64,000 bases of DNA, taken from the NCBI GenBank assembly GCA_963664325.2, contig CAXXDQ010000004.1, forward strand, positions 224,001 to 288,000, given 5' to 3'. This stretch comes from Desulfomonilia bacterium. GTDB taxonomy: Bacteria > Desulfobacterota > Desulfomonilia > UBA1062. Under the pieces are notes generated by a model that saw only the letters and a list, made by a program, of their open reading frames with translations, did no database searches and had not been told where the DNA came from. Below, in pieces: positions 1 through 64,000 of this stretch. Numbering within the stretch: position 1 is the stretch's first letter; each line of letters starts with the position of its first letter. A program made the translations under genes and the position numbers.

Positions 1-64
1 GCCCAGCAGTTTGAGGCCTATTATCTTCGGTATCGAGTCCCTGAATACGAGCGCCTTCACCGCC

Positions 65-1738
65 TTACCCCATCTTGAGCGACTGGTAGAAGAGCGGTGT
101 GGCAGGGCTTGTTGCGGTCGGGTCGGTCATCACGTTTATGCAGGCTGGTTTGCCGGACTTGAACGCGCGCTCTATGGCCGGGATGATATCCTCGTCCTTG
201 GTGACGAACTCTCCATAGCCGCCCAGACCCTCGACCATCTTCTCGTAATGCCTTGCGCCCAGTTCCGAGCAGACAAGGCGGTCACTGCCTATGGAGAGCT
301 CCTGGCTGTGCTTTATCATGCCCCAGGCGCAGTCGTTGTTGACCACGCATACTATTGGTATGTTGTGCCGGACCGCTGTATCGAACTCCATGGCGTTGAA
401 GCCGAACGATCCGTCGCCGTTCAGCAGCACGACCTTCTTGTCAGGGTTGGCGATCTTGGCGCCTATTGCGAACGGAATGCCCGTGCCCAGGCAGCCGAGC
501 AGCCCGGATGCAGTTCCGATCACGCCAGCCTTGTTCCTGGAGGTAAACCCGACCAGGCCGAAATAAACGGTGTCGCCGCCGTCGGCCATGTAGATCGCGT
601 CCTCGCCGACCGCCTTCTGTATCTGCGCCACGAGGCGTATTGGGTGTATGGGATCGGACGGGGCATTGCGCAGCTTGAGCTCGCTTTCAATGAATGCATG
701 ACTCGCCGCACGCAGGTCCGAGACCCACGAATCGTGGTTCTTCTTCTTTACCGTTCGCGCCAGCTGGTCCAGGACGGAAGCCGCATCGCCCACGAGGCCG
801 ACGTCGGCCTGCCGGTTGCGGTCGATCTCGACCGGATCGATGTCGATGCGCACCACCTTGACATTGGGCGGAATGACCTGGCCGGACTGGAGAAGCCAGT
901 TGAATCGTACGCCCGTTGCGACAAGGACGTCGGTCTGGCCGATACCCAGCAGGAGCCCGGTATTCCCGACGTCCCATATCGAAAGCGGATGATTGTCGGG
1001 CAGCTCGCCCCGCCCGAAGTTCATTATTATGAAAGGCATGCCGGTCTTCTCGATAAATCGCCCCAGGGCGTCTGATGCATTGCTGAACCGGAGTCCGCTT
1101 CCGCCAAGGAACAGTGGCCTTTTGGCCTTATCTATGATTTCGGCCGCTTCCCTTATAGCAGAATCATCCGGCCGCACTGAAAACTTCCGCATCTTGTGCG
1201 GGGGCATAAAGACGTCCTTTATCGCTATCTTTACGTTGAGGATATCGGGCGGAAGCTCCAGGAAGACCGGGCCGGGTCTGCCCTCCTCCGCATGCCTGAA
1301 CGCCATGGCCAGGTATTCGGGAATGCGCTTCGTCTCGTGGCAGGTGGCGCACCATTTCACTATCGGCTTTACGATGTCGAGCTGGTTAATCTCCTGCAGC
1401 GCGCCCTTAAGGTCGTCCCTGAGCGGGTGCTTTCCGCACAGCACCACAAGTGGGGCGTTATCCAGGCATGCGTTTGCAATGCCTGTTATCGCGTTGGTGA
1501 ATCCCGGTCCTGCCGTAACGAGGCACACACCCGTCTTGCCCGTATAAAGCGACCACGCCTCGGCCATCATGGCAGCAGCCTGCTCGTGGCGCACGTCGAT
1601 GGTGCGGAGCCTGTATTCGGTAAAACCGTCCAGAATCTGTTCGATATGCCCGCCGGAAAGGGCGAACACCGTATCTATATTTTCGATCTCTTTAAGGTAT
1701 TTGGCAACCAGATGGCCGCCCGGTATCATCTGTGTCAT
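65..1738 (-). CDS. Thiamine pyrophosphate-dependent enzyme (acetolactate synthase-like / 2-hydroxyacyl-CoA lyase family)
   Basis: 557 aa; VRHEQAAAMMA, TAGPGFTN and the TPP-binding motif GDGSFGF...NN. Confidence 0.88.
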   Translation of the reverse strand: MTQMIPGGHLVAKYLKEIENIDTVFALSGGHIEQILDGFTEYRLRTIDVRHEQAAAMMAEAWSLYTGKTGVCLVTAGPGFTNAITGIANACLDNAPLVVLCGKHPLRDDLKGALQEINQLDIVKPIVKWCATCHETKRIPEYLAMAFRHAEEGRPGPVFLELPPDILNVKIAIKDVFMPPHKMRKFSVRPDDSAIREAAEIIDKAKRPLFLGGSGLRFSNASDALGRFIEKTGMPFIIMNFGRGELPDNHPLSIWDVGNTGLLLGIGQTDVLVATGVRFNWLLQSGQVIPPNVKVVRIDIDPVEIDRNRQADVGLVGDAASVLDQLARTVKKKNHDSWVSDLRAASHAFIESELKLRNAPSDPIHPIRLVAQIQKAVGEDAIYMADGGDTVYFGLVGFTSRNKAGVIGTASGLLGCLGTGIPFAIGAKIANPDKKVVLLNGDGSFGFNAMEFDTAVRHNIPIVCVVNNDCAWGMIKHSQELSIGSDRLVCSELGARHYEKMVEGLGGYGEFVTKDEDIIPAIERAFKSGKPACINVMTDPTATSPATPLFYQSLKMG

Positions 1739-1800
1739 TGATTTCCTCCTCTTTTGGTTCTTGAGCTTTTATACATTTCGATGCGCCGTGATCAGCCTGA

Positions 1801-2166
1801 TCATGTGAGCTTAACGCCGTCGTTGAACCACTGGATGTAGTAGGCCATGCCTTCCACCCTGATCTTGCCCTTGGCCGCGGCCTTGAACGTCGCCTTGTCG
1901 CTGCCCGAGATCATGACCTTGAGCGCGGTGGGGACGTCCGACCAAACGAGCGCGGCATCGCAGGCATGATTTGCTCCTGCTCGCGAGGTCACCTTGCCCC
2001 TGTCAAAAATAAAAAGCCGCCCGCGTTTTCCGTCCGCCGTTTTTATAAGGATTTTCAGGCGAATGGTTCCGATATAACCCTGAAATGCAGGATTGTTCCG
2101 GGATGCCAGCCAGAGTTTCAGATAGAGGACAAACAAAAGCGCTGAAAGGGGCATATATACCTCCAA
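1801..2166 (-). CDS. Small SCP2 sterol-binding-domain-like protein
   Basis: 121 aa; C-terminal 'FKAAAKGKIRVEG' resembles the SCP2 fold; co-oriented with neighbours. Confidence 0.5.
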   Translation of the reverse strand: MEVYMPLSALLFVLYLKLWLASRNNPAFQGYIGTIRLKILIKTADGKRGRLFIFDRGKVTSRAGANHACDAALVWSDVPTALKVMISGSDKATFKAAAKGKIRVEGMAYYIQWFNDGVKLT

Positions 2167-2221
2167 TTTTTAGTAGTCTGGTCTAAGGCCGGCCGTTTTG
2201 AAAAACGGTTTTCCGGCCGGT

Positions 2222-3232
2222 TTAATTCCTTATGCCGTAGTGTTCCTTCACCCAGGGGCCGATTTTGAGCATGGCATCGGGATAAGAGACCGTTGTCTTC
2301 CATCCCAGCTCCTCTTTGGCAAGCGAATTGTCGACATCCATATCACGCCCCATGATGTCGACCGACATGCGAGTAATGGGCGGACGGATGCCAAGGGGAG
2401 TGAAGACCATGTCGCACACCCACGCAACCGCCCTGGCCATGCGATAGGGGATGGCAGGCCCCGGCTTCTTTCCTATGAGCGCCCCCAGATCGGTAACATA
2501 CCGCTTCCAGGTAACATCCCAGTCGTCGCGCAGCTGATAGATTTTGCCTCTGGCGATATCCTTTGTCCCTGCGAGAATGATTCCATCTACCAGGTTGTCT
2601 ACATAGATCAGGCTGGCGCTGTAGCGGCCACCGTCAAAGAGCGGCACGGGCATGCTCAGCATTCTATCCACGATATCACGCACCCAGACGCTGCCCGGGC
2701 CGGTAACGTTGGCGGGACGTATTATGGTGCACGCGATCCTGCCTGCATTGTGGGCCCTCATCACGAGCCCTTCAGCATCGAGCTTGGCGTCGCCATAGGG
2801 CAGTCCGCATTTTACGGGCGTATCGCATTCTCTGAAACCCTTTATATGGCGTGCAAAGCCGATTGCGGCAATTGAGCTGATATAGACAAAACGGGAGGCA
2901 TGGCCGATGGAGGCTTCCAGAATATGCCCGGTGGCGTCAAAGATGGCCGTGTAAAAAAGCTCTTTTCTGCCCCAGTCCGTGACGCGGCCTGCAAGGTGAA
3001 AGACCGTGTCAATTCCGTCGCATATTCCCCCAAGCGTTCCGGGCTGCAGGAGGTCGCCGCGCCTTACATCGCAGCCGAGCTTTTCCAGCTCCTCAGTATT
3101 TTCACCCGGCAGCGCCAGCGCCCGTACCGTATGGCCCTCTTTGAGCAATTCCCTTGTAAGGACTGAACCGATAAACCCTGTCGCCCCGGTAACCAACGAT
3201 CTCATACTCACCTCTCGGAAGTTTTCTGGCAA
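2222..3232 (-). CDS. NAD-dependent epimerase/dehydratase (extended SDR, 3-beta-HSD-like)
   Basis: VTGATGFIG, VFHLAG, YxxxK (YGDAK), RPANVTGPG. Confidence 0.88.
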   Translation of the reverse strand: MPENFREVSMRSLVTGATGFIGSVLTRELLKEGHTVRALALPGENTEELEKLGCDVRRGDLLQPGTLGGICDGIDTVFHLAGRVTDWGRKELFYTAIFDATGHILEASIGHASRFVYISSIAAIGFARHIKGFRECDTPVKCGLPYGDAKLDAEGLVMRAHNAGRIACTIIRPANVTGPGSVWVRDIVDRMLSMPVPLFDGGRYSASLIYVDNLVDGIILAGTKDIARGKIYQLRDDWDVTWKRYVTDLGALIGKKPGPAIPYRMARAVAWVCDMVFTPLGIRPPITRMSVDIMGRDMDVDNSLAKEELGWKTTVSYPDAMLKIGPWVKEHYGIRN

Positions 3233-3422
3233 AGGGCATTATCCCACAGAGGGGCCTGGCTTACAAGCAAATGATTCCACGAGCCCGGGCATATATCCTT
3301 AATATTTCAAAGCCCTTCGAAAACATTTCATAAACGGTCTTCGCGCCTAAATATAATCTTTTATCTCATCATGAATGATGTTAATTTGCTTCTCATCAGA
3401 ATAAATTCCCCGGGAGCGGACA

Positions 3423-4712
3423 ATGAAGATTGCTGTAAGAGGCGCTTACATAGTGGAGAATGTGAACAAGATTTCGACAAACGGGTACGTGCTCATCGAG
3501 GACGGTAAAATTTCCGGCGTTACAAGCAAGTTGCCTGAAGGCGAATTCGAGGTGGTCGGCGGCAGGCACGATATTGTCATGCCCGGCCTTGTCAACGCGC
3601 ACACGCATGCCGCTATGACTCTCTTCAGGGGCATCGGGGATGACATGAAGCTGGAAGTGTGGTGGAACAAATACATGTTCCCGCTTGAAAAGAGGTTCGT
3701 GGACGAGGATTTCGAGTACCTGGGCATGATGCTCGCCTGCATCGAGATGATAAGGAGCGGAACGACCGCGTTCTGCGACGGCTACTTCTTCTCTGATGCC
3801 GGCGCAAAGGCAGTCAAGCAGGCAGGGCTCAGGGCATGGATCGGAGATGTCATCAGCATATACCCGACGCCTTCGGTGAAGGACCCGGCAGCGGCGTTCG
3901 AGACAACCGAGGGGATCATTTCAAGGTGGAAGGACGATGACATGGTGAAACCCACGGTCTTTCCACATGCAGTGTATACCAACGATCTGGAATATCTCGG
4001 GAAGGCCCACGAGCTGGCCTGCAAGCACGATGTAATACTGCAGACGCACATAAGTGAAACAGACCACGAGGTGAGGGAATGCAGGAAAAGGTTCGGCATG
4101 TCGCCCGTAAAAGCGTACGACAGCGTAGGATGCCTCTCCGACAGGGTGGTTGCCGCACACTGCGTGGCTGTTGACGACGAGGATATAAGCATTCTCGCGG
4201 ATAGAAAAGTGACGGTAGCGCATTGCGCAAAGAGCAACAAGAAGCTGGCCTCGGGGATCGCTCCCGTGGATAAAATGATGAAGGCGGGCGTCAGAATAGC
4301 GATAGGTACGGACGGCTGCGCCAGCAACAACAATCTTGACATGTTCAGCGAGATGTCCACGGCGGCGAAGCTCCACAAGGTCAGGAACCTCGATCCCACC
4401 GTCATGAGGGCCCACGATGTGCTCGAGATGGCGACAGTGAACGGCGCCCGCATGTTCAGGATAAAAAACGGAGGAAGGATCGAAAAGGGAAGCCCTGCGG
4501 ACATCATCGTTCTCGACGGAAATGCACCGAACCTGGTCCCTGTCTACAACCCGGTTTCGCATGCCATCTATGCCGCGCACGGTACGAACGTGAAGGACAC
4601 GATAATTGCGGGCAGGGTGGTGATGAAGAACTTCAAATGCCTGACCATCGACGAAAAGGCGGTCATCAGGGAATGCCGCAGGTTGCAGAAGAAGATCGCA
4701 AAAAATATTTGA
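3423..4712 (+). CDS. Amidohydrolase, MTA/SAH deaminase (MtaD-like), paralog 1
   Basis: PGLVNAHTH, HISET, AAHCV, GTDGCASNNNLDM motifs. Confidence 0.85.
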   Translation: MKIAVRGAYIVENVNKISTNGYVLIEDGKISGVTSKLPEGEFEVVGGRHDIVMPGLVNAHTHAAMTLFRGIGDDMKLEVWWNKYMFPLEKRFVDEDFEYLGMMLACIEMIRSGTTAFCDGYFFSDAGAKAVKQAGLRAWIGDVISIYPTPSVKDPAAAFETTEGIISRWKDDDMVKPTVFPHAVYTNDLEYLGKAHELACKHDVILQTHISETDHEVRECRKRFGMSPVKAYDSVGCLSDRVVAAHCVAVDDEDISILADRKVTVAHCAKSNKKLASGIAPVDKMMKAGVRIAIGTDGCASNNNLDMFSEMSTAAKLHKVRNLDPTVMRAHDVLEMATVNGARMFRIKNGGRIEKGSPADIIVLDGNAPNLVPVYNPVSHAIYAAHGTNVKDTIIAGRVVMKNFKCLTIDEKAVIRECRRLQKKIAKNI

Positions 4713-4735
4713 CGATCTGAAGAGGAGTTCAATCC

Positions 4736-6034
4736 TTGAAAAGGCTGGCCGTTAAAGGGGCGTACATAATCAGGGAGCCGTCGGATTTCATAAAAGACGG
4801 TTACGTAATCGTGGATGGCGGTACGGTAACAGACATAACGACCGGACTGCCCGAAGGCGATTTCGAAATTATCGGCGGCGCCCATGATATAGTAATGCCC
4901 GGGCTCATCAATACACACGGCCATGCGCCCATGTCTTTATTGAGAGGTGTGGCCGATGACCTCAGGCTCGAGGACTGGCTCTTCAACCACATATTCCCGC
5001 TTGAGGCGAAATTTGCGGATACGGAATTCGTATATCTGGGCACGATGCTCTCGTGTCTTGAAATGATCCAGACAGGTACCACTGCCTTTGCCGACGGGTA
5101 CATGCTTTCGGATTATGTCGGAAAAGCGGCCGTGGAAGCAGGAATGAGGGCCTGGCTGGGCGAAGGTCTTATGAAATTTCCGACAAAATTCATTAAAGAC
5201 CCGGCAAAGGCCTTTGACAAACTTGAAGAATATGTTCTCGGATGGAAAAGTAACCCTTTCATCAGGCCGACCGTGTTCGCCCATTCGGTCTATAGCTGCG
5301 AACCCGCCCAGCTTCAAAGGCTTCAGGATTTCATAATAAAAAACGATATACTGATGCAAATTCACGTGAGCGAGACCGAAACAGAAGTTCGAAACTGCAT
5401 CAAGGAGCACGGCGTCACGCCCGTAGGACTTCTCGACAGACTGGGCTGCCTTTCGGATCGCATGATAGCCGTTCATTGCGTGGCGGTCGACGACAGCGAC
5501 ATTAAAATGCTGGCAAAGGCCGGGGTGTCCGTGGCCCACTGCCCGAGGAGCAACAAGAAGCTTGCTTCCGGTATAGCCCCGGTTGAAAAGATGGAAAAGG
5601 CCGGAATAAACGTCAGCCTGGGCACCGACGGCTGCGCCTCCAACAACAACCTGGACATGTTCCAGGAAATGTCAACGGCTGCAAAGCTCCACAAGGTGGA
5701 CAGCCTTGACCCGACCGTGCTCGGTGCTGCGGATGTGCTCCGGATGGCAACGCTGAACGCCGCAAAGGCTCTCCGGTTCGAAAAGGGCGGAAAGATTGAA
5801 AAGGGCGGTCCGGCCGACATCATAGTCCTGAACGGCAACGCGTCAAACCTGGTCCCTGTCTATAACCCTGTTTCGCATACGGTTTATGCTGCGCACGGCC
5901 TGAATGTAAAGCACTCGGTAATCGCAGGAAAGGTCGTAATGAAGGACTATAAATGCCTCACGATCGATGAAGGCGCGCTCATCGCAGAATGCCGCAAGGT
6001 AAGCGATAAAATTGCCGCGTATAGAAAACTCTGA
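4736..6034 (+). CDS. Amidohydrolase, MTA/SAH deaminase (MtaD-like), paralog 2
   Basis: PGLINTHGH, HVSET, GTDGCASNNNLDM; collinear with the upstream paralog; TTG start after GAGGAG. Confidence 0.85.
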   Translation: MKRLAVKGAYIIREPSDFIKDGYVIVDGGTVTDITTGLPEGDFEIIGGAHDIVMPGLINTHGHAPMSLLRGVADDLRLEDWLFNHIFPLEAKFADTEFVYLGTMLSCLEMIQTGTTAFADGYMLSDYVGKAAVEAGMRAWLGEGLMKFPTKFIKDPAKAFDKLEEYVLGWKSNPFIRPTVFAHSVYSCEPAQLQRLQDFIIKNDILMQIHVSETETEVRNCIKEHGVTPVGLLDRLGCLSDRMIAVHCVAVDDSDIKMLAKAGVSVAHCPRSNKKLASGIAPVEKMEKAGINVSLGTDGCASNNNLDMFQEMSTAAKLHKVDSLDPTVLGAADVLRMATLNAAKALRFEKGGKIEKGGPADIIVLNGNASNLVPVYNPVSHTVYAAHGLNVKHSVIAGKVVMKDYKCLTIDEGALIAECRKVSDKIAAYRKL

Positions 6035-6173
6035 TCTTTCAGGCGCGTTTATATTTTACAACAACCACGGATAAGCCAATCCGGATTGTTCATCATCAAT
6101 TGCATTCTTTAATCTGTCAATTGCAGTTGCTGATTTCTCCGGATTATTATTCCGTGTACGTACGAACTGACAC

Positions 6174-6416
6174 CTAAAATCCGTTTCCTGATTTATCACA
6201 ACTACTCGAAGCAAGGTTTCCATCTGCTAAACATCCGTCACCTCCGGCGGAATTACCTGAAGAATCACAACCTGTACCGCCGGCAGAATTGCCTGTTGAA
6301 CAGAATGATGAATCGCCGCTGCCGGGGCCATAACAATCACCTTTTCCTTGATTATAATCATTCAAGTTATATGCATATGGTTTTTCATATACAGGCTTTT
6401 GGTTCTTTTCTTCCAC
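6174..6416 (-). CDS. 80-aa Cys/Gly/Ser-rich repeat peptide, putative RiPP precursor
   Basis: GTG start after RBS GAGGAGAGG; leader with YEKP; five Cys spaced 11/11/12/11 in C-x2-3-G-[NS] units. Confidence 0.7.
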   Translation of the reverse strand: MEEKNQKPVYEKPYAYNLNDYNQGKGDCYGPGSGDSSFCSTGNSAGGTGCDSSGNSAGGDGCLADGNLASSSCDKSGNGF

Positions 6417-6610
6417 TATCCTCTCCTCAGGAAACGTTTTTATTATGTTATCAAAATTACACGGTGTAATCAATACATCCAGCTCATACAAGGGCACAGA
6501 GTCTGTCACTGAATGCGCGGTAGCTTGCCTCCTGCTTTTCAATGGCCGAAGTTGCCGTACTCTGCGGGCAATGACTCTGAAACCCTCGCCCTCTTCGATA
6601 TTTAAAGCGG

Positions 6611-8254
6611 CTATTCCCACATATCCGGCATGCCGAAGAAGTAATTGCTCGCACCGATATTCTCGACCGACGTGCCGCTGAACTCCAGGGCATAACTGTC
6701 TGCAATCCCCGATGTGTCCGGTTCGGTGTAGGGATCGGAGAGAAAATCAAAAAGGATGCCGACGCCGATATTCTCAGCCGCAGGCGTGATCCTGCCTTTT
6801 TCAGGGGAAAGGAAAACCACGCCGTGCGCCGCCCAGGGGATAGTGATGAAATACTGGTAAGGTCTGTTCAGGTATTGCCTTGCCCCCAGCGCAAGGGTGA
6901 GCGGTGTGTGTCCGTCTACCGTGCTGTTCATCATGAGTACAGGCCGGCTGTAATCAGGCCTTACGCCGATATAGTGGTCTATGTATGCAGGCCATGTTGT
7001 CCTGTCATATCCGATTCCCGCAATAACAGGGACAAGGTCCTCCGAAAGATAGGCGGCATCGGCAATCGTCTGGGCGGCCCAGGGCGAGATGCCGTTGTAA
7101 AGCTCGGAATTTGTGATGTTGGTGAAAAGCACCGAGGAGTAGAGCTTGTCCGCAGGTCTGAACTCTTCACCTGCGGCGTCTGACTCAACCAGGTCCGGAA
7201 AAAGATGGCCTATAGCGGCCTTATCGCTGTCGCTGCAGCGGTTAAGCCGGTAAATTACAGCCGGAACAAGAGCCCTGGTGTAAACTCCGTTTGCCAGGTA
7301 GGCGAGTTTTCCCCGCAAAGCCTTCCTTGAAATGCCTGCAAAATCCCCGCAGAGCTGTCCGCCGTCTATCTTCGTAAAAACTGCGGCCATTGCGTCCCAT
7401 GGATCAGGGGCGATACCGGAGAGCTTCGAGCTGCATGTGGCGTCGTTCGAGCACTGCTCCATGATCTGCATGCCTTCGTTGTTGAATTCGCTGTCATAGA
7501 CATCGAGCGGCTTTGAATCCGAGGGCACTATGGAATCGATTATCGTGCCGTCAACGCTGTCAGGATAAAGTGTCATAAAGCGCTGCACCAGATACGTGCC
7601 GTATGACACGCCGTATACGAAAACCTTGCCCTGACCCCTTGTAAGAGCAATCGCTGTCATGAGGTCCTTTGCAGCATTCGTTACGTTGAAATCGTCAAGG
7701 TCTCCTCCGATCAGACTCAAAACTTCGCTGCGGCATGCTGCTGCATTTTCAGGCGTCACGCCACCGTCAGGCGCCGCCTGCGGGCATTCCAGGCAGTTTG
7801 AGTTGCCGGTCCCCCTGTGGTCCATGGAATAATAATCCCATTCAGGATGCGCTGCGGCCAGAGGCGGCAGGAGATTGCCGAATGCAACGCTGGAGTCTCC
7901 GGGACCCCCCTGGAGAAACCATACCTGCCCTTTTTTCCGGTCATCCGGCAAAGAGCCTTTGATCCGCCAGATGAAGACATCGATCGTGCCTCCATAAGGT
8001 TTCTCATAATCCTTGGGCACGGTCACGAATGCACACTCTGCATCGCTGGATGTGTTTATGTAGTCAGGGCATGCGCCCCAGACGACTTCGGCCTGGTTTG
8101 TCTGGCTTGTCTGGTTTTCCGAAGATGAACTGCAGCCTGAAGCTGTCATGACGGTTGTATACATAACCATTAAAAATATCAGCGGCCCGAAGTTCAGCGC
8201 CGGTTTCTTCATGGATACCCCCTCTGTTATATATTTATACCTATCGTTTTTCAT
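6611..8254 (-). CDS. Alpha/beta-hydrolase lipoprotein, TAP-like peptidase
   Basis: Lipobox-like ASGC; LQGGPG, DHRGTG, GVSYG nucleophile elbow, C-terminal D...H. Confidence 0.8.
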   Translation of the reverse strand: MKNDRYKYITEGVSMKKPALNFGPLIFLMVMYTTVMTASGCSSSSENQTSQTNQAEVVWGACPDYINTSSDAECAFVTVPKDYEKPYGGTIDVFIWRIKGSLPDDRKKGQVWFLQGGPGDSSVAFGNLLPPLAAAHPEWDYYSMDHRGTGNSNCLECPQAAPDGGVTPENAAACRSEVLSLIGGDLDDFNVTNAAKDLMTAIALTRGQGKVFVYGVSYGTYLVQRFMTLYPDSVDGTIIDSIVPSDSKPLDVYDSEFNNEGMQIMEQCSNDATCSSKLSGIAPDPWDAMAAVFTKIDGGQLCGDFAGISRKALRGKLAYLANGVYTRALVPAVIYRLNRCSDSDKAAIGHLFPDLVESDAAGEEFRPADKLYSSVLFTNITNSELYNGISPWAAQTIADAAYLSEDLVPVIAGIGYDRTTWPAYIDHYIGVRPDYSRPVLMMNSTVDGHTPLTLALGARQYLNRPYQYFITIPWAAHGVVFLSPEKGRITPAAENIGVGILFDFLSDPYTEPDTSGIADSYALEFSGTSVENIGASNYFFGMPDMWE

Positions 8255-8594
8255 GCGTAATTCCTTAACATCTCCCCACCGTTGAGTTCCAACATGGGGA
8301 AAAAGAGAAGATTATTTTAAATGAGAGTTGAGTCATTTTCTTCAGCCACAGGACTAACGGTTACTATGAAGAGCCTCCCCCTTGGGGGTGCTGAGAAACT
8401 GAATGTCACCATATGTCATATGCGCTGATAGAACTGATTTGCAGATTCCACATAATGTCATGCAATCTTAATTTACCGTCAATGTGCATGCAGAGATACA
8501 AATTATAACGGCCCTGTCTCAGGTTTCTTTTCTTTTTTCAGATACAGCCCGGCCTGTAGTTTCCGTTACAAAACCCTGTTTACGCCCCTGCTAT

Positions 8595-10118
8595 TTATTG
8601 ATCAAGCATACCGCCACGGAGGCGGTAATATCTGGAAACCGATGAAACAGCGCGAAGCGCGTTTTTCACATCGTCAAATACAGGCATGCCTGCATCGGTG
8701 AACAGGCGGCGGGCCTCTCGGATGACCTCTTCGATCTCGATGGCGTCCTCCTCCTGCTTGTAGTTCGGCAGAACCAGCACAACAGGCTTTCCTCCCTTTT
8801 CGGCGGCATCCCGGCACGCTTCTGCGAATTCCTTGCACGGGGTCACGTCGCGGAGTCTGCCCGCGCCCATGGCGTTCTTAAGCGACTTGTAATGATAAAG
8901 GAGCATGATCACGATGTGAATGTCCACATTCTCGTCTCTCGCGGCGTTCATCAGGGCTTCCCTGATGCTTCCGGGCCCGACGAGGGGGTTCGCTACATCA
9001 ACGGGATTTGCGGCGCTGGAGCCGGGTCTGGGCAAAACCTTCAATATCTCATCCTGCAGGTCCTCCCTCAGCCTCGGCACGGCCAGGCCGAAAGATTCCG
9101 CCGCGTCGGCGGCCGCTATGCCCAGGGCCCCGCCCCCGCCCACGATACAGCATCCCGTATACTCGCGTTCAGGCAGCATGGAAAACGCCAGCGCCGCATC
9201 GCTCATCTCCTCCAGGTTCTCCACCAGGGTTGCGCGGCTTTGTCTGAGGGCCACCTCCCAGATGATCCTCTGTCCGCCGAGCGAGGCCGTGTGGCTTGCC
9301 GCCGCTCTGCTTCCTGATTCGGAAAGTCCGCCCTTTATCACGATGACAGGCTTGATTGCTGCCGTTTCCTTGAGCGCGGAAAAAAACGCGCGGCCGTTTG
9401 AGACCCCTTCGATATACATGCAGACCACTTTGGTCTCGCTGTCACGGCGCAGGTATTTCAGCATTTCGGTTTCCCTGAGGTCGCAGCCGTTTCCAAAACT
9501 TACGACCTTGGAAAATTTAAAACCCCGCCACTTTCCCATATGGCCGAAATCTACCGAAAGGCCGCCGCTCTGCGATAAAAATGCCACACCGCCGGTTTCC
9601 CTTGAAAGGTCGGGGCCGGGCAACATGGTGAGTCCCGATTTCGGGCAGTAGATACCGAAGCAGTTGGGTCCGATCACCCTGATCCCCTTTTCCGATACCG
9701 CGCGTAACCCCTCTTCGAGTGCCGTCCCTTCCCTTGTGCCTATCTCGCTGAATCCGGATGAAAGTATCTCGGCGGCCACGGCGCCCTTTTTCCGGCAGGC
9801 GTCGAGCGCCTCGGAGACGAACTGTGCGGGCACCGCGATTATGGCGAAATCGATCTTGTCCGGTATGGCCTCAACGGAAGGGTAAACGGTCATTCCACCG
9901 ACAGAGCCGCCCCGCCTGTTCACGGGATAAATCTTCCCGGCAAAGCCTATCGAGAGAAGTGAAAGCATAATGCCCCGGCCGAAACCGAATCCTTCCGTGG
10001 AGACCCCGACAATTGCAACACTCCCCGGGGAGAACATCCTTTCAAAATCCTCGAACTCTTCCGGCGCTGTCCGCGTAGCTAAAACATCCTCTCTGCCCAT
10101 AAGTATTTCACCTTTCAA
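8595..10118 (-). CDS. Acyl-CoA synthetase (NDP-forming), CoA-binding subunit
   Basis: IGPNCFG, SQSGG, SFGNGCD, SHT phospho-His, NPVD. Confidence 0.87.
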   Translation of the reverse strand: MKGEILMGREDVLATRTAPEEFEDFERMFSPGSVAIVGVSTEGFGFGRGIMLSLLSIGFAGKIYPVNRRGGSVGGMTVYPSVEAIPDKIDFAIIAVPAQFVSEALDACRKKGAVAAEILSSGFSEIGTREGTALEEGLRAVSEKGIRVIGPNCFGIYCPKSGLTMLPGPDLSRETGGVAFLSQSGGLSVDFGHMGKWRGFKFSKVVSFGNGCDLRETEMLKYLRRDSETKVVCMYIEGVSNGRAFFSALKETAAIKPVIVIKGGLSESGSRAAASHTASLGGQRIIWEVALRQSRATLVENLEEMSDAALAFSMLPEREYTGCCIVGGGGALGIAAADAAESFGLAVPRLREDLQDEILKVLPRPGSSAANPVDVANPLVGPGSIREALMNAARDENVDIHIVIMLLYHYKSLKNAMGAGRLRDVTPCKEFAEACRDAAEKGGKPVVLVLPNYKQEEDAIEIEEVIREARRLFTDAGMPVFDDVKNALRAVSSVSRYYRLRGGMLDQ

Positions 10119-10250
10119 TCAAACTCTTCCGACTGCATTAACCGTGCAGGCTTCAATCCGTCTTTCTTTACCCGGGAACTGCCTTCAGGAAAAAAGCAAT
10201 CCGGCAGGCAAAGCCCGGGCAAGCTGAGCCGTGTACGCCGGATATCTTTT

Positions 10251-11474
10251 TCAGGCCTCTTTTCTTTTCTTAAGATCCAGCGCGGCCTTCAGGCCTTTTT
10301 CGCGTATCACCTTTATCTTGAGCCCGGTCTCGGTCAGCCTGAAAAAGCGTTTGCCGTATTTTCTGAGCAGCCTTTCATTGATCTCAAAACCGAGCCCCGG
10401 TTTTCTGAACGGCTCCAGCATGGCGTTTTTATCAGGTATGATCGGCGCGATTATCCCTTCCCTGAATTCCGGAATCCATGAAGGCTCCTCGAGCGGGTAT
10501 TCAAGCGGCAGCATATTTCCCGGGTCGGCCAGCACCATGTTCCAGTTCACATAAAAACCGATGCCGTTCGTCCATGTGTGCGGGGAATATTCCCGGCCCT
10601 TTTCCCTGCAGGCGTCGATAACTTTTTTCACCTGCGCGATGCCGCCTGCAAAAGTGGCGTCGGGCTGATATACATGGAAGCAGTCCTTTTCGAGCATTAT
10701 CTTTATCTCGTCCCACCCGTAATTGAGTTCGGCGCCGGAGATTTTTATCCGCGAAACCTTTTTAAGCGCCGCATTGGCATCATAATCACGCGACTCAAGC
10801 GGCTCCTCAAGCCAGACAAGGCCGTTGGCATGGCAGGCCTCGGCAAATTCGATTGCGCGCTTTAAATCCCAGTTGGGAATCTTGTCAACAATTGAAACAG
10901 GCCATCCCTGGTTGGCATCCACACCCAGACGCATTTTATCCCCGAGCCCCTTTGAAACGGTTTCTATATGGCGGATGTCGTCCTTGAGCTCCCTGTTTTT
11001 CACCCTCAGCTTGGCGGTCCTGTAGCCGCGCTCTTTCATGGCCAGAAGTTCGTCAATTCTTTTGTGAGGATCGTGCATCTCTCCGGTCGAGCAGTACACC
11101 TCTATCGGCCGTGCGGCCCCGCCCAGCAGCTCGTAAACGGGCTTTCCCTGAGCCTTGCCCATGATATCCCAGCATGCGGGCTCTATCCAGAAGTTGCGCC
11201 AGCCCAGAATGCCCGCCTGCTTGAGCAGGTCCTGGGCCCGTTCTATATCGGTCGGATCGGCACCCATAAGGTATGAGCCCAGCAGATCTCCCAGGCCTTC
11301 GCGCTCATGGCCCATGGCCGAGCCTGCGCCGTAGCCCTCGATGCCGTCATCGGTTATCAGCTTGATCAGGGTAAACCTGTTGTGGGTCTGCGGATAGCCT
11401 GGAATCCAGGTCGGCCAGAAGGTGGCCTTCAGCGGAACGGATACATGCCACAGTTCGATGATCTTGATTTTCAT
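10251..11474 (-). CDS. Mandelate racemase/muconate lactonizing (enolase superfamily) enzyme
   Basis: KLR, VDANQG, WLEEP, GAE, QPD...GG, PHTW. Confidence 0.85.
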   Translation of the reverse strand: MKIKIIELWHVSVPLKATFWPTWIPGYPQTHNRFTLIKLITDDGIEGYGAGSAMGHEREGLGDLLGSYLMGADPTDIERAQDLLKQAGILGWRNFWIEPACWDIMGKAQGKPVYELLGGAARPIEVYCSTGEMHDPHKRIDELLAMKERGYRTAKLRVKNRELKDDIRHIETVSKGLGDKMRLGVDANQGWPVSIVDKIPNWDLKRAIEFAEACHANGLVWLEEPLESRDYDANAALKKVSRIKISGAELNYGWDEIKIMLEKDCFHVYQPDATFAGGIAQVKKVIDACREKGREYSPHTWTNGIGFYVNWNMVLADPGNMLPLEYPLEEPSWIPEFREGIIAPIIPDKNAMLEPFRKPGLGFEINERLLRKYGKRFFRLTETGLKIKVIREKGLKAALDLKKRKEA

Positions 11475-11614
11475 AGTAACATCCTCCTGAAAATACGTAT
11501 AATATACACTGGAAAATTTTTATAAAGTTATTTTCCTTGGATTAAGTAATATATTCTTATATGGTTTGAGAATTCAATTTATGCCGTCTGGCAAAAAACA
11601 TGGGAGGTGAATGT

Positions 11615-12946
11615 ATGCTGTCATGCAAAAGCAAGAATGATGTCTTTGCTGCCGTAAAGGAGTTTAATGTAAGCTTCATACAGTTCTGGTTCACCGATGT
11701 CCTGGGCAGGCTCAAGAGCTTCAGCGTCACGCCGTCCGAGCTCGAAGAGGGCATGGAAGAGGGCATGGGATTCGACGGTTCTTCCATTGAGGGTTTCGCC
11801 CGCATCCAGGAAAGCGACATGATTGCAAAAGCCGACCCGGAAACCTTTCAGCTCATTGCATGGCGGCAGTTTGACAGACCTGTTGCGAGGATGTTCTGCG
11901 ATATAGTAAATCCAGACGGCAAGCCATATGACGGATGTCCCCGCTGGGCTTTGAAGCGGATACTGAAAAAGGCTTCGTCAATGGGATACAAGGTCCTGAT
12001 GGGCCCGGAGCTTGAATACTTCTACTTTGCCAGCGAAAAGAATCCCGAGACCATAGACAAGGCCGGCTATTTTGACGGTCTGCCCATCGACCTGGGCATT
12101 GACATCAGGCGCGATACTATATTCGCCCTGCAGAAAATGGGGATAGAGGTCGAATACAGCCACCACGAGGTAGCGCCTTCACAGCACGAGATCGATCTCA
12201 AATACAGGGAAGCGCTTGTAATGGCGGATATCGTCATGACCTACCGGACAACGGTAAAGGAGATCGCCCGGCAGAAAGGCGTCTATGCCACGTTCATGCC
12301 GAAGCCCATTTTCGGGGAAAACGGCTCTGGCATGCACGTCCACCAGTCGCTTTTCAAGGATGGCAAAAACGCGTTTTTCGAAGAAAAGGATAAGTACCAC
12401 CTCTCGACAGTCGGCAAGCAGTACATAGCGGGAATCCTTACCCACGCGCCTGAGATTACCGCCGTCTGCAACCAGTGGATCAACTCGTACAAAAGGCTTG
12501 TCCCAGGCTATGAGGCACCTGTATATGTGTCATGGGCGCGCCGGAACCGTTCGGCCATGGTAAGGGTTCCCATGTACAAGCCAGGCAAGGCCAACGCCAC
12601 CCGCATGGAATACCGCTCGCCCGACCCCGCCTGCAACCCGTATCTTGCATTTGCGGTAATGCTCGCCGCAGGCCTCAAGGGCATTGAAGGCAAATACAAA
12701 CTCCCGGCCCCTGTCGAGGAGGACATCTTTGAAATGGATGAAGAGGAACGCACCAAAGCAGGCATCATCTCGCTGCCGGGCAGCCTGCATGAGGCTGTCT
12801 GCGAACTGCAGAAGAGCAAGCTCGTCCGCGAAACCCTTGGAGACCACATTTTCAATAAATTCATAGAAAACAAAAAAAAGGAATGGGACGCATTCAGAAC
12901 CCATGTAAGCAGGTTCGAGATAGAAAACTACCTGCCGGTGCTGTAA
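11615..12946 (+). CDS. glnA: Glutamine synthetase type I
   Basis: FDGSSIEGF, HHEVAPSQHEI, FMPKPIFGENGSGMHVH, NSYKRLVPGYEAP; start placed at the ATG after GGAGG. Confidence 0.9.
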   Translation: MLSCKSKNDVFAAVKEFNVSFIQFWFTDVLGRLKSFSVTPSELEEGMEEGMGFDGSSIEGFARIQESDMIAKADPETFQLIAWRQFDRPVARMFCDIVNPDGKPYDGCPRWALKRILKKASSMGYKVLMGPELEYFYFASEKNPETIDKAGYFDGLPIDLGIDIRRDTIFALQKMGIEVEYSHHEVAPSQHEIDLKYREALVMADIVMTYRTTVKEIARQKGVYATFMPKPIFGENGSGMHVHQSLFKDGKNAFFEEKDKYHLSTVGKQYIAGILTHAPEITAVCNQWINSYKRLVPGYEAPVYVSWARRNRSAMVRVPMYKPGKANATRMEYRSPDPACNPYLAFAVMLAAGLKGIEGKYKLPAPVEEDIFEMDEEERTKAGIISLPGSLHEAVCELQKSKLVRETLGDHIFNKFIENKKKEWDAFRTHVSRFEIENYLPVL

Positions 12947-12985
12947 AAAACAAAAGCGGGACAGGTTCCGGCCTGTCCCGTCCGC
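12946..12985. terminator. Hairpin downstream of glnA
   Basis: GGGACAGG-ttccgg-CCTGTCCC stem-loop; A-run on the left gives a U-tract on the minus strand. Confidence 0.55.
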
Positions 12986-13166
12986 ATCGATATCATCCGC
13001 CATCCCTTTAACGGGCGGGTTTCTGAAAACATTGATTTAGTGTCCTTCTGGATATGTGGCTGATAAGGTATTTCGCACCATTTTATCAGGATTTTCCCCC
13101 TTGTTAATATATGCGGAACCCCCGATAGTAATAATCAAGTTTTTTACCCAAAAGTAACCTCCTTCC

Positions 13167-13200
13167 AGCCAGGCGCCTATAAGCCTGGCTATTTTTTTAT
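13167..13200 (+). terminator. Intrinsic terminator-like hairpin in an intergenic region
   Basis: AGCCAGGC-gcctataa-GCCTGGCT followed by ATTTTTTT. Confidence 0.6.
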
Positions 13201-13421
13201 CTACTCATCCTCCCCACATACACCTCGGAATACTTCCTTATGCTCACCAAAATTCCTGATACACTCATCCACAAGCGGCCTGTTTACCTTCAGTGTATCT
13301 TGGAGTCAGGTCCTGTTATTTGCTTACTATCCTCATTCAGTCGTTTAATGTGCCTGCTTATCGTCAAGGGTTTTTCATTATCAAGTCATGTGCCCCTTTC
13401 GCGTAATTGGGGGAGGGTATT

Positions 13422-14150
13422 TCAGAAAAACCGGCCCTTTACCAGGGCGTGTCCAAGTACAAAAAAACACAGCGCATCGATCACCGAGAAGATGCCGACA
13501 CCGGCCCAGGCCCAGGTCGTCAGCTGAACATTCAGCACACGGGTTTTCTCGTGGAGGGTATCGGCAATATCGTCCGTCCGTTTGCGGACATACAGGTAGG
13601 CGGCCAGTACCGCAAGCATGGGAAGCGCATAACCGATGTTATAGAGCAGAATATTTATGATTGCGCCATGGATGCTCAAACGAAGCGCTGCATACTTTCC
13701 AAGGGCAATTATATACGGGATGGAAAGAGGAAATGATGATACGGAAATAAACGCCCCGAGGCCAAAGGCGAAAAAGCCGTTCATGGACTTCAGTTTTGAT
13801 ACTATTAGATTCTGGGAGCGGCCCGGAGGTGCATGCCTTTTTTTGCGGAAATACCAGACCCCGATGAGAATCATTATAATACCGGAAATAAGCTCAGACT
13901 GATAATATACAGAATTCGGAATGTTTTGCGTTGAAGGGAAATACCTGCCAAGGATCAGGTGCAGCTGGTCAAGCGCCAGATAACCTCCGACGCCGCATGC
14001 AAAGTAAGCCCCGCTCAAACCGGCAAGGTAAGAGAGACTGTTTCGTAACGGCCTTATGGTTGTAAGCAGCAGAACAAATATAATGATTTGTTGCGTTGTG
14101 GAAAGGCTGTCGAACAAGGATAGCGACAAAGTGAATGGAATCGTACTCAT
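13422..14150 (-). CDS. Integral membrane protein, GAP/LysE-translocator-like
   Basis: About 6 hydrophobic segments; FDS.S near the N-terminus; 'PYIIAL' and 'LYNIGYALP'. Confidence 0.6.
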   Translation of the reverse strand: MSTIPFTLSLSLFDSLSTTQQIIIFVLLLTTIRPLRNSLSYLAGLSGAYFACGVGGYLALDQLHLILGRYFPSTQNIPNSVYYQSELISGIIMILIGVWYFRKKRHAPPGRSQNLIVSKLKSMNGFFAFGLGAFISVSSFPLSIPYIIALGKYAALRLSIHGAIINILLYNIGYALPMLAVLAAYLYVRKRTDDIADTLHEKTRVLNVQLTTWAWAGVGIFSVIDALCFFVLGHALVKGRFF

Positions 14151-14474
14151 AATTGGTCTGTGCCGACAATTTTTACTATCTAAGGTCAAGAAAAGCAACT
14201 GATCAGTAAAAGAACTTCCGGGCATGATTAAGACCTGTTATCATATCGTTTCATATTCGTAATGCAAACATCGTATCAGCTCGGGCAGTACGGCCCTTTC
14301 TGCAGGAGCCCCAAGCTGCCGTCATTCGCCATCCTGCCCGCATGCTCCTCAGGATATCAACCATCTCTTTCCCGAACATGCCATAGCCGGTGAGACACTT
14401 TTCAGGATCAGCGGAACTGCCTTGTGTTCAGATATCTCTTGCCCTTTGGGAAAAGCCGCTTTATTTAACACTTC

Positions 14475-14726
14475 ATGGATTTCAGAACCTACAAATGCGC
14501 ATGGTGCGCTTTGAATGCCGGGCCTGTTGAAAAGTGCGCGGCATGCCCAAAATATATCAAGATAACTGGCAATAATGGCCGCCAGCTTTTTGCTTCCGAT
14601 TTCTGCAGCATATGCATCAACCGGGACAATGAAGACCTGAAAATATACTGTGAGAGAAACCGCTTTTTCCAGCGGGAGCCTGTTCCCGGTGAAGACTTCG
14701 ACTGTTACAAATACCGTCCCGGATGA
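14475..14726 (+). CDS. Small Cys-rich (8 Cys) metal-binding hypothetical protein
   Basis: Three CxxC pairs plus two more Cys; ATGA overlap with the NUDIX gene. Confidence 0.6.
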   Translation: MDFRTYKCAWCALNAGPVEKCAACPKYIKITGNNGRQLFASDFCSICINRDNEDLKIYCERNRFFQREPVPGEDFDCYKYRPG

Positions 14727-15142
14727 ATGCCCGAGATATGAAGGAAACGCATGTCATAACTGTTTTCCTTATACACCGGGGAAAGATCGCCCTCCTCAGA
14801 AGAAGCGATAAAGTCGGCACGTACAAAGGCTGCTTCTCAGGTATAAGCGGCTATCTAGAAGGTGATCCTGACGAGCATTTCCGGACCGAACTGAGGGAGG
14901 AAACCGCTCTTCAGCCGGAAGATTACATACTGCTGAAAAAAGGAGGCCCTGTCAGGGTGATCGATGAGAACCTGGGTAAGACATGGGTGGTTCATCCATA
15001 CCTGTGCGAGGTCAGGGACCCTTCAAAAATAAAACTTGACTGGGAAAATACCGAACTCATATGGATCGATCCCCGGGATATGGCGGATTATGACACGGTG
15101 CCCGCACTGAAAGAGGCCTTTGACGAGGTTTTTGCCGCATGA
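14723..15142 (+). CDS. NUDIX hydrolase
   Basis: SGYLEG...ELREET Nudix box; KLDWEN. Confidence 0.82.
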   Translation: MNARDMKETHVITVFLIHRGKIALLRRSDKVGTYKGCFSGISGYLEGDPDEHFRTELREETALQPEDYILLKKGGPVRVIDENLGKTWVVHPYLCEVRDPSKIKLDWENTELIWIDPRDMADYDTVPALKEAFDEVFAA

Positions 15143-15233
15143 CCAGCAGGTGTTTTTTCTCCCCGAACTATGTGTTGATGGTTTTAAGAAAAATAAGTGT
15201 ATAATATGCATCAATATTTCATTTGAGGTGTGT

Positions 15234-16709
15234 ATGAACATATACGGTTTTGTTGAAGAGAACTTCAAGCTGAGACCAGATAAGACCGCCATAATGACAA
15301 AAGACCGGGAAATTTCCTATGCCGAGCTGACAACCCTGACAAGAACCCTTGGAACAAAGCTGAGAAAGGCCGGCATAGACTTCGGCGACCACATTACACT
15401 CATGCTCCCCAACATACCGGAATTCATCATTTCCTATATGGCCACCGCAGGCATCGGGGCGACCATTGTTCCCGTGAACCCGACATACACGTCAAGGGAG
15501 CTTCTTCATATCCTCTCTGACTCCGATTCAAAGGCCCTGATTATCGAGGCGTCAAACATTGACACCTATCTTGAAGCCAGGGAAAAACATCCGCTTAAAA
15601 TTATAATTACAACCGGGGAGAACGGAAATTTCAATGAATGGATTACCGGCAGCAGCCAGCCGATACTTGTTGAAACCGATAAGGATGATGTGGCGTCAAT
15701 GGTCTATTCCTCGGGGCTTACGGGTTATCCTATGGGCGCCCAGCTCACCCACAGGAACCTCGACCACAATTCGGGGCTCATGGAAAGGCATTATAACGGG
15801 ACTGACAAAGAAATGTCCCTCACCGTCATCCCATGCTTTCACTCGTTCAGCGCCAGCATAAACATGCTCAGCCTCTTAAGGCTTGGCGGCACGGTGTATC
15901 TCATGAAAAGGCCGGACTTCAAGGAGATGTGCCAGGCCATAAGCCATGCCGGAATCACGAACATCAGCGCCGTCCCGACACTCTACTTCGGCCTTGTAAA
16001 CCATCCGGATGTCCAGAATATCTCCTATCCGGATATCCGGTTTCTCATAGCCGGGGGCTCTGCCCTTTCCATGGAGATATACAACGCCTTCAAGGAAAAG
16101 ACCGGCCTTGAGATAATGCAGGGATACGGCATAACAGAGGCATCCCCCGTTTGCTCGGTCAACAGGATATACGGCATCAACAAGCCGGAGTCGATAGGAC
16201 CGCCGGTTTACGATGTTGAAGCAAGAATCATTGACGAAAACGGCAATATCCTGCCCCCCGGAGAGCATGGCGAGATCCTCTTCAAAGGGCCCAATATCAT
16301 GAAGGGCTATTACAAGAGGCCTGCGGAAACAGCGGAAATAATCAAGGACGGCTGGCTCCACACGGGAGACCTGGGCTATCTGGATAAAGACGGCTACGTA
16401 TATATTAACGGATACAAAAAGGATATGATCATTACTTCGGGATTCAATGTCTACTGCAGGGAAGTCCAAAATGTACTTGAAGAAATGCCAGGGATAAAGG
16501 ATTCGGCTATAACCGGCGTACCCGACCTGATGCGCGGGGCCGTTATCAAGGCATATGTCGTCAGCGACAATTCCAACCTGACCGATAATGAGGTAAAACT
16601 ATACGCCAGAAAGCGCCTTGCCCCGTACAAGACCCCGAGGATAGTCGTATTTGTGGACAAAATCCCAAGGGATGAAAAAGGCAAACCCCAATTTCAAATG
16701 ATGCCTTAG
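15234..16709 (+). CDS. Long-chain acyl-CoA synthetase (AMP-forming) family protein
   Basis: GYGITEAS, GWLHTGDLG, YKTPR; atypical P-loop YSSGLTGYPMG; start at the ATG after GAGG. Confidence 0.85.
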   Translation: MNIYGFVEENFKLRPDKTAIMTKDREISYAELTTLTRTLGTKLRKAGIDFGDHITLMLPNIPEFIISYMATAGIGATIVPVNPTYTSRELLHILSDSDSKALIIEASNIDTYLEAREKHPLKIIITTGENGNFNEWITGSSQPILVETDKDDVASMVYSSGLTGYPMGAQLTHRNLDHNSGLMERHYNGTDKEMSLTVIPCFHSFSASINMLSLLRLGGTVYLMKRPDFKEMCQAISHAGITNISAVPTLYFGLVNHPDVQNISYPDIRFLIAGGSALSMEIYNAFKEKTGLEIMQGYGITEASPVCSVNRIYGINKPESIGPPVYDVEARIIDENGNILPPGEHGEILFKGPNIMKGYYKRPAETAEIIKDGWLHTGDLGYLDKDGYVYINGYKKDMIITSGFNVYCREVQNVLEEMPGIKDSAITGVPDLMRGAVIKAYVVSDNSNLTDNEVKLYARKRLAPYKTPRIVVFVDKIPRDEKGKPQFQMMP

Positions 16710-16713
16710 CATT

Positions 16714-17649
16714 ATGAACTGCTCGCTGTGCCCACATAAGTGCGGGGCCGACAGAACATCGGAAAAAGGCCTGTGCGGTTCAACAAACAGCATGCGAGTT
16801 TCCGCCGTCGTCATCCACAGAGGCGAGGAGCCTCCGCTGGTGACAGGGGCCGGTTCCGGCGCCGTGTTTTTTTCAGGCTGTCCCTTGAAATGCCCTTACT
16901 GCCAGAACAGGCAGATCAGCCATGGCAATTGGGGATGCGCCATAACCCCGGAAAGGCTTTCATCATACCTGCTCGAGCTTCAGGACATGGGCTGCTCAAA
17001 CATCAACCTCGTCACGCCCGCCCATCATGCAGACGGACTGATTATTTCTCTTGAGGCGGCAAAAAAGGACGGCCTTATTATCCCGGTCATGCTGAATTCG
17101 AGCGGCTATGAAACTGTTGAGACGCTCGAAAAGCTTCTGCCTTACATTGAGATTTATCTAATGGATATCAGATACGGAAGCAACCAATCAGGGGTTTACA
17201 TCGGAAAAATACCCGGCTACTGGGATACGGCGATGGATGCCGTTGAATTCGCATGGCAGAAAAAAGGCCCGCTCAAGCTTGATATAAACGGTTGCGCGGT
17301 GTCCGGCCTGATTGTGAGGCATCTCCTTCTGCCGGGCCTGCTGTCAGACCCATTGAGCGTGCTCGATTTCCTCGCATGCCTTTCACTGAAGATCCCTGTC
17401 AGCCTTCTGGCCCAGTACAATCCGGGTTTTTATACAGGCGATATTGCAGAAATGAAGCGGTGCGTAACACAGGAAGAATACCGGTCAGTGTTGAACTGGG
17501 CCATGGAGCTTGGTTTTGAAACAATCTATTCTCAGGAGGTCGATTCATCAGAGAACTATGCGCCGGATTTCAGAAATCTCCACCCCTTTGGAGACGGCAT
17601 CAACCTTCTGCTGAGAGATAATTTCCTTATGGATGGATCACTGTCCTGA
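16714..17649 (+). CDS. Radical SAM protein, PflX-like (PFL-activating-enzyme-related)
   Basis: N-terminal CSLCPHKC, HRGEEPP, FFSGCPLKCPYCQN, NINLVTP, GLIVRHLLLPG. Confidence 0.85.
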   Translation: MNCSLCPHKCGADRTSEKGLCGSTNSMRVSAVVIHRGEEPPLVTGAGSGAVFFSGCPLKCPYCQNRQISHGNWGCAITPERLSSYLLELQDMGCSNINLVTPAHHADGLIISLEAAKKDGLIIPVMLNSSGYETVETLEKLLPYIEIYLMDIRYGSNQSGVYIGKIPGYWDTAMDAVEFAWQKKGPLKLDINGCAVSGLIVRHLLLPGLLSDPLSVLDFLACLSLKIPVSLLAQYNPGFYTGDIAEMKRCVTQEEYRSVLNWAMELGFETIYSQEVDSSENYAPDFRNLHPFGDGINLLLRDNFLMDGSLS

Positions 17650-17759
17650 CAGGCTTATCATGAGCCGCAAATTTCATCGCGCCTTTATCAATACAGCCAT
17701 TACTTAAACCTGCAAACTGCCTTTAGGACAACAAATCCGGCCTGTGTCCGCATTCATTT

Positions 17760-18116
17760 TCAAGCTGCGCAAAGCCTGCTGTAATGTTTGCATATGATCT
17801 TTTCAAAACTCGATATGTCTGAGGCGCTCAGGCACATTTTTACTGTCCCGTAATTCTCCTCTACAACCCAAACTCTTCCCAGTTCATCCAGATAAACCCC
17901 CTTTACGTTGTCATCGAGCATACTGTTCCATCTGGGATCGCCCGAAATTTCTGTCAGGCCAAGTTCGGCCATGACCCGTTTTGAAAGCCCGCCTATGGAC
18001 CAGTCCCTCCACAGGGACGAGATATCGAATCTCAAAGAGTCTTCGTATATGTCTCTCCGTGCTTTTTCTATCGCATTTACTCTGTCTGTATATATATTTT
18101 CATCATAATGGCCCAT
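17760..18116 (-). CDS. Hypothetical protein
   Basis: 118-aa ORF with RBS AGGGGGTG; no recognisable motif. Confidence 0.6.
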   Translation of the reverse strand: MGHYDENIYTDRVNAIEKARRDIYEDSLRFDISSLWRDWSIGGLSKRVMAELGLTEISGDPRWNSMLDDNVKGVYLDELGRVWVVEENYGTVKMCLSASDISSFEKIICKHYSRLCAA

Positions 18117-18488
18117 CGTTCACCCCTTTTAAATTTTAATAACGGTTTTATATGGTCTGAGATTAGAAATTATCTGTAAGGCCGGGATAAAATAACGGTT
18201 AATTATCCATGAACCGGTTTTAATTTTTTAAACCGGAAAGTCCTGGCATAAGCCTCCTGCCGGATGCTTTTGCATAGACCTTGAGTTGAATGTCAATTCC
18301 CCGGCGTACAAGTTCACAGGGGCGTTCGGGACTTACCTCAAGAATGGCCTTCTGTCTGAAAAAGCGGTGCAAGGCAGATACAATATGCCTGTCAGTATTG
18401 TTATTGCGGCAGATTAAGGAATAACGGCGATGTATTGCTTTCTTTCCTCAAGGATAAATTCTTTTTATATAAACCGCCGTTTCCGTTT

Positions 18489-19607
18489 TTAAGTCTTCAT
18501 CCCGAAAAGGAAGCGCAGAAAGCTTATACGCCTGACAATGAGTTCATAAATCATCATGATTGTCGTGAATGACAGGGCGGCGAGCAGCAGGTATTTGACG
18601 AACAGACCTATGTTCAGACTGATCAGGAAATAGGCGATGATCACTATCACGGTCTGATGCAGTATGTAAAATGGAAGCACTGCTTCGTTTGCGTGATCAA
18701 GAAATCTGTTTGAAAAATTCAGAAAAGCCTTGCCCCATCCCAGAATGGCGCACAGCCAGCACCATGAATTGAACGCCCTCAATAAAGCAAAAAGCGGAGA
18801 ACGGTCGGGTCTTCCTGAAGTTAAAATCAGATATCCGGCGACGGTCGCCATTGCCGCCAGAATAAGGGACACTGATTTATACTTTTTCATGGCGTCCGTA
18901 AAACCCTGTCCGTACGCGGTCATGAAACCAATAATGAAAAAGACAAGGTATGTCAGCGGACTCCAGCCTCCGAAATCACGCATGCCCACGCCCTTTGGCT
19001 GGAGATTTACCAGCATCTCCATTAGAGCAACCGGGATAAAAAATAAATATAAGCCTCCGGGCTTTAAAGACATAGCCGACAGCCGCGACATGAAACTCCC
19101 GGCAGGCTCCGATTTTAGGAATCTGAACAGCGGGAGCATCATTATCGAGAATAAAAGAAGCATTTCAAGATACCAGAGATGAAGTCCCATCCAGGCAAAA
19201 TTGCCTCCAAAGGCGTAAAATCCGTCAAAGTAATGCGGGATGAAATCGATCAGGGAGCCCTTGAACCGCCCGGTAGTTATCCGTTCAATATAAACCTGCG
19301 GGGAAGCCAGAAACAGCATCCCGAAAACCAGAGGAATCCCCAGCCTCTTCAGCCTCTCTTTTAAGAAAAGGTTGTTTGATCTTTTGTCTAGGGCATACCA
19401 TATTGACAATGCCGACAGGATAAAGAAAAGCGGCATTATCCACTGGCCGAGTACTGTAACAAAAACACTGAAACCGAAAGAGGTCTGGGGATTCTTCACA
19501 TGCCATCCGTCTAAATCGAAAAACCTTGCGCAGTGGAAAAAGAAGATTGTAAGCATGGCCAGAACTCTCAGCCAGTCAACATATAATTTTCTATCCTGTT
19601 CACCCAT
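18489..19607 (-). CDS. Acyltransferase-3 family membrane protein (OpgC/MdoC-like)
   Basis: DWLRV, MPLFFILS, RLKRLGIP, HLWYL, YILHQ. Confidence 0.85.
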   Translation of the reverse strand: MGEQDRKLYVDWLRVLAMLTIFFFHCARFFDLDGWHVKNPQTSFGFSVFVTVLGQWIMPLFFILSALSIWYALDKRSNNLFLKERLKRLGIPLVFGMLFLASPQVYIERITTGRFKGSLIDFIPHYFDGFYAFGGNFAWMGLHLWYLEMLLLFSIMMLPLFRFLKSEPAGSFMSRLSAMSLKPGGLYLFFIPVALMEMLVNLQPKGVGMRDFGGWSPLTYLVFFIIGFMTAYGQGFTDAMKKYKSVSLILAAMATVAGYLILTSGRPDRSPLFALLRAFNSWCWLCAILGWGKAFLNFSNRFLDHANEAVLPFYILHQTVIVIIAYFLISLNIGLFVKYLLLAALSFTTIMMIYELIVRRISFLRFLFGMKT

Positions 19608-19781
19608 TCGGCAAAAGTGCTATATTTTAAATCCGATGTCAATTTCAAAGATACCTGCTTTAAAGGCATTTGACGTATTTAAATTCGGATTTGATGAGCC
19701 GGACCCTGCCGCCACTTACGTACCTGCTTTATGTGCAAGCGTCTGCCCGGCGATATTCAATTAATTTCTGCAGGTTCCATC

Positions 19782-21347
19782 TTACTTCAGCATCTGGTTC
19801 AGGTTAAGGCGGACAAGGACGAGTCCTTGCCTGTAATCATATTTCCCGGCTTCGAAAAGAAGCAGTATATCACCGTCAGGCAACACGCAAAGCTGTGAAT
19901 AGCAGGAAGGCCCGTTGTAAATCTCTTTTTTTACAGGCCAGGTCCTGCCGTCATCATTGCTGAGCCTTACCGTCATATTCCCTCTTGCGCATCCGGCTGG
20001 ATTGCTGAAAAGAACCGCGGTATCTTTATAGGCATATCTTATTATTGAAGCCTGCGTTTCAGCACAGACAAGGTCCTTTTCAGGATTTATATCAAACCAG
20101 GTTTGACCGCCATCGCGGCTCAAGCCTGTCTGCCTCGGCTGGCAGCGCCTGTAGCGGCAGTTCATATCGAGCGTTCCGTCCGTCATCTCAAAGGCCTGAG
20201 GCTCTTCGCCTGTTCCCATATCTTCGCCCTTGCGCCATGAAACGCCGTGATCATCACTGTAAATAACATGAGCCCCTCTGGCATGGCTCGGCCCGAAATA
20301 ATATGCCGGAACGACAAGCCTCGAATTTCTAAGCTGTATGCCGATGCCCGGCCCGGTTCCATATTCCATGCACAACTGGGAGTTGTTGCACTTCAGTCCA
20401 AGGTCAAGCTCCTTTGTTATGTCGACAGGCTTTGAAAATGATTGGCCGAAGTCCGTGCTCTTCATCATCCAGACCTGTTTGTTATCGATGCAGTATGGCA
20501 GCCAGAGCGTTTTCGTATCACGGTCAAAAACGGGACAGGGATTGCCGGCCGTGTGTTTTCCGGCATCAAGCAGCACCTGGACCGGCCCCCATGTTTTCCC
20601 GCCGTCAACGCTTCTGCGCAATACAAGATCGATGTCCCCCCAGTCGAACATTTCATCTTTTCTGGATTCTGCAAAAGCAAGGACAATATCGCGGTCTTTA
20701 TCGTCTTTAAAGGTAATCATGGAAGGAATACGGTACCCGCGCCCATCCTGCATGCCTTTTTCGAAAAGCCATACAGGCTTGATTCCAGGGGCATAGGCCG
20801 GATTCCAGAATATTATGGTGAGAGCAAACGCCCCGAGAACAAACAGGAAAGCCCCGCCCGCCGGGATCATTCCGGGAATGCCGCCAAGCCCGTTCTTGTT
20901 TTTAAAAAAATTGAAGATGACGACAGCGCCGTCGATGACAAGCAGCGCTCCATAACCGATAAACGGCAGCGACAGGGCCGTTAGTTCAGGAATTGACATC
21001 GTATCGACAACCCACATGAACAATCTGGAGAACAGGAATAAAAGAATGATGCCGGCCACAGGGTTCCAGACGGCAAAAAAGATCCTTACGGCTGAAGGAA
21101 GGTTGCAGGGTTTTGCTTTTTCTGAAAACACAGAGGCAAGCCCGGAAACCGGACCGATGACGAGCAGTATGGCGAAGACAACCAGTATCCATTTCCTTCT
21201 GGCAATGATCAGAAACTCCCCGCCGAATGACGTTATCCATACATAAACGACGGCTGCGAATAGAAGCGAAAGAATGAGTAAGGCAGTTCTCAAGATTATT
21301 TTTCCAGCATTCACGTGCTTGCAGGCTTCCATAAACCCTCCTGTCAA
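19782..21347 (-). CDS. GH33 sialidase with multi-pass N-terminal membrane domain
   Basis: YRIP motif; Asp-boxes (SVDGGKTW, STDFGQSF, SDDHGVSW, SRDGGQTW, SNDDGRTW); catalytic YS; about 5 hydrophobic N-terminal segments. Confidence 0.85.
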   Translation of the reverse strand: MTGGFMEACKHVNAGKIILRTALLILSLLFAAVVYVWITSFGGEFLIIARRKWILVVFAILLVIGPVSGLASVFSEKAKPCNLPSAVRIFFAVWNPVAGIILLFLFSRLFMWVVDTMSIPELTALSLPFIGYGALLVIDGAVVIFNFFKNKNGLGGIPGMIPAGGAFLFVLGAFALTIIFWNPAYAPGIKPVWLFEKGMQDGRGYRIPSMITFKDDKDRDIVLAFAESRKDEMFDWGDIDLVLRRSVDGGKTWGPVQVLLDAGKHTAGNPCPVFDRDTKTLWLPYCIDNKQVWMMKSTDFGQSFSKPVDITKELDLGLKCNNSQLCMEYGTGPGIGIQLRNSRLVVPAYYFGPSHARGAHVIYSDDHGVSWRKGEDMGTGEEPQAFEMTDGTLDMNCRYRRCQPRQTGLSRDGGQTWFDINPEKDLVCAETQASIIRYAYKDTAVLFSNPAGCARGNMTVRLSNDDGRTWPVKKEIYNGPSCYSQLCVLPDGDILLLFEAGKYDYRQGLVLVRLNLNQMLK

Positions 21348-21404
21348 TTCCGGTATAAATAAATCATCGGGATACGAATTCCGTTCCTGAAGAATCCCTT
21401 CTGA

Positions 21405-22868
21405 TCAGGCCTCCCATTCAGCCGCGAAGAAATCATCAAGAGTACGGTTTGAGACGGTCTCAACATACCGGTCGAGTTCGGCTGAAAGCTTTTCATCGAT
21501 TTCACGGGGTTTGTGGGCGGCGAGTATCTTTTTTGCCTCTTCTCTCGCAGCCGTCCTCATGTCCGGCCTGCCGCTTTTTTCCCAGGAATCCCGCTTGTTG
21601 CGCTCGGCCAGCCTGGGAATGAAATGCTCTTTCCTGAAATTACGCTGGGTGTGCCGCTCCGCTATATAGCTCCCGTCGGGGCCCACTTTTCTTATCAGGT
21701 CCAGAGCCAGGGTTTCAGGATTGACCTCGATTCCCCTTGCGATCCTTTCGGCCATGGAGATTATCTCGTTGTCTATGACTGTAAGCTCATTGGCCCCGGC
21801 GCAGGTTGACTCGAGCGTTCCGGCGCAGGTGACCAGGTTTACGCCCGCAAGCGCAGCAAGGATTATGGAGTGCTCCCGCTCTATGCCGCACTGGAGGTCT
21901 ATGTCCTTTGACTCCGTCGTTCCGGCCACGCACCTGCAGGGTATGCCGTAAAAATGCGCCAGCTGCGCACTGGCCGCGCTCAGCATTCCTGTCTCCACTG
22001 CGCCCAGAGCCACTCCGCCTTTCCTCATCTCGGCTATTGTGGATACGCTTCCGTACATCACGGGTGTCCCCGGATTAACGGCCTGCGACATGATGATATG
22101 AGAAAGAATTTCGGCGTTGTGCTGGACAAGCAGTCCGGCAAGTGTGGCCGGAGCAGTCATGCATGCAATGGCTTCAGGGGACATCAATGCGGGCTGTCCG
22201 TTTTCCGCAAGTATCCACAGGCCTTCTAGCTGCATCTGTGCGCTTGAAAGCGGGCTGTGCACGCTTACAATAGTCAGGTAGGGATGCTTGTCCTTTACCT
22301 CATCCCGGCCGCCCATGGCGAGCATCATCATCTCCATTATGTCGTTTGTCGCCATAACGCCGAACGCGCCCATGCCGAAGGACTTCCGGCATTCCTTCGC
22401 CCATGTTCTGAGCGCCTCCACATGGCACGTATGCATGGGCAGATCTGACGGCCATATGTCGGTCTGGCCTGCCTGTATGTTTTCAAGCCCGTCTATCAGG
22501 ATCATGTGGTTCCTCAGGTCGGAAAACGTAGCGGGCCGGTATTCAAGCGTCTCCAGGTCGTACATGTTCGAAGGCGTTCCGAGCCCTGAATAATACCGGG
22601 TCGATGTGTTTACTGGCCAGGCAAGGCTGCTGTCCGCCCCGCAGAGAATGAATTCCCTGGGCGCCTTTGCGAGGTATTTTTCAACAAACTCCCCGGGGAA
22701 TTTTACAATCCTGGTCTCCTCATCAACATCGCAGCCGAGTTCATGAAGCAGCCGCCGCATCTTTTTCAGGGCGACTTTTATACCGGTATCCGCAAGCACG
22801 CCGATTGTCGCCTCATGAATCAGGCGTATTTCACTATCATCAAGGACGCGGTATTGAGAACTTTTCAT
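21405..22868 (-). CDS. Trimethylamine methyltransferase (MttB) family, non-pyrrolysine
   Basis: SPL, TAPATLAG, NAEIL, QLAHFYGIP, VGPDGSY...HT; no in-frame amber codon. Confidence 0.85.
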   Translation of the reverse strand: MKSSQYRVLDDSEIRLIHEATIGVLADTGIKVALKKMRRLLHELGCDVDEETRIVKFPGEFVEKYLAKAPREFILCGADSSLAWPVNTSTRYYSGLGTPSNMYDLETLEYRPATFSDLRNHMILIDGLENIQAGQTDIWPSDLPMHTCHVEALRTWAKECRKSFGMGAFGVMATNDIMEMMMLAMGGRDEVKDKHPYLTIVSVHSPLSSAQMQLEGLWILAENGQPALMSPEAIACMTAPATLAGLLVQHNAEILSHIIMSQAVNPGTPVMYGSVSTIAEMRKGGVALGAVETGMLSAASAQLAHFYGIPCRCVAGTTESKDIDLQCGIEREHSIILAALAGVNLVTCAGTLESTCAGANELTVIDNEIISMAERIARGIEVNPETLALDLIRKVGPDGSYIAERHTQRNFRKEHFIPRLAERNKRDSWEKSGRPDMRTAAREEAKKILAAHKPREIDEKLSAELDRYVETVSNRTLDDFFAAEWEA

Positions 22869-22985
22869 TATAAAACCTCCGCAGAAAAATATTCCGGATA
22901 GAAAATATGTTTTAAATAACATGGCGGTGATATATAAAAAAGCCCGATCATTAAATTATAATATTTCTCTTGCTGGAGGCTGACC

Positions 22986-24224
22986 ATGAAAGACCTTGAA
23001 AAACCATCGTGGAATTTCGATACGCTGTGCGTGCATGCGGGCGAGGGGGTGGACACCGATTCGCAGGCCATCAGAAGGCCCATACACATGGCCAATTCAT
23101 ACAAGCTCTCAACCGACCTGCTCGAACTCGTGGAACAGGTGACCTTCGACAGCCTCGACAAATTCAACTACACCAGAGAACACAACCCGACGGTCAGGCA
23201 TCTTGAAGAAAGGCTCGCCATGCTCGAGGGGGGCGAGGACTGCGTGGTCTCGGCCAGCGGCATGGGAGCCGTTTCCGCAACGCTCTTTACCCTGCTCTGC
23301 GCAGGCGATCACATAGTTGCTTCCGAGGTCTGCTATACCGGCTCACAGAAGCTCATCGGAAAAATGCTCCCCAGGTTCGGTATTGAAGTCTCCATGGTTG
23401 ACACGTCCGATGTGGATGAAGTGAGGCGCGCGGTAAGGAAGAACACAAAAGTCATCTATGTTGAAACACCGGCCAATCCCCTCGTGCTTATATGCGACAT
23501 AAGGGCGATCGCTGAAATAGCCCGTGAAGCAGGCGCCCTGCTGATAGTGGACAGCACATGGTCCGGCCTTGTAAACCAGAAGCCGCTCGAACTCGGCGCC
23601 GATGTCGTGATTCACAGCGCAACCAAATACATTAATGGCCACGGGGACTGTCTGTGCGGCGCCATCATAGGACCGGAGCAGCTTCTCAAGAAGATCCGCG
23701 AAGACGGCATTACGCACCTAGGCGCGTGCATCAGCCCGTTCAATGCCTGGCTGATCATGAGGGGTTCGGTCACACTGCCCCTGAGGATGGAAAGGCACTC
23801 GGCCAATGCGCAGAAGGTTGCCGAATTCCTGGCGATCCACCCGAAAGTGGATATGGTCCGCTATCCCGGCCTTAAAAGCCACCCTTCGTATAAGCTTGCA
23901 AAAAAACAGATGAAGGCGCCTTCGGGCATGATTAATTTCAACCTGAAGGCGGACATCATGGAGCACTTCGCTTTTCTTGACAGGCTGAAGCTCATCACCC
24001 ATGCCGTTTCACTCGGCCATGACCAGAGCCTGATTTATTACCTGCCGACCGGATTCTTCTTCGAGGAGATGGCTGTTTTTAATGACAGGCAGAAGCTCAA
24101 ATACCTCGGGCTTATGGGCGAGGGCATATACAGACTGAGCGTCGGGATTGAAGACGCGGCCGACATCATAACCGACCTTGCCCTGGCGCTTGAAGGGGTA
24201 AAGATCAGAGAGGAAGGCAGATGA
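22986..24224 (+). CDS. PLP-dependent Cys/Met metabolism enzyme (methionine gamma-lyase/cystathionine gamma-synthase family)
   Basis: YTR..NPT, SGMGA, ETPANP, HSATKYINGHGD, AVSLG, RLSVGIED. Confidence 0.88.
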   Translation: MKDLEKPSWNFDTLCVHAGEGVDTDSQAIRRPIHMANSYKLSTDLLELVEQVTFDSLDKFNYTREHNPTVRHLEERLAMLEGGEDCVVSASGMGAVSATLFTLLCAGDHIVASEVCYTGSQKLIGKMLPRFGIEVSMVDTSDVDEVRRAVRKNTKVIYVETPANPLVLICDIRAIAEIAREAGALLIVDSTWSGLVNQKPLELGADVVIHSATKYINGHGDCLCGAIIGPEQLLKKIREDGITHLGACISPFNAWLIMRGSVTLPLRMERHSANAQKVAEFLAIHPKVDMVRYPGLKSHPSYKLAKKQMKAPSGMINFNLKADIMEHFAFLDRLKLITHAVSLGHDQSLIYYLPTGFFFEEMAVFNDRQKLKYLGLMGEGIYRLSVGIEDAADIITDLALALEGVKIREEGR

Positions 24225-25629
24225 GCGGCAGGGGCCTGCCCTTAAAGACCAAGATCGGATACGGCGCGGCGGAGCTTTCTAATTCTCTCACCTGGACCAT
24301 GTTCTATGTCCTTTTCCTTTTTTTCCTGACTGACGTGGTCAAGATGGACCCGGCGTATGCCGGTTTTATAATGATGACAGGTACCGTATGGGACGCCTTT
24401 TCGAGCCCGCTTGTCGGTGTAATCTCTGACAGGGTGAAGTCAAAATGGGGCCGGAGACGGCCATTCATCCTTGGCACGGCCGTGCCCTTCGGGCTTATCA
24501 CGTGGCTTCTTTTTACGGATTTCGGGCTGTCTCCGGATATGACGAAGGCGTATTTCATTGCGGTTGTCATCTGCACGTTCACGGTATTTTCCTTTCTGGA
24601 CATTCCTTTGACTTCGCTCGCAGCCGAAATGACGCAGGATTATGACGAACGCACAAGTCTCATCAGCTACCGGGCGGTTTTCAGCCAGGTGGCATCCATC
24701 ACAGGCGCCGCCCTCCCATTTGTTCTCGTTGAGCATCTTACAAAGACGCTGGGCGCGGCCAAACCCGCTTGGTCCGTCATGACGGCCTTCATCGGGCTTT
24801 TCACCATATTCCCCATACTGATAACATGGCGGGCTACGCGAGGGACGGAGCTTTATCCGGGAAAACACGAGCATCTCCATAAGCGACATAAAAAACGCCG
24901 TCTTCAGCAACAGGACATTCAAATTTACGGTAGGCGTCTACACCTTCAGCAACGTGGCCTTAGGCATTGCGGGAGTAGTCATGGTCTATTTCATGCAGTA
25001 CTACATGCAGTTTACGGAGATGCAGAAATCGATCGCATTCCTGTTCCTGTTCGCATGCACGATCGTATGGATACCGCTGATAAACTACTTCTCCGCCAGG
25101 CTTTCAAAAACGCTGGGCGTTCATCATATTTATCGGCCTGTGGGCCCTTGTCCAGTCAATCGGGCGCAATACTTGTAAGGCCTGGAGATACTGTATATTT
25201 CTATGTCCTTGTGATACTGGCATCAGGCGGCCTGATAGGCGTCACCATGGCCGGCTGGGCGATGATACCCGATGTAAGTGGAGGTTGACGAATATAAAAC
25301 GGGGACAGAGGCGCGAAGGACTTTATTACGGAATATTCAGCTTTTCAAGAAAGGTCGCTGTTGCGCTTGCGGTCTGGCTGGTTGGAATAATACTATCCGG
25401 AGTTGGCTATGCCCCGAACGCGGTTCAGGACAAAAGAATCCCTGCTGGGCATAAGGCTTATCTATGCAGAGGGGACGGCGTTTTTTTCCTTTTTGCAAGC
25501 CTGATCATGGCATACCTGCTGCCTATGACCAGGAAAAGGCATGAGGCGCTTGCCGAAGCGATCAGGCTCAAAAAGGAAGGAACGGCCACTGACGAGGAAG
25601 AAAATCAAAATTTTGCTCTAGTTTTTTGA
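24221..25629 (+). pseudogene. GPH-family MFS transporter broken by multiple frameshifts (probably sequencing errors)
   Basis: KIGYG, SDR..SKWGRRRP, WAMIPDV and GQRREGLYYG are split across frames; shifts fall mostly at homopolymers from about 24860 to 25490. Confidence 0.75.
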
Positions 25630-25701
25630 TGCCTTCATTCTGCATGTTTATTGTCCGGTCTTTGCAGAAATCCGGAAACCAGAGAGAATTTTTATATCTA
25701 C

Positions 25702-26907
25702 TTATTCCTCATGTTCCAGGACGATTTTTATGGCCTTTTCCTCTCCCTTGGAAAAAAAGGCCTTTATGGCCTCACGGTAGTTTTTCATGGGAAATCTGTG
25801 CGTGATGATATCATCGATTGAAACGCGCTTATCGAGAAGAAGTCCTGCGGCAATGTCAAATGAAGAACGGCCTGCTTCCTCCATTGCATGGCAGTTGATT
25901 CCCGTGACCGAGATCTCCTGGTGCCATATGGGTGAATAATCGATCTTTCCGGGTTTGAAATTGATGCCTATGATCACCACGCTTCCCCTGCTGCGCACCC
26001 ACCTCAACGAGTCATTGATGCTGCCGTCATTGCCTATGGTATCGTAAATGATGTCAAACCCTCCCAGGAGTATCCTGTTCCCGAAATAACCTTCAAGGTA
26101 TTTTGCACCCGTCAGACCGGCTATCCGCTTGTACGGATTCTTTTCCCCGATGATTACCCCGTCGGCGCCGAGTTTCCGGGCCATCTCGGCCTGGAAAGGA
26201 TAGCGGGCCAGGGCGATCACCTCTGAATCCGGCTCCATCGCCTTTGCCACCGCGATGGTCAGGAGCCCTATGGCGCCGCACCCTAAAACCAGTATGCGAT
26301 CACCCTTTTCGGGCATGCGTTTTCTGACTCCATGCACCGCACAGGCAAGGGGCTCAATAAGGATTGCCTCATCGTCGCTGAGTCCGGCCGGCACCTTGAA
26401 AGGCTGCGTTCTATGCATAACCATGTACGGAGAAAAACCGCCTCCGACATCGAGAAGGGGAAGCTTCTCAGCACCGAGATTCTGGCACATCATATAATCG
26501 CCTTTCCGGCACTGAGGACACATCGGGTCGATCTCCATCTGATAGCATGAAGGCCAGTCGATGCGCAGGCATACCCTGTCGCCCTTTTTGAAATCACCCG
26601 CTTCATCGCCGGTCTCGATCACCTCACCTAAAAGTTCATGCCCGAGATATTTTCTTGAAACTCCCGGCGTAGCAGCAGGGAAGCTTTTCGGGTCCATCTC
26701 CATGAATATGAAATGAATGTCCGAACCGCAGAGTCCGCATGCCTTATTTCGAACCTTGAGCCACCGCGGATTCGGGATTTGAGGCTCCGGGACCTCGGCA
26801 TACCGTGTCGGCGATATGGCCGTAAGGGCTGCATCACGATAAAAAACCGATGCGGCCTGCATCATCACGATTTTTAAAAGGCTGTTGTCAAAATAGAGTG
26901 CTTTCAT
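25702..26907 (-). CDS. Zinc-dependent alcohol dehydrogenase (MDR family)
   Basis: CGLCGSD, LGHE..G, structural Cys cluster, GCGAIG. Confidence 0.88.
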   Translation of the reverse strand: MKALYFDNSLLKIVMMQAASVFYRDAALTAISPTRYAEVPEPQIPNPRWLKVRNKACGLCGSDIHFIFMEMDPKSFPAATPGVSRKYLGHELLGEVIETGDEAGDFKKGDRVCLRIDWPSCYQMEIDPMCPQCRKGDYMMCQNLGAEKLPLLDVGGGFSPYMVMHRTQPFKVPAGLSDDEAILIEPLACAVHGVRKRMPEKGDRILVLGCGAIGLLTIAVAKAMEPDSEVIALARYPFQAEMARKLGADGVIIGEKNPYKRIAGLTGAKYLEGYFGNRILLGGFDIIYDTIGNDGSINDSLRWVRSRGSVVIIGINFKPGKIDYSPIWHQEISVTGINCHAMEEAGRSSFDIAAGLLLDKRVSIDDIITHRFPMKNYREAIKAFFSKGEEKAIKIVLEHEE

Positions 26908-27081
26908 TTTTTTCCCTTGGATTAAATTCAAATACCTGGCGATATGATAAGAAGCACGGCCCGGAAGTCAACAAGGGAATTCGTCAATTAATGTTTTATT
27001 GATGCAGGCTTCCGTACCTGAGCACGGCTTGGGAACATCGGGGAAAGGGATGCCTCATGCATCCCTTTCCCATAAAGGGCG

Positions 27082-28950
27082 TTATTTAAGCTTATCCTGC
27101 ACTATCTCAATATTGTGCTTTTTCTTTGCACTTTTTATAAAATCTTCAAATGCGGCATCTTTATCCTTTTTCAGGAGATCGGCCTTGATTAAATATGCCT
27201 TTGCCGGGTTCAGGCCTGAAGGGTCGGCTTTGACAAACTGATTGAGCCAAACCACACAGGTCCGGCCTTCGACCGTATAAGACTTTGGAACATTGAGGCT
27301 GTCCAGATCGTCCTTGAGTTTTGCATCACCGCCGAGCTTAGGAATTACGCCTTCCGAGCGTTTGAATATGCCCGTAGTTTCGTGAGACATCGCATTAAGG
27401 GCATTGGCCCCTTTTGACGAAAGCTGGCTTGCATAAGCTTTTGCAGCTTCGACTGCCTTTTCCCTGGAGGAATCGGCAATGACCCTTTCTCTGACCTCGT
27501 TAAGCTCCGGTATCCTGGCGTTGATTCTGCCGGTCACCTTGTACACCATGTAGCCGGTGCCGGTATCGATGACATCTCCGAGATCGCCTTCCTGCCTGGG
27601 TACAGCGTCTTTGATGACCTTGGCGCCCATGGGTATTGCGATCTGCTCGTTTTCCGCAAACGGGCCGAATTCCTTCAGCTCAAGCCCTTTCTTCTTTGCA
27701 TAAGCGGCGATGTCGGATTTGGGGTCTTCGAATATGGCTGAAAACGCATTCTGGGAATCGGCATATGCCTTGTCCTTGGAAATTCTGGCTGTAAGTTTCT
27801 CCTTGATCAGGGGTTCAACTTCTTCAAACGGTTTGACCTTTTCGTCAATTTTCGCATCAAGTTTCACTATCCTGAAGCCCATGGGGGTGCGCAGGGGGCC
27901 TTTAACTTCTCCGGGTTTCATCGACAGGAGGGTATCTCCAAGCCCTTCCGGCAGTTTATCTTTTTCCACCATGCCAAGGTCGCCGCCGTTCTTTGATGTC
28001 GCAGGGTCCTGGGAAAACTTTCTGGCGAGTCCGGCAAAGTCCGCTCCCTTCTTTGCCTCGTCAACAATCTTCTGTGCCTCCTGTTGTTTTTCCTTCATCA
28101 TCTTCTCGTCAGTCTTCCTGGGCGCAAGGATCAGAATCTCCCTTCCGTGAACCTTTGCCGGTATTGTGTATTCCGACAAATGGTCGTTATAATAATCCTT
28201 CTTGTCCTTGTCCGGTATGTTCACCGACTGGGCATATTGCACGGTTTCGAACATAATATAGGATATCTTGGTCTTGGGCGGGACCTTGTATGACTCCTTG
28301 TGCGACTCATACCAGGCCTTGATTATCGCATCATCGACTTTAACGCCCGATCTGAACTGGTCGGGGGTAAAACATATGAAATTAAGACTCATCGCGTCTT
28401 CTTTCTGATGGTATGCCGCCTCGATTTCCTTCTTTGATATATGAACGTTATCCGTAACTATGCTCATAAGCCTCTGCCTGATCATCTCGTTTCTCTGCTG
28501 GTCTTCAAACTCCGAAGGCGTAACCTTGAGATAACCCAGTATCTGATTGTATTTATCCATATCAAAGCTTCCGTTCGTCGTAAAAACGGGCAGCTTTCTT
28601 ATGGAATCCTGAAGGTCTTCGGTTGTAATCCTGATCCCCATCTTGTCGGCCTCAAGCTGCATGACATAGTTGTTGATGAGCTGGTCAAGCACCTTGTTTT
28701 TCAGATCCAGAATCTTGATCATCTCTTCATTGAAGAAATTGCCATACTGCTGGCGGTATGCATCGATTGTATTATCATAAGCCTTCCGGTATTCCTGATC
28801 GGATATTATATGCTTATCGATCTTGGCTACCTTGCTGCTTTCACGATTGAGATATGAACTTCCTCCCCATGCGACAAAGGTTAAGATAATCGCCCCGAAA
28901 ATGATCTTTATCATCCAGCCTTTGGAATGCTTCCTCATGTAACTCAGCAT
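27082..28950 (-). CDS. ppiD: PpiD-like periplasmic chaperone / parvulin PPIase
   Basis: N-terminal membrane anchor, SurA-like domain, FAGLARKFSQDP...GGDLG; 622 aa. Confidence 0.82.
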   Translation of the reverse strand: MLSYMRKHSKGWMIKIIFGAIILTFVAWGGSSYLNRESSKVAKIDKHIISDQEYRKAYDNTIDAYRQQYGNFFNEEMIKILDLKNKVLDQLINNYVMQLEADKMGIRITTEDLQDSIRKLPVFTTNGSFDMDKYNQILGYLKVTPSEFEDQQRNEMIRQRLMSIVTDNVHISKKEIEAAYHQKEDAMSLNFICFTPDQFRSGVKVDDAIIKAWYESHKESYKVPPKTKISYIMFETVQYAQSVNIPDKDKKDYYNDHLSEYTIPAKVHGREILILAPRKTDEKMMKEKQQEAQKIVDEAKKGADFAGLARKFSQDPATSKNGGDLGMVEKDKLPEGLGDTLLSMKPGEVKGPLRTPMGFRIVKLDAKIDEKVKPFEEVEPLIKEKLTARISKDKAYADSQNAFSAIFEDPKSDIAAYAKKKGLELKEFGPFAENEQIAIPMGAKVIKDAVPRQEGDLGDVIDTGTGYMVYKVTGRINARIPELNEVRERVIADSSREKAVEAAKAYASQLSSKGANALNAMSHETTGIFKRSEGVIPKLGGDAKLKDDLDSLNVPKSYTVEGRTCVVWLNQFVKADPSGLNPAKAYLIKADLLKKDKDAAFEDFIKSAKKKHNIEIVQDKLK

Positions 28951-29062
28951 CAGTTTCTCCCTTAATGTTTATTGCAATTCTGGCAAAAGATAGATGAATG
29001 GGGCATATATTTCAAGTAAAGATTACTTTATTGAAAACTGATTCAATAATTATTAACAAAAT

Positions 29063-29653
29063 TCACTCGATTGATGCCTTTTCCACCCAGACGAGCTCGC
29101 ATGCGCCCCTGCCCGTATCGGTTCTTGAAAGAGAGCTCTGCCATGTCATTCCGCCCTTGCCTGTAACGCTGACCAGATAGCCTTCCAATGTGATAAGCTG
29201 ACCCGGCCTGACCGTAAAAAGTGTCCTTCGGATATATTTGTTTGCCGGTATCATGTGCATGTTCGAAGCATTGGCACATATCTGTTCGTACGGTATCGGC
29301 AAATTCCCGTCCGTTTCCCAGTAAAAAAATCTGGCCATCTGGCTGATTTTCAGTTTATTCAGTACCGCTTCATCAGACATCGGACCCCACCCGAGGGCAA
29401 GGTCGATCGGGCTTAACCCGGCGCCGGGGTCAAAACGGTATCTCTTTCTTGAGAGCACCCTGGCCTTGAGCCTGAAGGATGCGAGCGGTTTTATCGTATA
29501 ATCTTTGAACTGAAACGGGCCGGCGTCCTTGAGGGCCTCCTGAAGAGGGGCGTCGGGCGCAATGATGCCGTCCCCATGATGCACAGGCCTGTGGGAGCAC
29601 CAGGAAAAAAAGCCGGCCAGGGCTATAACGGCGATTGCAATATATTTCCACAT
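29063..29653 (-). CDS. Hypothetical exported protein
   Basis: N-terminal hydrophobic segment; SPIDLALGWG, NMHMIPA, SRTDTGRGACE motifs. Confidence 0.7.
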   Translation of the reverse strand: MWKYIAIAVIALAGFFSWCSHRPVHHGDGIIAPDAPLQEALKDAGPFQFKDYTIKPLASFRLKARVLSRKRYRFDPGAGLSPIDLALGWGPMSDEAVLNKLKISQMARFFYWETDGNLPIPYEQICANASNMHMIPANKYIRRTLFTVRPGQLITLEGYLVSVTGKGGMTWQSSLSRTDTGRGACELVWVEKASIE

Positions 29654-29805
29654 TGTGCCTTATGGCGGGACATCGCGTCCCGTTTTATCCCCCCGCAATA
29701 TTTAATCCCGCATTTCATACAGCAACGGCTCTGCCTTGGGAAGAAAATACCGCCAAGTGTCCGCAGTGCGCTGCGGCGGCTATACCGCTCCGCCGCCAGC
29801 GAACC

Positions 29806-32027
29806 CGATTAATCCTTTATTCATCAAGGTTTAGATTCTCACGCTAAATTAATATTGTGACAGAACTCGTCACAAAAAATCTATGTCTCAATCCTTTATT
29901 CATCAAGGTTTAGATTCTCACGACACTAACGAATTGCACCTTTCCCATGCTTAATCAGGATTCGTCTCAATCCTTTATTCATCAAGATAGTGGTTCTCCC
30001 CACATAAAACACTATTTCAAACCACAGGCGCAAGAGGTTTCCACATCTCAATCCTTTATTCATCAAGGTTTAGATTCTCACCTGTCAATGGCAGTTTATT
30101 GGATTTAATGTGCGGACCTGGATAGTCTCAATCCTTTATTCATCAAGGTTTAGGTTCTCACTGCAGCACGAAGCCGAGCTGCAAGACCTGATAGACGGGG
30201 CGGTCTCAATCCTTTATTCATCAAGGTTTAGGTTCTCACAATCCATTCAGGAAGCGGTCGGAAGATTTCTTCATGAAGTGGTCTCAATCCTTTATTCATC
30301 AAGGTTTAGATTCTCACTACTTCTTGAAAAGTGAGGAAATGGGGATAAGCGAAGAGGAAGTCTCAATCCTTTATTCATCAAGGTTTAGATTCTCACGATA
30401 AAACCCTCACCGGCACGGAACAGGAATGCATAGTCTCAATCCTTTATTCCTCAAGGTTCAGGTTCTCACTGAGATCGAGGAGCTCCACGGGAAAGTGACA
30501 AAAGATGTCAAGGTTTCAATCCTTTATTCATCAAGGTTCAGGCTCTCACTCGACGTAAAATACGGCAGCGGGAAAACAATATTTATGGAAAATTGGTCTC
30601 AATCCTTTATTCATCAAGGTTTAGATTCTCACGGTTAACACTCGGATGATACCGCAGCCAAAAGTAAATCAGTCTCAATCCTTTATTCATCAAGGTTCAG
30701 GTTCTCACGCCGAGAGCTATGTAAAGGAGAACCGTTAACAAGGATACTCAGAGTCTAAATCCTTTATTCATCAAGGTTCAGATTCTCACGCGGGCAGGTG
30801 ACAACTTATTATTCGCTTAAAGGTACTTTTATGTCTCAATCCTTTATTCATCAAGGTTTAGATTCTCACGAATGATTTAATCGTAGAACTTTTGAGGATA
30901 TCAGGTGAGAAGCGTCTCAATCCTTTATTCATCAAGGTTCAGATTCTCACGGATAGAATTATGTCAGACGCAATACCAACCCGGGGAGTGAAGTTTCAAT
31001 CCTTTATTCATCAAGGTTTAGATTCTCACGCAGAAAAAATAACGGTTATACGGTTTTACTGGCAAACGTGTCTCAATCCTTTATTCATAAAGGTTCAGGT
31101 TCTCATATCCAAAGATTTGCGAGGCAATCAGCGACGAGAAAAGAATGTCTCAATCCTTTATTCATCAAGGTTCAGATTCTCACAGGTAAATTTGCTGCTG
31201 CGAAAAAGCTTGAGCGATATCCGGTCTCAATCCTTTATTCATCAAGGTTTAGATTCTCACTCACACGCCAGTTTATATCAATGACCGAATTCATGAAATT
31301 TTAGTCTCAATCCTTTATTCATCAAGGTCTAGATTCTCACCAACTGGCAAAGTCGCAATGTTTCCCGGAAATAGTTATGTCTCAATCCTTTATTCATCAA
31401 GGAAATGGTTCTCACGGAAACAAAGGTGATACTGGTCCTAAAGGTGATACGTCTCAATCCTTTATTCATCAAGGTTTAGATTCTCACAAATTAACCATCC
31501 CGCCGCAGCTCAAGGCTATAATAGGAGAGTCTCAATCCTTTATTCATCAAGGTTCAGATTCTCACTCAAAAAAATTGTGGGCCAATGTGCGTATTTTCTT
31601 CAAAGTCTCAATCCTTTATTCATCAAGGTTAAGGTTCTCACGGCGGCAGTAATAGTGTACGCCGTCTATATTTTCAAATCTTCGTCTCAATCCTTTATTC
31701 ATCAAGGTTTAGATTCTCACTAAAAATCTTGAAGGAGAGAGGCTATGAAAAAAAGCTGCATTATCGTCTCAATCCTTTATTCATCAAGGTTTAGATTCTC
31801 ACGTAAACTTATTATCGGTTGATCTTTGGGAGCATCGAAACAGGTCTCAATCCTTTATTCATCAAGGTTCAGGTTCTCACTCATTTATAACCAATAGTTC
31901 TAGTTGTGCATATATGTCTCAATCCTTTATTCATCAAGGTTCAGGTTCTCACTACTATCGTCCGGATATCGGCACGCCTGGTTCGATTCTGTCTCAATCC
32001 TTTATTCATCAAGGTTCAGGTTCTCAC
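29806..32027 (-). CRISPR. CRISPR array 1: 29 repeats, 28 spacers
   Basis: 37-bp repeat, + strand GTCTCAATCCTTTATTCATCAAGGTTYAGRTTCTCAC. On the minus strand it has a CCTT/AAGG hairpin and ends ATTGAGAC. Spacers 35-46 nt; degenerate terminal repeat at 29806. Confidence 0.97.
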
Positions 32028-32190
32028 GGTTGTTTCATTTTTACCCTTAAATACATGAACTTACAACCGGCTTTTCTGTAAGGTCTTATTTTCCCGGTCA
32101 AGGGACAGTATAAATTCATATGTTTTCCTCTTGTCAAAGAACAGATGTTTATCTGTTTTCAAAGAGTTAGGTGTATTTCTGTAACCTACC
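32028..32190 (-). promoter_or_regulatory. Leader of array 1
   Basis: AT-rich; first ~115 nt closely match the array 2 leader; minus-strand TTGACA (32132-32137) and TATACT with a long 19-nt spacing; IHF-like TTTCAAAGAGTTA at 32157-32169. Confidence 0.8.
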
Positions 32191-32220
32191 CCTTTTTTCA
32201 GCCGTTTTGAAAGCTCCGTA

Positions 32221-32493
32221 TCAGAGTATATACACGTCCTTGTCCTGCATCACTTCTCCGTGTCCCAGAACCTCAATCGTCTTTTCACAGGCCCGGCAAA
32301 TGACGTATATCCTCAGACTGCCTTCCTCTTCCACAAGACCCGCCACCCGGTGTTTTAACTCACTCAACTGCCCTTCATCCATGCGGCACTCGAATACACT
32401 ATATTGAACCCTGGAACCGTAATCAAGAAGGTCCTTGGCTAACTTAGTCCGGCGGGAGTCATCAACTACATCATAGGAGACGATATAAAGCAT
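32221..32493 (-). CDS. cas2: CRISPR-associated Cas2
   Basis: MLYIVSYDV, YGSRVQYSVFEC, SLRIY.IC..C; lies between the two arrays. Confidence 0.95.
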   Translation of the reverse strand: MLYIVSYDVVDDSRRTKLAKDLLDYGSRVQYSVFECRMDEGQLSELKHRVAGLVEEEGSLRIYVICRACEKTIEVLGHGEVMQDKDVYIL

Positions 32494-32495
32494 GC

Positions 32496-32525
32496 TCAAA
32501 CCTCAAGCCGGAACGGCGTATACAC
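32496..32525 (-). pseudogene. Possible 3' remnant of cas1
   Basis: Reads V-Y-T-P-F-R-L-E-V-stop, with the stop 2 nt before the cas2 ATG, like a Cas1 C-terminus at a cas1-cas2 junction. Confidence 0.45.
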
Positions 32526-32545
32526 CGCTCCGCTGCCAGTAGTCC

Positions 32546-33286
32546 CGATTAATCCTTTATTCATCAAGGTTTAGATTCTCACTGGAAAGGCGGAAACACC
32601 AGACGAAAAGGCTTTTTGGGCGTCTCAATCCTTTATTCATCAAGATTTAGATTCTCACGGCGTGAAAAGCAAGGAGTACTTGCAGGATCTTGTCAGGGTC
32701 TCAATCCTTTATTCATCAAGGTTCAGGTTCTCACATTATTACCGACTGGAATATGCCAGAGAATAATGGTCTTTTGTCTCAATCCTTTATTCATCAAGGT
32801 TTAGATTCTCACCGATAGATGAATTGGTGTTCTTGGGTTGCGCCAGAATAGTCTCAATCCTTTATTCATCAAGGTTCAGATTCTCACGGCAGAAAGAAGT
32901 TCAGCGCATGATCAACTCGAAAAGTTTGCGTCTCAATCCTTTATTCATCAAGGTTCAGATTCTCACTCGGCATCACGATAAACACACATCAGCAGGAACA
33001 GTGGATTAAGTCTCAATCCTTTATTCATCAAGGTTCAGGTTCTCACTCCTATGACCAGGTCCTGCAGATGAGAAAAGATAACGAATTCTAGTCTCAATCC
33101 TTTATTCATCAAGGTTCAGGTTCTCACCTAGCAAGAAAAATATACGATCTTCATGCAATGAGAAGTGGTTGGTCTCAATCCTTTATTCATCAAGGTTTAA
33201 ATTCTCACTTTACTATCGTCCGGATATCGGTAGTCCCACGCAGATAGAAGTCTCAATCCTTTATTCATCAAGGTTTAGATTCTCAC
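32546..33286 (-). CRISPR. CRISPR array 2: 10 repeats, 9 spacers
   Basis: Same 37-bp repeat family; same degenerate terminal repeat (CGATT instead of GTCTC) as array 1. Confidence 0.97.
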
Positions 33287-33404
33287 GGTTGGTTCATTTT
33301 TGTCCTTAAATACATGAACTTACAACCGGCTTTTCTGTAAGGTCTTATTTTCCCTATGATCGGGCCGTATAAATTCATCTATTTTTCTTTTGTCAAAGAG
33401 CAGG
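33287..33404 (-). promoter_or_regulatory. Leader of array 2
   Basis: Near-copy of 32028-32145, including CCTTAAATACATGAACTTACAACCGGCTTTTCTGTAAGGTCTTATTTTCCC and TTGACA. Confidence 0.8.
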
Positions 33405-33483
33405 TTAAATGATTAACCTTTAAATAATCTTTTATACTACCGTTTGTATAAATTACTTAGACTGTATCATTCTAATGTCACTC

Positions 33484-34488
33484 TTACTTTAAATACTGCA
33501 TTTCTTTCGCAAGTGTAACAGCCAGTTTGCTTGGATCATCTTTACTATAAATCACTATTCTCAGATGGCGTAAATCAAAAGGGATGTTATTGATATCTTG
33601 AGCCAGCATGATTACTTGTTTTCCATAAGCATGGGCTATACCAAGTTCATAATAGACATTTGGATTTTTTTGAGTCAATTCCACTACAACAATATTTGCT
33701 TTAAGAAGATTCTCCCTTATTCTATTCATTATGCCGCCAGTAAAAATTTCCTCATCCACACGAACGCATCTCTTGGACATGCTCTCAGTCGCAAACTTAA
33801 TGCCTTTTTCATAAACCTCTGTAAATTGATCTGAGAATGGCATGATAACAAACACCAAGTCTTTCTCAACTTGTGGTTTTCCTTTATCTAAGCGCACGAG
33901 GGTTTCTGTTCCAGGGATCGGATATAATGTTTCTTCATCGTAATCTACACGCAAATAAAAAGCATCTATATCATCAAATGAAAAGGATGCATTGTATGCT
34001 CCTATTGACATTGGCTTGGTTCCTCCGGTCAGATCGATAGCCATTTGCCTTTGGGAAAGCCCTTCTCCTGCACTTATCTCTTCTACCCATTCAACGATTT
34101 TTTCTTCCATCAATTTTTGATCTTCACTCTGAATGATCATTTCCCGAATTTTTACATTCAGATTAACTTTCCGAATACACTCCTTAATTTGAGTTAAATG
34201 CATTCGATGAAAATGTTTTGATATCTCACTGAAAGCCAATGTAAGATAATCAGGTTTAAAAAGGCCTGCCATTATAACAACGTTTTCCATTGAAAATCCC
34301 ACTGGTATAAATAGAGCTGGATATTTCGGGCGGCCTCCTTGATCAAGCTCTATTCCGTGATCATGAGCTCGTTTGGAAACCACGCTAAGCGATTTATTGT
34401 AAATCTCGTCAAAATAAAACTTAGGGTCGTAATTCTTCTTTTTCCAAATATCAAAAAGACCTTTGAAAATCTTGTAATCATATTCCAT
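33484..34488 (-). CDS. CARF domain fused to a nucleoside 2-deoxyribosyltransferase-like/TIR-like domain; putative cOA-activated effector
   Basis: CARF motifs LFIPVGFS and IDLTGGTKPMS, PIPGTE linker; C-terminal VFVIMPF...NPNVYYELGIAHAYGK...PFDL. Confidence 0.85.
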   Translation of the reverse strand: MEYDYKIFKGLFDIWKKKNYDPKFYFDEIYNKSLSVVSKRAHDHGIELDQGGRPKYPALFIPVGFSMENVVIMAGLFKPDYLTLAFSEISKHFHRMHLTQIKECIRKVNLNVKIREMIIQSEDQKLMEEKIVEWVEEISAGEGLSQRQMAIDLTGGTKPMSIGAYNASFSFDDIDAFYLRVDYDEETLYPIPGTETLVRLDKGKPQVEKDLVFVIMPFSDQFTEVYEKGIKFATESMSKRCVRVDEEIFTGGIMNRIRENLLKANIVVVELTQKNPNVYYELGIAHAYGKQVIMLAQDINNIPFDLRHLRIVIYSKDDPSKLAVTLAKEMQYLK

Positions 34489-34500
34489 TTCTCTCCCCTT

Positions 34501-35391
34501 TTATGCAAATGTTGATATCTTTTCTTTAAGGACTACTGCAAAATCTTCACCTTTCACTTTGTTATTCTTCATTTCCTTCAAGTCATCTATATCTACTATT
34601 AGTATCAGCCTTGCCTCCGTTCCTATTTGTCTGTAGAATATTTTTCTAAGTAATTCCCAAATGGGATCGTTTTTCCCGGGCATAGTCCTGCAAATCAATA
34701 GAGTGAGCGGCACGTTTGACAACACTGTATCCTGAAAGTACAAAGTATATTTGAAGCATTGCATAAGATCATTAGTAACAGGTTTCTTGTTTTTGCACTC
34801 TACAATCAGTCTGTTGAACTTGTAGCCAACTCGTATAGCTGGTTCAAATTGATCCCGTAATCTTTCTCTTATTTGATAACAGCCATCTAATTTTAAGTTT
34901 CGACTTCTCCATTGAGGAGGATCAATCCGAATCAATTCTTCTTGAAATAAACAATCAAAAAAATAGATCACATAACTTTCAAATATTTTGCCATCTTCGC
35001 GATGTCCCAAAGGGGCAGTTTTGACTTTATCAAATGCATCCTCTACTTGTTGATTCACAAAACCACATGCAAGATCAAAATCATAAAGAATACTATCTAC
35101 TTTTTTTTGTATTCGTTGGAACAATTGCTTAGTTTTCTCAGGGTTCAATGTGAATCTTTGTATAAGGACTTCAACTTCTGCCATTTTATTATTTAATCGT
35201 TCAGTAGTAATTTTAAAGTTTTTAAAACAAGACATTGCACTAATAGGTTCTTTCAACATACTTCGATATTGTTCTACAGCTTTTGAACAACCACATTCTT
35301 CCAGACTCTCTCGAAAGATGTTTATTAGTTCAATTTCATGCTGATTTAAATCAGCTAAATACCTTTCTATGAAAACATCATTAGCTTCCAT
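34501..35391 (-). CDS. Putative PD-(D/E)xK (Mrr-like) endonuclease with N-terminal helical domain
   Basis: GKIFE, LDG, IVECKN and QxxxY (QCFKY) in the C-terminal half; in the operon directly after csm4. Confidence 0.7.
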   Translation of the reverse strand: MEANDVFIERYLADLNQHEIELINIFRESLEECGCSKAVEQYRSMLKEPISAMSCFKNFKITTERLNNKMAEVEVLIQRFTLNPEKTKQLFQRIQKKVDSILYDFDLACGFVNQQVEDAFDKVKTAPLGHREDGKIFESYVIYFFDCLFQEELIRIDPPQWRSRNLKLDGCYQIRERLRDQFEPAIRVGYKFNRLIVECKNKKPVTNDLMQCFKYTLYFQDTVLSNVPLTLLICRTMPGKNDPIWELLRKIFYRQIGTEARLILIVDIDDLKEMKNNKVKGEDFAVVLKEKISTFA

Positions 35392-35409
35392 AGGACCTCT
35401 ATATTCTCA

Positions 35410-36360
35410 TCAATCAGTTTTTTCAGCTAACTCAATCATCATTCCCAATCCATTTCGGAATACTTTATGTTCCTCAATAAAATCTTTGGGGGTTACATCT
35501 AATAATTGTCCCAAAATTGATTGTCTAAATAGAGATCCTTCTGAGAACATATGGCATTTTCTTCTTTTCATTTGTTTTATCGATGAATTCGAAAATATCC
35601 ATCCACCCCGCGAAAGAATACTATAAGATAGTGCATGCTGGGCTTCAGTCTCTTTAGGACAACAAAGTGAAAGCGTGTAATAGTATTTATCATCGGCTAT
35701 CTTTGTTTCAAACAATTCGGTCCACGTAGTGAGATCATCAACCTGCTTGAACTCGGCTGTATAATGACCATAACCTATACTTCTATCCCCACCGATCCCG
35801 CTTTCACCGAGTAACCGAATACAGAGTTCCAACTTTTCTCTCAAGGTAGTATCTTTCAGGTTTATCAAGAAATAGAGTCCTCCACCTTCTTTTATTGTTG
35901 TGCCTTTTTCCTCGAAAATGTTTGTTGATTTTGTGATCCTGTCGATAGTGACCCTTGGGCTTATAAAACCATTAATTAATCTAGGAAGAGGATTTATGAT
36001 ATCTTTATTTGCAATTCTTTCCTGGTTGCCTCTAGCCAAATTATTAAAATCAGAAAGCTCTAAAAATGGGATTTCCTTGAGCTTCTCAGCGTACAAAGTA
36101 CCAGTGCCATATGGTGTTGGAAGGTAGTACTCGTCGAGATAATAGGGGAAAGCTGAGGAAATAGTTAAACAAGGGGGGTTCTGCTGCATATCAGAAATTA
36201 AAGACGAAATTGATTTATCATTTGAAACTCTAACCCATTCGTTAAATATACCACTGAATAATGTATCAGAATGGATTATTCCAACAGATTCTTTCTCAAA
36301 AATATCTGCCGTTCTAATTTTAACAGCCCGATTGAACTTGAGCTTGGCCAGCAACAGCAT
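35410..36360 (-). CDS. csm4: Type III-A Csm4 (Cas5 group)
   Basis: IHSDTLFSG, ISSAFPY, PRVTIDR, GIGGDRSIGYG, RGGW, FSEGS. Confidence 0.93.
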   Translation of the reverse strand: MLLLAKLKFNRAVKIRTADIFEKESVGIIHSDTLFSGIFNEWVRVSNDKSISSLISDMQQNPPCLTISSAFPYYLDEYYLPTPYGTGTLYAEKLKEIPFLELSDFNNLARGNQERIANKDIINPLPRLINGFISPRVTIDRITKSTNIFEEKGTTIKEGGGLYFLINLKDTTLREKLELCIRLLGESGIGGDRSIGYGHYTAEFKQVDDLTTWTELFETKIADDKYYYTLSLCCPKETEAQHALSYSILSRGGWIFSNSSIKQMKRRKCHMFSEGSLFRQSILGQLLDVTPKDFIEEHKVFRNGLGMMIELAEKTD

Positions 36361-36367
36361 ATTCTGA

Positions 36368-37255
36368 TTACCCTTTCAGGAAGTTGATGATCGGGTCTAT
36401 TTTATTTCTAGCATCAGAGATAGAAATATTGGTGTCAACTGTACCATATTCTTTGGAAGTGTCTCCTTGGAAATATGCCAAACTACGGGCTACAAAGTTG
36501 GTAAGTTTGAATTCTATCTTCCCATACCCCCGCGAAGTGTACCCACCCAAACCTTCATTTTGTATGAGTTCCATGGCCGTTAACAGATTGTTCAGGTCTT
36601 TTTTCAGTATCTGTTTATCTAAAGAGTAGTTATCTTTTCCTGTAATCCTAACATTCTCCACCGAATAAACCATTTCAAAGATGAACCTGTTTTCAGGTAG
36701 AACTCGTTCAACTCTCCTAGGATTGGCTGACATACTTATGCGGTCTATGCCTGTCTCTACCTTAACCTCTGTGAATTGAGGATTATCGCCGAAAAGGCTC
36801 GTATCTATTAGTGCATCTCTTACTGTTAGCAGGGCAGGCCAGTTTTCTGCCTTTTGATCTTTTCGCGATGCTCTATCATCTCTTATGGGTATATCATACC
36901 CGCTTGATCCGAAAACTCTGCAAACATCACATGCTATCGCATATTTAACATCATCACAGCAATGAACTAAAACTCTGTTTCTTAAGGTGCCTATGTTCCT
37001 ATTAGAGGTAAGTGTTTCAACTTTATTGTCCTTAGTACGATAGCCGAACTTTTCAAATGTGCTCCGAAGCTTTCCTTTAAGAGAACTCCCTGGAATGTAA
37101 GGCAGATTATTACCCGAATCCCTGAGAACTGGCAAATCGATGCCACCAATTTGCATCGATTCTTGCGAGCCCCCTATGTGCAGACCTGTCTTTAGTACGA
37201 TGTTGCCCCTAATAAATATTTTACCGATAAGATGTCTCTGACCTCGTTCACTCAT
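36368..37255 (-). CDS. csm3: Type III-A Csm3 (Cas7 group RNase)
   Basis: TGLHIGG, catalytic Asp in IGGID.PV.RD, PYIPGSSLKGKLRS, CDVCRVFG, IDR, GLGGYTSRGYG. Confidence 0.95.
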   Translation of the reverse strand: MSERGQRHLIGKIFIRGNIVLKTGLHIGGSQESMQIGGIDLPVLRDSGNNLPYIPGSSLKGKLRSTFEKFGYRTKDNKVETLTSNRNIGTLRNRVLVHCCDDVKYAIACDVCRVFGSSGYDIPIRDDRASRKDQKAENWPALLTVRDALIDTSLFGDNPQFTEVKVETGIDRISMSANPRRVERVLPENRFIFEMVYSVENVRITGKDNYSLDKQILKKDLNNLLTAMELIQNEGLGGYTSRGYGKIEFKLTNFVARSLAYFQGDTSKEYGTVDTNISISDARNKIDPIINFLKG

Positions 37256-37275
37256 TATCTGAAACCTCCCTTATT

Positions 37276-37761
37276 TTAATTTCCGCCACAATACTTATGA
37301 TATGCTACAATAGCCTCGGAAAAACGGCATAACCTCTCGTAGTCCTCTATACTTGTAACACAATCCAGCAGAGGATTTATCACTTCAAAGAAAGGAGAAA
37401 CCTCATTTGGCTGCCTAGCCTTTGCATTGGCAAGTTGCGGTTTAAGCATGAAAATTTCAGGCAGTACCTTTTCTTGAAATAGCTCCGTTGCATTGGGCAT
37501 AAGACGAATGCTTAATATAGTAGCTTTAATGTTCAAAAGGGACTCATAGAACCTTCGAAGTTGTGCTGCCTTCAGTCGTACATCATAGCTAGCGAGTAGT
37601 TTGCCAAGGGCAAAGCTACACACTACTAGCTTTTCTGAAGGGAGCAAACTCCTAACTGTTGGCCTCTCCGAAGCACCTTCAAATATCTTATTTTTGATTG
37701 AGATTGCTTCTTTGAGACCCCATTCCTCACAAAGCCTCTCTTCCATTGATTTTGTAGTCAT
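37276..37761 (-). CDS. csm2: Type III-A Csm2 (Cas11 small subunit)
   Basis: QLRRFY, LKPQLA...AR, FSEAIVAYHKY; overlaps the cas10 stop. Confidence 0.92.
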   Translation of the reverse strand: MTTKSMEERLCEEWGLKEAISIKNKIFEGASERPTVRSLLPSEKLVVCSFALGKLLASYDVRLKAAQLRRFYESLLNIKATILSIRLMPNATELFQEKVLPEIFMLKPQLANAKARQPNEVSPFFEVINPLLDCVTSIEDYERLCRFSEAIVAYHKYCGGN

Positions 37762-47269: not shown

Positions 47270-48717
47270 TGCTGTTCACCACGTTTTGGGAACAGGCGCG
47301 GGGTGGCGCTTACCGGTTTATAAGTGGCAAGGCTCACACATACCATTATGATCAGGCTTGCAATCAGGCTTATTATAATCGGCTCCAGCCACGATACTTT
47401 CATGAACATCTTGACGGCATACAGGCTGACGCAGATTATCGTGGAAATTATGCTGCTGGTGATGGCCCCCTGGCGGGTGGCCTTATCCCAATAGAGCGCC
47501 GCCATAATGGGCACGAACACGGCCGAGACATAGACTGCGAACGCCAGCAGCAGTATGTCGAAGAGGCTCTTCATGAAAAGCGCAAAGACAATCCCCAATG
47601 CCCCTACAATCAGTATGATCAGTTTGGCGGTGAGAAGCAGACCTTTATCCTTCATCTTCGGCCGCAGGGGCTTGACAAGGTCATTGGCCACGGTGGTTCC
47701 GGATATGAGCAGGCAAACGGAGGCCGTGCTCATCATGACCGCCATGAGGCCCGTGAGGCAAAGCCCTTTGACAACCGGCGGCAGATAGTTGACTGCCAGA
47801 ACAGGAATAATGGCGTCCGTCGAACCGTATTTTGCAGTTATATCCGGTATGAGGCCTGCTCCCAGGACGCCCATCAGCACGCATACAACGGACCAGTATA
47901 CATAAACGCCTGCGGTCACGAACATGGAGGTCCGGATCACCCGCGTACTTTTCGCGGCATTCGCACGCTGCCACAGGCCCGGATCTATCATGCAGAAAGT
48001 TGCGTCAATGATAAGAATGGAAATCAGGTAAATGGGGGATAGTCCGCCCATGATATTTCCGGCGTGCGGCTGGAGCAGCGACCATGTCTGGCCGAGCTCA
48101 GTTGACCGCGTCAGGACAACTATCGGCAGGATCAAGCCTATGGAAAGGAGCATGATGGCCGATTGGATAAGGTCGGAGTACACGACGGCGAAAAGCCCTC
48201 CGACCATAGTGTAGAATATCAGTATCACACCGGATAATAGGATGGCGGTGGTATACGTGAGGCCGAATGACTTGCCCACCGCAGTGAAAATCAAACCTAT
48301 GCCGATGATCTGTCCCCCGAATATTGCGATTACGGTCAGGAACATCGCCGCCCCTGTCGCAAGGTCCATGCCCGGGCCGTAGCGTTTGCGCAGCGCTTCC
48401 GGCACCGTCCAGATCCCGATTTCCCTCAGCTTTTTGGAAAAGAACCCGAACAGGATCAGACCGGTAACGTATCCGGCCCCTGCTATGAGAAAGATGATGC
48501 CCGACTCATAGGATTTGCCTGCCTTTCCCATGGTGGAGGCAGCGCCGATGCAGGCACCGACCAGGGTACCGATCATGACAACATATCCCAGTGATTTGCC
48601 CGCCAGCGCGTAGTCTGTAAGATTCTTGGCCTTTCTCCGGAACCACAGCCCGACGCCAAGCATTGCGAGCAGATATCCGAGGATAATGGCCAGGTCGATT
48701 ATACTTACATTCTGCAT
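47266..48717 (-). CDS. Sodium:solute symporter
   Basis: YALAGK, GGLFAVVYSD, WQRANAAKS, MMSTAS. Confidence 0.9.
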   Translation of the reverse strand: MQNVSIIDLAIILGYLLAMLGVGLWFRRKAKNLTDYALAGKSLGYVVMIGTLVGACIGAASTMGKAGKSYESGIIFLIAGAGYVTGLILFGFFSKKLREIGIWTVPEALRKRYGPGMDLATGAAMFLTVIAIFGGQIIGIGLIFTAVGKSFGLTYTTAILLSGVILIFYTMVGGLFAVVYSDLIQSAIMLLSIGLILPIVVLTRSTELGQTWSLLQPHAGNIMGGLSPIYLISILIIDATFCMIDPGLWQRANAAKSTRVIRTSMFVTAGVYVYWSVVCVLMGVLGAGLIPDITAKYGSTDAIIPVLAVNYLPPVVKGLCLTGLMAVMMSTASVCLLISGTTVANDLVKPLRPKMKDKGLLLTAKLIILIVGALGIVFALFMKSLFDILLLAFAVYVSAVFVPIMAALYWDKATRQGAITSSIISTIICVSLYAVKMFMKVSWLEPIIISLIASLIIMVCVSLATYKPVSATPRLFPKRGEQQ

Positions 48718-48841
48718 AACCCTCCCTGTGAATATTTATTTAAGAAATCATCATCGTACCGACAAGCGCCGGACAGCTCCAATCCAATGCGGCCAGCTTC
48801 TTACGATGCTCAATGATTTGTCAATGATGAATGCGACTTTC

Positions 48842-50035
48842 TCAGGGCATATGGATCTTGACCGTCGTTCCGGTGGCATACCGCGCCAGGGCCGCTTCAT
48901 CCAGCTCGACGCCCCAGCCCGTGCCTGCAGGCACTTTCGCCTTTCCGTTACTATAGTCGATCGGAGTGATGATAAGATCGTCTTCGAGCATGATATGCCC
49001 GAACAGCTCGGGATCATGACCCAGCACGTTATACCTGGCGGCGGCAAGATGGATCTGGGCCGCCGAGGCAATACCCAGAGTCTGGTTGTGGATCACGACG
49101 CCCAGGCCCCGCATCTCCGCATAGGTCAAGGCGCGCAAGGCATCAGTAATTCCCCCGGGACGCTCGGTATTGATGCCAACAACACGGATCGCATTCATCT
49201 CGATAAGGGTAACGATATCACTCAGTGAAAAGCATCCTTCATGCGCCATGAGCGGTGTGAGTACATGCTTCTGGACATAGGCCATGCCGAGCCAGTTGGT
49301 GGCAAGCACCGGCTGTTCGGCGACATCAATCCCGAATGGTTCGATGGCGCGGATGGCGCGGATAGCCACATCCGGGGTGTAGGCCTGGTTGTAGTCCACG
49401 CGGAAACGCGCTTCAGCTCCCAGTTTTTCACGCATCAATGAGATGATCTTCACATCCTCGGTAATGCTCCGGCCGAGCTTGAAACGGAATGTGCGTATCC
49501 CGGTCTTCAGAAAATCAAGAGCCAGGGCGGCCATTGTTTCCGCTTCCATTAATGGTATGAGGACTCCCATGGGTACTGCAGCGCCGGCACCACCGCCCAT
49601 AAGACAGCAGGAGGGGCGCTTTGCGATCCGGCCCATCAGATCCCAGGCCGCCATGTCTATCAGCCCCTTGGCGGTTTCATTGCGTGCGACATTATTGTGC
49701 ATGCGGATGCGTATTTGCTCCAGGTTGAACGGGTTTTCACCCAGGACATACAGGTACAGCGCTTCCTTGATCGCAGCAATGATCTGGTCCGGACTCACCC
49801 CGGTCTCAGGCAGCCACACGAATTGCTCTCCCAGTCCGACGGAGCCGTCCTCGGTGATGAGCCTGCAAATGACAAAATCGCCCCCCAGCCACTCCTCTTC
49901 GGCAGGGATCATCATCCCGAGCCCGCCTGCTGACTGCATGGCCTCTCTCACGAAGGCAGGAAAGGGAACCTTTAGGGGAGTTAATTCGATTGCGGTAATG
50001 ACCGGAACATCAGTTGGTCTGTTCATGGTATCCAT
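48842..50035 (-). CDS. Enolase superfamily enzyme (muconate cycloisomerase/dipeptide epimerase-like), atypical active site
   Basis: DMAAWDLMG, RFK, VDYNQ, EQP, AHEG, GTGWGVE. Confidence 0.8.
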   Translation of the reverse strand: MDTMNRPTDVPVITAIELTPLKVPFPAFVREAMQSAGGLGMMIPAEEEWLGGDFVICRLITEDGSVGLGEQFVWLPETGVSPDQIIAAIKEALYLYVLGENPFNLEQIRIRMHNNVARNETAKGLIDMAAWDLMGRIAKRPSCCLMGGGAGAAVPMGVLIPLMEAETMAALALDFLKTGIRTFRFKLGRSITEDVKIISLMREKLGAEARFRVDYNQAYTPDVAIRAIRAIEPFGIDVAEQPVLATNWLGMAYVQKHVLTPLMAHEGCFSLSDIVTLIEMNAIRVVGINTERPGGITDALRALTYAEMRGLGVVIHNQTLGIASAAQIHLAAARYNVLGHDPELFGHIMLEDDLIITPIDYSNGKAKVPAGTGWGVELDEAALARYATGTTVKIHMP

Positions 50036-50380
50036 AACTCATGTCCTCCTTTTTTCGTCATCTGAGAACGTGCAAGTGCTTCAGTATAAGGCTTATGCTC
50101 CGGGTCATAGATGATTATTTGGACACACAATATTCTATATCATTGATATTATTATAGAACAACAGATAAAAACACATTATATAGTTACATATGATCGCTC
50201 ATGCTGCATAAAGAAAGCATAATGAAACAGCAGGAATTCGCTCGTTACTTATGGTTGCATCAAATTTAAAAAATGAATTATGCGAACATATCGATATTAT
50301 ATGATACTTATGTCAGGTAAGATGATGCATCCCCGCCGGCCATAAAAGTTGCCGGCAGGGACTTTCAGAATCAGGCTATT

Positions 50381-50971
50381 TTAAAAGCTGAATCCAAGCG
50401 GGAGTTTGCTTTTCTTTGTCCCTTCTGGGACCCATGCAAGATCCATAATGGTATAGGTTGGATCAACAGTCTTGAAGATCGGAACCACCCTCATGTCCAT
50501 CTCCGGCTCGCCGACAGCCAGATAGCTCATCAGTATCGTGTCCACGCCTTTGAACTCGATATTTATGAACTTGATCGGCTTGTCCAGGACATTGAATGCA
50601 CCCGAGCGCTCACAGACCATGAACGTATGAATCTTTGCGGTTTTCTTTGCGATTTCGGTCATATCGACGACCTTGTTCTTGGCCAGGCAATCCATGCAGA
50701 AAATCCTGAACGGCTGATAAATGGTCCCTTTGGATTCGCACTTGGGATTGTCACAACGCGAGGCCATCAATTTCCCCTTGCTGAGCGATTCAAAGAATAT
50801 CGCCTCACCTCCATAGGAATGGATATAGGTCATGTCTCTCGGATTGGTTACTCCAAGCAGTTTGCCATTGCCGTCCATATCCCTGATGGGAGTATTCGGC
50901 GTTAGATGATGGAAATCCCCTTTTACCTTGTATTTGTTATCTTTAACCGAAACGGTTGCAAAATTTCCCAT
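50381..50971 (-). CDS. Zn-ribbon/OB-fold (DUF35-like) thiolase partner
   Basis: FFESL..GKL, C...C, P..FC..C; immediately downstream of the thiolase. Confidence 0.8.
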   Translation of the reverse strand: MGNFATVSVKDNKYKVKGDFHHLTPNTPIRDMDGNGKLLGVTNPRDMTYIHSYGGEAIFFESLSKGKLMASRCDNPKCESKGTIYQPFRIFCMDCLAKNKVVDMTEIAKKTAKIHTFMVCERSGAFNVLDKPIKFINIEFKGVDTILMSYLAVGEPEMDMRVVPIFKTVDPTYTIMDLAWVPEGTKKSKLPLGFSF

Positions 50972-50983
50972 AGTAATTCTCCT

Positions 50984-52420
50984 TTATGCATCTTTCTTTA
51001 ATAAATGATCAGGGTCCATAAGAATGGTCGCAGTGACATGCGAACCTACACCGGCATGGCTGACTGCAAGCGCCCTTTTCGCGCCCTTGACCTGCAGGTC
51101 CGTCCAGTCTGCTGGCTTCTTCCTGTCGAACGCCTTCCATCTCTTCTCGTCTCCATGGATTTCCGCCCAGCGTCCCCATATCTGTGTGGCGATTTCAAAC
51201 GTCTGCATGATGCCTGTTGCGCCTACAGCATGCATGCAGCCGATCAAGCCTCCCGAAAGGTTTGAAGGCAGCTTGCCGGGTTTGCCGGTCTTGGGATTGG
51301 TATGGTAGCAATCACCGGACTCGACATAGTCTCTGCCGTAGCCGTAAGGCCTGATTCCGACATCTTCATATGTCTGGACATCGCTGATGGTGAAGGCGTC
51401 GTGAAGCTCAATGACATCCAGGTCCCTGGTCGGGTCGATGATGCCTGTCATGCGGTAAGCATAGTATGCCGCCATACGGGCTGCAAGGAAACCCGTGAAT
51501 CCCGGATATCTCTCGCCGCCCGGAAATTTTTTACCGAGGTCTTTATACTGCTTGGCTGTTTCATTCGGAAGCAGGGGAATCGCCATGTCGCGTCTGTCTG
51601 CCGGTCTGAGCGTATGAGAACCCGCTGTAACCCAGATGCGCAACGGCTTGTTCTTTGTGCCCTTTGTCAGTTTCACTGCCGTCTTTTCATCGCAGATTAT
51701 TGCGCATGCAGCTCCCACGCTCATGAGGCATGCATCGAGCGCGCGAAGCGGATAGGCGACAACCGGAGATTTGAGAACGTCTTCAACGGTTATCTTCATC
51801 GGGCTCTGGGCATAGGGGTTCATCCTGGCATATCCGTGATGCTTGACAGATATTTCGGCCAGTGTTCTGCGGAAAGAATCCTCTTCCTTGCCGAATACCT
51901 TCCAGTACTTTTGTGCCATTACGGCATAATACCCTGTGTATATATGGCCGAGAGGGCCTTCCCAGTCCTTATCGGCCGCACAGGAAATAAGGAAATTTCC
52001 TTCATCCGTCGGAACTTCGTCCATGCGCTCCCATCCCATTGCCAGCACGCAATCGGAATATCCTGAAGCGACGGCTTTGGTAGCCTCCCAAAGCGTCGAA
52101 CCGCCTGTTGCCCCGCCGGTCTTTACACCGATATTACCCAGCGGGTCGAGGCCCAGTCTGTCATGAATTACGGCTTCACCCAACAACTGGTCGCCGAAGT
52201 GGTCTGCGAAATGTCCGTAATAGCATGTGTGGATGTACTTCTTCAGCTCCGATGGCTGCATGTTAATGAGCTCCGCTGCCTGCAAAAAGGCATCTACACA
52301 CAACTCCTCCGTGCGCTTATCCGGAAATGCACGGTCGAACTTTGACTGACCAGCGGTAACCAGATAAACCGGCCTCATTAATTTGGGAATCTTCAACTGC
52401 TGTTCACTGAATTTAATCAT
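50984..52420 (-). CDS. Thiolase-domain protein (SCP-x type)
   Basis: NPYAQ, ELHDAFT, NLSGGL, HAVGATG; the usual N-terminal catalytic Cys position reads GGATG. Confidence 0.85.
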   Translation of the reverse strand: MIKFSEQQLKIPKLMRPVYLVTAGQSKFDRAFPDKRTEELCVDAFLQAAELINMQPSELKKYIHTCYYGHFADHFGDQLLGEAVIHDRLGLDPLGNIGVKTGGATGGSTLWEATKAVASGYSDCVLAMGWERMDEVPTDEGNFLISCAADKDWEGPLGHIYTGYYAVMAQKYWKVFGKEEDSFRRTLAEISVKHHGYARMNPYAQSPMKITVEDVLKSPVVAYPLRALDACLMSVGAACAIICDEKTAVKLTKGTKNKPLRIWVTAGSHTLRPADRRDMAIPLLPNETAKQYKDLGKKFPGGERYPGFTGFLAARMAAYYAYRMTGIIDPTRDLDVIELHDAFTISDVQTYEDVGIRPYGYGRDYVESGDCYHTNPKTGKPGKLPSNLSGGLIGCMHAVGATGIMQTFEIATQIWGRWAEIHGDEKRWKAFDRKKPADWTDLQVKGAKRALAVSHAGVGSHVTATILMDPDHLLKKDA

Positions 52421-52512
52421 TCATACACTCCTTTAAAAATTTTATTCTATCTGCTTCGAACTCTTAAAGCCCTCAGCAAGACATTGGCGACTTTTGCAAC
52501 ATACGAAAGGCA

Positions 52513-53061
52513 TTATAATGTCCCTACCCACAATACCACCGAAAGGCTTTTTGATTTGTTGGAAATAATCTGCTTTTCAGGAGACGTCCAGTAATAGTGG
52601 ACGGCATCGCCTATATGCAGAACAGCATTTTCATTTCCGCAGGATATTTCCACCGAACCCTTCAGCACACAAAGTATCTCCTGGCTGTTCTTTATGCCCT
52701 TGCGGCCCGGAATCGAGGCCCCGGGCTCAAGAAGCATGATCGAACTGTCCAGTACCTGCCTCGATTCAGGTGCGTAGAACCTGCGTGTAACAAACCCCGA
52801 TTTCGGAATCTCAGCATCCTCTTCCCACTCGGCCTTTCTTATGACAACGAGACGCTCCTTTTTTTCGGCGTCTCTTATTATATCGCCGGCATTGGTACCG
52901 ATCGCATTACATATCTTGATGAGCGTTTCCACCGATGGCGAACTGACGTCGTTTTCCACCTGAGAAAGAAATCCCTCAGAGATGCCAGCCTTTTCCGCCA
53001 CCTCCTTGAGAATAAACCCTTTTTCCTTTCTTTTTTTTCTGAGCACTGCACCAAGATTCAT
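52513..53061 (-). CDS. XRE-family HTH + cupin transcriptional regulator
   Basis: LKEVAEKAGISEGFLSQVEN...PS; C-terminal cupin. Confidence 0.9.
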   Translation of the reverse strand: MNLGAVLRKKRKEKGFILKEVAEKAGISEGFLSQVENDVSSPSVETLIKICNAIGTNAGDIIRDAEKKERLVVIRKAEWEEDAEIPKSGFVTRRFYAPESRQVLDSSIMLLEPGASIPGRKGIKNSQEILCVLKGSVEISCGNENAVLHIGDAVHYYWTSPEKQIISNKSKSLSVVLWVGTL

Positions 53062-53423
53062 TTAAATCTCCTGTTGATATTTCTTATGTTAATGCCAACA
53101 TATACCATTACTTAATTTTTACTGTCAATTAAGTATTGACAATAACACATTAAATCGTTCATATTTTAACTATTCTGCCTTAATTTTGATTATACCCTGC
53201 CCCTGAGGCGGGTTAAAAATAAGGGAGGTAACCCGTGAAACGAGCAGCTATCACAGTTATTGGTTCAGCCGAATTCTCACCCCTTCCACCGGGTGTTTCA
53301 TGCCGCGAAGACGAAGGCGGACCTTAACAGAATAATATCCGGAATTGGTGCTGGAGCTGATTTTATAAAAATCGGTTAAATCAAAATTACCTATTTTGTA
53401 CCGGAAAAATAAGGAGAAAACAT

Positions 53424-54593
53424 ATGTTATCATTATCATCCGAAGAGTTAATGTTGTCAGAAACAGTTTATAAGTGGGCTGAAAACTACCTGGGCCCGAA
53501 ACAGGAGGAAATAGATGAAGAGGACAAGCTTCCTGAAGATTTTTTCAAGCAGCTTGCAAACCTGGGCATTCTTGGAATCACACTGGGCGAGGCTTATGGC
53601 GGGGCCGGCCAGGGCATCATGATGCAGACATTGGCGGTAGAGCAGATAGCACGCTTCTCGCCCGGTCTGTCCATGACATACGCCGCTCATTCGAATCTGT
53701 GCGCCAACAATATTTACAAGAATGGAAACGAGGCCCAGCGGCATAAATTTCTGCCCCCCATGTGCACGGGCGATTCAATCGGCGCATTGTGCCTGACAGA
53801 ACCGGGTGCGGGTTCCGACGCATTAGGCGGGATGAGGACCACCGCCAAGAAATCCGGCAACAAGTATATCCTGAATGGCACAAAGATGTTCATAACCAAC
53901 GGGAACATCGCCAAGACACACCTTGTTTATGCAAAGACGGCCCCGGAAAAGGGCGCTCACGGCATAAGCGCTTTCATTGTCGACGGGACAAGCAAGGGTG
54001 TAACGGTTTCAAAAAAACTCCGCAAGTGCGGCATGAGGGGCTCGCCGACCGTTGAACTCAGCTACGAGGATGTCGAGGTTCCGCCCGAGAACCTGCTTCT
54101 TGAAGAGAACATGGGCGTGCATGTCGTAACATCCGGTCTTGCATACGAGCGCATAACGCTTTCAGGAAATTCCCTCGGAACCGCCGAGCAGGGGCTGCAG
54201 TATTCCATCAAGTATGCAAAGGAGCGCGAACAGTTCGGCAAACAGCTCAAGGACTTCGAGATGATTCAGCAGAAACTGGCCGATATGTACTGTCTGGTCG
54301 AGGCGTCCCGCGGACTGGTTTACAAGGCGGCCCGCTTTGCCGACGGCCCGGGTGGAAAGAAAGGCGGAAAAGGTACTGTGCTCGACAAACTTGCGGCGGC
54401 GGCAATCCTGTTTGCTGCGGAATCGGCCACAAAGGTATGCTGCGACGGCATTCAGATTCACGGCGGCTACGGATATTGTCTCGAATACCCTATACAAAAG
54501 CTCTGGCGCGATGCCAAACTTCTTGAAATCGGGGCAGGCACTTCCGAGATCAGAAGAATAATCATTGCAAGAGAGTTGTGCAGAGATATATAA
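53424..54593 (+). CDS. Acyl-CoA dehydrogenase, isovaleryl-CoA dehydrogenase-like
   Basis: AHSNLC, TEPGAGSD, NGTKMFITNG, GMRGSPT, HGGYGY, EIGAGTSEIRR. Confidence 0.88.
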   Translation: MLSLSSEELMLSETVYKWAENYLGPKQEEIDEEDKLPEDFFKQLANLGILGITLGEAYGGAGQGIMMQTLAVEQIARFSPGLSMTYAAHSNLCANNIYKNGNEAQRHKFLPPMCTGDSIGALCLTEPGAGSDALGGMRTTAKKSGNKYILNGTKMFITNGNIAKTHLVYAKTAPEKGAHGISAFIVDGTSKGVTVSKKLRKCGMRGSPTVELSYEDVEVPPENLLLEENMGVHVVTSGLAYERITLSGNSLGTAEQGLQYSIKYAKEREQFGKQLKDFEMIQQKLADMYCLVEASRGLVYKAARFADGPGGKKGGKGTVLDKLAAAAILFAAESATKVCCDGIQIHGGYGYCLEYPIQKLWRDAKLLEIGAGTSEIRRIIIARELCRDI

Positions 54594-54715
54594 ATGATAT
54601 AGTGTATGTGTGGCATGAAGGTTGGACTTCAGGGAAGGAAAGCCCAGCCGGCATATAAAAAACAGCAAAGAGGCGCATCATTCATGTGCCTCTTTTTTTA
54701 TCTTTGGAGGAAGCT

Positions 54716-56407
54716 ATGGGCAACTCAAAAAACGGCGTATCAAGAAGGGAATTTTTAAAGAAGGCCGGGGGCGCAGCAGCCTTGTGCGCCGGCGCCGCCT
54801 TTATTCCGGGAATTTCTCTGGCAAACGACAGTGCAAATCTTTTTTCCGGACAGGCAGTCAATGCCGACATGGATATACTGATAACAAACGGTCTTATCTA
54901 TGACGGGTCACTGAACGAGCCGATGATAGCTGATATCGGCATCATAAAAGATAAAATAGTCGCCATTGGAAAAATAACCGGCAAGGCCGGAAAAACAATC
55001 GATGCCGCAGGTTTCATAGTAACGCCCGGTTTTATCGATGTGCATACCCATTGCGACCTGACATGGTCAAGGGCAGGCTACATGCGCGCTCTCTCTCATG
55101 TGATGCCAAGCTGGAAAGGCAACTATAACTATATATCCCAGGGTGTAACGAGCGTTGTTACCGGCAATTGCGGAATGGGGTATGCAGATGCGGACTACTG
55201 GCTCAAAATCATCGAGGGCCTTGACTTCGGGTCAAATGTCTATCATCTCGCCCCTCACGGAGCCATAAGAGAAGAGATGTTCGGGACAGAGGTCCGTCCG
55301 GTGCTTTCGACTGCCCAGCTTGACAACCTGAAGGCAAGATTCGCTGATGAGATGTCAAAAGGCACGGTGGGATTTTCATCCGGCCTAGGTTATGCCCCTG
55401 GAGTTTACACGTCGACGGAGGAGATCATTGCCATAGCAAAGGTGGTAAAAAATTATGGCGGATTATATGCAACCCATATCAGGGACGAGTCCGGCGCTAT
55501 CATGCCTTCGGGTCTGCCGGGAGATGTCGAATCAATAAAAGAGGCTATTGAAATCGGCAAACGCGCCGAAATTCCTGTTCAGATATCGCATCTCAAGATT
55601 GCCTGCCCCATTAACGGCCTGAAATCGGAAACGATACTCGGCCTTATAGAAAAGGCCAGGAGCGAAGGCCTGACCGTACATGCGGACCAATACCCTTATG
55701 CCGCAGGTTCAACAACTATCTCAATACTTCTTCCTGCTGAATTCCTTTCCAGTTCAGGTATAAAAGACATCTATAAAACAAAAGAAGGACAAAAATCAGT
55801 CAAGGCTGCAATCATTAAAGTCTTCGAATTTCTGCCTCCTGAAAAAACTCTTATAACCCTTGATGAAAAGACTCCTTCCAACGAAGGGAAAACCCTACTT
55901 GATATTTCCCGTGAGACAGGTAAATCACCGGAAGACGTCTATGTAGGGATGGTTTGCGAAAGCGAATCCCCTGTAGGCGTATTTTTCGATCAGGACGAAT
56001 CGGTTGTAAAAAGTCTTATGCCCCGGGATTATGTCATGACCGCCTCCGACGGGTTCACCATCCCGAAGGACATGCTCAAGCCCCATCCGAGATTGTATGG
56101 GACATTCCCGAGGAAGATCAGGAAATATGTCTTTGATGAAAAAGTCATTGGGCTTAAAGAGGCCATCGTTTCAATGACATCTCTTCCAGCAGAGAAATTC
56201 AGATTGAAGGGCAGGGGCAGAATTGCTGAAGGCAATTTCGCAGACATAGCAGTAATAGACCTGAATACTGTTAAAGACTGTGCTACTTACACAAACCCTC
56301 ATCAATATTCCAAGGGAATCGAATACCTGCTTGTAAACGGTGTGGTCTCGATAGATAAAGGAGGCTTCACGGCCAAACGCGGAGGCAAGGCCGTCAGAAA
56401 GGGCTGA
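54716..56407 (+). CDS. Tat-exported N-acyl-D-amino acid deacylase family amidohydrolase
   Basis: SRREFLK Tat signal, PGFIDVHTH, GNCG, HIRDE, SHLK, DQYPY, HPRLYGTFPR. Confidence 0.87.
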   Translation: MGNSKNGVSRREFLKKAGGAAALCAGAAFIPGISLANDSANLFSGQAVNADMDILITNGLIYDGSLNEPMIADIGIIKDKIVAIGKITGKAGKTIDAAGFIVTPGFIDVHTHCDLTWSRAGYMRALSHVMPSWKGNYNYISQGVTSVVTGNCGMGYADADYWLKIIEGLDFGSNVYHLAPHGAIREEMFGTEVRPVLSTAQLDNLKARFADEMSKGTVGFSSGLGYAPGVYTSTEEIIAIAKVVKNYGGLYATHIRDESGAIMPSGLPGDVESIKEAIEIGKRAEIPVQISHLKIACPINGLKSETILGLIEKARSEGLTVHADQYPYAAGSTTISILLPAEFLSSSGIKDIYKTKEGQKSVKAAIIKVFEFLPPEKTLITLDEKTPSNEGKTLLDISRETGKSPEDVYVGMVCESESPVGVFFDQDESVVKSLMPRDYVMTASDGFTIPKDMLKPHPRLYGTFPRKIRKYVFDEKVIGLKEAIVSMTSLPAEKFRLKGRGRIAEGNFADIAVIDLNTVKDCATYTNPHQYSKGIEYLLVNGVVSIDKGGFTAKRGGKAVRKG

Positions 56408-56445
56408 TAAAGAAACTCCTTCAAGCCTCCACTGACTATTGGGCG

Positions 56446-57849
56446 TCAGCTTGAAAGGCGTCTTACATATTTTGCATAATTAATAAAATGCGAAAGCGCC
56501 TTAAAGCCAATGTCCGGCTGCTCCATGACATGTATATTCAGGCCGTTGAAGAATTCCCGCGCATATGCGTTCACTTCTCTGAACGCAATAGGCACGACAG
56601 TCTTAGATAAAGAACCGGAATACCTTAAAAATGCGCTGTTGATACGAGGCGAGAAAATATCGTCAGGACCTGGGGGCGATATGCACAAAGGTGCAATTAT
56701 CGAGATGCGGTTCTCTTCAAGCAGGACATCGAAAACCGGATCCAGACCGGACTGAAAGCCCGAGCCGGTAACGTCAAGGGGGTTGTCAGGCTGTGCGAAT
56801 TCGGGAAGGATTTTCTTGAGCTTCTCAATAGTATCACCGCTCAGTTCGGGCAGGCGGATCCCGTATTTTTCACACAAGTCCGCATACATTCCGCAAAGTC
56901 CACCCGACAGCGTGTATATGCATAGCCCATCGCCATCCGGTATCCTGCACCTTGAAAAAAAGGAAGCCGTCTCTACCATCTCTTCTATCGAATCAACCCT
57001 TATAATGCCGAGCTGCCTCAAGGCGCTGTCAACAATCGCATCATCTCCGGCGAGAGCTCCGGTATGCGAACTGGCCAGATTTATCCCACGTGACGATCTG
57101 CCCACCTTTACAATGATTATCGGAATGGCCTTTGATGCTGCGGTTTTTGCAATTGCTTTCAGTTTCGTTATATCCCTGAAGCCTTCAAAAAAAGCCGTGA
57201 TTATCTTTGTTGAGGCATCGTTCACAAGGAATTCCATGATATCTTCGGCTGCAAGTACAGCCTCGTTTCCAGTCGTAGAATAAATCGAAATGCCCAGGCC
57301 TTTGACTATGAGTTTGCTCACGAGGATCTCGCTTGTTGCACCGCTCTGGGCGATAACGCCAATGCCGCCCGGGACCGGCACCCCTTCAACCGAACCCCCG
57401 ACAAAGACACTTGAGTGCGAGTGAGGGTTGATAAAACCGAGACAGTTGGGACCCATAAGCAGGATATCGTTCTCTTTGCAGAACCGTGAGAGATCCGACT
57501 GCATGGCCCTGCCCGGTTCTCCGGTCTCGGCATAGCCTGAAGTAAGCAGCAGAATATTCTTTATTCCTATAGAAAGAAGTTTGCGTAGCGTATCTTTTAC
57601 AAGTGAGGCCTTGACCATGACGACACCGAAATCAAAAGGGGCCTTCGGGAGAACCTCAATGCTCCTGTATGCTTTTATTCCCGTCACCTCGTCGGCAGAC
57701 GGGTTTACCGGGTAGAAGGTCCCGTCGAACCCGAGAGTGGCGGCATTCATAACAGCATTGGCAAACCAGAAATTTTTCGTGCTGGCGCCGACGACTACAA
57801 TATGACGGGGCGAGAAAAACTGTCCAAGTCTTTGGTATGAATTATCCAT
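56446..57849 (-). CDS. Acyl-CoA synthetase (NDP-forming), CoA-binding subunit
   Basis: MGPNCLG, QSGA, TGNEA, SHTGALAG, NPLD. Confidence 0.87.
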   Translation of the reverse strand: MDNSYQRLGQFFSPRHIVVVGASTKNFWFANAVMNAATLGFDGTFYPVNPSADEVTGIKAYRSIEVLPKAPFDFGVVMVKASLVKDTLRKLLSIGIKNILLLTSGYAETGEPGRAMQSDLSRFCKENDILLMGPNCLGFINPHSHSSVFVGGSVEGVPVPGGIGVIAQSGATSEILVSKLIVKGLGISIYSTTGNEAVLAAEDIMEFLVNDASTKIITAFFEGFRDITKLKAIAKTAASKAIPIIIVKVGRSSRGINLASSHTGALAGDDAIVDSALRQLGIIRVDSIEEMVETASFFSRCRIPDGDGLCIYTLSGGLCGMYADLCEKYGIRLPELSGDTIEKLKKILPEFAQPDNPLDVTGSGFQSGLDPVFDVLLEENRISIIAPLCISPPGPDDIFSPRINSAFLRYSGSLSKTVVPIAFREVNAYAREFFNGLNIHVMEQPDIGFKALSHFINYAKYVRRLSS

Positions 57850-57869
57850 CAGATCTCCAGTAACCGGAT

Positions 57870-58955
57870 TTATTTAATGGGGGTCCCGGCAAAATTCCCG
57901 TATTCGGAAAAACCTGTGCCTGCGAAAATTCTGGAAGGCCCAGTCTTTGGTTTCAGTTCTCCTTCGAAAAGGAATCCCTGCATGCCGCCGCCGGGAATGA
58001 TCTTGGCCAGAGGGGTGCTGCTCTTTGCCGTGTAATTGAACACCCCTTCCTTTGACTCCATCTTTCCCTGCCATTTCATGGGTCTGCCGATTTTATTCCC
58101 GTTTCCGTCTTCATCTTCTATAATTTCGAGATATTTAACATGAAGGCCTTTCATCGCCATAACGGATCTGTCCGGGAATTTTGCGGCCGAGCGCAGACCG
58201 ATAAAGGCTTTTGATTTGTATCCGAGAAACAGCCCTGCCGCGGAATCGAACGGCGCATCAGGCGTATGAAACGCAAGCACATCCCAATGGTAATGAATAG
58301 GCAAAAACTTTGTTATATCAAAAGGAAGCGAGAAGCCGCAGACATGCTCAACCACGCCGAAGCCATTTAGTCCGGTATTTATACCCTCACCCTGAACCGA
58401 CACGCCGACTTGACAATGCTGTCCGATATAATGCAGAAGGCTGCCCCATTTCGACCACCATACCGGCCATCCCGATATGAAATCGAAGCGGGCAACTGTG
58501 CCGGTACCGGGCATCTTGAAATGCATGCCGTATTTCCCTTCCGCTCCCTGAAATTTAAAGATGCCGTTAAGCTCGACATTGAAAGGATGCTTGCTTGAAG
58601 AAAGTGTTTCTGTATCAATTTCTTTTGTTTCCACATGCAGTCCGTGAATGCCTGCATAAGCAATCATCAACTCTGAGTGCCTGTCCATTCCCTCAAAAGA
58701 TGCAATAGGGTGCATCTTTTTCCCGCACGAGCGCATAAACATATGAGCTTTGAGCCAGAGCAGTTCCTGATCCTGGGGAAAAATTGCAATCGCAAACCAC
58801 CCGTCCCATGATGAACGGGGCTTGAATGAAACCAGATCGCGGGGTTTTGGCTTCACATTCACGAACTTCTGATCAACCGGGAAATAGAATCCTGCCATAA
58901 GGTCCCTAACCTTTTTAAGATCTAAACTGACATATTGAAGAAGAAAAATCTGCAA
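57870..58955 (-). CDS. Hypothetical protein
   Basis: Long ORF rich in aromatic and beta-forming residues; real start may be the later ATG (MAGFYF). Confidence 0.6.
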   Translation of the reverse strand: MQIFLLQYVSLDLKKVRDLMAGFYFPVDQKFVNVKPKPRDLVSFKPRSSWDGWFAIAIFPQDQELLWLKAHMFMRSCGKKMHPIASFEGMDRHSELMIAYAGIHGLHVETKEIDTETLSSSKHPFNVELNGIFKFQGAEGKYGMHFKMPGTGTVARFDFISGWPVWWSKWGSLLHYIGQHCQVGVSVQGEGINTGLNGFGVVEHVCGFSLPFDITKFLPIHYHWDVLAFHTPDAPFDSAAGLFLGYKSKAFIGLRSAAKFPDRSVMAMKGLHVKYLEIIEDEDGNGNKIGRPMKWQGKMESKEGVFNYTAKSSTPLAKIIPGGGMQGFLFEGELKPKTGPSRIFAGTGFSEYGNFAGTPIK

Positions 58956-58975
58956 AAAAATCTGTACGCATCAGA

Positions 58976-59010
58976 TAAAAATAGGCTGCCCGGCGGGCGC
59001 CCGGCAGCCC
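58976..59010 (-). terminator. Intrinsic terminator
   Basis: GGCTGCCGGGCG/CGCCGGGCAGCC imperfect stem followed by TATTTTT on the minus strand. Confidence 0.6.
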
Positions 59011-59045
59011 TGGTAAATTGGGAGGTAAACGAACAGAGTTGTTTT

Positions 59046-59276
59046 TTATAAAAACATACCCGCCAGTTTCGGCCAGTATGTCGAGCCCCAGATGTTAATC
59101 ACAGGATCGGCATGACATTTGGGGCAGAAATTTTTCTGTGAGATTTTTTTTGTTTCGATTCCAGTTATTTCAGTCTTCATGCAATCACCGCATAAAGGCT
59201 CACCGCATTCCTCGCAATATGCCACCGGATAATTCCCGCATTTGCATATCTCATTGGTCTTTCTGGCTGCCAGCAT
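59046..59276 (-). CDS. Small B-box-like zinc finger protein (76 aa)
   Basis: RBS AGGAGG; CxC...CxxC...LCxxC...CxxC. Confidence 0.7.
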   Translation of the reverse strand: MLAARKTNEICKCGNYPVAYCEECGEPLCGDCMKTEITGIETKKISQKNFCPKCHADPVINIWGSTYWPKLAGMFL

Positions 59277-59307
59277 ATATCTCCTCCTGGAGGTTTTTAA
59301 TATTATA

Positions 59308-59324
59308 TTGCCAGATGCGTGCCA
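59308..59324 (-). promoter_or_regulatory. Putative sigma-54 (-24/-12) promoter
   Basis: TGGCACGCATCTGGCA, with GG-N10-GC spacing, about 30 nt upstream of the zinc finger start. Confidence 0.55.
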
Positions 59325-59457
59325 GAAGACTGATTCAGGCAACCTGCCGGAATTACATAGCATACCGAAAATTGAAATATGTGGCTGTTGCCATTTGACC
59401 ATTAAGACGTATGGTATAAAACCCATAGATCAGGCAATTTCAGATAATAATTAACAT

Positions 59458-60153
59458 CTACAGCATTGTTCTTATCCTGTTCACCATGCCAAGCATTTTA
59501 ACGACAGGTATCATTATCATGGGTGCTGAATAGCTGACCGGCCTTTTTTCAATACATTTTATCAGGTGGCCAACTGCTTTTTTCGTGCTCATCATGAACG
59601 GGAAGAAGGTTCCCTTTGCCATCTTTGTATCGACAAAGCCGAATCGTACATTCGTTATATGAACGCCCTTCGGCCGTACAGCCAGTGCGAGGCCTTCGAG
59701 GTAGTTTGAAAAGCCAGCCTTTGAGGCGCTGTAGCTCGGAGAATCAGGGGCAAGCATCCCGTCCGCCATGCTTGAAAGGCCGATAAAATGACCTTTTCCA
59801 TCTTTCACCATTACCGGGATCACGCAGGAGGCCGCTTTAACCAAACCGACAAGATTGACCTCAAATATTTTTTCTTCGTCTTTCATGTTGGAAAGGTCGA
59901 GCAATTCTCCTATTCCGGCGCAATATACGCACAGATCGGCAGACTCCTTTTCCATGGCGGATTTCAGAAGCGAAGAGAAATTATCATCTTCTACCGTGAT
60001 GAGCGTATGTGAATAAGCATCTTGTTTTACAGGAGACGGGCTTCGTGAAAAGCCGTTTATTCTCCAGCCCCTGTTCAGGAGTTCATGGGTGAGGGCCAGT
60101 CCGATTCCATCCGAATTGCCTATAATAAAAGCTCTACCAGCTATCATATTCAA
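59458..60153 (-). CDS. Short-chain dehydrogenase/reductase
   Basis: GNSDGIG, CAG, YSASK, GFVDTKM. Confidence 0.87.
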   Translation of the reverse strand: MNMIAGRAFIIGNSDGIGLALTHELLNRGWRINGFSRSPSPVKQDAYSHTLITVEDDNFSSLLKSAMEKESADLCVYCAGIGELLDLSNMKDEEKIFEVNLVGLVKAASCVIPVMVKDGKGHFIGLSSMADGMLAPDSPSYSASKAGFSNYLEGLALAVRPKGVHITNVRFGFVDTKMAKGTFFPFMMSTKKAVGHLIKCIEKRPVSYSAPMIMIPVVKMLGMVNRIRTML

Positions 60154-61133
60154 TAACCGTATTTTTTAAGGATACCGGAAGGATCGGTTTTAGTATCACG
60201 TCCGTAATGCCTTAAAAGCATGTCACACCTGTCCGTAAAGATTCCGTCCGCACCGAAAAGGTTTACTAATCTCGCCTGCCACAGGGCGTTGATTGTATAG
60301 ACATGTACGATAAGCCCAGCTTTATGCGCCTTTCGGATATTCCCCGGCCAGGCGATATAGCCGACAGGACCGACCGCATCGGCAATGGCGGCGGCGTCTT
60401 TTACGATCTTATCCCAGCCGGATTCCTTCTCCATTTTTTCATCCACGAGGTAAACCCTGGATATTTCCGGGGCAAGAGCTTTGAACCGTTTAAGGCTTTC
60501 AAGGCTGAATGACTGAAAGACAACCTTTGATTTGTCAAGCCAACCTGCGGATTTCAAGAGCGAGACAATCTTTTCCTCAACACCGGGGTTTATCTCAGGG
60601 CTTTTGCTTTCGATATAAAGCCTCTGCCCGGACCTGCCTGATGATGCGATTTTTATAACCTCTTCAAGGCTCAGGATGGACAGATTCTTATAAGACGGCC
60701 TTGCCCTGTCCGGATTTTTCCTGTTGAACCATGAGCCCGCGTCGAGCCTTTTCAACTCGGACAGTGTAAATGCCGAGACAGCACCCGATTTTTTTTCCGG
60801 AAAAATTTCGGCCACATTGGTAGTCCGCTCAAGGGTATCATCATGAAAAAGGACCGGTACACCGTCCGATGTAAGCTGGATGTCAAATTCGAGATAATCA
60901 GCCCCGAGTTCACGGGCCAGAATATAGGCCGGTTCGGTTTCTTCAGGGGCATACCATGAAGCCCCCCTGTGTGCGATCACGGCTTTTTCAGGTATCCCTG
61001 TTTTCGTAAAAAGACTGATGTCGGCATCGGCAAAGGCCGTACTACCTGCCATGATCACGGAATAAACAGATGAAATTAATATTACCTGTTTCATAATAGA
61101 CGCCTTTTTAAAAATACGGGCATATTGGTTCAT
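60150..61133 (-). CDS. Glycerophosphodiester phosphodiesterase
   Basis: IAHRGAS..APE, EFDIQLTSDG, HD.TL.RTTN, QSF, YTIN, GIFTD. Confidence 0.9.
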   Translation of the reverse strand: MNQYARIFKKASIMKQVILISSVYSVIMAGSTAFADADISLFTKTGIPEKAVIAHRGASWYAPEETEPAYILARELGADYLEFDIQLTSDGVPVLFHDDTLERTTNVAEIFPEKKSGAVSAFTLSELKRLDAGSWFNRKNPDRARPSYKNLSILSLEEVIKIASSGRSGQRLYIESKSPEINPGVEEKIVSLLKSAGWLDKSKVVFQSFSLESLKRFKALAPEISRVYLVDEKMEKESGWDKIVKDAAAIADAVGPVGYIAWPGNIRKAHKAGLIVHVYTINALWQARLVNLFGADGIFTDRCDMLLRHYGRDTKTDPSGILKKYGY

Positions 61134-61181
61134 TTATCCTCCTGATGTGGGTTCATACCTGAACGGCGGTTTTGAAAAGGC

Positions 61182-61274
61182 TGGCGGAGAGAGAGGGATT
61201 CGAACCCTCGGTAAAGCTTTTGACCCTACATTCGCTTAGCAGGCGAACGCCTTCGTCCACTCGGCCATCTCTCC
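61182..61274 (-). tRNA. tRNA-Ser(GCT)
   Basis: GGAGAGATGGCCGAGTGG...anticodon arm TTCGC-CTGCTAA-GCGAA, long variable arm, GGTTCGAATCC, CCA end. Confidence 0.95.
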
Positions 61275-61436
61275 GTATTCTGTAAGAAAAAGCAGGGACT
61301 GCTATAACTATTACGGTCGCCTGCTCGTTCTAACTATCTAATATGCCTACACTTTGACCTGCAAGCACCTTGATGGCAGGATGAATACCATGCATGCCCA
61401 ATCGAGTAAAGAAGAAACATATACGCCTGTCATAAG

Positions 61437-61465
61437 AAAAAAGCCGTCTTCATGACGGCTTTTTT
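61437..61465. terminator. Bidirectional intrinsic terminator after tRNA-Ser(TGA)
   Basis: AAAAAAGCCGTC-ttcat-GACGGCTTTTTT. Confidence 0.8.
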
Positions 61466-61475
61466 GCGTTTTATC

Positions 61476-61563
61476 TGGCGGAGGGAGTAGGATTCGAACC
61501 CACGGTGTCGTGAAACACTGCGGTTTTCAAGACCGCCGCCTTAAGCCACTCGGCCATCCCTCC
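61476..61563 (-). tRNA. tRNA-Ser(TGA)
   Basis: GGAGGGATGGCCGAGTGG...GCGGT-CTTGAAA-ACCGC, variable arm, GGTTCGAATCC, CCA end. Confidence 0.95.
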
Positions 61564-61576
61564 GACTCAAGACTCT

Positions 61577-62839
61577 CTAGCGTATTGGCTCTATCAGGTC
61601 AAGCTCCATGTAGGGCTTTAAAGCCTCGGGAACTCTGACTGTTCCGTCTTCGTTCTGGTAGTTTTCAAGTATGGCCGCGAGTGTCCTTCCTACTGCAAGG
61701 CCGCTGCCGTTGAGCGTATGGCAGAACTCGCTCTTTTTCATCTGGACTGACCTGTAACGGATGTTGCCGCGGCGTGCCTGAAAGTCCGTAAAGCAGCTGC
61801 AGGAGGATATCTCCTTGTAAACACCCTGTCCGGGCATCCAGACTTCGAGGTCATAGGTCTTGGCCGAAGAAAAGCCCAGGTCTCCTGTGCACAGAGAAAT
61901 GACCCGGTAATGAAGCCCGAGCTTTCTGAGGATATCTTCCGCTTCACTGGTCAGCTCTTCAAGGTCGACAAACGAGCGGTCCGGATGGGCGAACCGTACG
62001 AGCTCGACCTTGTCGAACTGGTGCTGCCTGATAAGCCCGCGTGTGTCCTTGCCGTATGAACCCGCCTCGCGCCTGAAGCACGGGGTATAGGCCACGAGCT
62101 TGATCGGAAGCTTTTCTTCTGGCAGCGTCTCGTCGCGGTATATGTTTGTCACCGGCACTTCGGCTGTCGGCACCAGGAAATAATCGTCTGTCCTGAACAG
62201 GTCTTCTTCGAATTTAGGAAGCTGTCCCGTGGCCGTAAAGCTGTCGCGGTTGGCCATGAAAGGCGTCCATACCTCGGTACAGCCATGCTCTTTCGTGTGG
62301 ACATCCAGCATGAAATTTATAAGGGCCCTTTCCAGCCTGGCGCCGGTGCCCCAGTTCAGGCAGAAACGCGCCCCTGTAATCTTAGCGGCTCGCTTGAAAT
62401 CAAGGATGCCGAGGTTTTCGCCAAGCTCCCAGTGCTCCTTGGGGGTAAACGCAAACCCCGGCTTCCCGCCGATTGTCCTTATGACCGGGTTGTCCTCTTC
62501 GGATGAGCCGACTGCAACCGTTTCATGAGGGATATTAGGGATGCGCTTGATGATGTCATCAATGGCGAGCTCCAGATCTTTCATCTCAGTGTCAATGACC
62601 TTGATGCGCTCACCTATCTGCCTGATTTCCTGCTTCTGCTCAGGAGAGCCGCCCTTGTTCTTCGACATCTGCTCAGAAAACTGGTTGCGCTTAGCCTTGA
62701 GTTCATCACCTTCCTGAATTATCGAGCGCCTTCTGGCATCAAGTTCAAGGAGTTCTTCAAGGTCAACTTCGGTGCCGCGGTTTGACAGCGATTTTTTAAC
62801 AATTTCCGGGTTTTGTCTTATAATTTTTATGTCCAGCAT
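61577..62839 (-). CDS. serS: Serine--tRNA ligase
   Basis: [53 protein letters not shown]. Confidence 0.97.
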
Positions 62840-62939
62840 TCCGATAAACTAGCATTGAGGAAAACAAGCGTCAAGGAATTGATTCCATAAGGCTTTTGTG
62901 TCATTGTAATAGCAATTTCCCAAATTCATTTCGGAGGGG

Positions 62940-63980
62940 TTGATGATTTTTCATGTAGTCGGTGCGCGTCCGCAGTTTATCAAGCTTTCACCGGTGCTTA
63001 AGGCATTCAGAAAAGAAGGCCTGATTTCAAAGACCATCCATACCGGCCAGCACTATGACTATGCGATGAACGGACTGCTCTTTAACAACCTGGGCCTGCC
63101 CGAACCGGATTTTCACCTGGGCATCGGTTCCGGATCGCATGCCGTTCAGACGGCAGGGATGCTCAAGGGAATCGAAAATATCCTCATCACTGAAAAACCC
63201 GGACTTGTTATAGTTTACGGCGACACCAACTCGACCCTGGCAGGCGCCCTTGCCGCATCAAAGCTTAATGTAAGGGTGGCCCATGTCGAGGCCGGGCTGC
63301 GCAGCTTCGACAAAAGGATGCCGGAGGAAATAAACCGCATAATCGCCGACAGGCTTTCCGACTACCATTTCTGCCCGACCGAGAATGCCGTCAGGCTGCT
63401 TGCGGCAGAAGGCATGAAAGGAATATTTACTGGTGATGTCATGGTGGATGCCCTGCTTGATTATTCAAAGAAGCTGTCACCGCCGCCTTATACAAAACCA
63501 TATATACTGGTCACGATTCACCGCGCGGAGAACACCGATAATCATGAGAGGTTTGAGGCCATATGGCAGGCGGTTAAATTGCTTGCGCAAACAACTAATG
63601 TGGTCTTTCCCGCCCACCCGAGGACCAAAAACCTGTTCGGCAGCATGTTGAAGGGTGCAGGGAAGATTTCCGTGATCGAACCTGTGGAATATACGGCCAT
63701 GCTTTCCCTGACAAAGCATGCCGCCTGCATCCTGACCGATTCGGGTGGCCTGGTCAAAGAAGCCTTTTTATTAAAGACGCCCTGCGTGACGGTCCGTTCA
63801 ACAACCGAATGGCCGGAAACAATAGAGGCAGGGGCGAATGTCCTTGCGGATGCGTCACCAGAAACGATTGTAGCAGCCGTGAACAAAATGAAAACAGCCA
63901 GCGTCAACCCCGCTGCCATGCCATTCGGAGACGGGACCGCTGCCAAAAAGATCGCCTCATTCATCAGGAAAATAACTTGA
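62940..63980 (+). CDS. wecB: UDP-N-acetylglucosamine 2-epimerase (non-hydrolysing)
   Basis: GARPQFIK, HTGQHYD, GDTNSTLAG, HVEAGLRS, PEEINR, TDSGG. Confidence 0.92.
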   Translation: MMIFHVVGARPQFIKLSPVLKAFRKEGLISKTIHTGQHYDYAMNGLLFNNLGLPEPDFHLGIGSGSHAVQTAGMLKGIENILITEKPGLVIVYGDTNSTLAGALAASKLNVRVAHVEAGLRSFDKRMPEEINRIIADRLSDYHFCPTENAVRLLAAEGMKGIFTGDVMVDALLDYSKKLSPPPYTKPYILVTIHRAENTDNHERFEAIWQAVKLLAQTTNVVFPAHPRTKNLFGSMLKGAGKISVIEPVEYTAMLSLTKHAACILTDSGGLVKEAFLLKTPCVTVRSTTEWPETIEAGANVLADASPETIVAAVNKMKTASVNPAAMPFGDGTAAKKIASFIRKIT

Positions 63981-64000
63981 AACAGTGCAGAAAAGTTGTC

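Follow-up and report, generated by a model that had tools for sequence, protein, structure and literature searches.

The window analysed here is a stretch of 64,000 nucleotides from a Desulfomonilia bacterium, and all the features described below lie on its minus strand. It carries a type III-A (Csm) locus in which cas10, csm2, csm3, csm4, cas6 and a CRISPR array are all present. The operon runs in the order cas6–cas10–csm2–csm3–csm4–X–fusion, where X is an orphan gene and the fusion, the last gene, joins a CARF domain to an NDT-like domain; two CRISPR arrays follow. Both Pfam and PADLOC identified cas6 (40206..41264; CRISPR_Cas6, E 1.9e-21; Cas6, E 7e-111), cas10/csm1 (37727..40120; palm2, E 3.3e-30, together with Csm1_B; Cas10, E 4.6e-93), csm2 (37276..37761; Csm2_III-A, E 1.9e-21; Csm2, E 1.2e-20), csm3 (36368..37255; RAMPs, E 4.2e-21; Csm3, E 3.5e-54) and csm4 (35410..36360; Csm4_C, E 3.6e-24; Csm4, E 8e-46). 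Repeat scans placed array 1, with 10 repeats of 37 nt, at 32546..33286, and array 2, with 29 copies of the same repeat, at 29806..32027; between them lies cas2 (32221..32499; Pfam CRISPR_Cas2, E 3.5e-24, and PADLOC Cas2 models). A leader-like sequence is found at the high-coordinate end of array 1, directly downstream of the fusion gene, and the same sequence stands at the high end of array 2, whose last repeat, at the low end, is degenerate.

The Cas10 translation keeps the GGDD cyclase motif. No HD domain was detected in it, with no Pfam HD family at E <= 0.01 and the PADLOC Cas10 model aligned only from model position 83. Nor was csm5 found in the whole genome, which is 95.6% complete; TIGR01899 gave only an 18.5-bit match, which fell inside csm3. 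The genome encodes one Cas10 and one CARF_Card1-type protein, no second protein of the latter type being found in it, and neither Pfam nor PADLOC detected another effector responsive to cyclic oligoadenylate (cOA) in the locus. No NAD+- or ADPR-related genes (Nudix, Macro, SLOG) were seen in the locus, no Rfam family was found in 28000–45000, and the promoter/terminator scan was at background (22 found vs 25.8 expected). The locus forms a low-GC island.

The fusion gene occupies 33484..34488, including the stop codon, begins with ATG and encodes 334 aa; it is defined by the ORF list, by Pfam and PADLOC matches and by an AlphaFold model of high confidence (pLDDT 91.1). The initial annotation had read this ORF as a CARF domain fused to an NDT/TIR-like domain with the conserved Glu of that enzyme class. 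The ORF lies exactly at the coordinates given there, and every motif quoted was recovered at its place in the translation: LFIPVGFS (residues 59–66), DLTGGTKPMS (152–161) and PIPGTE (190–195) in the CARF half, and VFVIMPF (212–218), RVDE (243–246), NPNVYYELGIAHAYGKQVI (275–293) and PFDL (303–306) in the C-terminal half. Across 63 aligned full-length homologues these motifs are invariant or near-invariant. Both domain calls and the assignment of the Glu were likewise borne out by the comparisons described below.

Three parts can be distinguished in the protein. An N-terminal two-helix extension (residues 1–54; 34327..34488) is seen in the secondary structure of the model and in the family conservation of W15, Y25, F26 and F30. 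The CARF domain (residues ~55–200; 33889..34326), supported by Pfam CARF_Card1, Foldseek, the alignment with TtCsm6 and Cam1 and invariant columns, has as its key residues G64, D152-x-T-G-G-x-K158 and G193-x-E195. The third part is an NDT/DNPH1-like (DrHyd-type) flavodoxin-fold domain (residues ~205–334; 33487..33876), recognised by its profile match to DNPH1/Rcl, by VIA Z scores, by conservation and by a confident model of the domain alone (pLDDT 95.2, pTM 0.89); its key residues are F213, P217, R243, D245, N275, N277, E281, G283, K290, D305 and Y314.

The N-terminal half is a genuine CARF domain of the Cam1/Csm6-like kind. PF23400 (CARF_Card1) scores 27.7 bits over residues 97–191 against a cut-off of 24.6 (E 3e-6), and 44 PADLOC models match the protein, nearly all of the best 25 of these 44 being CARF models (best E 2.9e-14). 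By Foldseek the half adopts the Rossmann-like CARF fold, with Cam1 (8t65) as the top match (E 5.7e-9, TMt 0.77), followed by Csm6, Can2, Cdn1, Cad1 and Csa3, and with Crn1 also present. The motif containing K158 aligns with K137 of TtCsm6, the GTE motif is common to both proteins, and D152, T154, G155, G156, K158, G193 and E195 are invariant in the 63 sequences. Cam1 and TtCsm6, the best matches of the sensor half, have in common with it the motifs D-L-T-G-G-x-x-P-M-S and G-T-E, but for output they use a membrane pore and a HEPN RNase, respectively, whereas the fusion has an NDT-like domain instead. Since the CARF is most like those of Cam1 and TtCsm6, cA4 would be the likeliest ligand; the choice among cA3, cA4 and cA6 is a guess, because structures of Cam1 exist with cA4 and also with cA6.

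The C-terminal half falls within the NDT/DNPH1/TIR fold class, and the evidence supports DNPH1/Rcl, MilB and the NDTs (PF05014 superfamily) as its closest relatives by sequence. PF05014 (Nuc_deoxyrib_tr) matches residues 253–301 of the fusion at E 8.5e-4, with 19.9 bits, which is below the cut-off of 28.8; it rises above the Pfam cut-off in 7 of 10 relatives carrying the same domain and, with 37.2 bits, in P0123, and matches 102 of 130 carriers of the domain that lack a CARF (E <= 1e-3). When a family profile of the domain was compared with the PDB, DNPH1/Rcl matched at E 1.2e-4, with E281 placed on their YELG Glu. VIA-align superposes the domain on DNPH1 with Z 15.2 (rmsd 2.4, 123 aa, 20% identity), on MilB with Z 14.6, on BcmB with Z 13.6 and on NDTs with Z 13.3–13.4, while the TIR domains of SPARTA, STING, Hydra, SARM1 and RUN1 give Z 13.5–14.8. 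The five-stranded flavodoxin-like fold and the TIR-like fold are thus both recognised in the domain, and because the NDT-type and TIR-type folds tie within 1 Z, the fold alone leaves the chemistry undecided.

Sequence searches for a TIR relationship gave little: no Pfam TIR family was found in the fusion protein at E <= 0.01, and no TIR or Cat1 chain was found among PDB sequences at E <= 10, with either the single sequence or the profile. The sole TIR label on the protein comes from the PADLOC model PDLC00733 ("Effector", "TIR", 388 positions), whose C-terminal ~120 positions match the fusion domain (E 1.9e-6); its N-terminal ~250 positions have no match in the fusion protein. The same C-terminal part also matches 9 of 10 and 10 of 10 other carriers of the domain in two sets. 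A full-length counterpart of PDLC00733 was found in 0 of 301 genomes, in a search that recovered its control in 0 of 14. Judging from neighbouring accessions, this model appears to be part of the PADLOC CBASS effector set.

Several polar residues of the domain are conserved in the manner of an active site. E281 is found in 98/98 CARF-fused copies of the domain and in 195/213 non-fused copies, and the corresponding counts are 98/98 and 188/213 for R243, 98/98 and 194/213 for N277, 98/98 and 182/213 for K290, and 95/98 and 192/213 for D305. E281 aligns with E104 of DNPH1, where the helix that follows strand 3 begins with the nucleophile Glu. At the position of F213, 98/98 fused copies and 188/213 non-fused ones have Phe; from the starts of the VIA ranges, and presuming no gap in strand 1, this residue lies opposite DNPH1 Y24, Rcl Y13 and MilB F17. 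The catalytic Tyr of DNPH1 and the NDTs (DNPH1 Y24) is therefore absent from the fusion, with Phe in its place. The HMM alignment gives I257 at the position of DNPH1 Asp80, with D245, position 255 and position 270 as conserved acidic candidates, and N275 aligns with the phosphate-binding Ser98 of DNPH1 (S97 of MilB). With the Tyr absent and N275 aligned with Ser98, substrate handling would be unlike that of every characterised relative. In MilB, F17 is reported to accommodate ribose, and the F17Y substitution flips the preference back to deoxyribose (PMC10603095, PMC4081090). Phe at the DNPH1-Tyr24/MilB-Phe17 position predicts, as far as alignment can tell, a ribose rather than a 2'-deoxyribose substrate.

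Among known systems, the DNPH1/Rcl, MilB/BcmB and NDT enzymes are like the fusion domain in their flavodoxin-like fold (Z 13.3–15.2) and in having the nucleophile Glu in a Y-E-L-G context, and F17 of MilB has its counterpart in F213; they are stand-alone metabolic enzymes without a sensor, whereas the fusion carries a CARF. A further close system is Cat1, the CARF-TIR NADase of type III loci, which is reported to be activated by cA4 and to cleave NAD+ (PMC12162218). Cat1 (PDB 9MUD, 9MW9), like the fusion, couples a CARF sensor with a Rossmannoid domain of TIR/NDT class and is encoded in type III loci. Its domain order is TIR-N/CARF-C in 258 aa (PMC12162218), however, in contrast to CARF-N/enzyme-C in 334 aa; its TIR (9mud_K) superposes on the fusion domain with Z 11.8 (rmsd 2.1, 111 aa, 9% identity), and DNPH1, MilB and the NDTs resemble the fusion domain more closely (17–23% identity). 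With the order reversed, no Cat1 chain found by sequence and a Z of only 11.8, membership of the Cat1 family was rejected, and the separation from Cat1 on which the initial annotation made novelty depend holds.

Two further defence systems offer a looser comparison. The NDT-like N-glycosidase of Retron-Eco1 (Ec86) has a catalytic Glu, E106, and acts as a dimer; its reported activity is the hydrolysis of NAD(P)+ (PMC12673091; 10.1101/2023.08.16.553469). By its published description it resembles the fusion in using an NDT-fold domain as a toxic defence effector, but what restrains it is RT-msDNA rather than a cyclic nucleotide. No retron N-glycosidase chain stood among the matches listed in our sequence and structure comparisons, which implies no exclusion. 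TIR-SAVED (Cap12) and TSR1 are described as combining a cyclic-oligoadenylate sensor with an NAD+-depleting N-glycosidase-class domain in CBASS and some type III loci (PMC11229360; 10.64898/2026.09.16.751991). TIR-SAVED (7qqk) superposes on the fusion domain with Z 10.2, and both proteins differ from the fusion in having a SAVED sensor rather than a CARF, a canonical N-terminal TIR, and activation through cA3-driven filaments or dimers. DrHyd domains, for their part, have been predicted to act as NAD+-targeting effectors (PMC9503650, PMC7159879).

Homologues of the fusion form ~80 clusters, all unnamed. A search with the CARF half detected no homologue in 440 related genomes beyond the own genome; the hits were 1/41 among relatives and 1/401 in the phylum, in samples that overlap, and each was the own genome. 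On metagenome contigs the CARF half gave 144 pattern matches and two confirmed loci (L082 and L083), which have the same operon as the window and a related CRISPR repeat. These are 100% identical over 8,713 bp and were accordingly counted as one independent locus. The genomic context of the fusion thus consists of two independent loci and one adjacency deduced from locus tags. Searching genome contigs with the family alignment yielded at least 589 pattern matches, at least 537 of them confirmed; all 80 listed cover the C-terminal domain only (query residues >= 169), so that they give no context for full-length homologues. Plasmid and phage records behaved in the same way: 0/74 and 0/18, respectively, cover at least 80% of the fusion, the matches being to the C-terminal domain only.

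The clade of the C-terminal domain, in contrast, is very large, with 18,806 representative clusters (E <= 1e-3) that are separate from the DNPH1/MilB/NDT enzymes. It turns up in signalling and conflict architectures, behind REC, GAF, PAS, sigma54-AAA+ and EAD modules, and its members on plasmids and phages are annotated "hypothetical". We found no description of a CARF-NDT fusion in the literature, although the CARF census (Makarova et al. 2020) or the supplements of Altae-Tran 2023 may contain it; in the available text of the latter, CARF and TIR are named just in a figure legend. The fusion would be a rare, so far uncharacterised effector.

Between csm4 and the fusion, in the csm5 slot, lies X (34501..35391; 296 aa), supported by its ORF, by a homologue in the metagenomic locus L082 and by invariant columns. 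Its N-terminal part is helical, and its C-terminal part has a PD-(D/E)xK-like motif set (D146, E152, D169, E198-C-K200), of which D169 and E198-x-K200 are invariant among homologues. The L082 homologue is 39% identical and holds the same operon position, and X and the fusion also occur as adjoining locus tags in a MAG (AB1422_01070, AB1422_01075). The searches yielded just 6 homologues of X, vs ~80 clusters for the fusion, so X may accompany just a sub-clade. Pfam, PADLOC and NCBIfam gave nothing significant for X and no recognisable ligand-binding or sensor domain; its profile returned only coiled-coil noise from the PDB, and the Atlas gave a weak lead to Mrr_cat (0.89). Prediction of a complex between the fusion and X scored 0.00 in both runs, which were made without controls and speak neither for nor against binding. 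X may be a subunit of the Csm complex, or else a nuclease that makes up for the missing HD domain.

From the observed domain architecture, operon and conservation we infer the steps of activation and chemistry as follows. The Csm complex would bind a target transcript, upon which Cas10, with its GGDD kept and no HD detected, would make cyclic oligoadenylate. The cOA, with cA4 as the best guess, would bind a CARF dimer through D152-x-TGG-x-K158 and G193-x-E195, and this binding would join or re-orient two NDT-like domains, so that an active site is completed at the invariant E281, the presumed counterpart of the nucleophile Glu in DNPH1, MilB and NDT. The enzyme would then cut an abundant ribo-nucleotide at its N-glycosidic bond, NAD(P)+ being the likeliest substrate by analogy with Cat1, TIR-SAVED and Retron-Eco1, and the outcome would be a growth arrest that blocks phage propagation. 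On balance, we lean towards the view that the fusion is an ancillary cOA-activated effector of a signalling-dependent type III-A system, an N-glycosidase that acts on NAD(P)+, the likeliest substrate, or on another ribonucleotide and causes growth arrest. Against the NAD+ reading, it should be noted that DNPH1 and MilB, the best-scoring characterised relatives, use nucleoside monophosphates and not NAD+.

A competing view sees in the protein a MilB-type ribonucleotide N-glycosidase, switched on by cOA, which would strip NMPs or NTPs (e.g., AMP/ATP or CMP) of their base and so deplete nucleotides or energy rather than NAD+. The closest characterised relatives are NMP N-glycosidases, both by structure (DNPH1 Z 15.2, MilB 14.6, BcmB 13.6) and by the profile match to DNPH1/Rcl, and a Phe in the place of MilB F17 suits ribonucleotides. 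DNPH1 has a Gly/Arg-rich loop after strand 1. The fusion, however, has M-P-F-S in this stretch, and it has N275 where DNPH1 and MilB have their phosphate-binding Ser (S98/S97). Depletion of adenine derivatives has been reported for the NDT-like effector of Ec86 (10.1101/2023.08.16.553469), but the tested defence effectors of the fold class are reported as NAD(P)+ hydrolases (PMC12162218, PMC12673091), and we regard the MilB-type alternative as unlikely while retaining some plausibility. A hydrolase of 2'-deoxynucleotides like DNPH1, depleting dNMPs or destroying modified phage deoxynucleotides such as hmdUMP, is very improbable. DNPH1/Rcl rank top by sequence and structure, but the Tyr that handles deoxyribose in DNPH1 and the NDTs is Phe in 98/98 fused copies, and in MilB this Phe reportedly selects ribose while F17Y restores the deoxy preference (PMC10603095, PMC4081090). 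The invariant Phe, shared with the ribo-specific MilB, thus disfavours deoxynucleotide substrates, which the initial annotation had listed among its options.

The remaining alternatives concern the role of the output rather than its substrate. The NDT-like domain might be a signal converter that, when triggered by cOA, makes a second molecule (an ADP-ribose derivative or similar) switching on X in a two-tier cascade. TIR/DrHyd domains have been proposed as signal generators (PMC9503650, PMC7159879), and X is conserved beside the fusion both here and in L082/L083 (39% identity), adjoins it by locus tag in a MAG and has the invariant D169 and E198-x-K200; X lacks a recognisable ligand-binding domain, however, has 6 homologues vs the ~80 fusion clusters and, in the csm5 slot, may be a Csm subunit or an HD-substitute nuclease, which makes such a converter distinctly improbable. 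A two-protein relay, in which the product of a cOA-activated ribonucleotide N-glycosidase (a signal of ADP-ribose type or a base-free one) would control X by a chemistry unlike that of the TIR NADases and of DNPH1/MilB, seems improbable; it would amount to a second-messenger relay within a type III system, with X as the replacement of Csm5 next to a Cas10 that shows no HD. Highly improbable, finally, is a C-terminal domain that is non-toxic, being a nucleotide-binding or regulatory module, or a protein that serves chiefly as a cOA sponge or ring nuclease and so tunes signalling to another effector. The fusion CARF resembles that of TtCsm6, which degrades cA4. Members of the TIR/DrHyd/SLOG group can be non-catalytic sensors (PMC9503650). 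Nevertheless, hardly any variation is seen at the nucleophile Glu and at a dozen polar positions; as neither another cOA effector in the locus, nor a further CARF_Card1-type protein in the genome, nor a Cas10 HD was detected, the system would then be without an output, except possibly X.

Type III CRISPR systems delegate defence to cOA-activated effectors, among them an RNase, a DNase, a pore, a protease, a deaminase and a TIR NADase, each of which was a notable discovery. If our preferred reading of a cOA-activated N-glycosidase is true, the fusion family adds an NDT/DNPH1-type N-glycosidase to these output chemistries. The invariant Phe-for-Tyr exchange provides a clear, testable prediction of ribo-specificity. 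In addition, the csm5 slot of this Csm system, in which no HD was detected, is occupied by an orphan whose motif is of nuclease type. The fusion also ties CRISPR signalling to the huge, almost wholly uncharacterised clade of its C-terminal domain (18,806 representative clusters), and knowing what a single member switchable by cOA acts on would open up the whole clade.

The fusion gene lies exactly where the initial annotation had placed it, at 33484–34488 on the minus strand in the ORF list of the window, and all the motifs quoted there are found in its 334-aa translation. In Pfam, CARF_Card1 covers residues 97–191 with 27.7 bits (curated cut-off 24.6), and Nuc_deoxyrib_tr falls on residues 253–301 with 19.9 bits, under its cut-off of 28.8 (E = 8.5e-4). 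PADLOC returned 44 matches, mainly to CARF models, the best being CARF1--CARF_HEPN (E = 2.9e-14), and its 'Effector/TIR' model PDLC00733 matches residues 251–311 (E = 1.9e-6). Overall, the CARF-NDT-like fusion is real and well supported.

The structure model of the fusion, built from a family alignment of 63 full-length homologues, has a pLDDT of 91.1. The best solved structure found by Foldseek for the sensor half is Cam1 (E = 5.7e-9, TMt 0.77), with TtCsm6, Can2, Cdn1, Cad1, Csa3, and Crn1 also matched; together with CARF_Card1 over its cut-off and the PADLOC CARF models, these best matches bear out the proposed CARF sensor. In sequence, A-I-D-L-T-G-G-T-K158-P-M-S and P-G-T-E195 align with the equivalent motifs of Cam1 and TtCsm6, K158 standing opposite K137 of TtCsm6, and the aligned motif positions are invariant across the 63 sequences. 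Our guess for the likeliest ligand is cA4.

Residues 203–334, modelled alone, gave a pLDDT of 95.2 and a pTM of 0.89, and in Foldseek TIR domains were tied with DNPH1 and NDT. When Foldseek's list was ranked by VIA-align, DNPH1 came first (Z 15.2, rmsd 2.4, 123 aa, 20% identity), followed by the SPARTA TIR (14.8, 11%), MilB (14.6, 17%), and other TIRs (13.5–14.2). A Foldseek-independent search of 48,161 chains placed MilB first (14.6), then TIR-STING (14.1), a Hydra TIR (14.0), and NDTs (13.3–13.4), with Cat1 (11.8, 9% identity) and TIR-SAVED (10.2) lower. Since ranks no more than 1 Z apart count as ties, the fold alone cannot tell an NDT-type from a TIR-type enzyme, and it is the sequence that separates the two: the family profile of the enzyme half matches DNPH1/Rcl (E = 1.2e-4), with E281 on the glutamate of Y-E-L-G, and no TIR chain is listed among the profile matches at E ≤ 10. 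The NDT/TIR-like class first assigned to this domain thus holds, by the profile match and the DNPH1 and MilB scores, and the comparison proposed with NDT, DNPH1, Cat1, and TIR-SAVED has now been run, with DNPH1 and MilB at the top.

Conservation was counted over 98 CARF-fused and 213 non-fused copies of the enzyme domain. F213, R243, N277, E281, G283, and K290 are kept in all 98 fused copies (and in 188, 188, 194, 195, 211, and 182 of the non-fused ones, respectively), P217 and N275 in 97 (204 and 181), D245 and Y314 in 96 (188 and 206), and D305 in 95 (192). The catalytic triad of DNPH1 is Y24, D80, and E104 (PMC10603095, in part); in the HMM alignment, E281 matches E104, N275 lies opposite Ser98, and I257 is set against D80. 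The VIA alignments start at model residues 5, 8, and 6 for DNPH1 18, Rcl 10, and MilB 12, respectively, and, if the first strand is ungapped, F213 (model residue 11) falls on DNPH1 Y24, Rcl Y13, and MilB F17. In MilB, F17 leaves room for ribose, and exchanging it for Tyr turns the preference back to deoxyribose (PMC10603095, PMC4081090). Since F213 would occupy the position of MilB F17, the family is predicted to be ribo-specific, acting on ribo-substrates. On the best reading, to which we give slightly more belief than doubt, the fusion would be an N-glycosidase that cOA switches on and whose substrate is a ribonucleotide, most probably NAD(P)+.

The fusion is the last gene of a tight minus-strand operon, in which cas6 (40206–41264) is followed by cas10 (37727–40120), csm2 and csm3, csm4 (35410–36360), and a 296-aa ORF, X (34501–35391). 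The cas10 product retains GGDD and the palm2 domain; Pfam detected no HD family in it, and its alignment to the Cas10 model of PADLOC begins only at model position 83. The genome (95.6% complete) encodes a single Cas10 and a single CARF_Card1-type protein, the fusion, and in the whole genome there is no Csm5 over the cut-off and no Cas1 (PF01867). The type III-A locus is complete and probably dependent on signalling. The GC content of the CRISPR-cas block (about 30000–40000) is 36–40% against 51–55% in the flanks, which makes the block a compositional island and fits its acquisition by horizontal transfer. Next to cas6 on its upstream side, the minus strand also carries a staphylococcal-nuclease homologue (41412–41906; E = 3.9e-25 for Pfam SNase and 2.7e-19 for PADLOC 'C3a212 SNc+LTD') and an ORF with a weak alpha/beta-hydrolase match (41903–43072); both are absent from this position in the metagenome locus L082.

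X lies at the csm5 position of the operon and is conserved along with the fusion gene; no Pfam, PADLOC, or NCBIfam family matches it. Six homologues were found, one of which adjoins a fusion homologue by locus tag (AB1422_01070 and AB1422_01075). In X, D146, E152, D169, and E198-C-K200 are invariant; these residues, together with a weak pointer to Mrr_cat in the Atlas (0.89), suggest a nuclease of the PD-(D/E)xK type, preceded by a helical domain of about 125 aa at the N-terminus. X could replace Csm5, could be a nuclease standing in for the missing HD domain, or could be a partner of the fusion.

Directly downstream of the fusion is an array of 10 repeats of 37 nt (32546–33286), and farther downstream one of 29 such repeats (29806–32027), with a solitary cas2 (32221–32499, minus strand) between them. 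Both share a leader-like sequence at the high-coordinate end (32060–32100 and 33310–33350) and the same degenerate last repeat at the low-coordinate end, and are therefore read on the cas-gene strand; the shared leader-like sequence and end repeat suggest duplication of array plus leader around cas2. Together they hold 37 spacers, in a genome without detected Cas1. Just past the distal array, a 196-aa ORF (29063–29653, minus strand) has no match in Pfam (E ≤ 1) or PADLOC. Elsewhere in the window, overlapping plus-strand ORFs at 24221–25288 and 25285–25629 match positions 1–199 and 348–421 of one MFS_2 model, so that a single transporter gene may have been split or frameshifted here.

A word-indexed search found 170 proteins at E ≤ 1e-3; in 80 clusters (P0002–P0081, 39–65% identity, fragments included) the match extends over both halves or the protein is a piece of one with both, and all of them lack informative names. 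Where a source is named, it is a MAG of Thermodesulfovibrionales, of 'Candidatus Wunengus californicus', or of an unclassified bacterium. The CARF half was found in none of 40 relatives and in none of 400 phylum-sampled genomes, two overlapping samples. In a FastTree tree of 307 domain copies, unrooted and sampled by similarity to the query, all 97 CARF-fused copies share one clade with the 127-aa P0134 (support 0.81), which fits a single fusion event. In one metagenome locus (L082/L083) the operon recurs, with a 289-aa homologue of X (39% identity, E = 2e-68), next to an array whose repeat is related. After this array, L083 encodes an oligonucleotide cyclase of the CBASS type (E = 6.1e-87) together with NucC (E = 6.4e-100) at 8002–9501 on the plus strand, with two more repeat-like matches past them (9640 and 9722).

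The enzyme domain itself belongs to a clade of 18,806 representative clusters at E ≤ 1e-3 (6,264 at 1e-10). PF05014 is matched by 102 of 130 non-CARF carriers, and exceeds Pfam's own cut-off in 7 of 10 further relatives; TIR_2 occurs in only 2 of the 130, as a separate N-terminal domain in P0084, the one inspected. In these carriers the domain is fused to modules of the receiver and switch kind: REC (13), sigma54-AAA+ (9–10), DUF4062 (6), and GAF (4), then EAD7/8 and PAS. Many relatives (P0124–P0161) carry a tandem pair of NDT-like domains, often after a response-regulator receiver domain, which may be the intramolecular counterpart of the NDT dimer. Eighteen phage records (H13–H22 among them), 16 from Staphylococcus phages, encode the C-terminal domain alone (31–40% identity), as a 'hypothetical protein' wherever annotated.

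Cat1, a filament-forming NADase activated by cA4 (PMC12162218, in part), resembles the fusion in outline, combining a CARF sensor with an N-glycosidase-class output, which in the fusion is predicted. Cat1 is, however, TIR-N/CARF-C and 258 aa long, whereas the fusion is CARF-N/enzyme-C and 334 aa; given this order and the match at Z 11.8 with 9% identity, membership of the Cat1 family was rejected, and the distinctness on which the claimed novelty depended is upheld. TIR-SAVED and TSR1 differ in having SAVED sensors (PMC11229360, 10.64898/2026.09.16.751991, both in part). The Retron-Eco1 effector is an NDT-fold defence effector reported to hydrolyse NAD(P)+ (PMC12673091, in part), and Aravind and colleagues proposed 'DrHyd' domains as NAD+-directed effectors, by prediction only (PMC9503650, PMC7159879, both in part). 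No paper on a CARF-NDT-like fusion was found in the main texts of the literature searched, among which the CARF census (Makarova et al. 2020) did not figure. The fusion is conceptually unsurprising after Cat1, yet its output chemistry is unstudied, and it offers a way into a very large orphan domain clade.

Follow-up and report, generated by a model that had tools for sequence, protein, structure and literature searches.

Genes and arrays at the locus

The window, by which we mean the whole 64,000-nucleotide stretch of DNA that was analyzed, carries a CRISPR-Cas operon on its minus strand. Within this operon lies a small gene, hereafter called X, that is the subject of this report. From upstream to downstream on that strand, the features are:

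40206..41264, minus strand: cas6 (PADLOC Cas6, 368.5 bits; Pfam CRISPR_Cas6)
37727..40120, minus strand: cas10/csm1, 797 aa (TIGR02578, 385.7 bits; cut-off 170)
37276..37761, minus strand: csm2, cas11 family (PF03750, 77.4 bits; TIGR01870, 61.4 bits, cut-off 30.6)
36368..37255, minus strand: csm3, cas7 family, 295 aa (TIGR02582, 166.5 bits; cut-off 90)
35410..36360, minus strand: csm4, cas5 family, the gene just before X (TIGR01903, 234.3 bits, cut-off 55; Pfam Csm4_C)
34501..35391, minus strand: X, the putative nuclease gene (ATG-start open reading frame and its translation, 296 aa)
33484..34488, minus strand: gene of the CARF-NDT effector, immediately after X (Pfam CARF_Card1, 27.7 bits, above cut-off; Nuc_deoxyrib_tr, weak)
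about 29806-32027 and 32546-33286, within 29798..33403, minus strand: two CRISPR arrays, 39 repeats in all

The Csm1, Csm2, Csm3, and Csm4 models all scored above their curated cut-offs, a result that assigns the locus, at the level of sequence, to type III-A (Csm). The repeats (family D1) number 39 copies at a spacing of 72-83 nt, and each array is followed by a homologous leader-like stretch. A 154-nt duplication, D3, occupies 31991-32144 and 33250-33403, and its two copies are 89% identical.

Two parts of the canonical system appear to be absent. Cas10 has GGDD at residue 541, and its alignment to TIGR02578 starts only at profile position 92. The single HD dipeptide in the protein (residue 65) is not kept in six orthologs; in all seven full-length Cas10 sequences GGDD is present and no HD dipeptide is conserved. 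The loss of the HD DNase, which the initial annotation had claimed, is thus borne out. As to Csm5, TIGR01899 gave nothing above cut-off in any of three X-carrying genomes (G000, 95.6% complete; G401; G402), while the control for this search found matches in 5 of 14 control genomes. By these searches the locus departs from type III-A in having neither Csm5 nor the HD nuclease motif of Cas10.

X directly follows csm4, as csm5 does in the canonical III-A operon, and its earlier placement in the csm5 position is therefore apt. Like Csm5, a RAMP of the Cas7 family that caps the Csm complex, it sits after csm4 and before the gene of a CARF effector; unlike Csm5, it has another fold and a nuclease active site. 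An identity as a Csm5/Cas7 RAMP was rejected, given that neither a RAMP nor a TIGR01899 match was obtained and that the model combines a helical bundle with a nuclease fold. Also rejected was a Cas4-like adaptation nuclease: among the loci with annotated flanks, cas1 adjoins in only one (L006). Cas1 was not found in the window's own genome.

The gene next to X had been said to encode a CARF protein, and it does so according to both Pfam (CARF_Card1) and Foldseek, in which the CARF domain of Thermus thermophilus Csm6 (3.1e-9) and the protein Cam1 (1.4e-8) were matched. The AF2 model of this CARF-NDT protein has a pLDDT of 91.3 and also matches the nucleoside 2'-deoxyribosyltransferase 8qc0 (2.9e-4). 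Its family comprises 81 clusters.

The X gene and its family

The reading frame of X is real. An AGAGG Shine-Dalgarno-like motif lies upstream, the csm4 stop is 18 nt before the start, and 12 nt separate the X stop from the start of the CARF-NDT gene. Translation of the minus-strand frame agrees with the 296 residues first reported.

Searches of X against Pfam, NCBIfam, PADLOC, and PHROG returned zero model matches. No CARF, SAVED, or RAMP model hit X at E <= 0.1, which agrees with the original view that such parts are missing, and neither a DNA-binding nor a sensor domain was detected by model searches or in the AF2 model. Against the PDB, only chance matches were returned, by the single sequence (transferrin, at an E-value of at least 0.13) and by the profile (designed helical bundles); FokI and BspD6I were found in neither sequence search. 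A distant relative reached through the X profile (L018, 232 aa) did match PDDEXK_3, at 23.4 bits (cut-off 22), whereas X itself has no Pfam match at E <= 0.1.

The family is rare, with 32 clusters among 1.8 billion representatives. Our main alignment, A2, holds 31 of the 35 family proteins, and the four omitted are fragments of 66-136 aa (P0013, P0026, P0029, and P0032). Metagenomes were scanned for X with a 10-row alignment. The A2 profile drew mostly helical low-complexity candidates from a 5.8-billion database, in which 6 matches were scored among 8000 candidates. Neither X nor a CARF-NDT effector is described in the literature searched; the family may be listed in the supplementary tables of the classification papers.

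A fixed place in the operon

X lies directly after csm4 in 12 of 12 loci with upstream sequence (L009 is cut), and in all 11 loci with downstream sequence the gene immediately after X is that of the CARF-NDT protein. These 13 loci and the window represent about seven lineages by sequence identity. The frames of csm4 and X overlap by 14-17 nt in four loci (L005, L007, L008, and L011); the overlap of X with the CARF-NDT gene is 4 nt in each of L005 and L006, and 19 nt in L015. Linkage of X homologs to cas10 had been proposed as a check, and among full-length homologs with readable context there is no unlinked case.

The unfailing succession of X and the CARF-NDT gene, together with these frame overlaps, favors a possible, though doubtful, explanation in which X works with the CARF-NDT protein and not with Csm. 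The two might form a cOA-switched two-component effector, the CARF protein recruiting or releasing X. Alternatively, they might act in a two-step pathway, in which X would degrade DNA and the NDT/DNPH1-like N-glycosidase would destroy the freed nucleotides, denying them to the phage for reuse. Two further observations point the same way. An X homolog and a CARF-NDT homolog bear consecutive locus tags (AB1422_01070 and AB1422_01075), and P0035, which among the X homologs is the most distant, traces like the CARF-NDT homolog P0101 to a contig 2264 bases long from one and the same source, a coincidence that serves only as a proxy. However, adjacency at the 3' end of an operon accounts for co-inheritance without a functional tie, and the CARF-NDT protein unites sensor and enzyme in itself, as does Csm6, whose gene occupies this position in the operon. 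A complex prediction with two CARF-NDT chains and one of X (score 0.00, mark 0.32) bears neither way on pairing.

Fold and active site of X

The AlphaFold2 model of X, made from the 31-row alignment, has a pLDDT of 92.5 and a pTM of 0.89. It divides as follows:

35020..35391, minus strand: N-terminal four-helix bundle, residues 1-124 (AF2 helices 2-32, 38-52, 59-81, and 84-124)
34504..35019, minus strand: predicted PD-(D/E)xK nuclease domain, cleavage module of the FokI/BspD6I type, residues 125-296 (VIA-align)
34747..34887, minus strand: catalytic core D169 ... E198-C-K200-N201 ... Q211xxxY215 (A2 conservation)

The alpha/beta domain of the model spans residues 131-296, and the four helices lie within residues 2-124, much as the initial annotation had anticipated with its "about 120 helical N-terminal residues". 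That annotation had also read a restriction-endonuclease pattern in the sequence, and the pattern holds, as E152 ... D169 ... E198-C199-K200 ... Q211xxxY215. D169, E198, K200, and N201 are invariant in A2 (31/31); Q211, Y215, P228, and R235 are kept in 30/30; E152 is less strict (25/30). In the model, D169 opens strand 170-174, the ExK motif lies on strand 194-200, and QxxxY falls in helix 206-217. The predicted topology is thus that of a canonical PD-(D/E)xK enzyme, and membership in this superfamily follows from the core layout and the invariant residues. The A2 relatives are only 18-54% identical to X, and dN/dS values of 0.23-0.41, from four locus pairs, show the gene to be under purifying selection; because these residues are fixed at such distances and under such selection, the motif is beyond chance.

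The structural matches of X are mostly restriction-endonuclease folds. In VIA-align, the nuclease domain is closest to the R.BspD6I small subunit (2p14; Z 11.9, rmsd 2.9, 147 aligned), FokI (2fok; Z 11.3, rmsd 3.1, 154 aligned), and the catalytic domain of Nt.BspD6I (2ewf; Z 10.7, rmsd 3.4, 158 aligned). The first two outscore the next nuclease families by 2-3 Z units. We conclude from the model that the type IIS cleavage modules of FokI and BspD6I are the nearest structural relatives of the catalytic domain, with the equivalence of the triads deduced from topology; at the sequence level, no Pfam nuclease model was matched at E <= 0.1. X has in common with these enzymes the D...(D/E)xK layout and, with the BspD6I small subunit, the condition of a catalytic module that has no DNA-recognition domain. 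It differs from them in several respects: identity is only 12-13%, a four-helix bundle stands where the recognition domain would be, and N201 and QxxxY are extra invariant residues of X. Further, X resides in a CRISPR operon with no methyltransferase, unlike the type IIS enzymes.

The original description of X as "Mrr-like" was right as to superfamily. It was less so in detail, since Mrr_cat gave no match (E <= 0.1) and the Mrr-related LlaBIII nuclease scored Z 8.1, versus 10.7-11.9 for the FokI/BspD6I modules. ESM Atlas clusters with Mrr_cat in 42-47% of their members matched with scores of 0.88-0.89, which we treat as a lead only.

Can1, Can2, and Card1 (Crf4 in the 2025 nomenclature) are, like X, PD-(D/E)xK nucleases proposed as or known to be ancillary to type III systems, but their nuclease is fused to a CARF domain, which X does not have. 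Their Z values are lower (Card1, 7.8; Can2, 7.4), the CARF_PDDEXK models of PADLOC gave no match, and the N-terminus of X is all-helical, not Rossmann-like as CARF is.

The N-terminal bundle

The bundle is the fastest-evolving part of X and the divergence hot-spot of the locus. Its mean pairwise identity is 15.9%, versus 36.9% for the C-terminal domain (325 pairs), and Y11 is its sole residue conserved at 80% or more. Its structural matches are generic helical bundles (Z <= 10.4); the sensor domains of McpS and TorS are among them, but for helical bundles their Z values carry no significance. A Cas11-like N-terminus was rejected, as hhalign of the X family against the Csm2 family of the locus gave a probability of 0.2%. 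Among the best 50 matches listed for the helical domain there is no Csm2 or Cmr5 chain. Crn4, Csm5, and other RAMP chains are absent from the structural matches listed for X, an absence that says little.

Such a domain could belong to an effector that acts on its own. X might respond to its own trigger: the variable bundle could detect a ligand or a phage protein, or the nuclease domain could itself bind a cyclic oligonucleotide and oligomerize allosterically, as NucC does. NucC, a nuclease of CBASS and type III systems that cA3 activates, is a homotrimer with a cA3 pocket and hexamerizes on ligand binding; it shows that cA3 can be sensed by an enzyme of this superfamily that lacks CARF and SAVED. 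It resembles X in being a PD-(D/E)xK nuclease that serves type III systems with neither CARF nor SAVED, and it is a structural neighbor (Z 8.3-8.5). The divergence of the bundle would suit a domain in contact with phage factors, and the McpS and TorS matches, though not significant, would be compatible with sensing. Nevertheless, we consider autonomy unlikely. The NucC alignment is poor (rmsd 4.5-5.0 over 150-152 aligned residues) and ranks below FokI and BspD6I; NucC has no N-terminal helical bundle; and the locus of X already has a CARF sensor. The PADLOC collection, which we take to include NucC models, gave 0 families for X at E <= 0.1. The initial annotation had likewise remarked that X did not look like NucC. 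Moreover, the bundle has no conserved polar pocket residues, and because its dN/dS is 0.24-0.62, positive selection on it is not shown.

Recombination and the question of docking

Compared with the proteins of the window, Csm3 is 42-65% identical across loci and X 26-38%. In one locus pair, L001/L002, dS is 0.05 for X and 0.08 for CARF-NDT, versus 0.31 for Csm3, 0.49 for Csm4, 0.61 for Csm2, and 0.77 for Cas10. By these values X and CARF-NDT form one recently shared recombination block, apart from the csm genes, which lends weight to a partnership between the two. The shared block occurs in this pair only, however, and histories differ in L005/L006, where dS is 0.37 for the N-terminal part of X, 0.10 for its C-terminal part, and 0.27 for CARF-NDT. 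In the latter pair the csm4 genes are 100% identical in nucleotides, whereas the N-terminal parts of X are only 81-84% identical; that part therefore has no shared history with csm4.

Several of these observations speak against a docking of X on the Csm complex. The presumed docking bundle is the least conserved part of X while the Csm subunits are far better conserved; it has no profile similarity to Csm2/Cas11; it lacks the history of csm4 in L005/L006; and in L001/L002 X shares its block with CARF-NDT, not with the csm genes.

Other roles considered

X might instead be a metal-dependent phosphodiesterase that linearizes cOA, i.e., a new class of ring nuclease that would switch off the CARF-NDT pathway. 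We hold this to be quite improbable, and we know of no PD-(D/E)xK enzyme that is a ring nuclease. The closest solved CARF domain to that of the neighbor is from T. thermophilus Csm6, a type III ancillary ribonuclease that reportedly degrades its own cOA activator; the CARF domain of the CARF-NDT protein may therefore itself remove cOA. PMC6599890 reports a ribonuclease ancillary to type III systems that breaks down the cOA by which it is activated. In favor of the ring-nuclease idea, X always accompanies a CARF effector, and none of the seven proteins of its operon matches a known ring nuclease model. According to PMC12669027, most loci with an active-cyclase Cas10 encode a ring nuclease, and the exceptions may hide new ones. 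Yet the ring nucleases described in the sources consulted are CARF- or SAVED-related or are the histidine-based Crn4, which bioRxiv 10.64898/2026.09.16.751991 presents as a small dimeric domain with a catalytic histidine and cyclic-phosphate products. At 296 aa, X also exceeds the 250-aa maximum length for ring-nuclease annotation used in PMC12409355.

Less probable still is a role in RNA processing, with X taking over the Csm5-linked maturation of crRNA 3' ends found in canonical III-A systems. X does occupy the csm5 gene position, and Csm5 is absent. In canonical systems Csm5 recruits housekeeping nucleases for crRNA maturation. A link between housekeeping nucleases and type III immunity is reported in PMC9762709. 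Still, the nearest structural relatives of X are all DNA endonucleases, X has no RNA-binding module, and no observation here bears directly on crRNA length.

X as a proposed DNase arm of the system

In FokI and BspD6I, a module of this type carries a single active site, cannot recognize DNA by itself, and acts only once a partner has positioned or dimerized it. Because modules of this type depend on a partner, we read X as the DNase arm of the system. Since the Cas10 of this system has lost its usual built-in DNase, X probably supplies the DNA cutting that is missing. The best reading of X is that of a partner-recruited, Mg-dependent DNase. The analysis shows the fold, the intact and conserved active site, purifying selection, the fixed gene order, and the absence of HD and Csm5; we infer that X acts on DNA, that it needs a partner, and which partner this would be, the Csm complex or the CARF-NDT protein. 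The initial annotation had already offered three options, namely docking on Csm, a hidden sensor, and pairing with the CARF protein, and each may still apply. In the form that we favor, at a probability of roughly one in three, X is a predicted metal-dependent PD-(D/E)xK endonuclease and a fixed operon component of a rare III-A variant that has neither the HD motif nor Csm5, and it serves as a Csm-docked DNase arm.

In this favored form, the four-helix bundle would hold X on the Csm effector complex, in the place left by Csm5 and the HD domain. X would then cut DNA, and possibly RNA as well, near the transcript recognized by the crRNA. In parallel, the intact Cas10 cyclase would signal to the CARF-NDT effector.

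Extra nucleases thought to ride on class 1 effector complexes offer parallels. PMC12669027 describes a variant, I-E3, in which Cas11 is joined in one protein to a PD-(D/E)xK nuclease, and PMC6546367 proposes that an HNH nuclease, Csx26 of a Sulfolobus type III variant, rides on the type III complex. X differs from the I-E3 fusion in being a separate protein whose helical domain has no profile similarity to the Cas11/Csm2 of its locus; this likeness to I-E3 and Csx26 is one of arrangement. A stronger version of docking, which we entertain only tentatively, makes X a true Csm subunit. Its bundle would cap the complex at the Csm5 site, and its FokI-like head would be a crRNA-guided, transcript-activated DNA cutter. 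Such a protein would amount to an "RNA-guided FokI" of natural origin, taking over from Csm5 as well as from the HD domain of Cas10.

Significance

Where the Cas10 of a type III system has no HD nuclease, the usual assumption is that the system depends on cOA-activated effectors alone. X is a previously unnamed small nuclease in a rare type III system of this kind: a conserved, sensor-less protein with the fold of a type IIS cleavage module, always found with a type III system that has neither HD nor Csm5. X and the CARF-NDT effector are thus two uncharacterized proteins in a small system of six to seven genes that is open to reconstitution. If X pairs with the CARF-NDT protein, the two would make up an effector arm of a new kind, built from two enzymes. 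Should X instead ride on the complex, type III effectors would have a second, independent DNase route, and nature would have joined RNA guidance and a FokI-like cutter in compact form.

The csm5-position gene and its operon

The protein studied here, X, is the product of a single minus-strand open reading frame that stands sixth in a closely packed operon. The Csm proteins of the window all score well over their curated NCBIfam cut-offs.

Features of the X operon and its CRISPR arrays
40206-41264, minus strand, cas6
37727-40120, minus strand, cas10/csm1
37276-37761, minus strand, csm2
36368-37255, minus strand, csm3
35410-36360, minus strand, csm4
34501-35391, minus strand, X (296 aa)
33484-34488, minus strand, CARF-NDT gene (CARF plus nucleoside 2'-deoxyribosyltransferase-like domain)
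29798-33403, downstream of the operon, two CRISPR arrays (39 repeats in total)

Only 18 nt separate the csm4 stop from the X start, which is preceded by an AGAGG motif, and 12 nt separate the X stop from the start of the CARF-NDT gene. On the minus strand the repeat terminates in the tag-like ATTGAGAC, which gives the arrays the same orientation as the cas operon. Each array adjoins one copy of a 154-nt duplicated segment (copies 89% identical) composed of the terminal repeat and ~117 nt of leader-like sequence. Cas1 (PF01867) has no match anywhere in the window's own genome (95.6% complete), although 39 repeats are present; the adaptation genes are absent or unassembled.

The window Csm3 is unusually long (295 aa) and has a Cys-rich insertion, HCCDDVKYAIACDVC, that may bind zinc and could be relevant to a complex without Csm5. 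The gene immediately upstream of cas6 encodes a staphylococcal-nuclease (SNase) homolog (41412-41906, also minus strand). By eye, its N-terminal segment appears hydrophobic and signal-like; the gene is absent from the corresponding place in the related loci examined.

X is a conserved PD-(D/E)xK nuclease

Searches of X against Pfam, NCBIfam, PADLOC and PHROG models (E <= 0.1) gave only chance helical matches under cut-off, and sequence searches of the PDB likewise gave chance matches only. With exhaustive phmmer against 1.84 billion representatives, 32 proteins were recovered at E <= 1e-3, 23 at <= 1e-10 and 7 at <= 1e-30 (query counted); a word-indexed search recovered 7 among 5.8 billion clusters. 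We aligned 31 of the 35 available proteins, excluding four fragments of 66-136 aa. D169, E198, K200 and N201 are invariant (31/31), as are Q211, Y215, P228 and R235 where present (30/30), and E152 is retained in 25 of 30.

The AlphaFold2 model built on this alignment (pLDDT 92.5, pTM 0.89) has four long helices spanning residues 2-124, followed by an alpha/beta domain in which D169 opens strand 2, the ExK motif lies on strand 3 and QxxxY falls in the next helix. The initial annotation, made from sequence, had described ~120 helical residues followed by E...D...ECK...QxxxY, and both descriptions are borne out. Given the invariance and the placement in the model, this pattern is a conserved active site and not a chance one.

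Foldseek gave no PDB match at E <= 1e-3, but restriction-endonuclease folds make up most of its list. The C-terminal domain (residues 125-296) was compared by VIA-align with 48,161 representative chains, and again with Foldseek's best 997.

Structural relatives of the X nuclease domain
R.BspD6I small subunit (2p14): Z 11.9, 147 aligned, rmsd 2.9
FokI cleavage domain (2fok): Z 11.3, 154 aligned, rmsd 3.1
Nt.BspD6I catalytic domain: Z 10.7-11.3, 157-158 aligned, rmsd 3.0-3.4
AF1548: Z 8.8, 112 aligned, rmsd 3.0
NucC: Z 8.3-8.5, 150-152 aligned, rmsd 4.5-5.0
AspBHI, NucS, LlaBIII nuclease: Z 8.1-8.2, 103-134 aligned, rmsd 3.2-4.9
Card1: Z 7.8, 130 aligned, rmsd 3.7
Can2: Z 7.4, 128 aligned, rmsd 3.9

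Alignment, model and structural ranking together place X among the PD-(D/E)xK nucleases, with type IIS cleavage modules as its nearest relatives of solved structure. The earlier label “Mrr-like” thus holds at the level of the superfamily but not of the family: Pfam Mrr_cat itself does not match X, and the language-model lead in that direction was weak (clusters partly bearing Mrr_cat, 0.88-0.89). Nor, by the tests run, is X a member of other candidate families. The model and sequence-family searches rule out a RAMP protein or Csm5, in agreement with the lack of a RAMP G-rich loop in the initial annotation; NucC is ruled out by sequence (structural Z 8.3-8.5); and membership tests for the Can/Card families were negative. 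A CARF or SAVED protein is also ruled out, the models having detected no sensor domain, as had been read from the sequence.

The N-terminal domain (residues 1-124) resembles only generic helical bundles (Z <= 10.4, which is not significant for helical folds). X therefore consists of an intact nuclease module and a variable helical bundle, with no sensor or DNA-binding domain detectable. That X is an autonomous effector with a hidden trigger is, in our judgment, unlikely.

Distant relatives of the nuclease domain occur elsewhere. Such a domain forms the C-terminal part of ~455-aa proteins in three loci (L035, 610-1974; L037, 1486-2862; L018, 662-2031, in two frames), which share with X the D...ExKN...QLNRY and RCIL.L.D.DL motifs and have a conserved N-terminal domain of unassigned function; their 3.5-kb loci show no CRISPR context. 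Another locus, L017, encodes a 678-aa P-loop ATPase with a similar C-terminal domain. Among the distant relatives retrieved with the X profile, one scores barely over the cut-off of Pfam PDDEXK_3.

X is fixed in a type III-A variant

Pattern scans yielded two X loci in species-representative genomes (158 candidate stretches) and 11 in metagenome contigs (49 candidate stretches). We called open reading frames in all 13 and matched them to the seven proteins of the window operon. Wherever upstream sequence is available (12/12 loci; L009 is truncated), the gene immediately before X is csm4. In all 11 loci with sequence beyond X (L012 and L013 stop within it), the next gene encodes a CARF-NDT homolog, and cas10 is present in all nine that extend far enough. 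Start/stop overlaps tie X to csm4 and to the CARF gene in several loci. The 13 loci do not count as independent cases: L008 to L011 are almost identical to one another, L012 equals L013, L005-L007 share 77-83% identity in X, and L001 and L002 are 97% identical; with the window, they represent about seven lineages.

Two samples at phylum level, of 401 genomes each, contained full-length X in the centre genome only; the other three matches per sample were to the nuclease domain alone, within unrelated larger proteins. Homologs unlinked to cas10, which the initial annotation had named as counting against its reading, thus did not appear among the full-length homologs with readable context.

GGDD is retained in all seven full-length Cas10 proteins of X loci, and no conserved HD dipeptide is seen close to the N-terminus of any of them; the Csm1 model aligns to the window Cas10 only from profile position 92. 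No sequence from the window's own genome (95.6% complete) or from two X-bearing MAGs passed the cut-off of the Csm5 model. Its only match, of 18.5 bits, lies inside csm3, while the same model responds in 5 of 14 control genomes. In this III-A variant, which lacks both the HD motif and Csm5, X has a fixed place between csm4 and the gene of a CARF effector.

In L014, an IS1595-family transposase gene of opposite orientation (2441-3418) splits X into pieces at 1775-2434 and 3477-3770 (1775-3770 overall). In L006, cas1 directly follows the CARF-NDT gene, and an insertion separating cas6 from cas10 contains two large AAA-type ATPase genes (1090-4528), one of which also shows weak similarity, under cut-off, to the CARF-associated HTH and PDDEXK_9 models.

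The CARF-NDT neighbour

The 334-aa CARF-NDT protein matches Pfam CARF_Card1 over cut-off, and Foldseek relates its CARF part to T. thermophilus Csm6 (3.1e-9) and Cam1 (1.4e-8). Its C-terminal domain is of the nucleoside 2'-deoxyribosyltransferase/DNPH1 type (Pfam E 8.5e-4, under cut-off; Foldseek 8qc0, 2.9e-4; weak PDB sequence match to DNPH1, 0.06-0.09), and R243, N275, N277, E281 and K290 are invariant in 48 sequences. No solved Cat1 chain matched the protein by sequence. The full-length family comprises at least 81 clusters (E <= 5e-45) among the 120 matches listed. The C-terminal domain alone is widespread, being found in 60 of 401 genomes, nearly all matches being to residues ~200-330, and elsewhere is fused to DUF4062, TIR or sigma-54 AAA+ parts. 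The domain composition suggests a cOA-activated N-glycosidase acting on nucleotides. We found no paper characterising a CARF-NDT effector, and it appears to be uncharacterised. In L001, a SMODS nucleotidyltransferase gene and a DUF6602 gene (12594-14093) lie directly 3' of the CARF-NDT gene; the pair looks like a second, CBASS-like signalling system beside the type III locus.

Evolution of X

Within the operon, X evolves fastest: identity to the window copy is 26-38%, against 42-65% for Csm3 and 43-57% for CARF-NDT. Mean pairwise identity over 325 pairs is 15.9% in the N-terminal bundle and 36.9% in the nuclease domain. With dN/dS of 0.23-0.41 versus 0.05-0.12 for Csm3, selection on X is purifying but looser.

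Synonymous distances show that the locus is a mosaic. Between L001 and L002, dS is 0.05 for X and 0.08 for CARF-NDT, and 0.77, 0.61, 0.31 and 0.49 for Cas10, Csm2, Csm3 and Csm4, respectively. Between L005 and L006, csm4 is 100% identical in nucleotides, the N-terminal part of X 81-84% and the nuclease domain 95-98%. Neighbouring genes in the L001/L002 and L005/L006/L007 operons differ up to 15-fold in synonymous divergence, and one apparent breakpoint falls inside X, between its two domains. Recombination in these loci seems to be frequent.

Discussion

The FokI and BspD6I modules have one active site each and need a partner for positioning and dimerisation. This requirement leads us to favour a role for X as a DNase that is recruited by a partner. 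Of the candidates, we slightly prefer the Csm complex, with a probability that we put at roughly one in three: the HD domain and Csm5, both missing here, are complex-borne. The main rival is the CARF-NDT protein, a possible if somewhat less probable partner; the recombination block that it shares with X in one locus pair speaks for it, but it is already a complete sensor-enzyme unit, and this further inclines us toward the complex. We consider it doubtful that X is a new ring nuclease, and more doubtful still that it is a crRNA-maturation enzyme.

We found no description of X in the literature searched, survey papers included, and an unnamed listing may exist elsewhere. Conceptually, the nearest cases in print are the I-E3 Cas11-PD-(D/E)xK fusion, whose nuclease has been proposed to be carried by a class 1 complex (PMC12669027), and the HNH nuclease Csx26 (PMC6546367). 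Acting as a recruited DNase, X would most resemble in function the small, catalytic subunit of a type IIS enzyme, but one set in a CRISPR operon.
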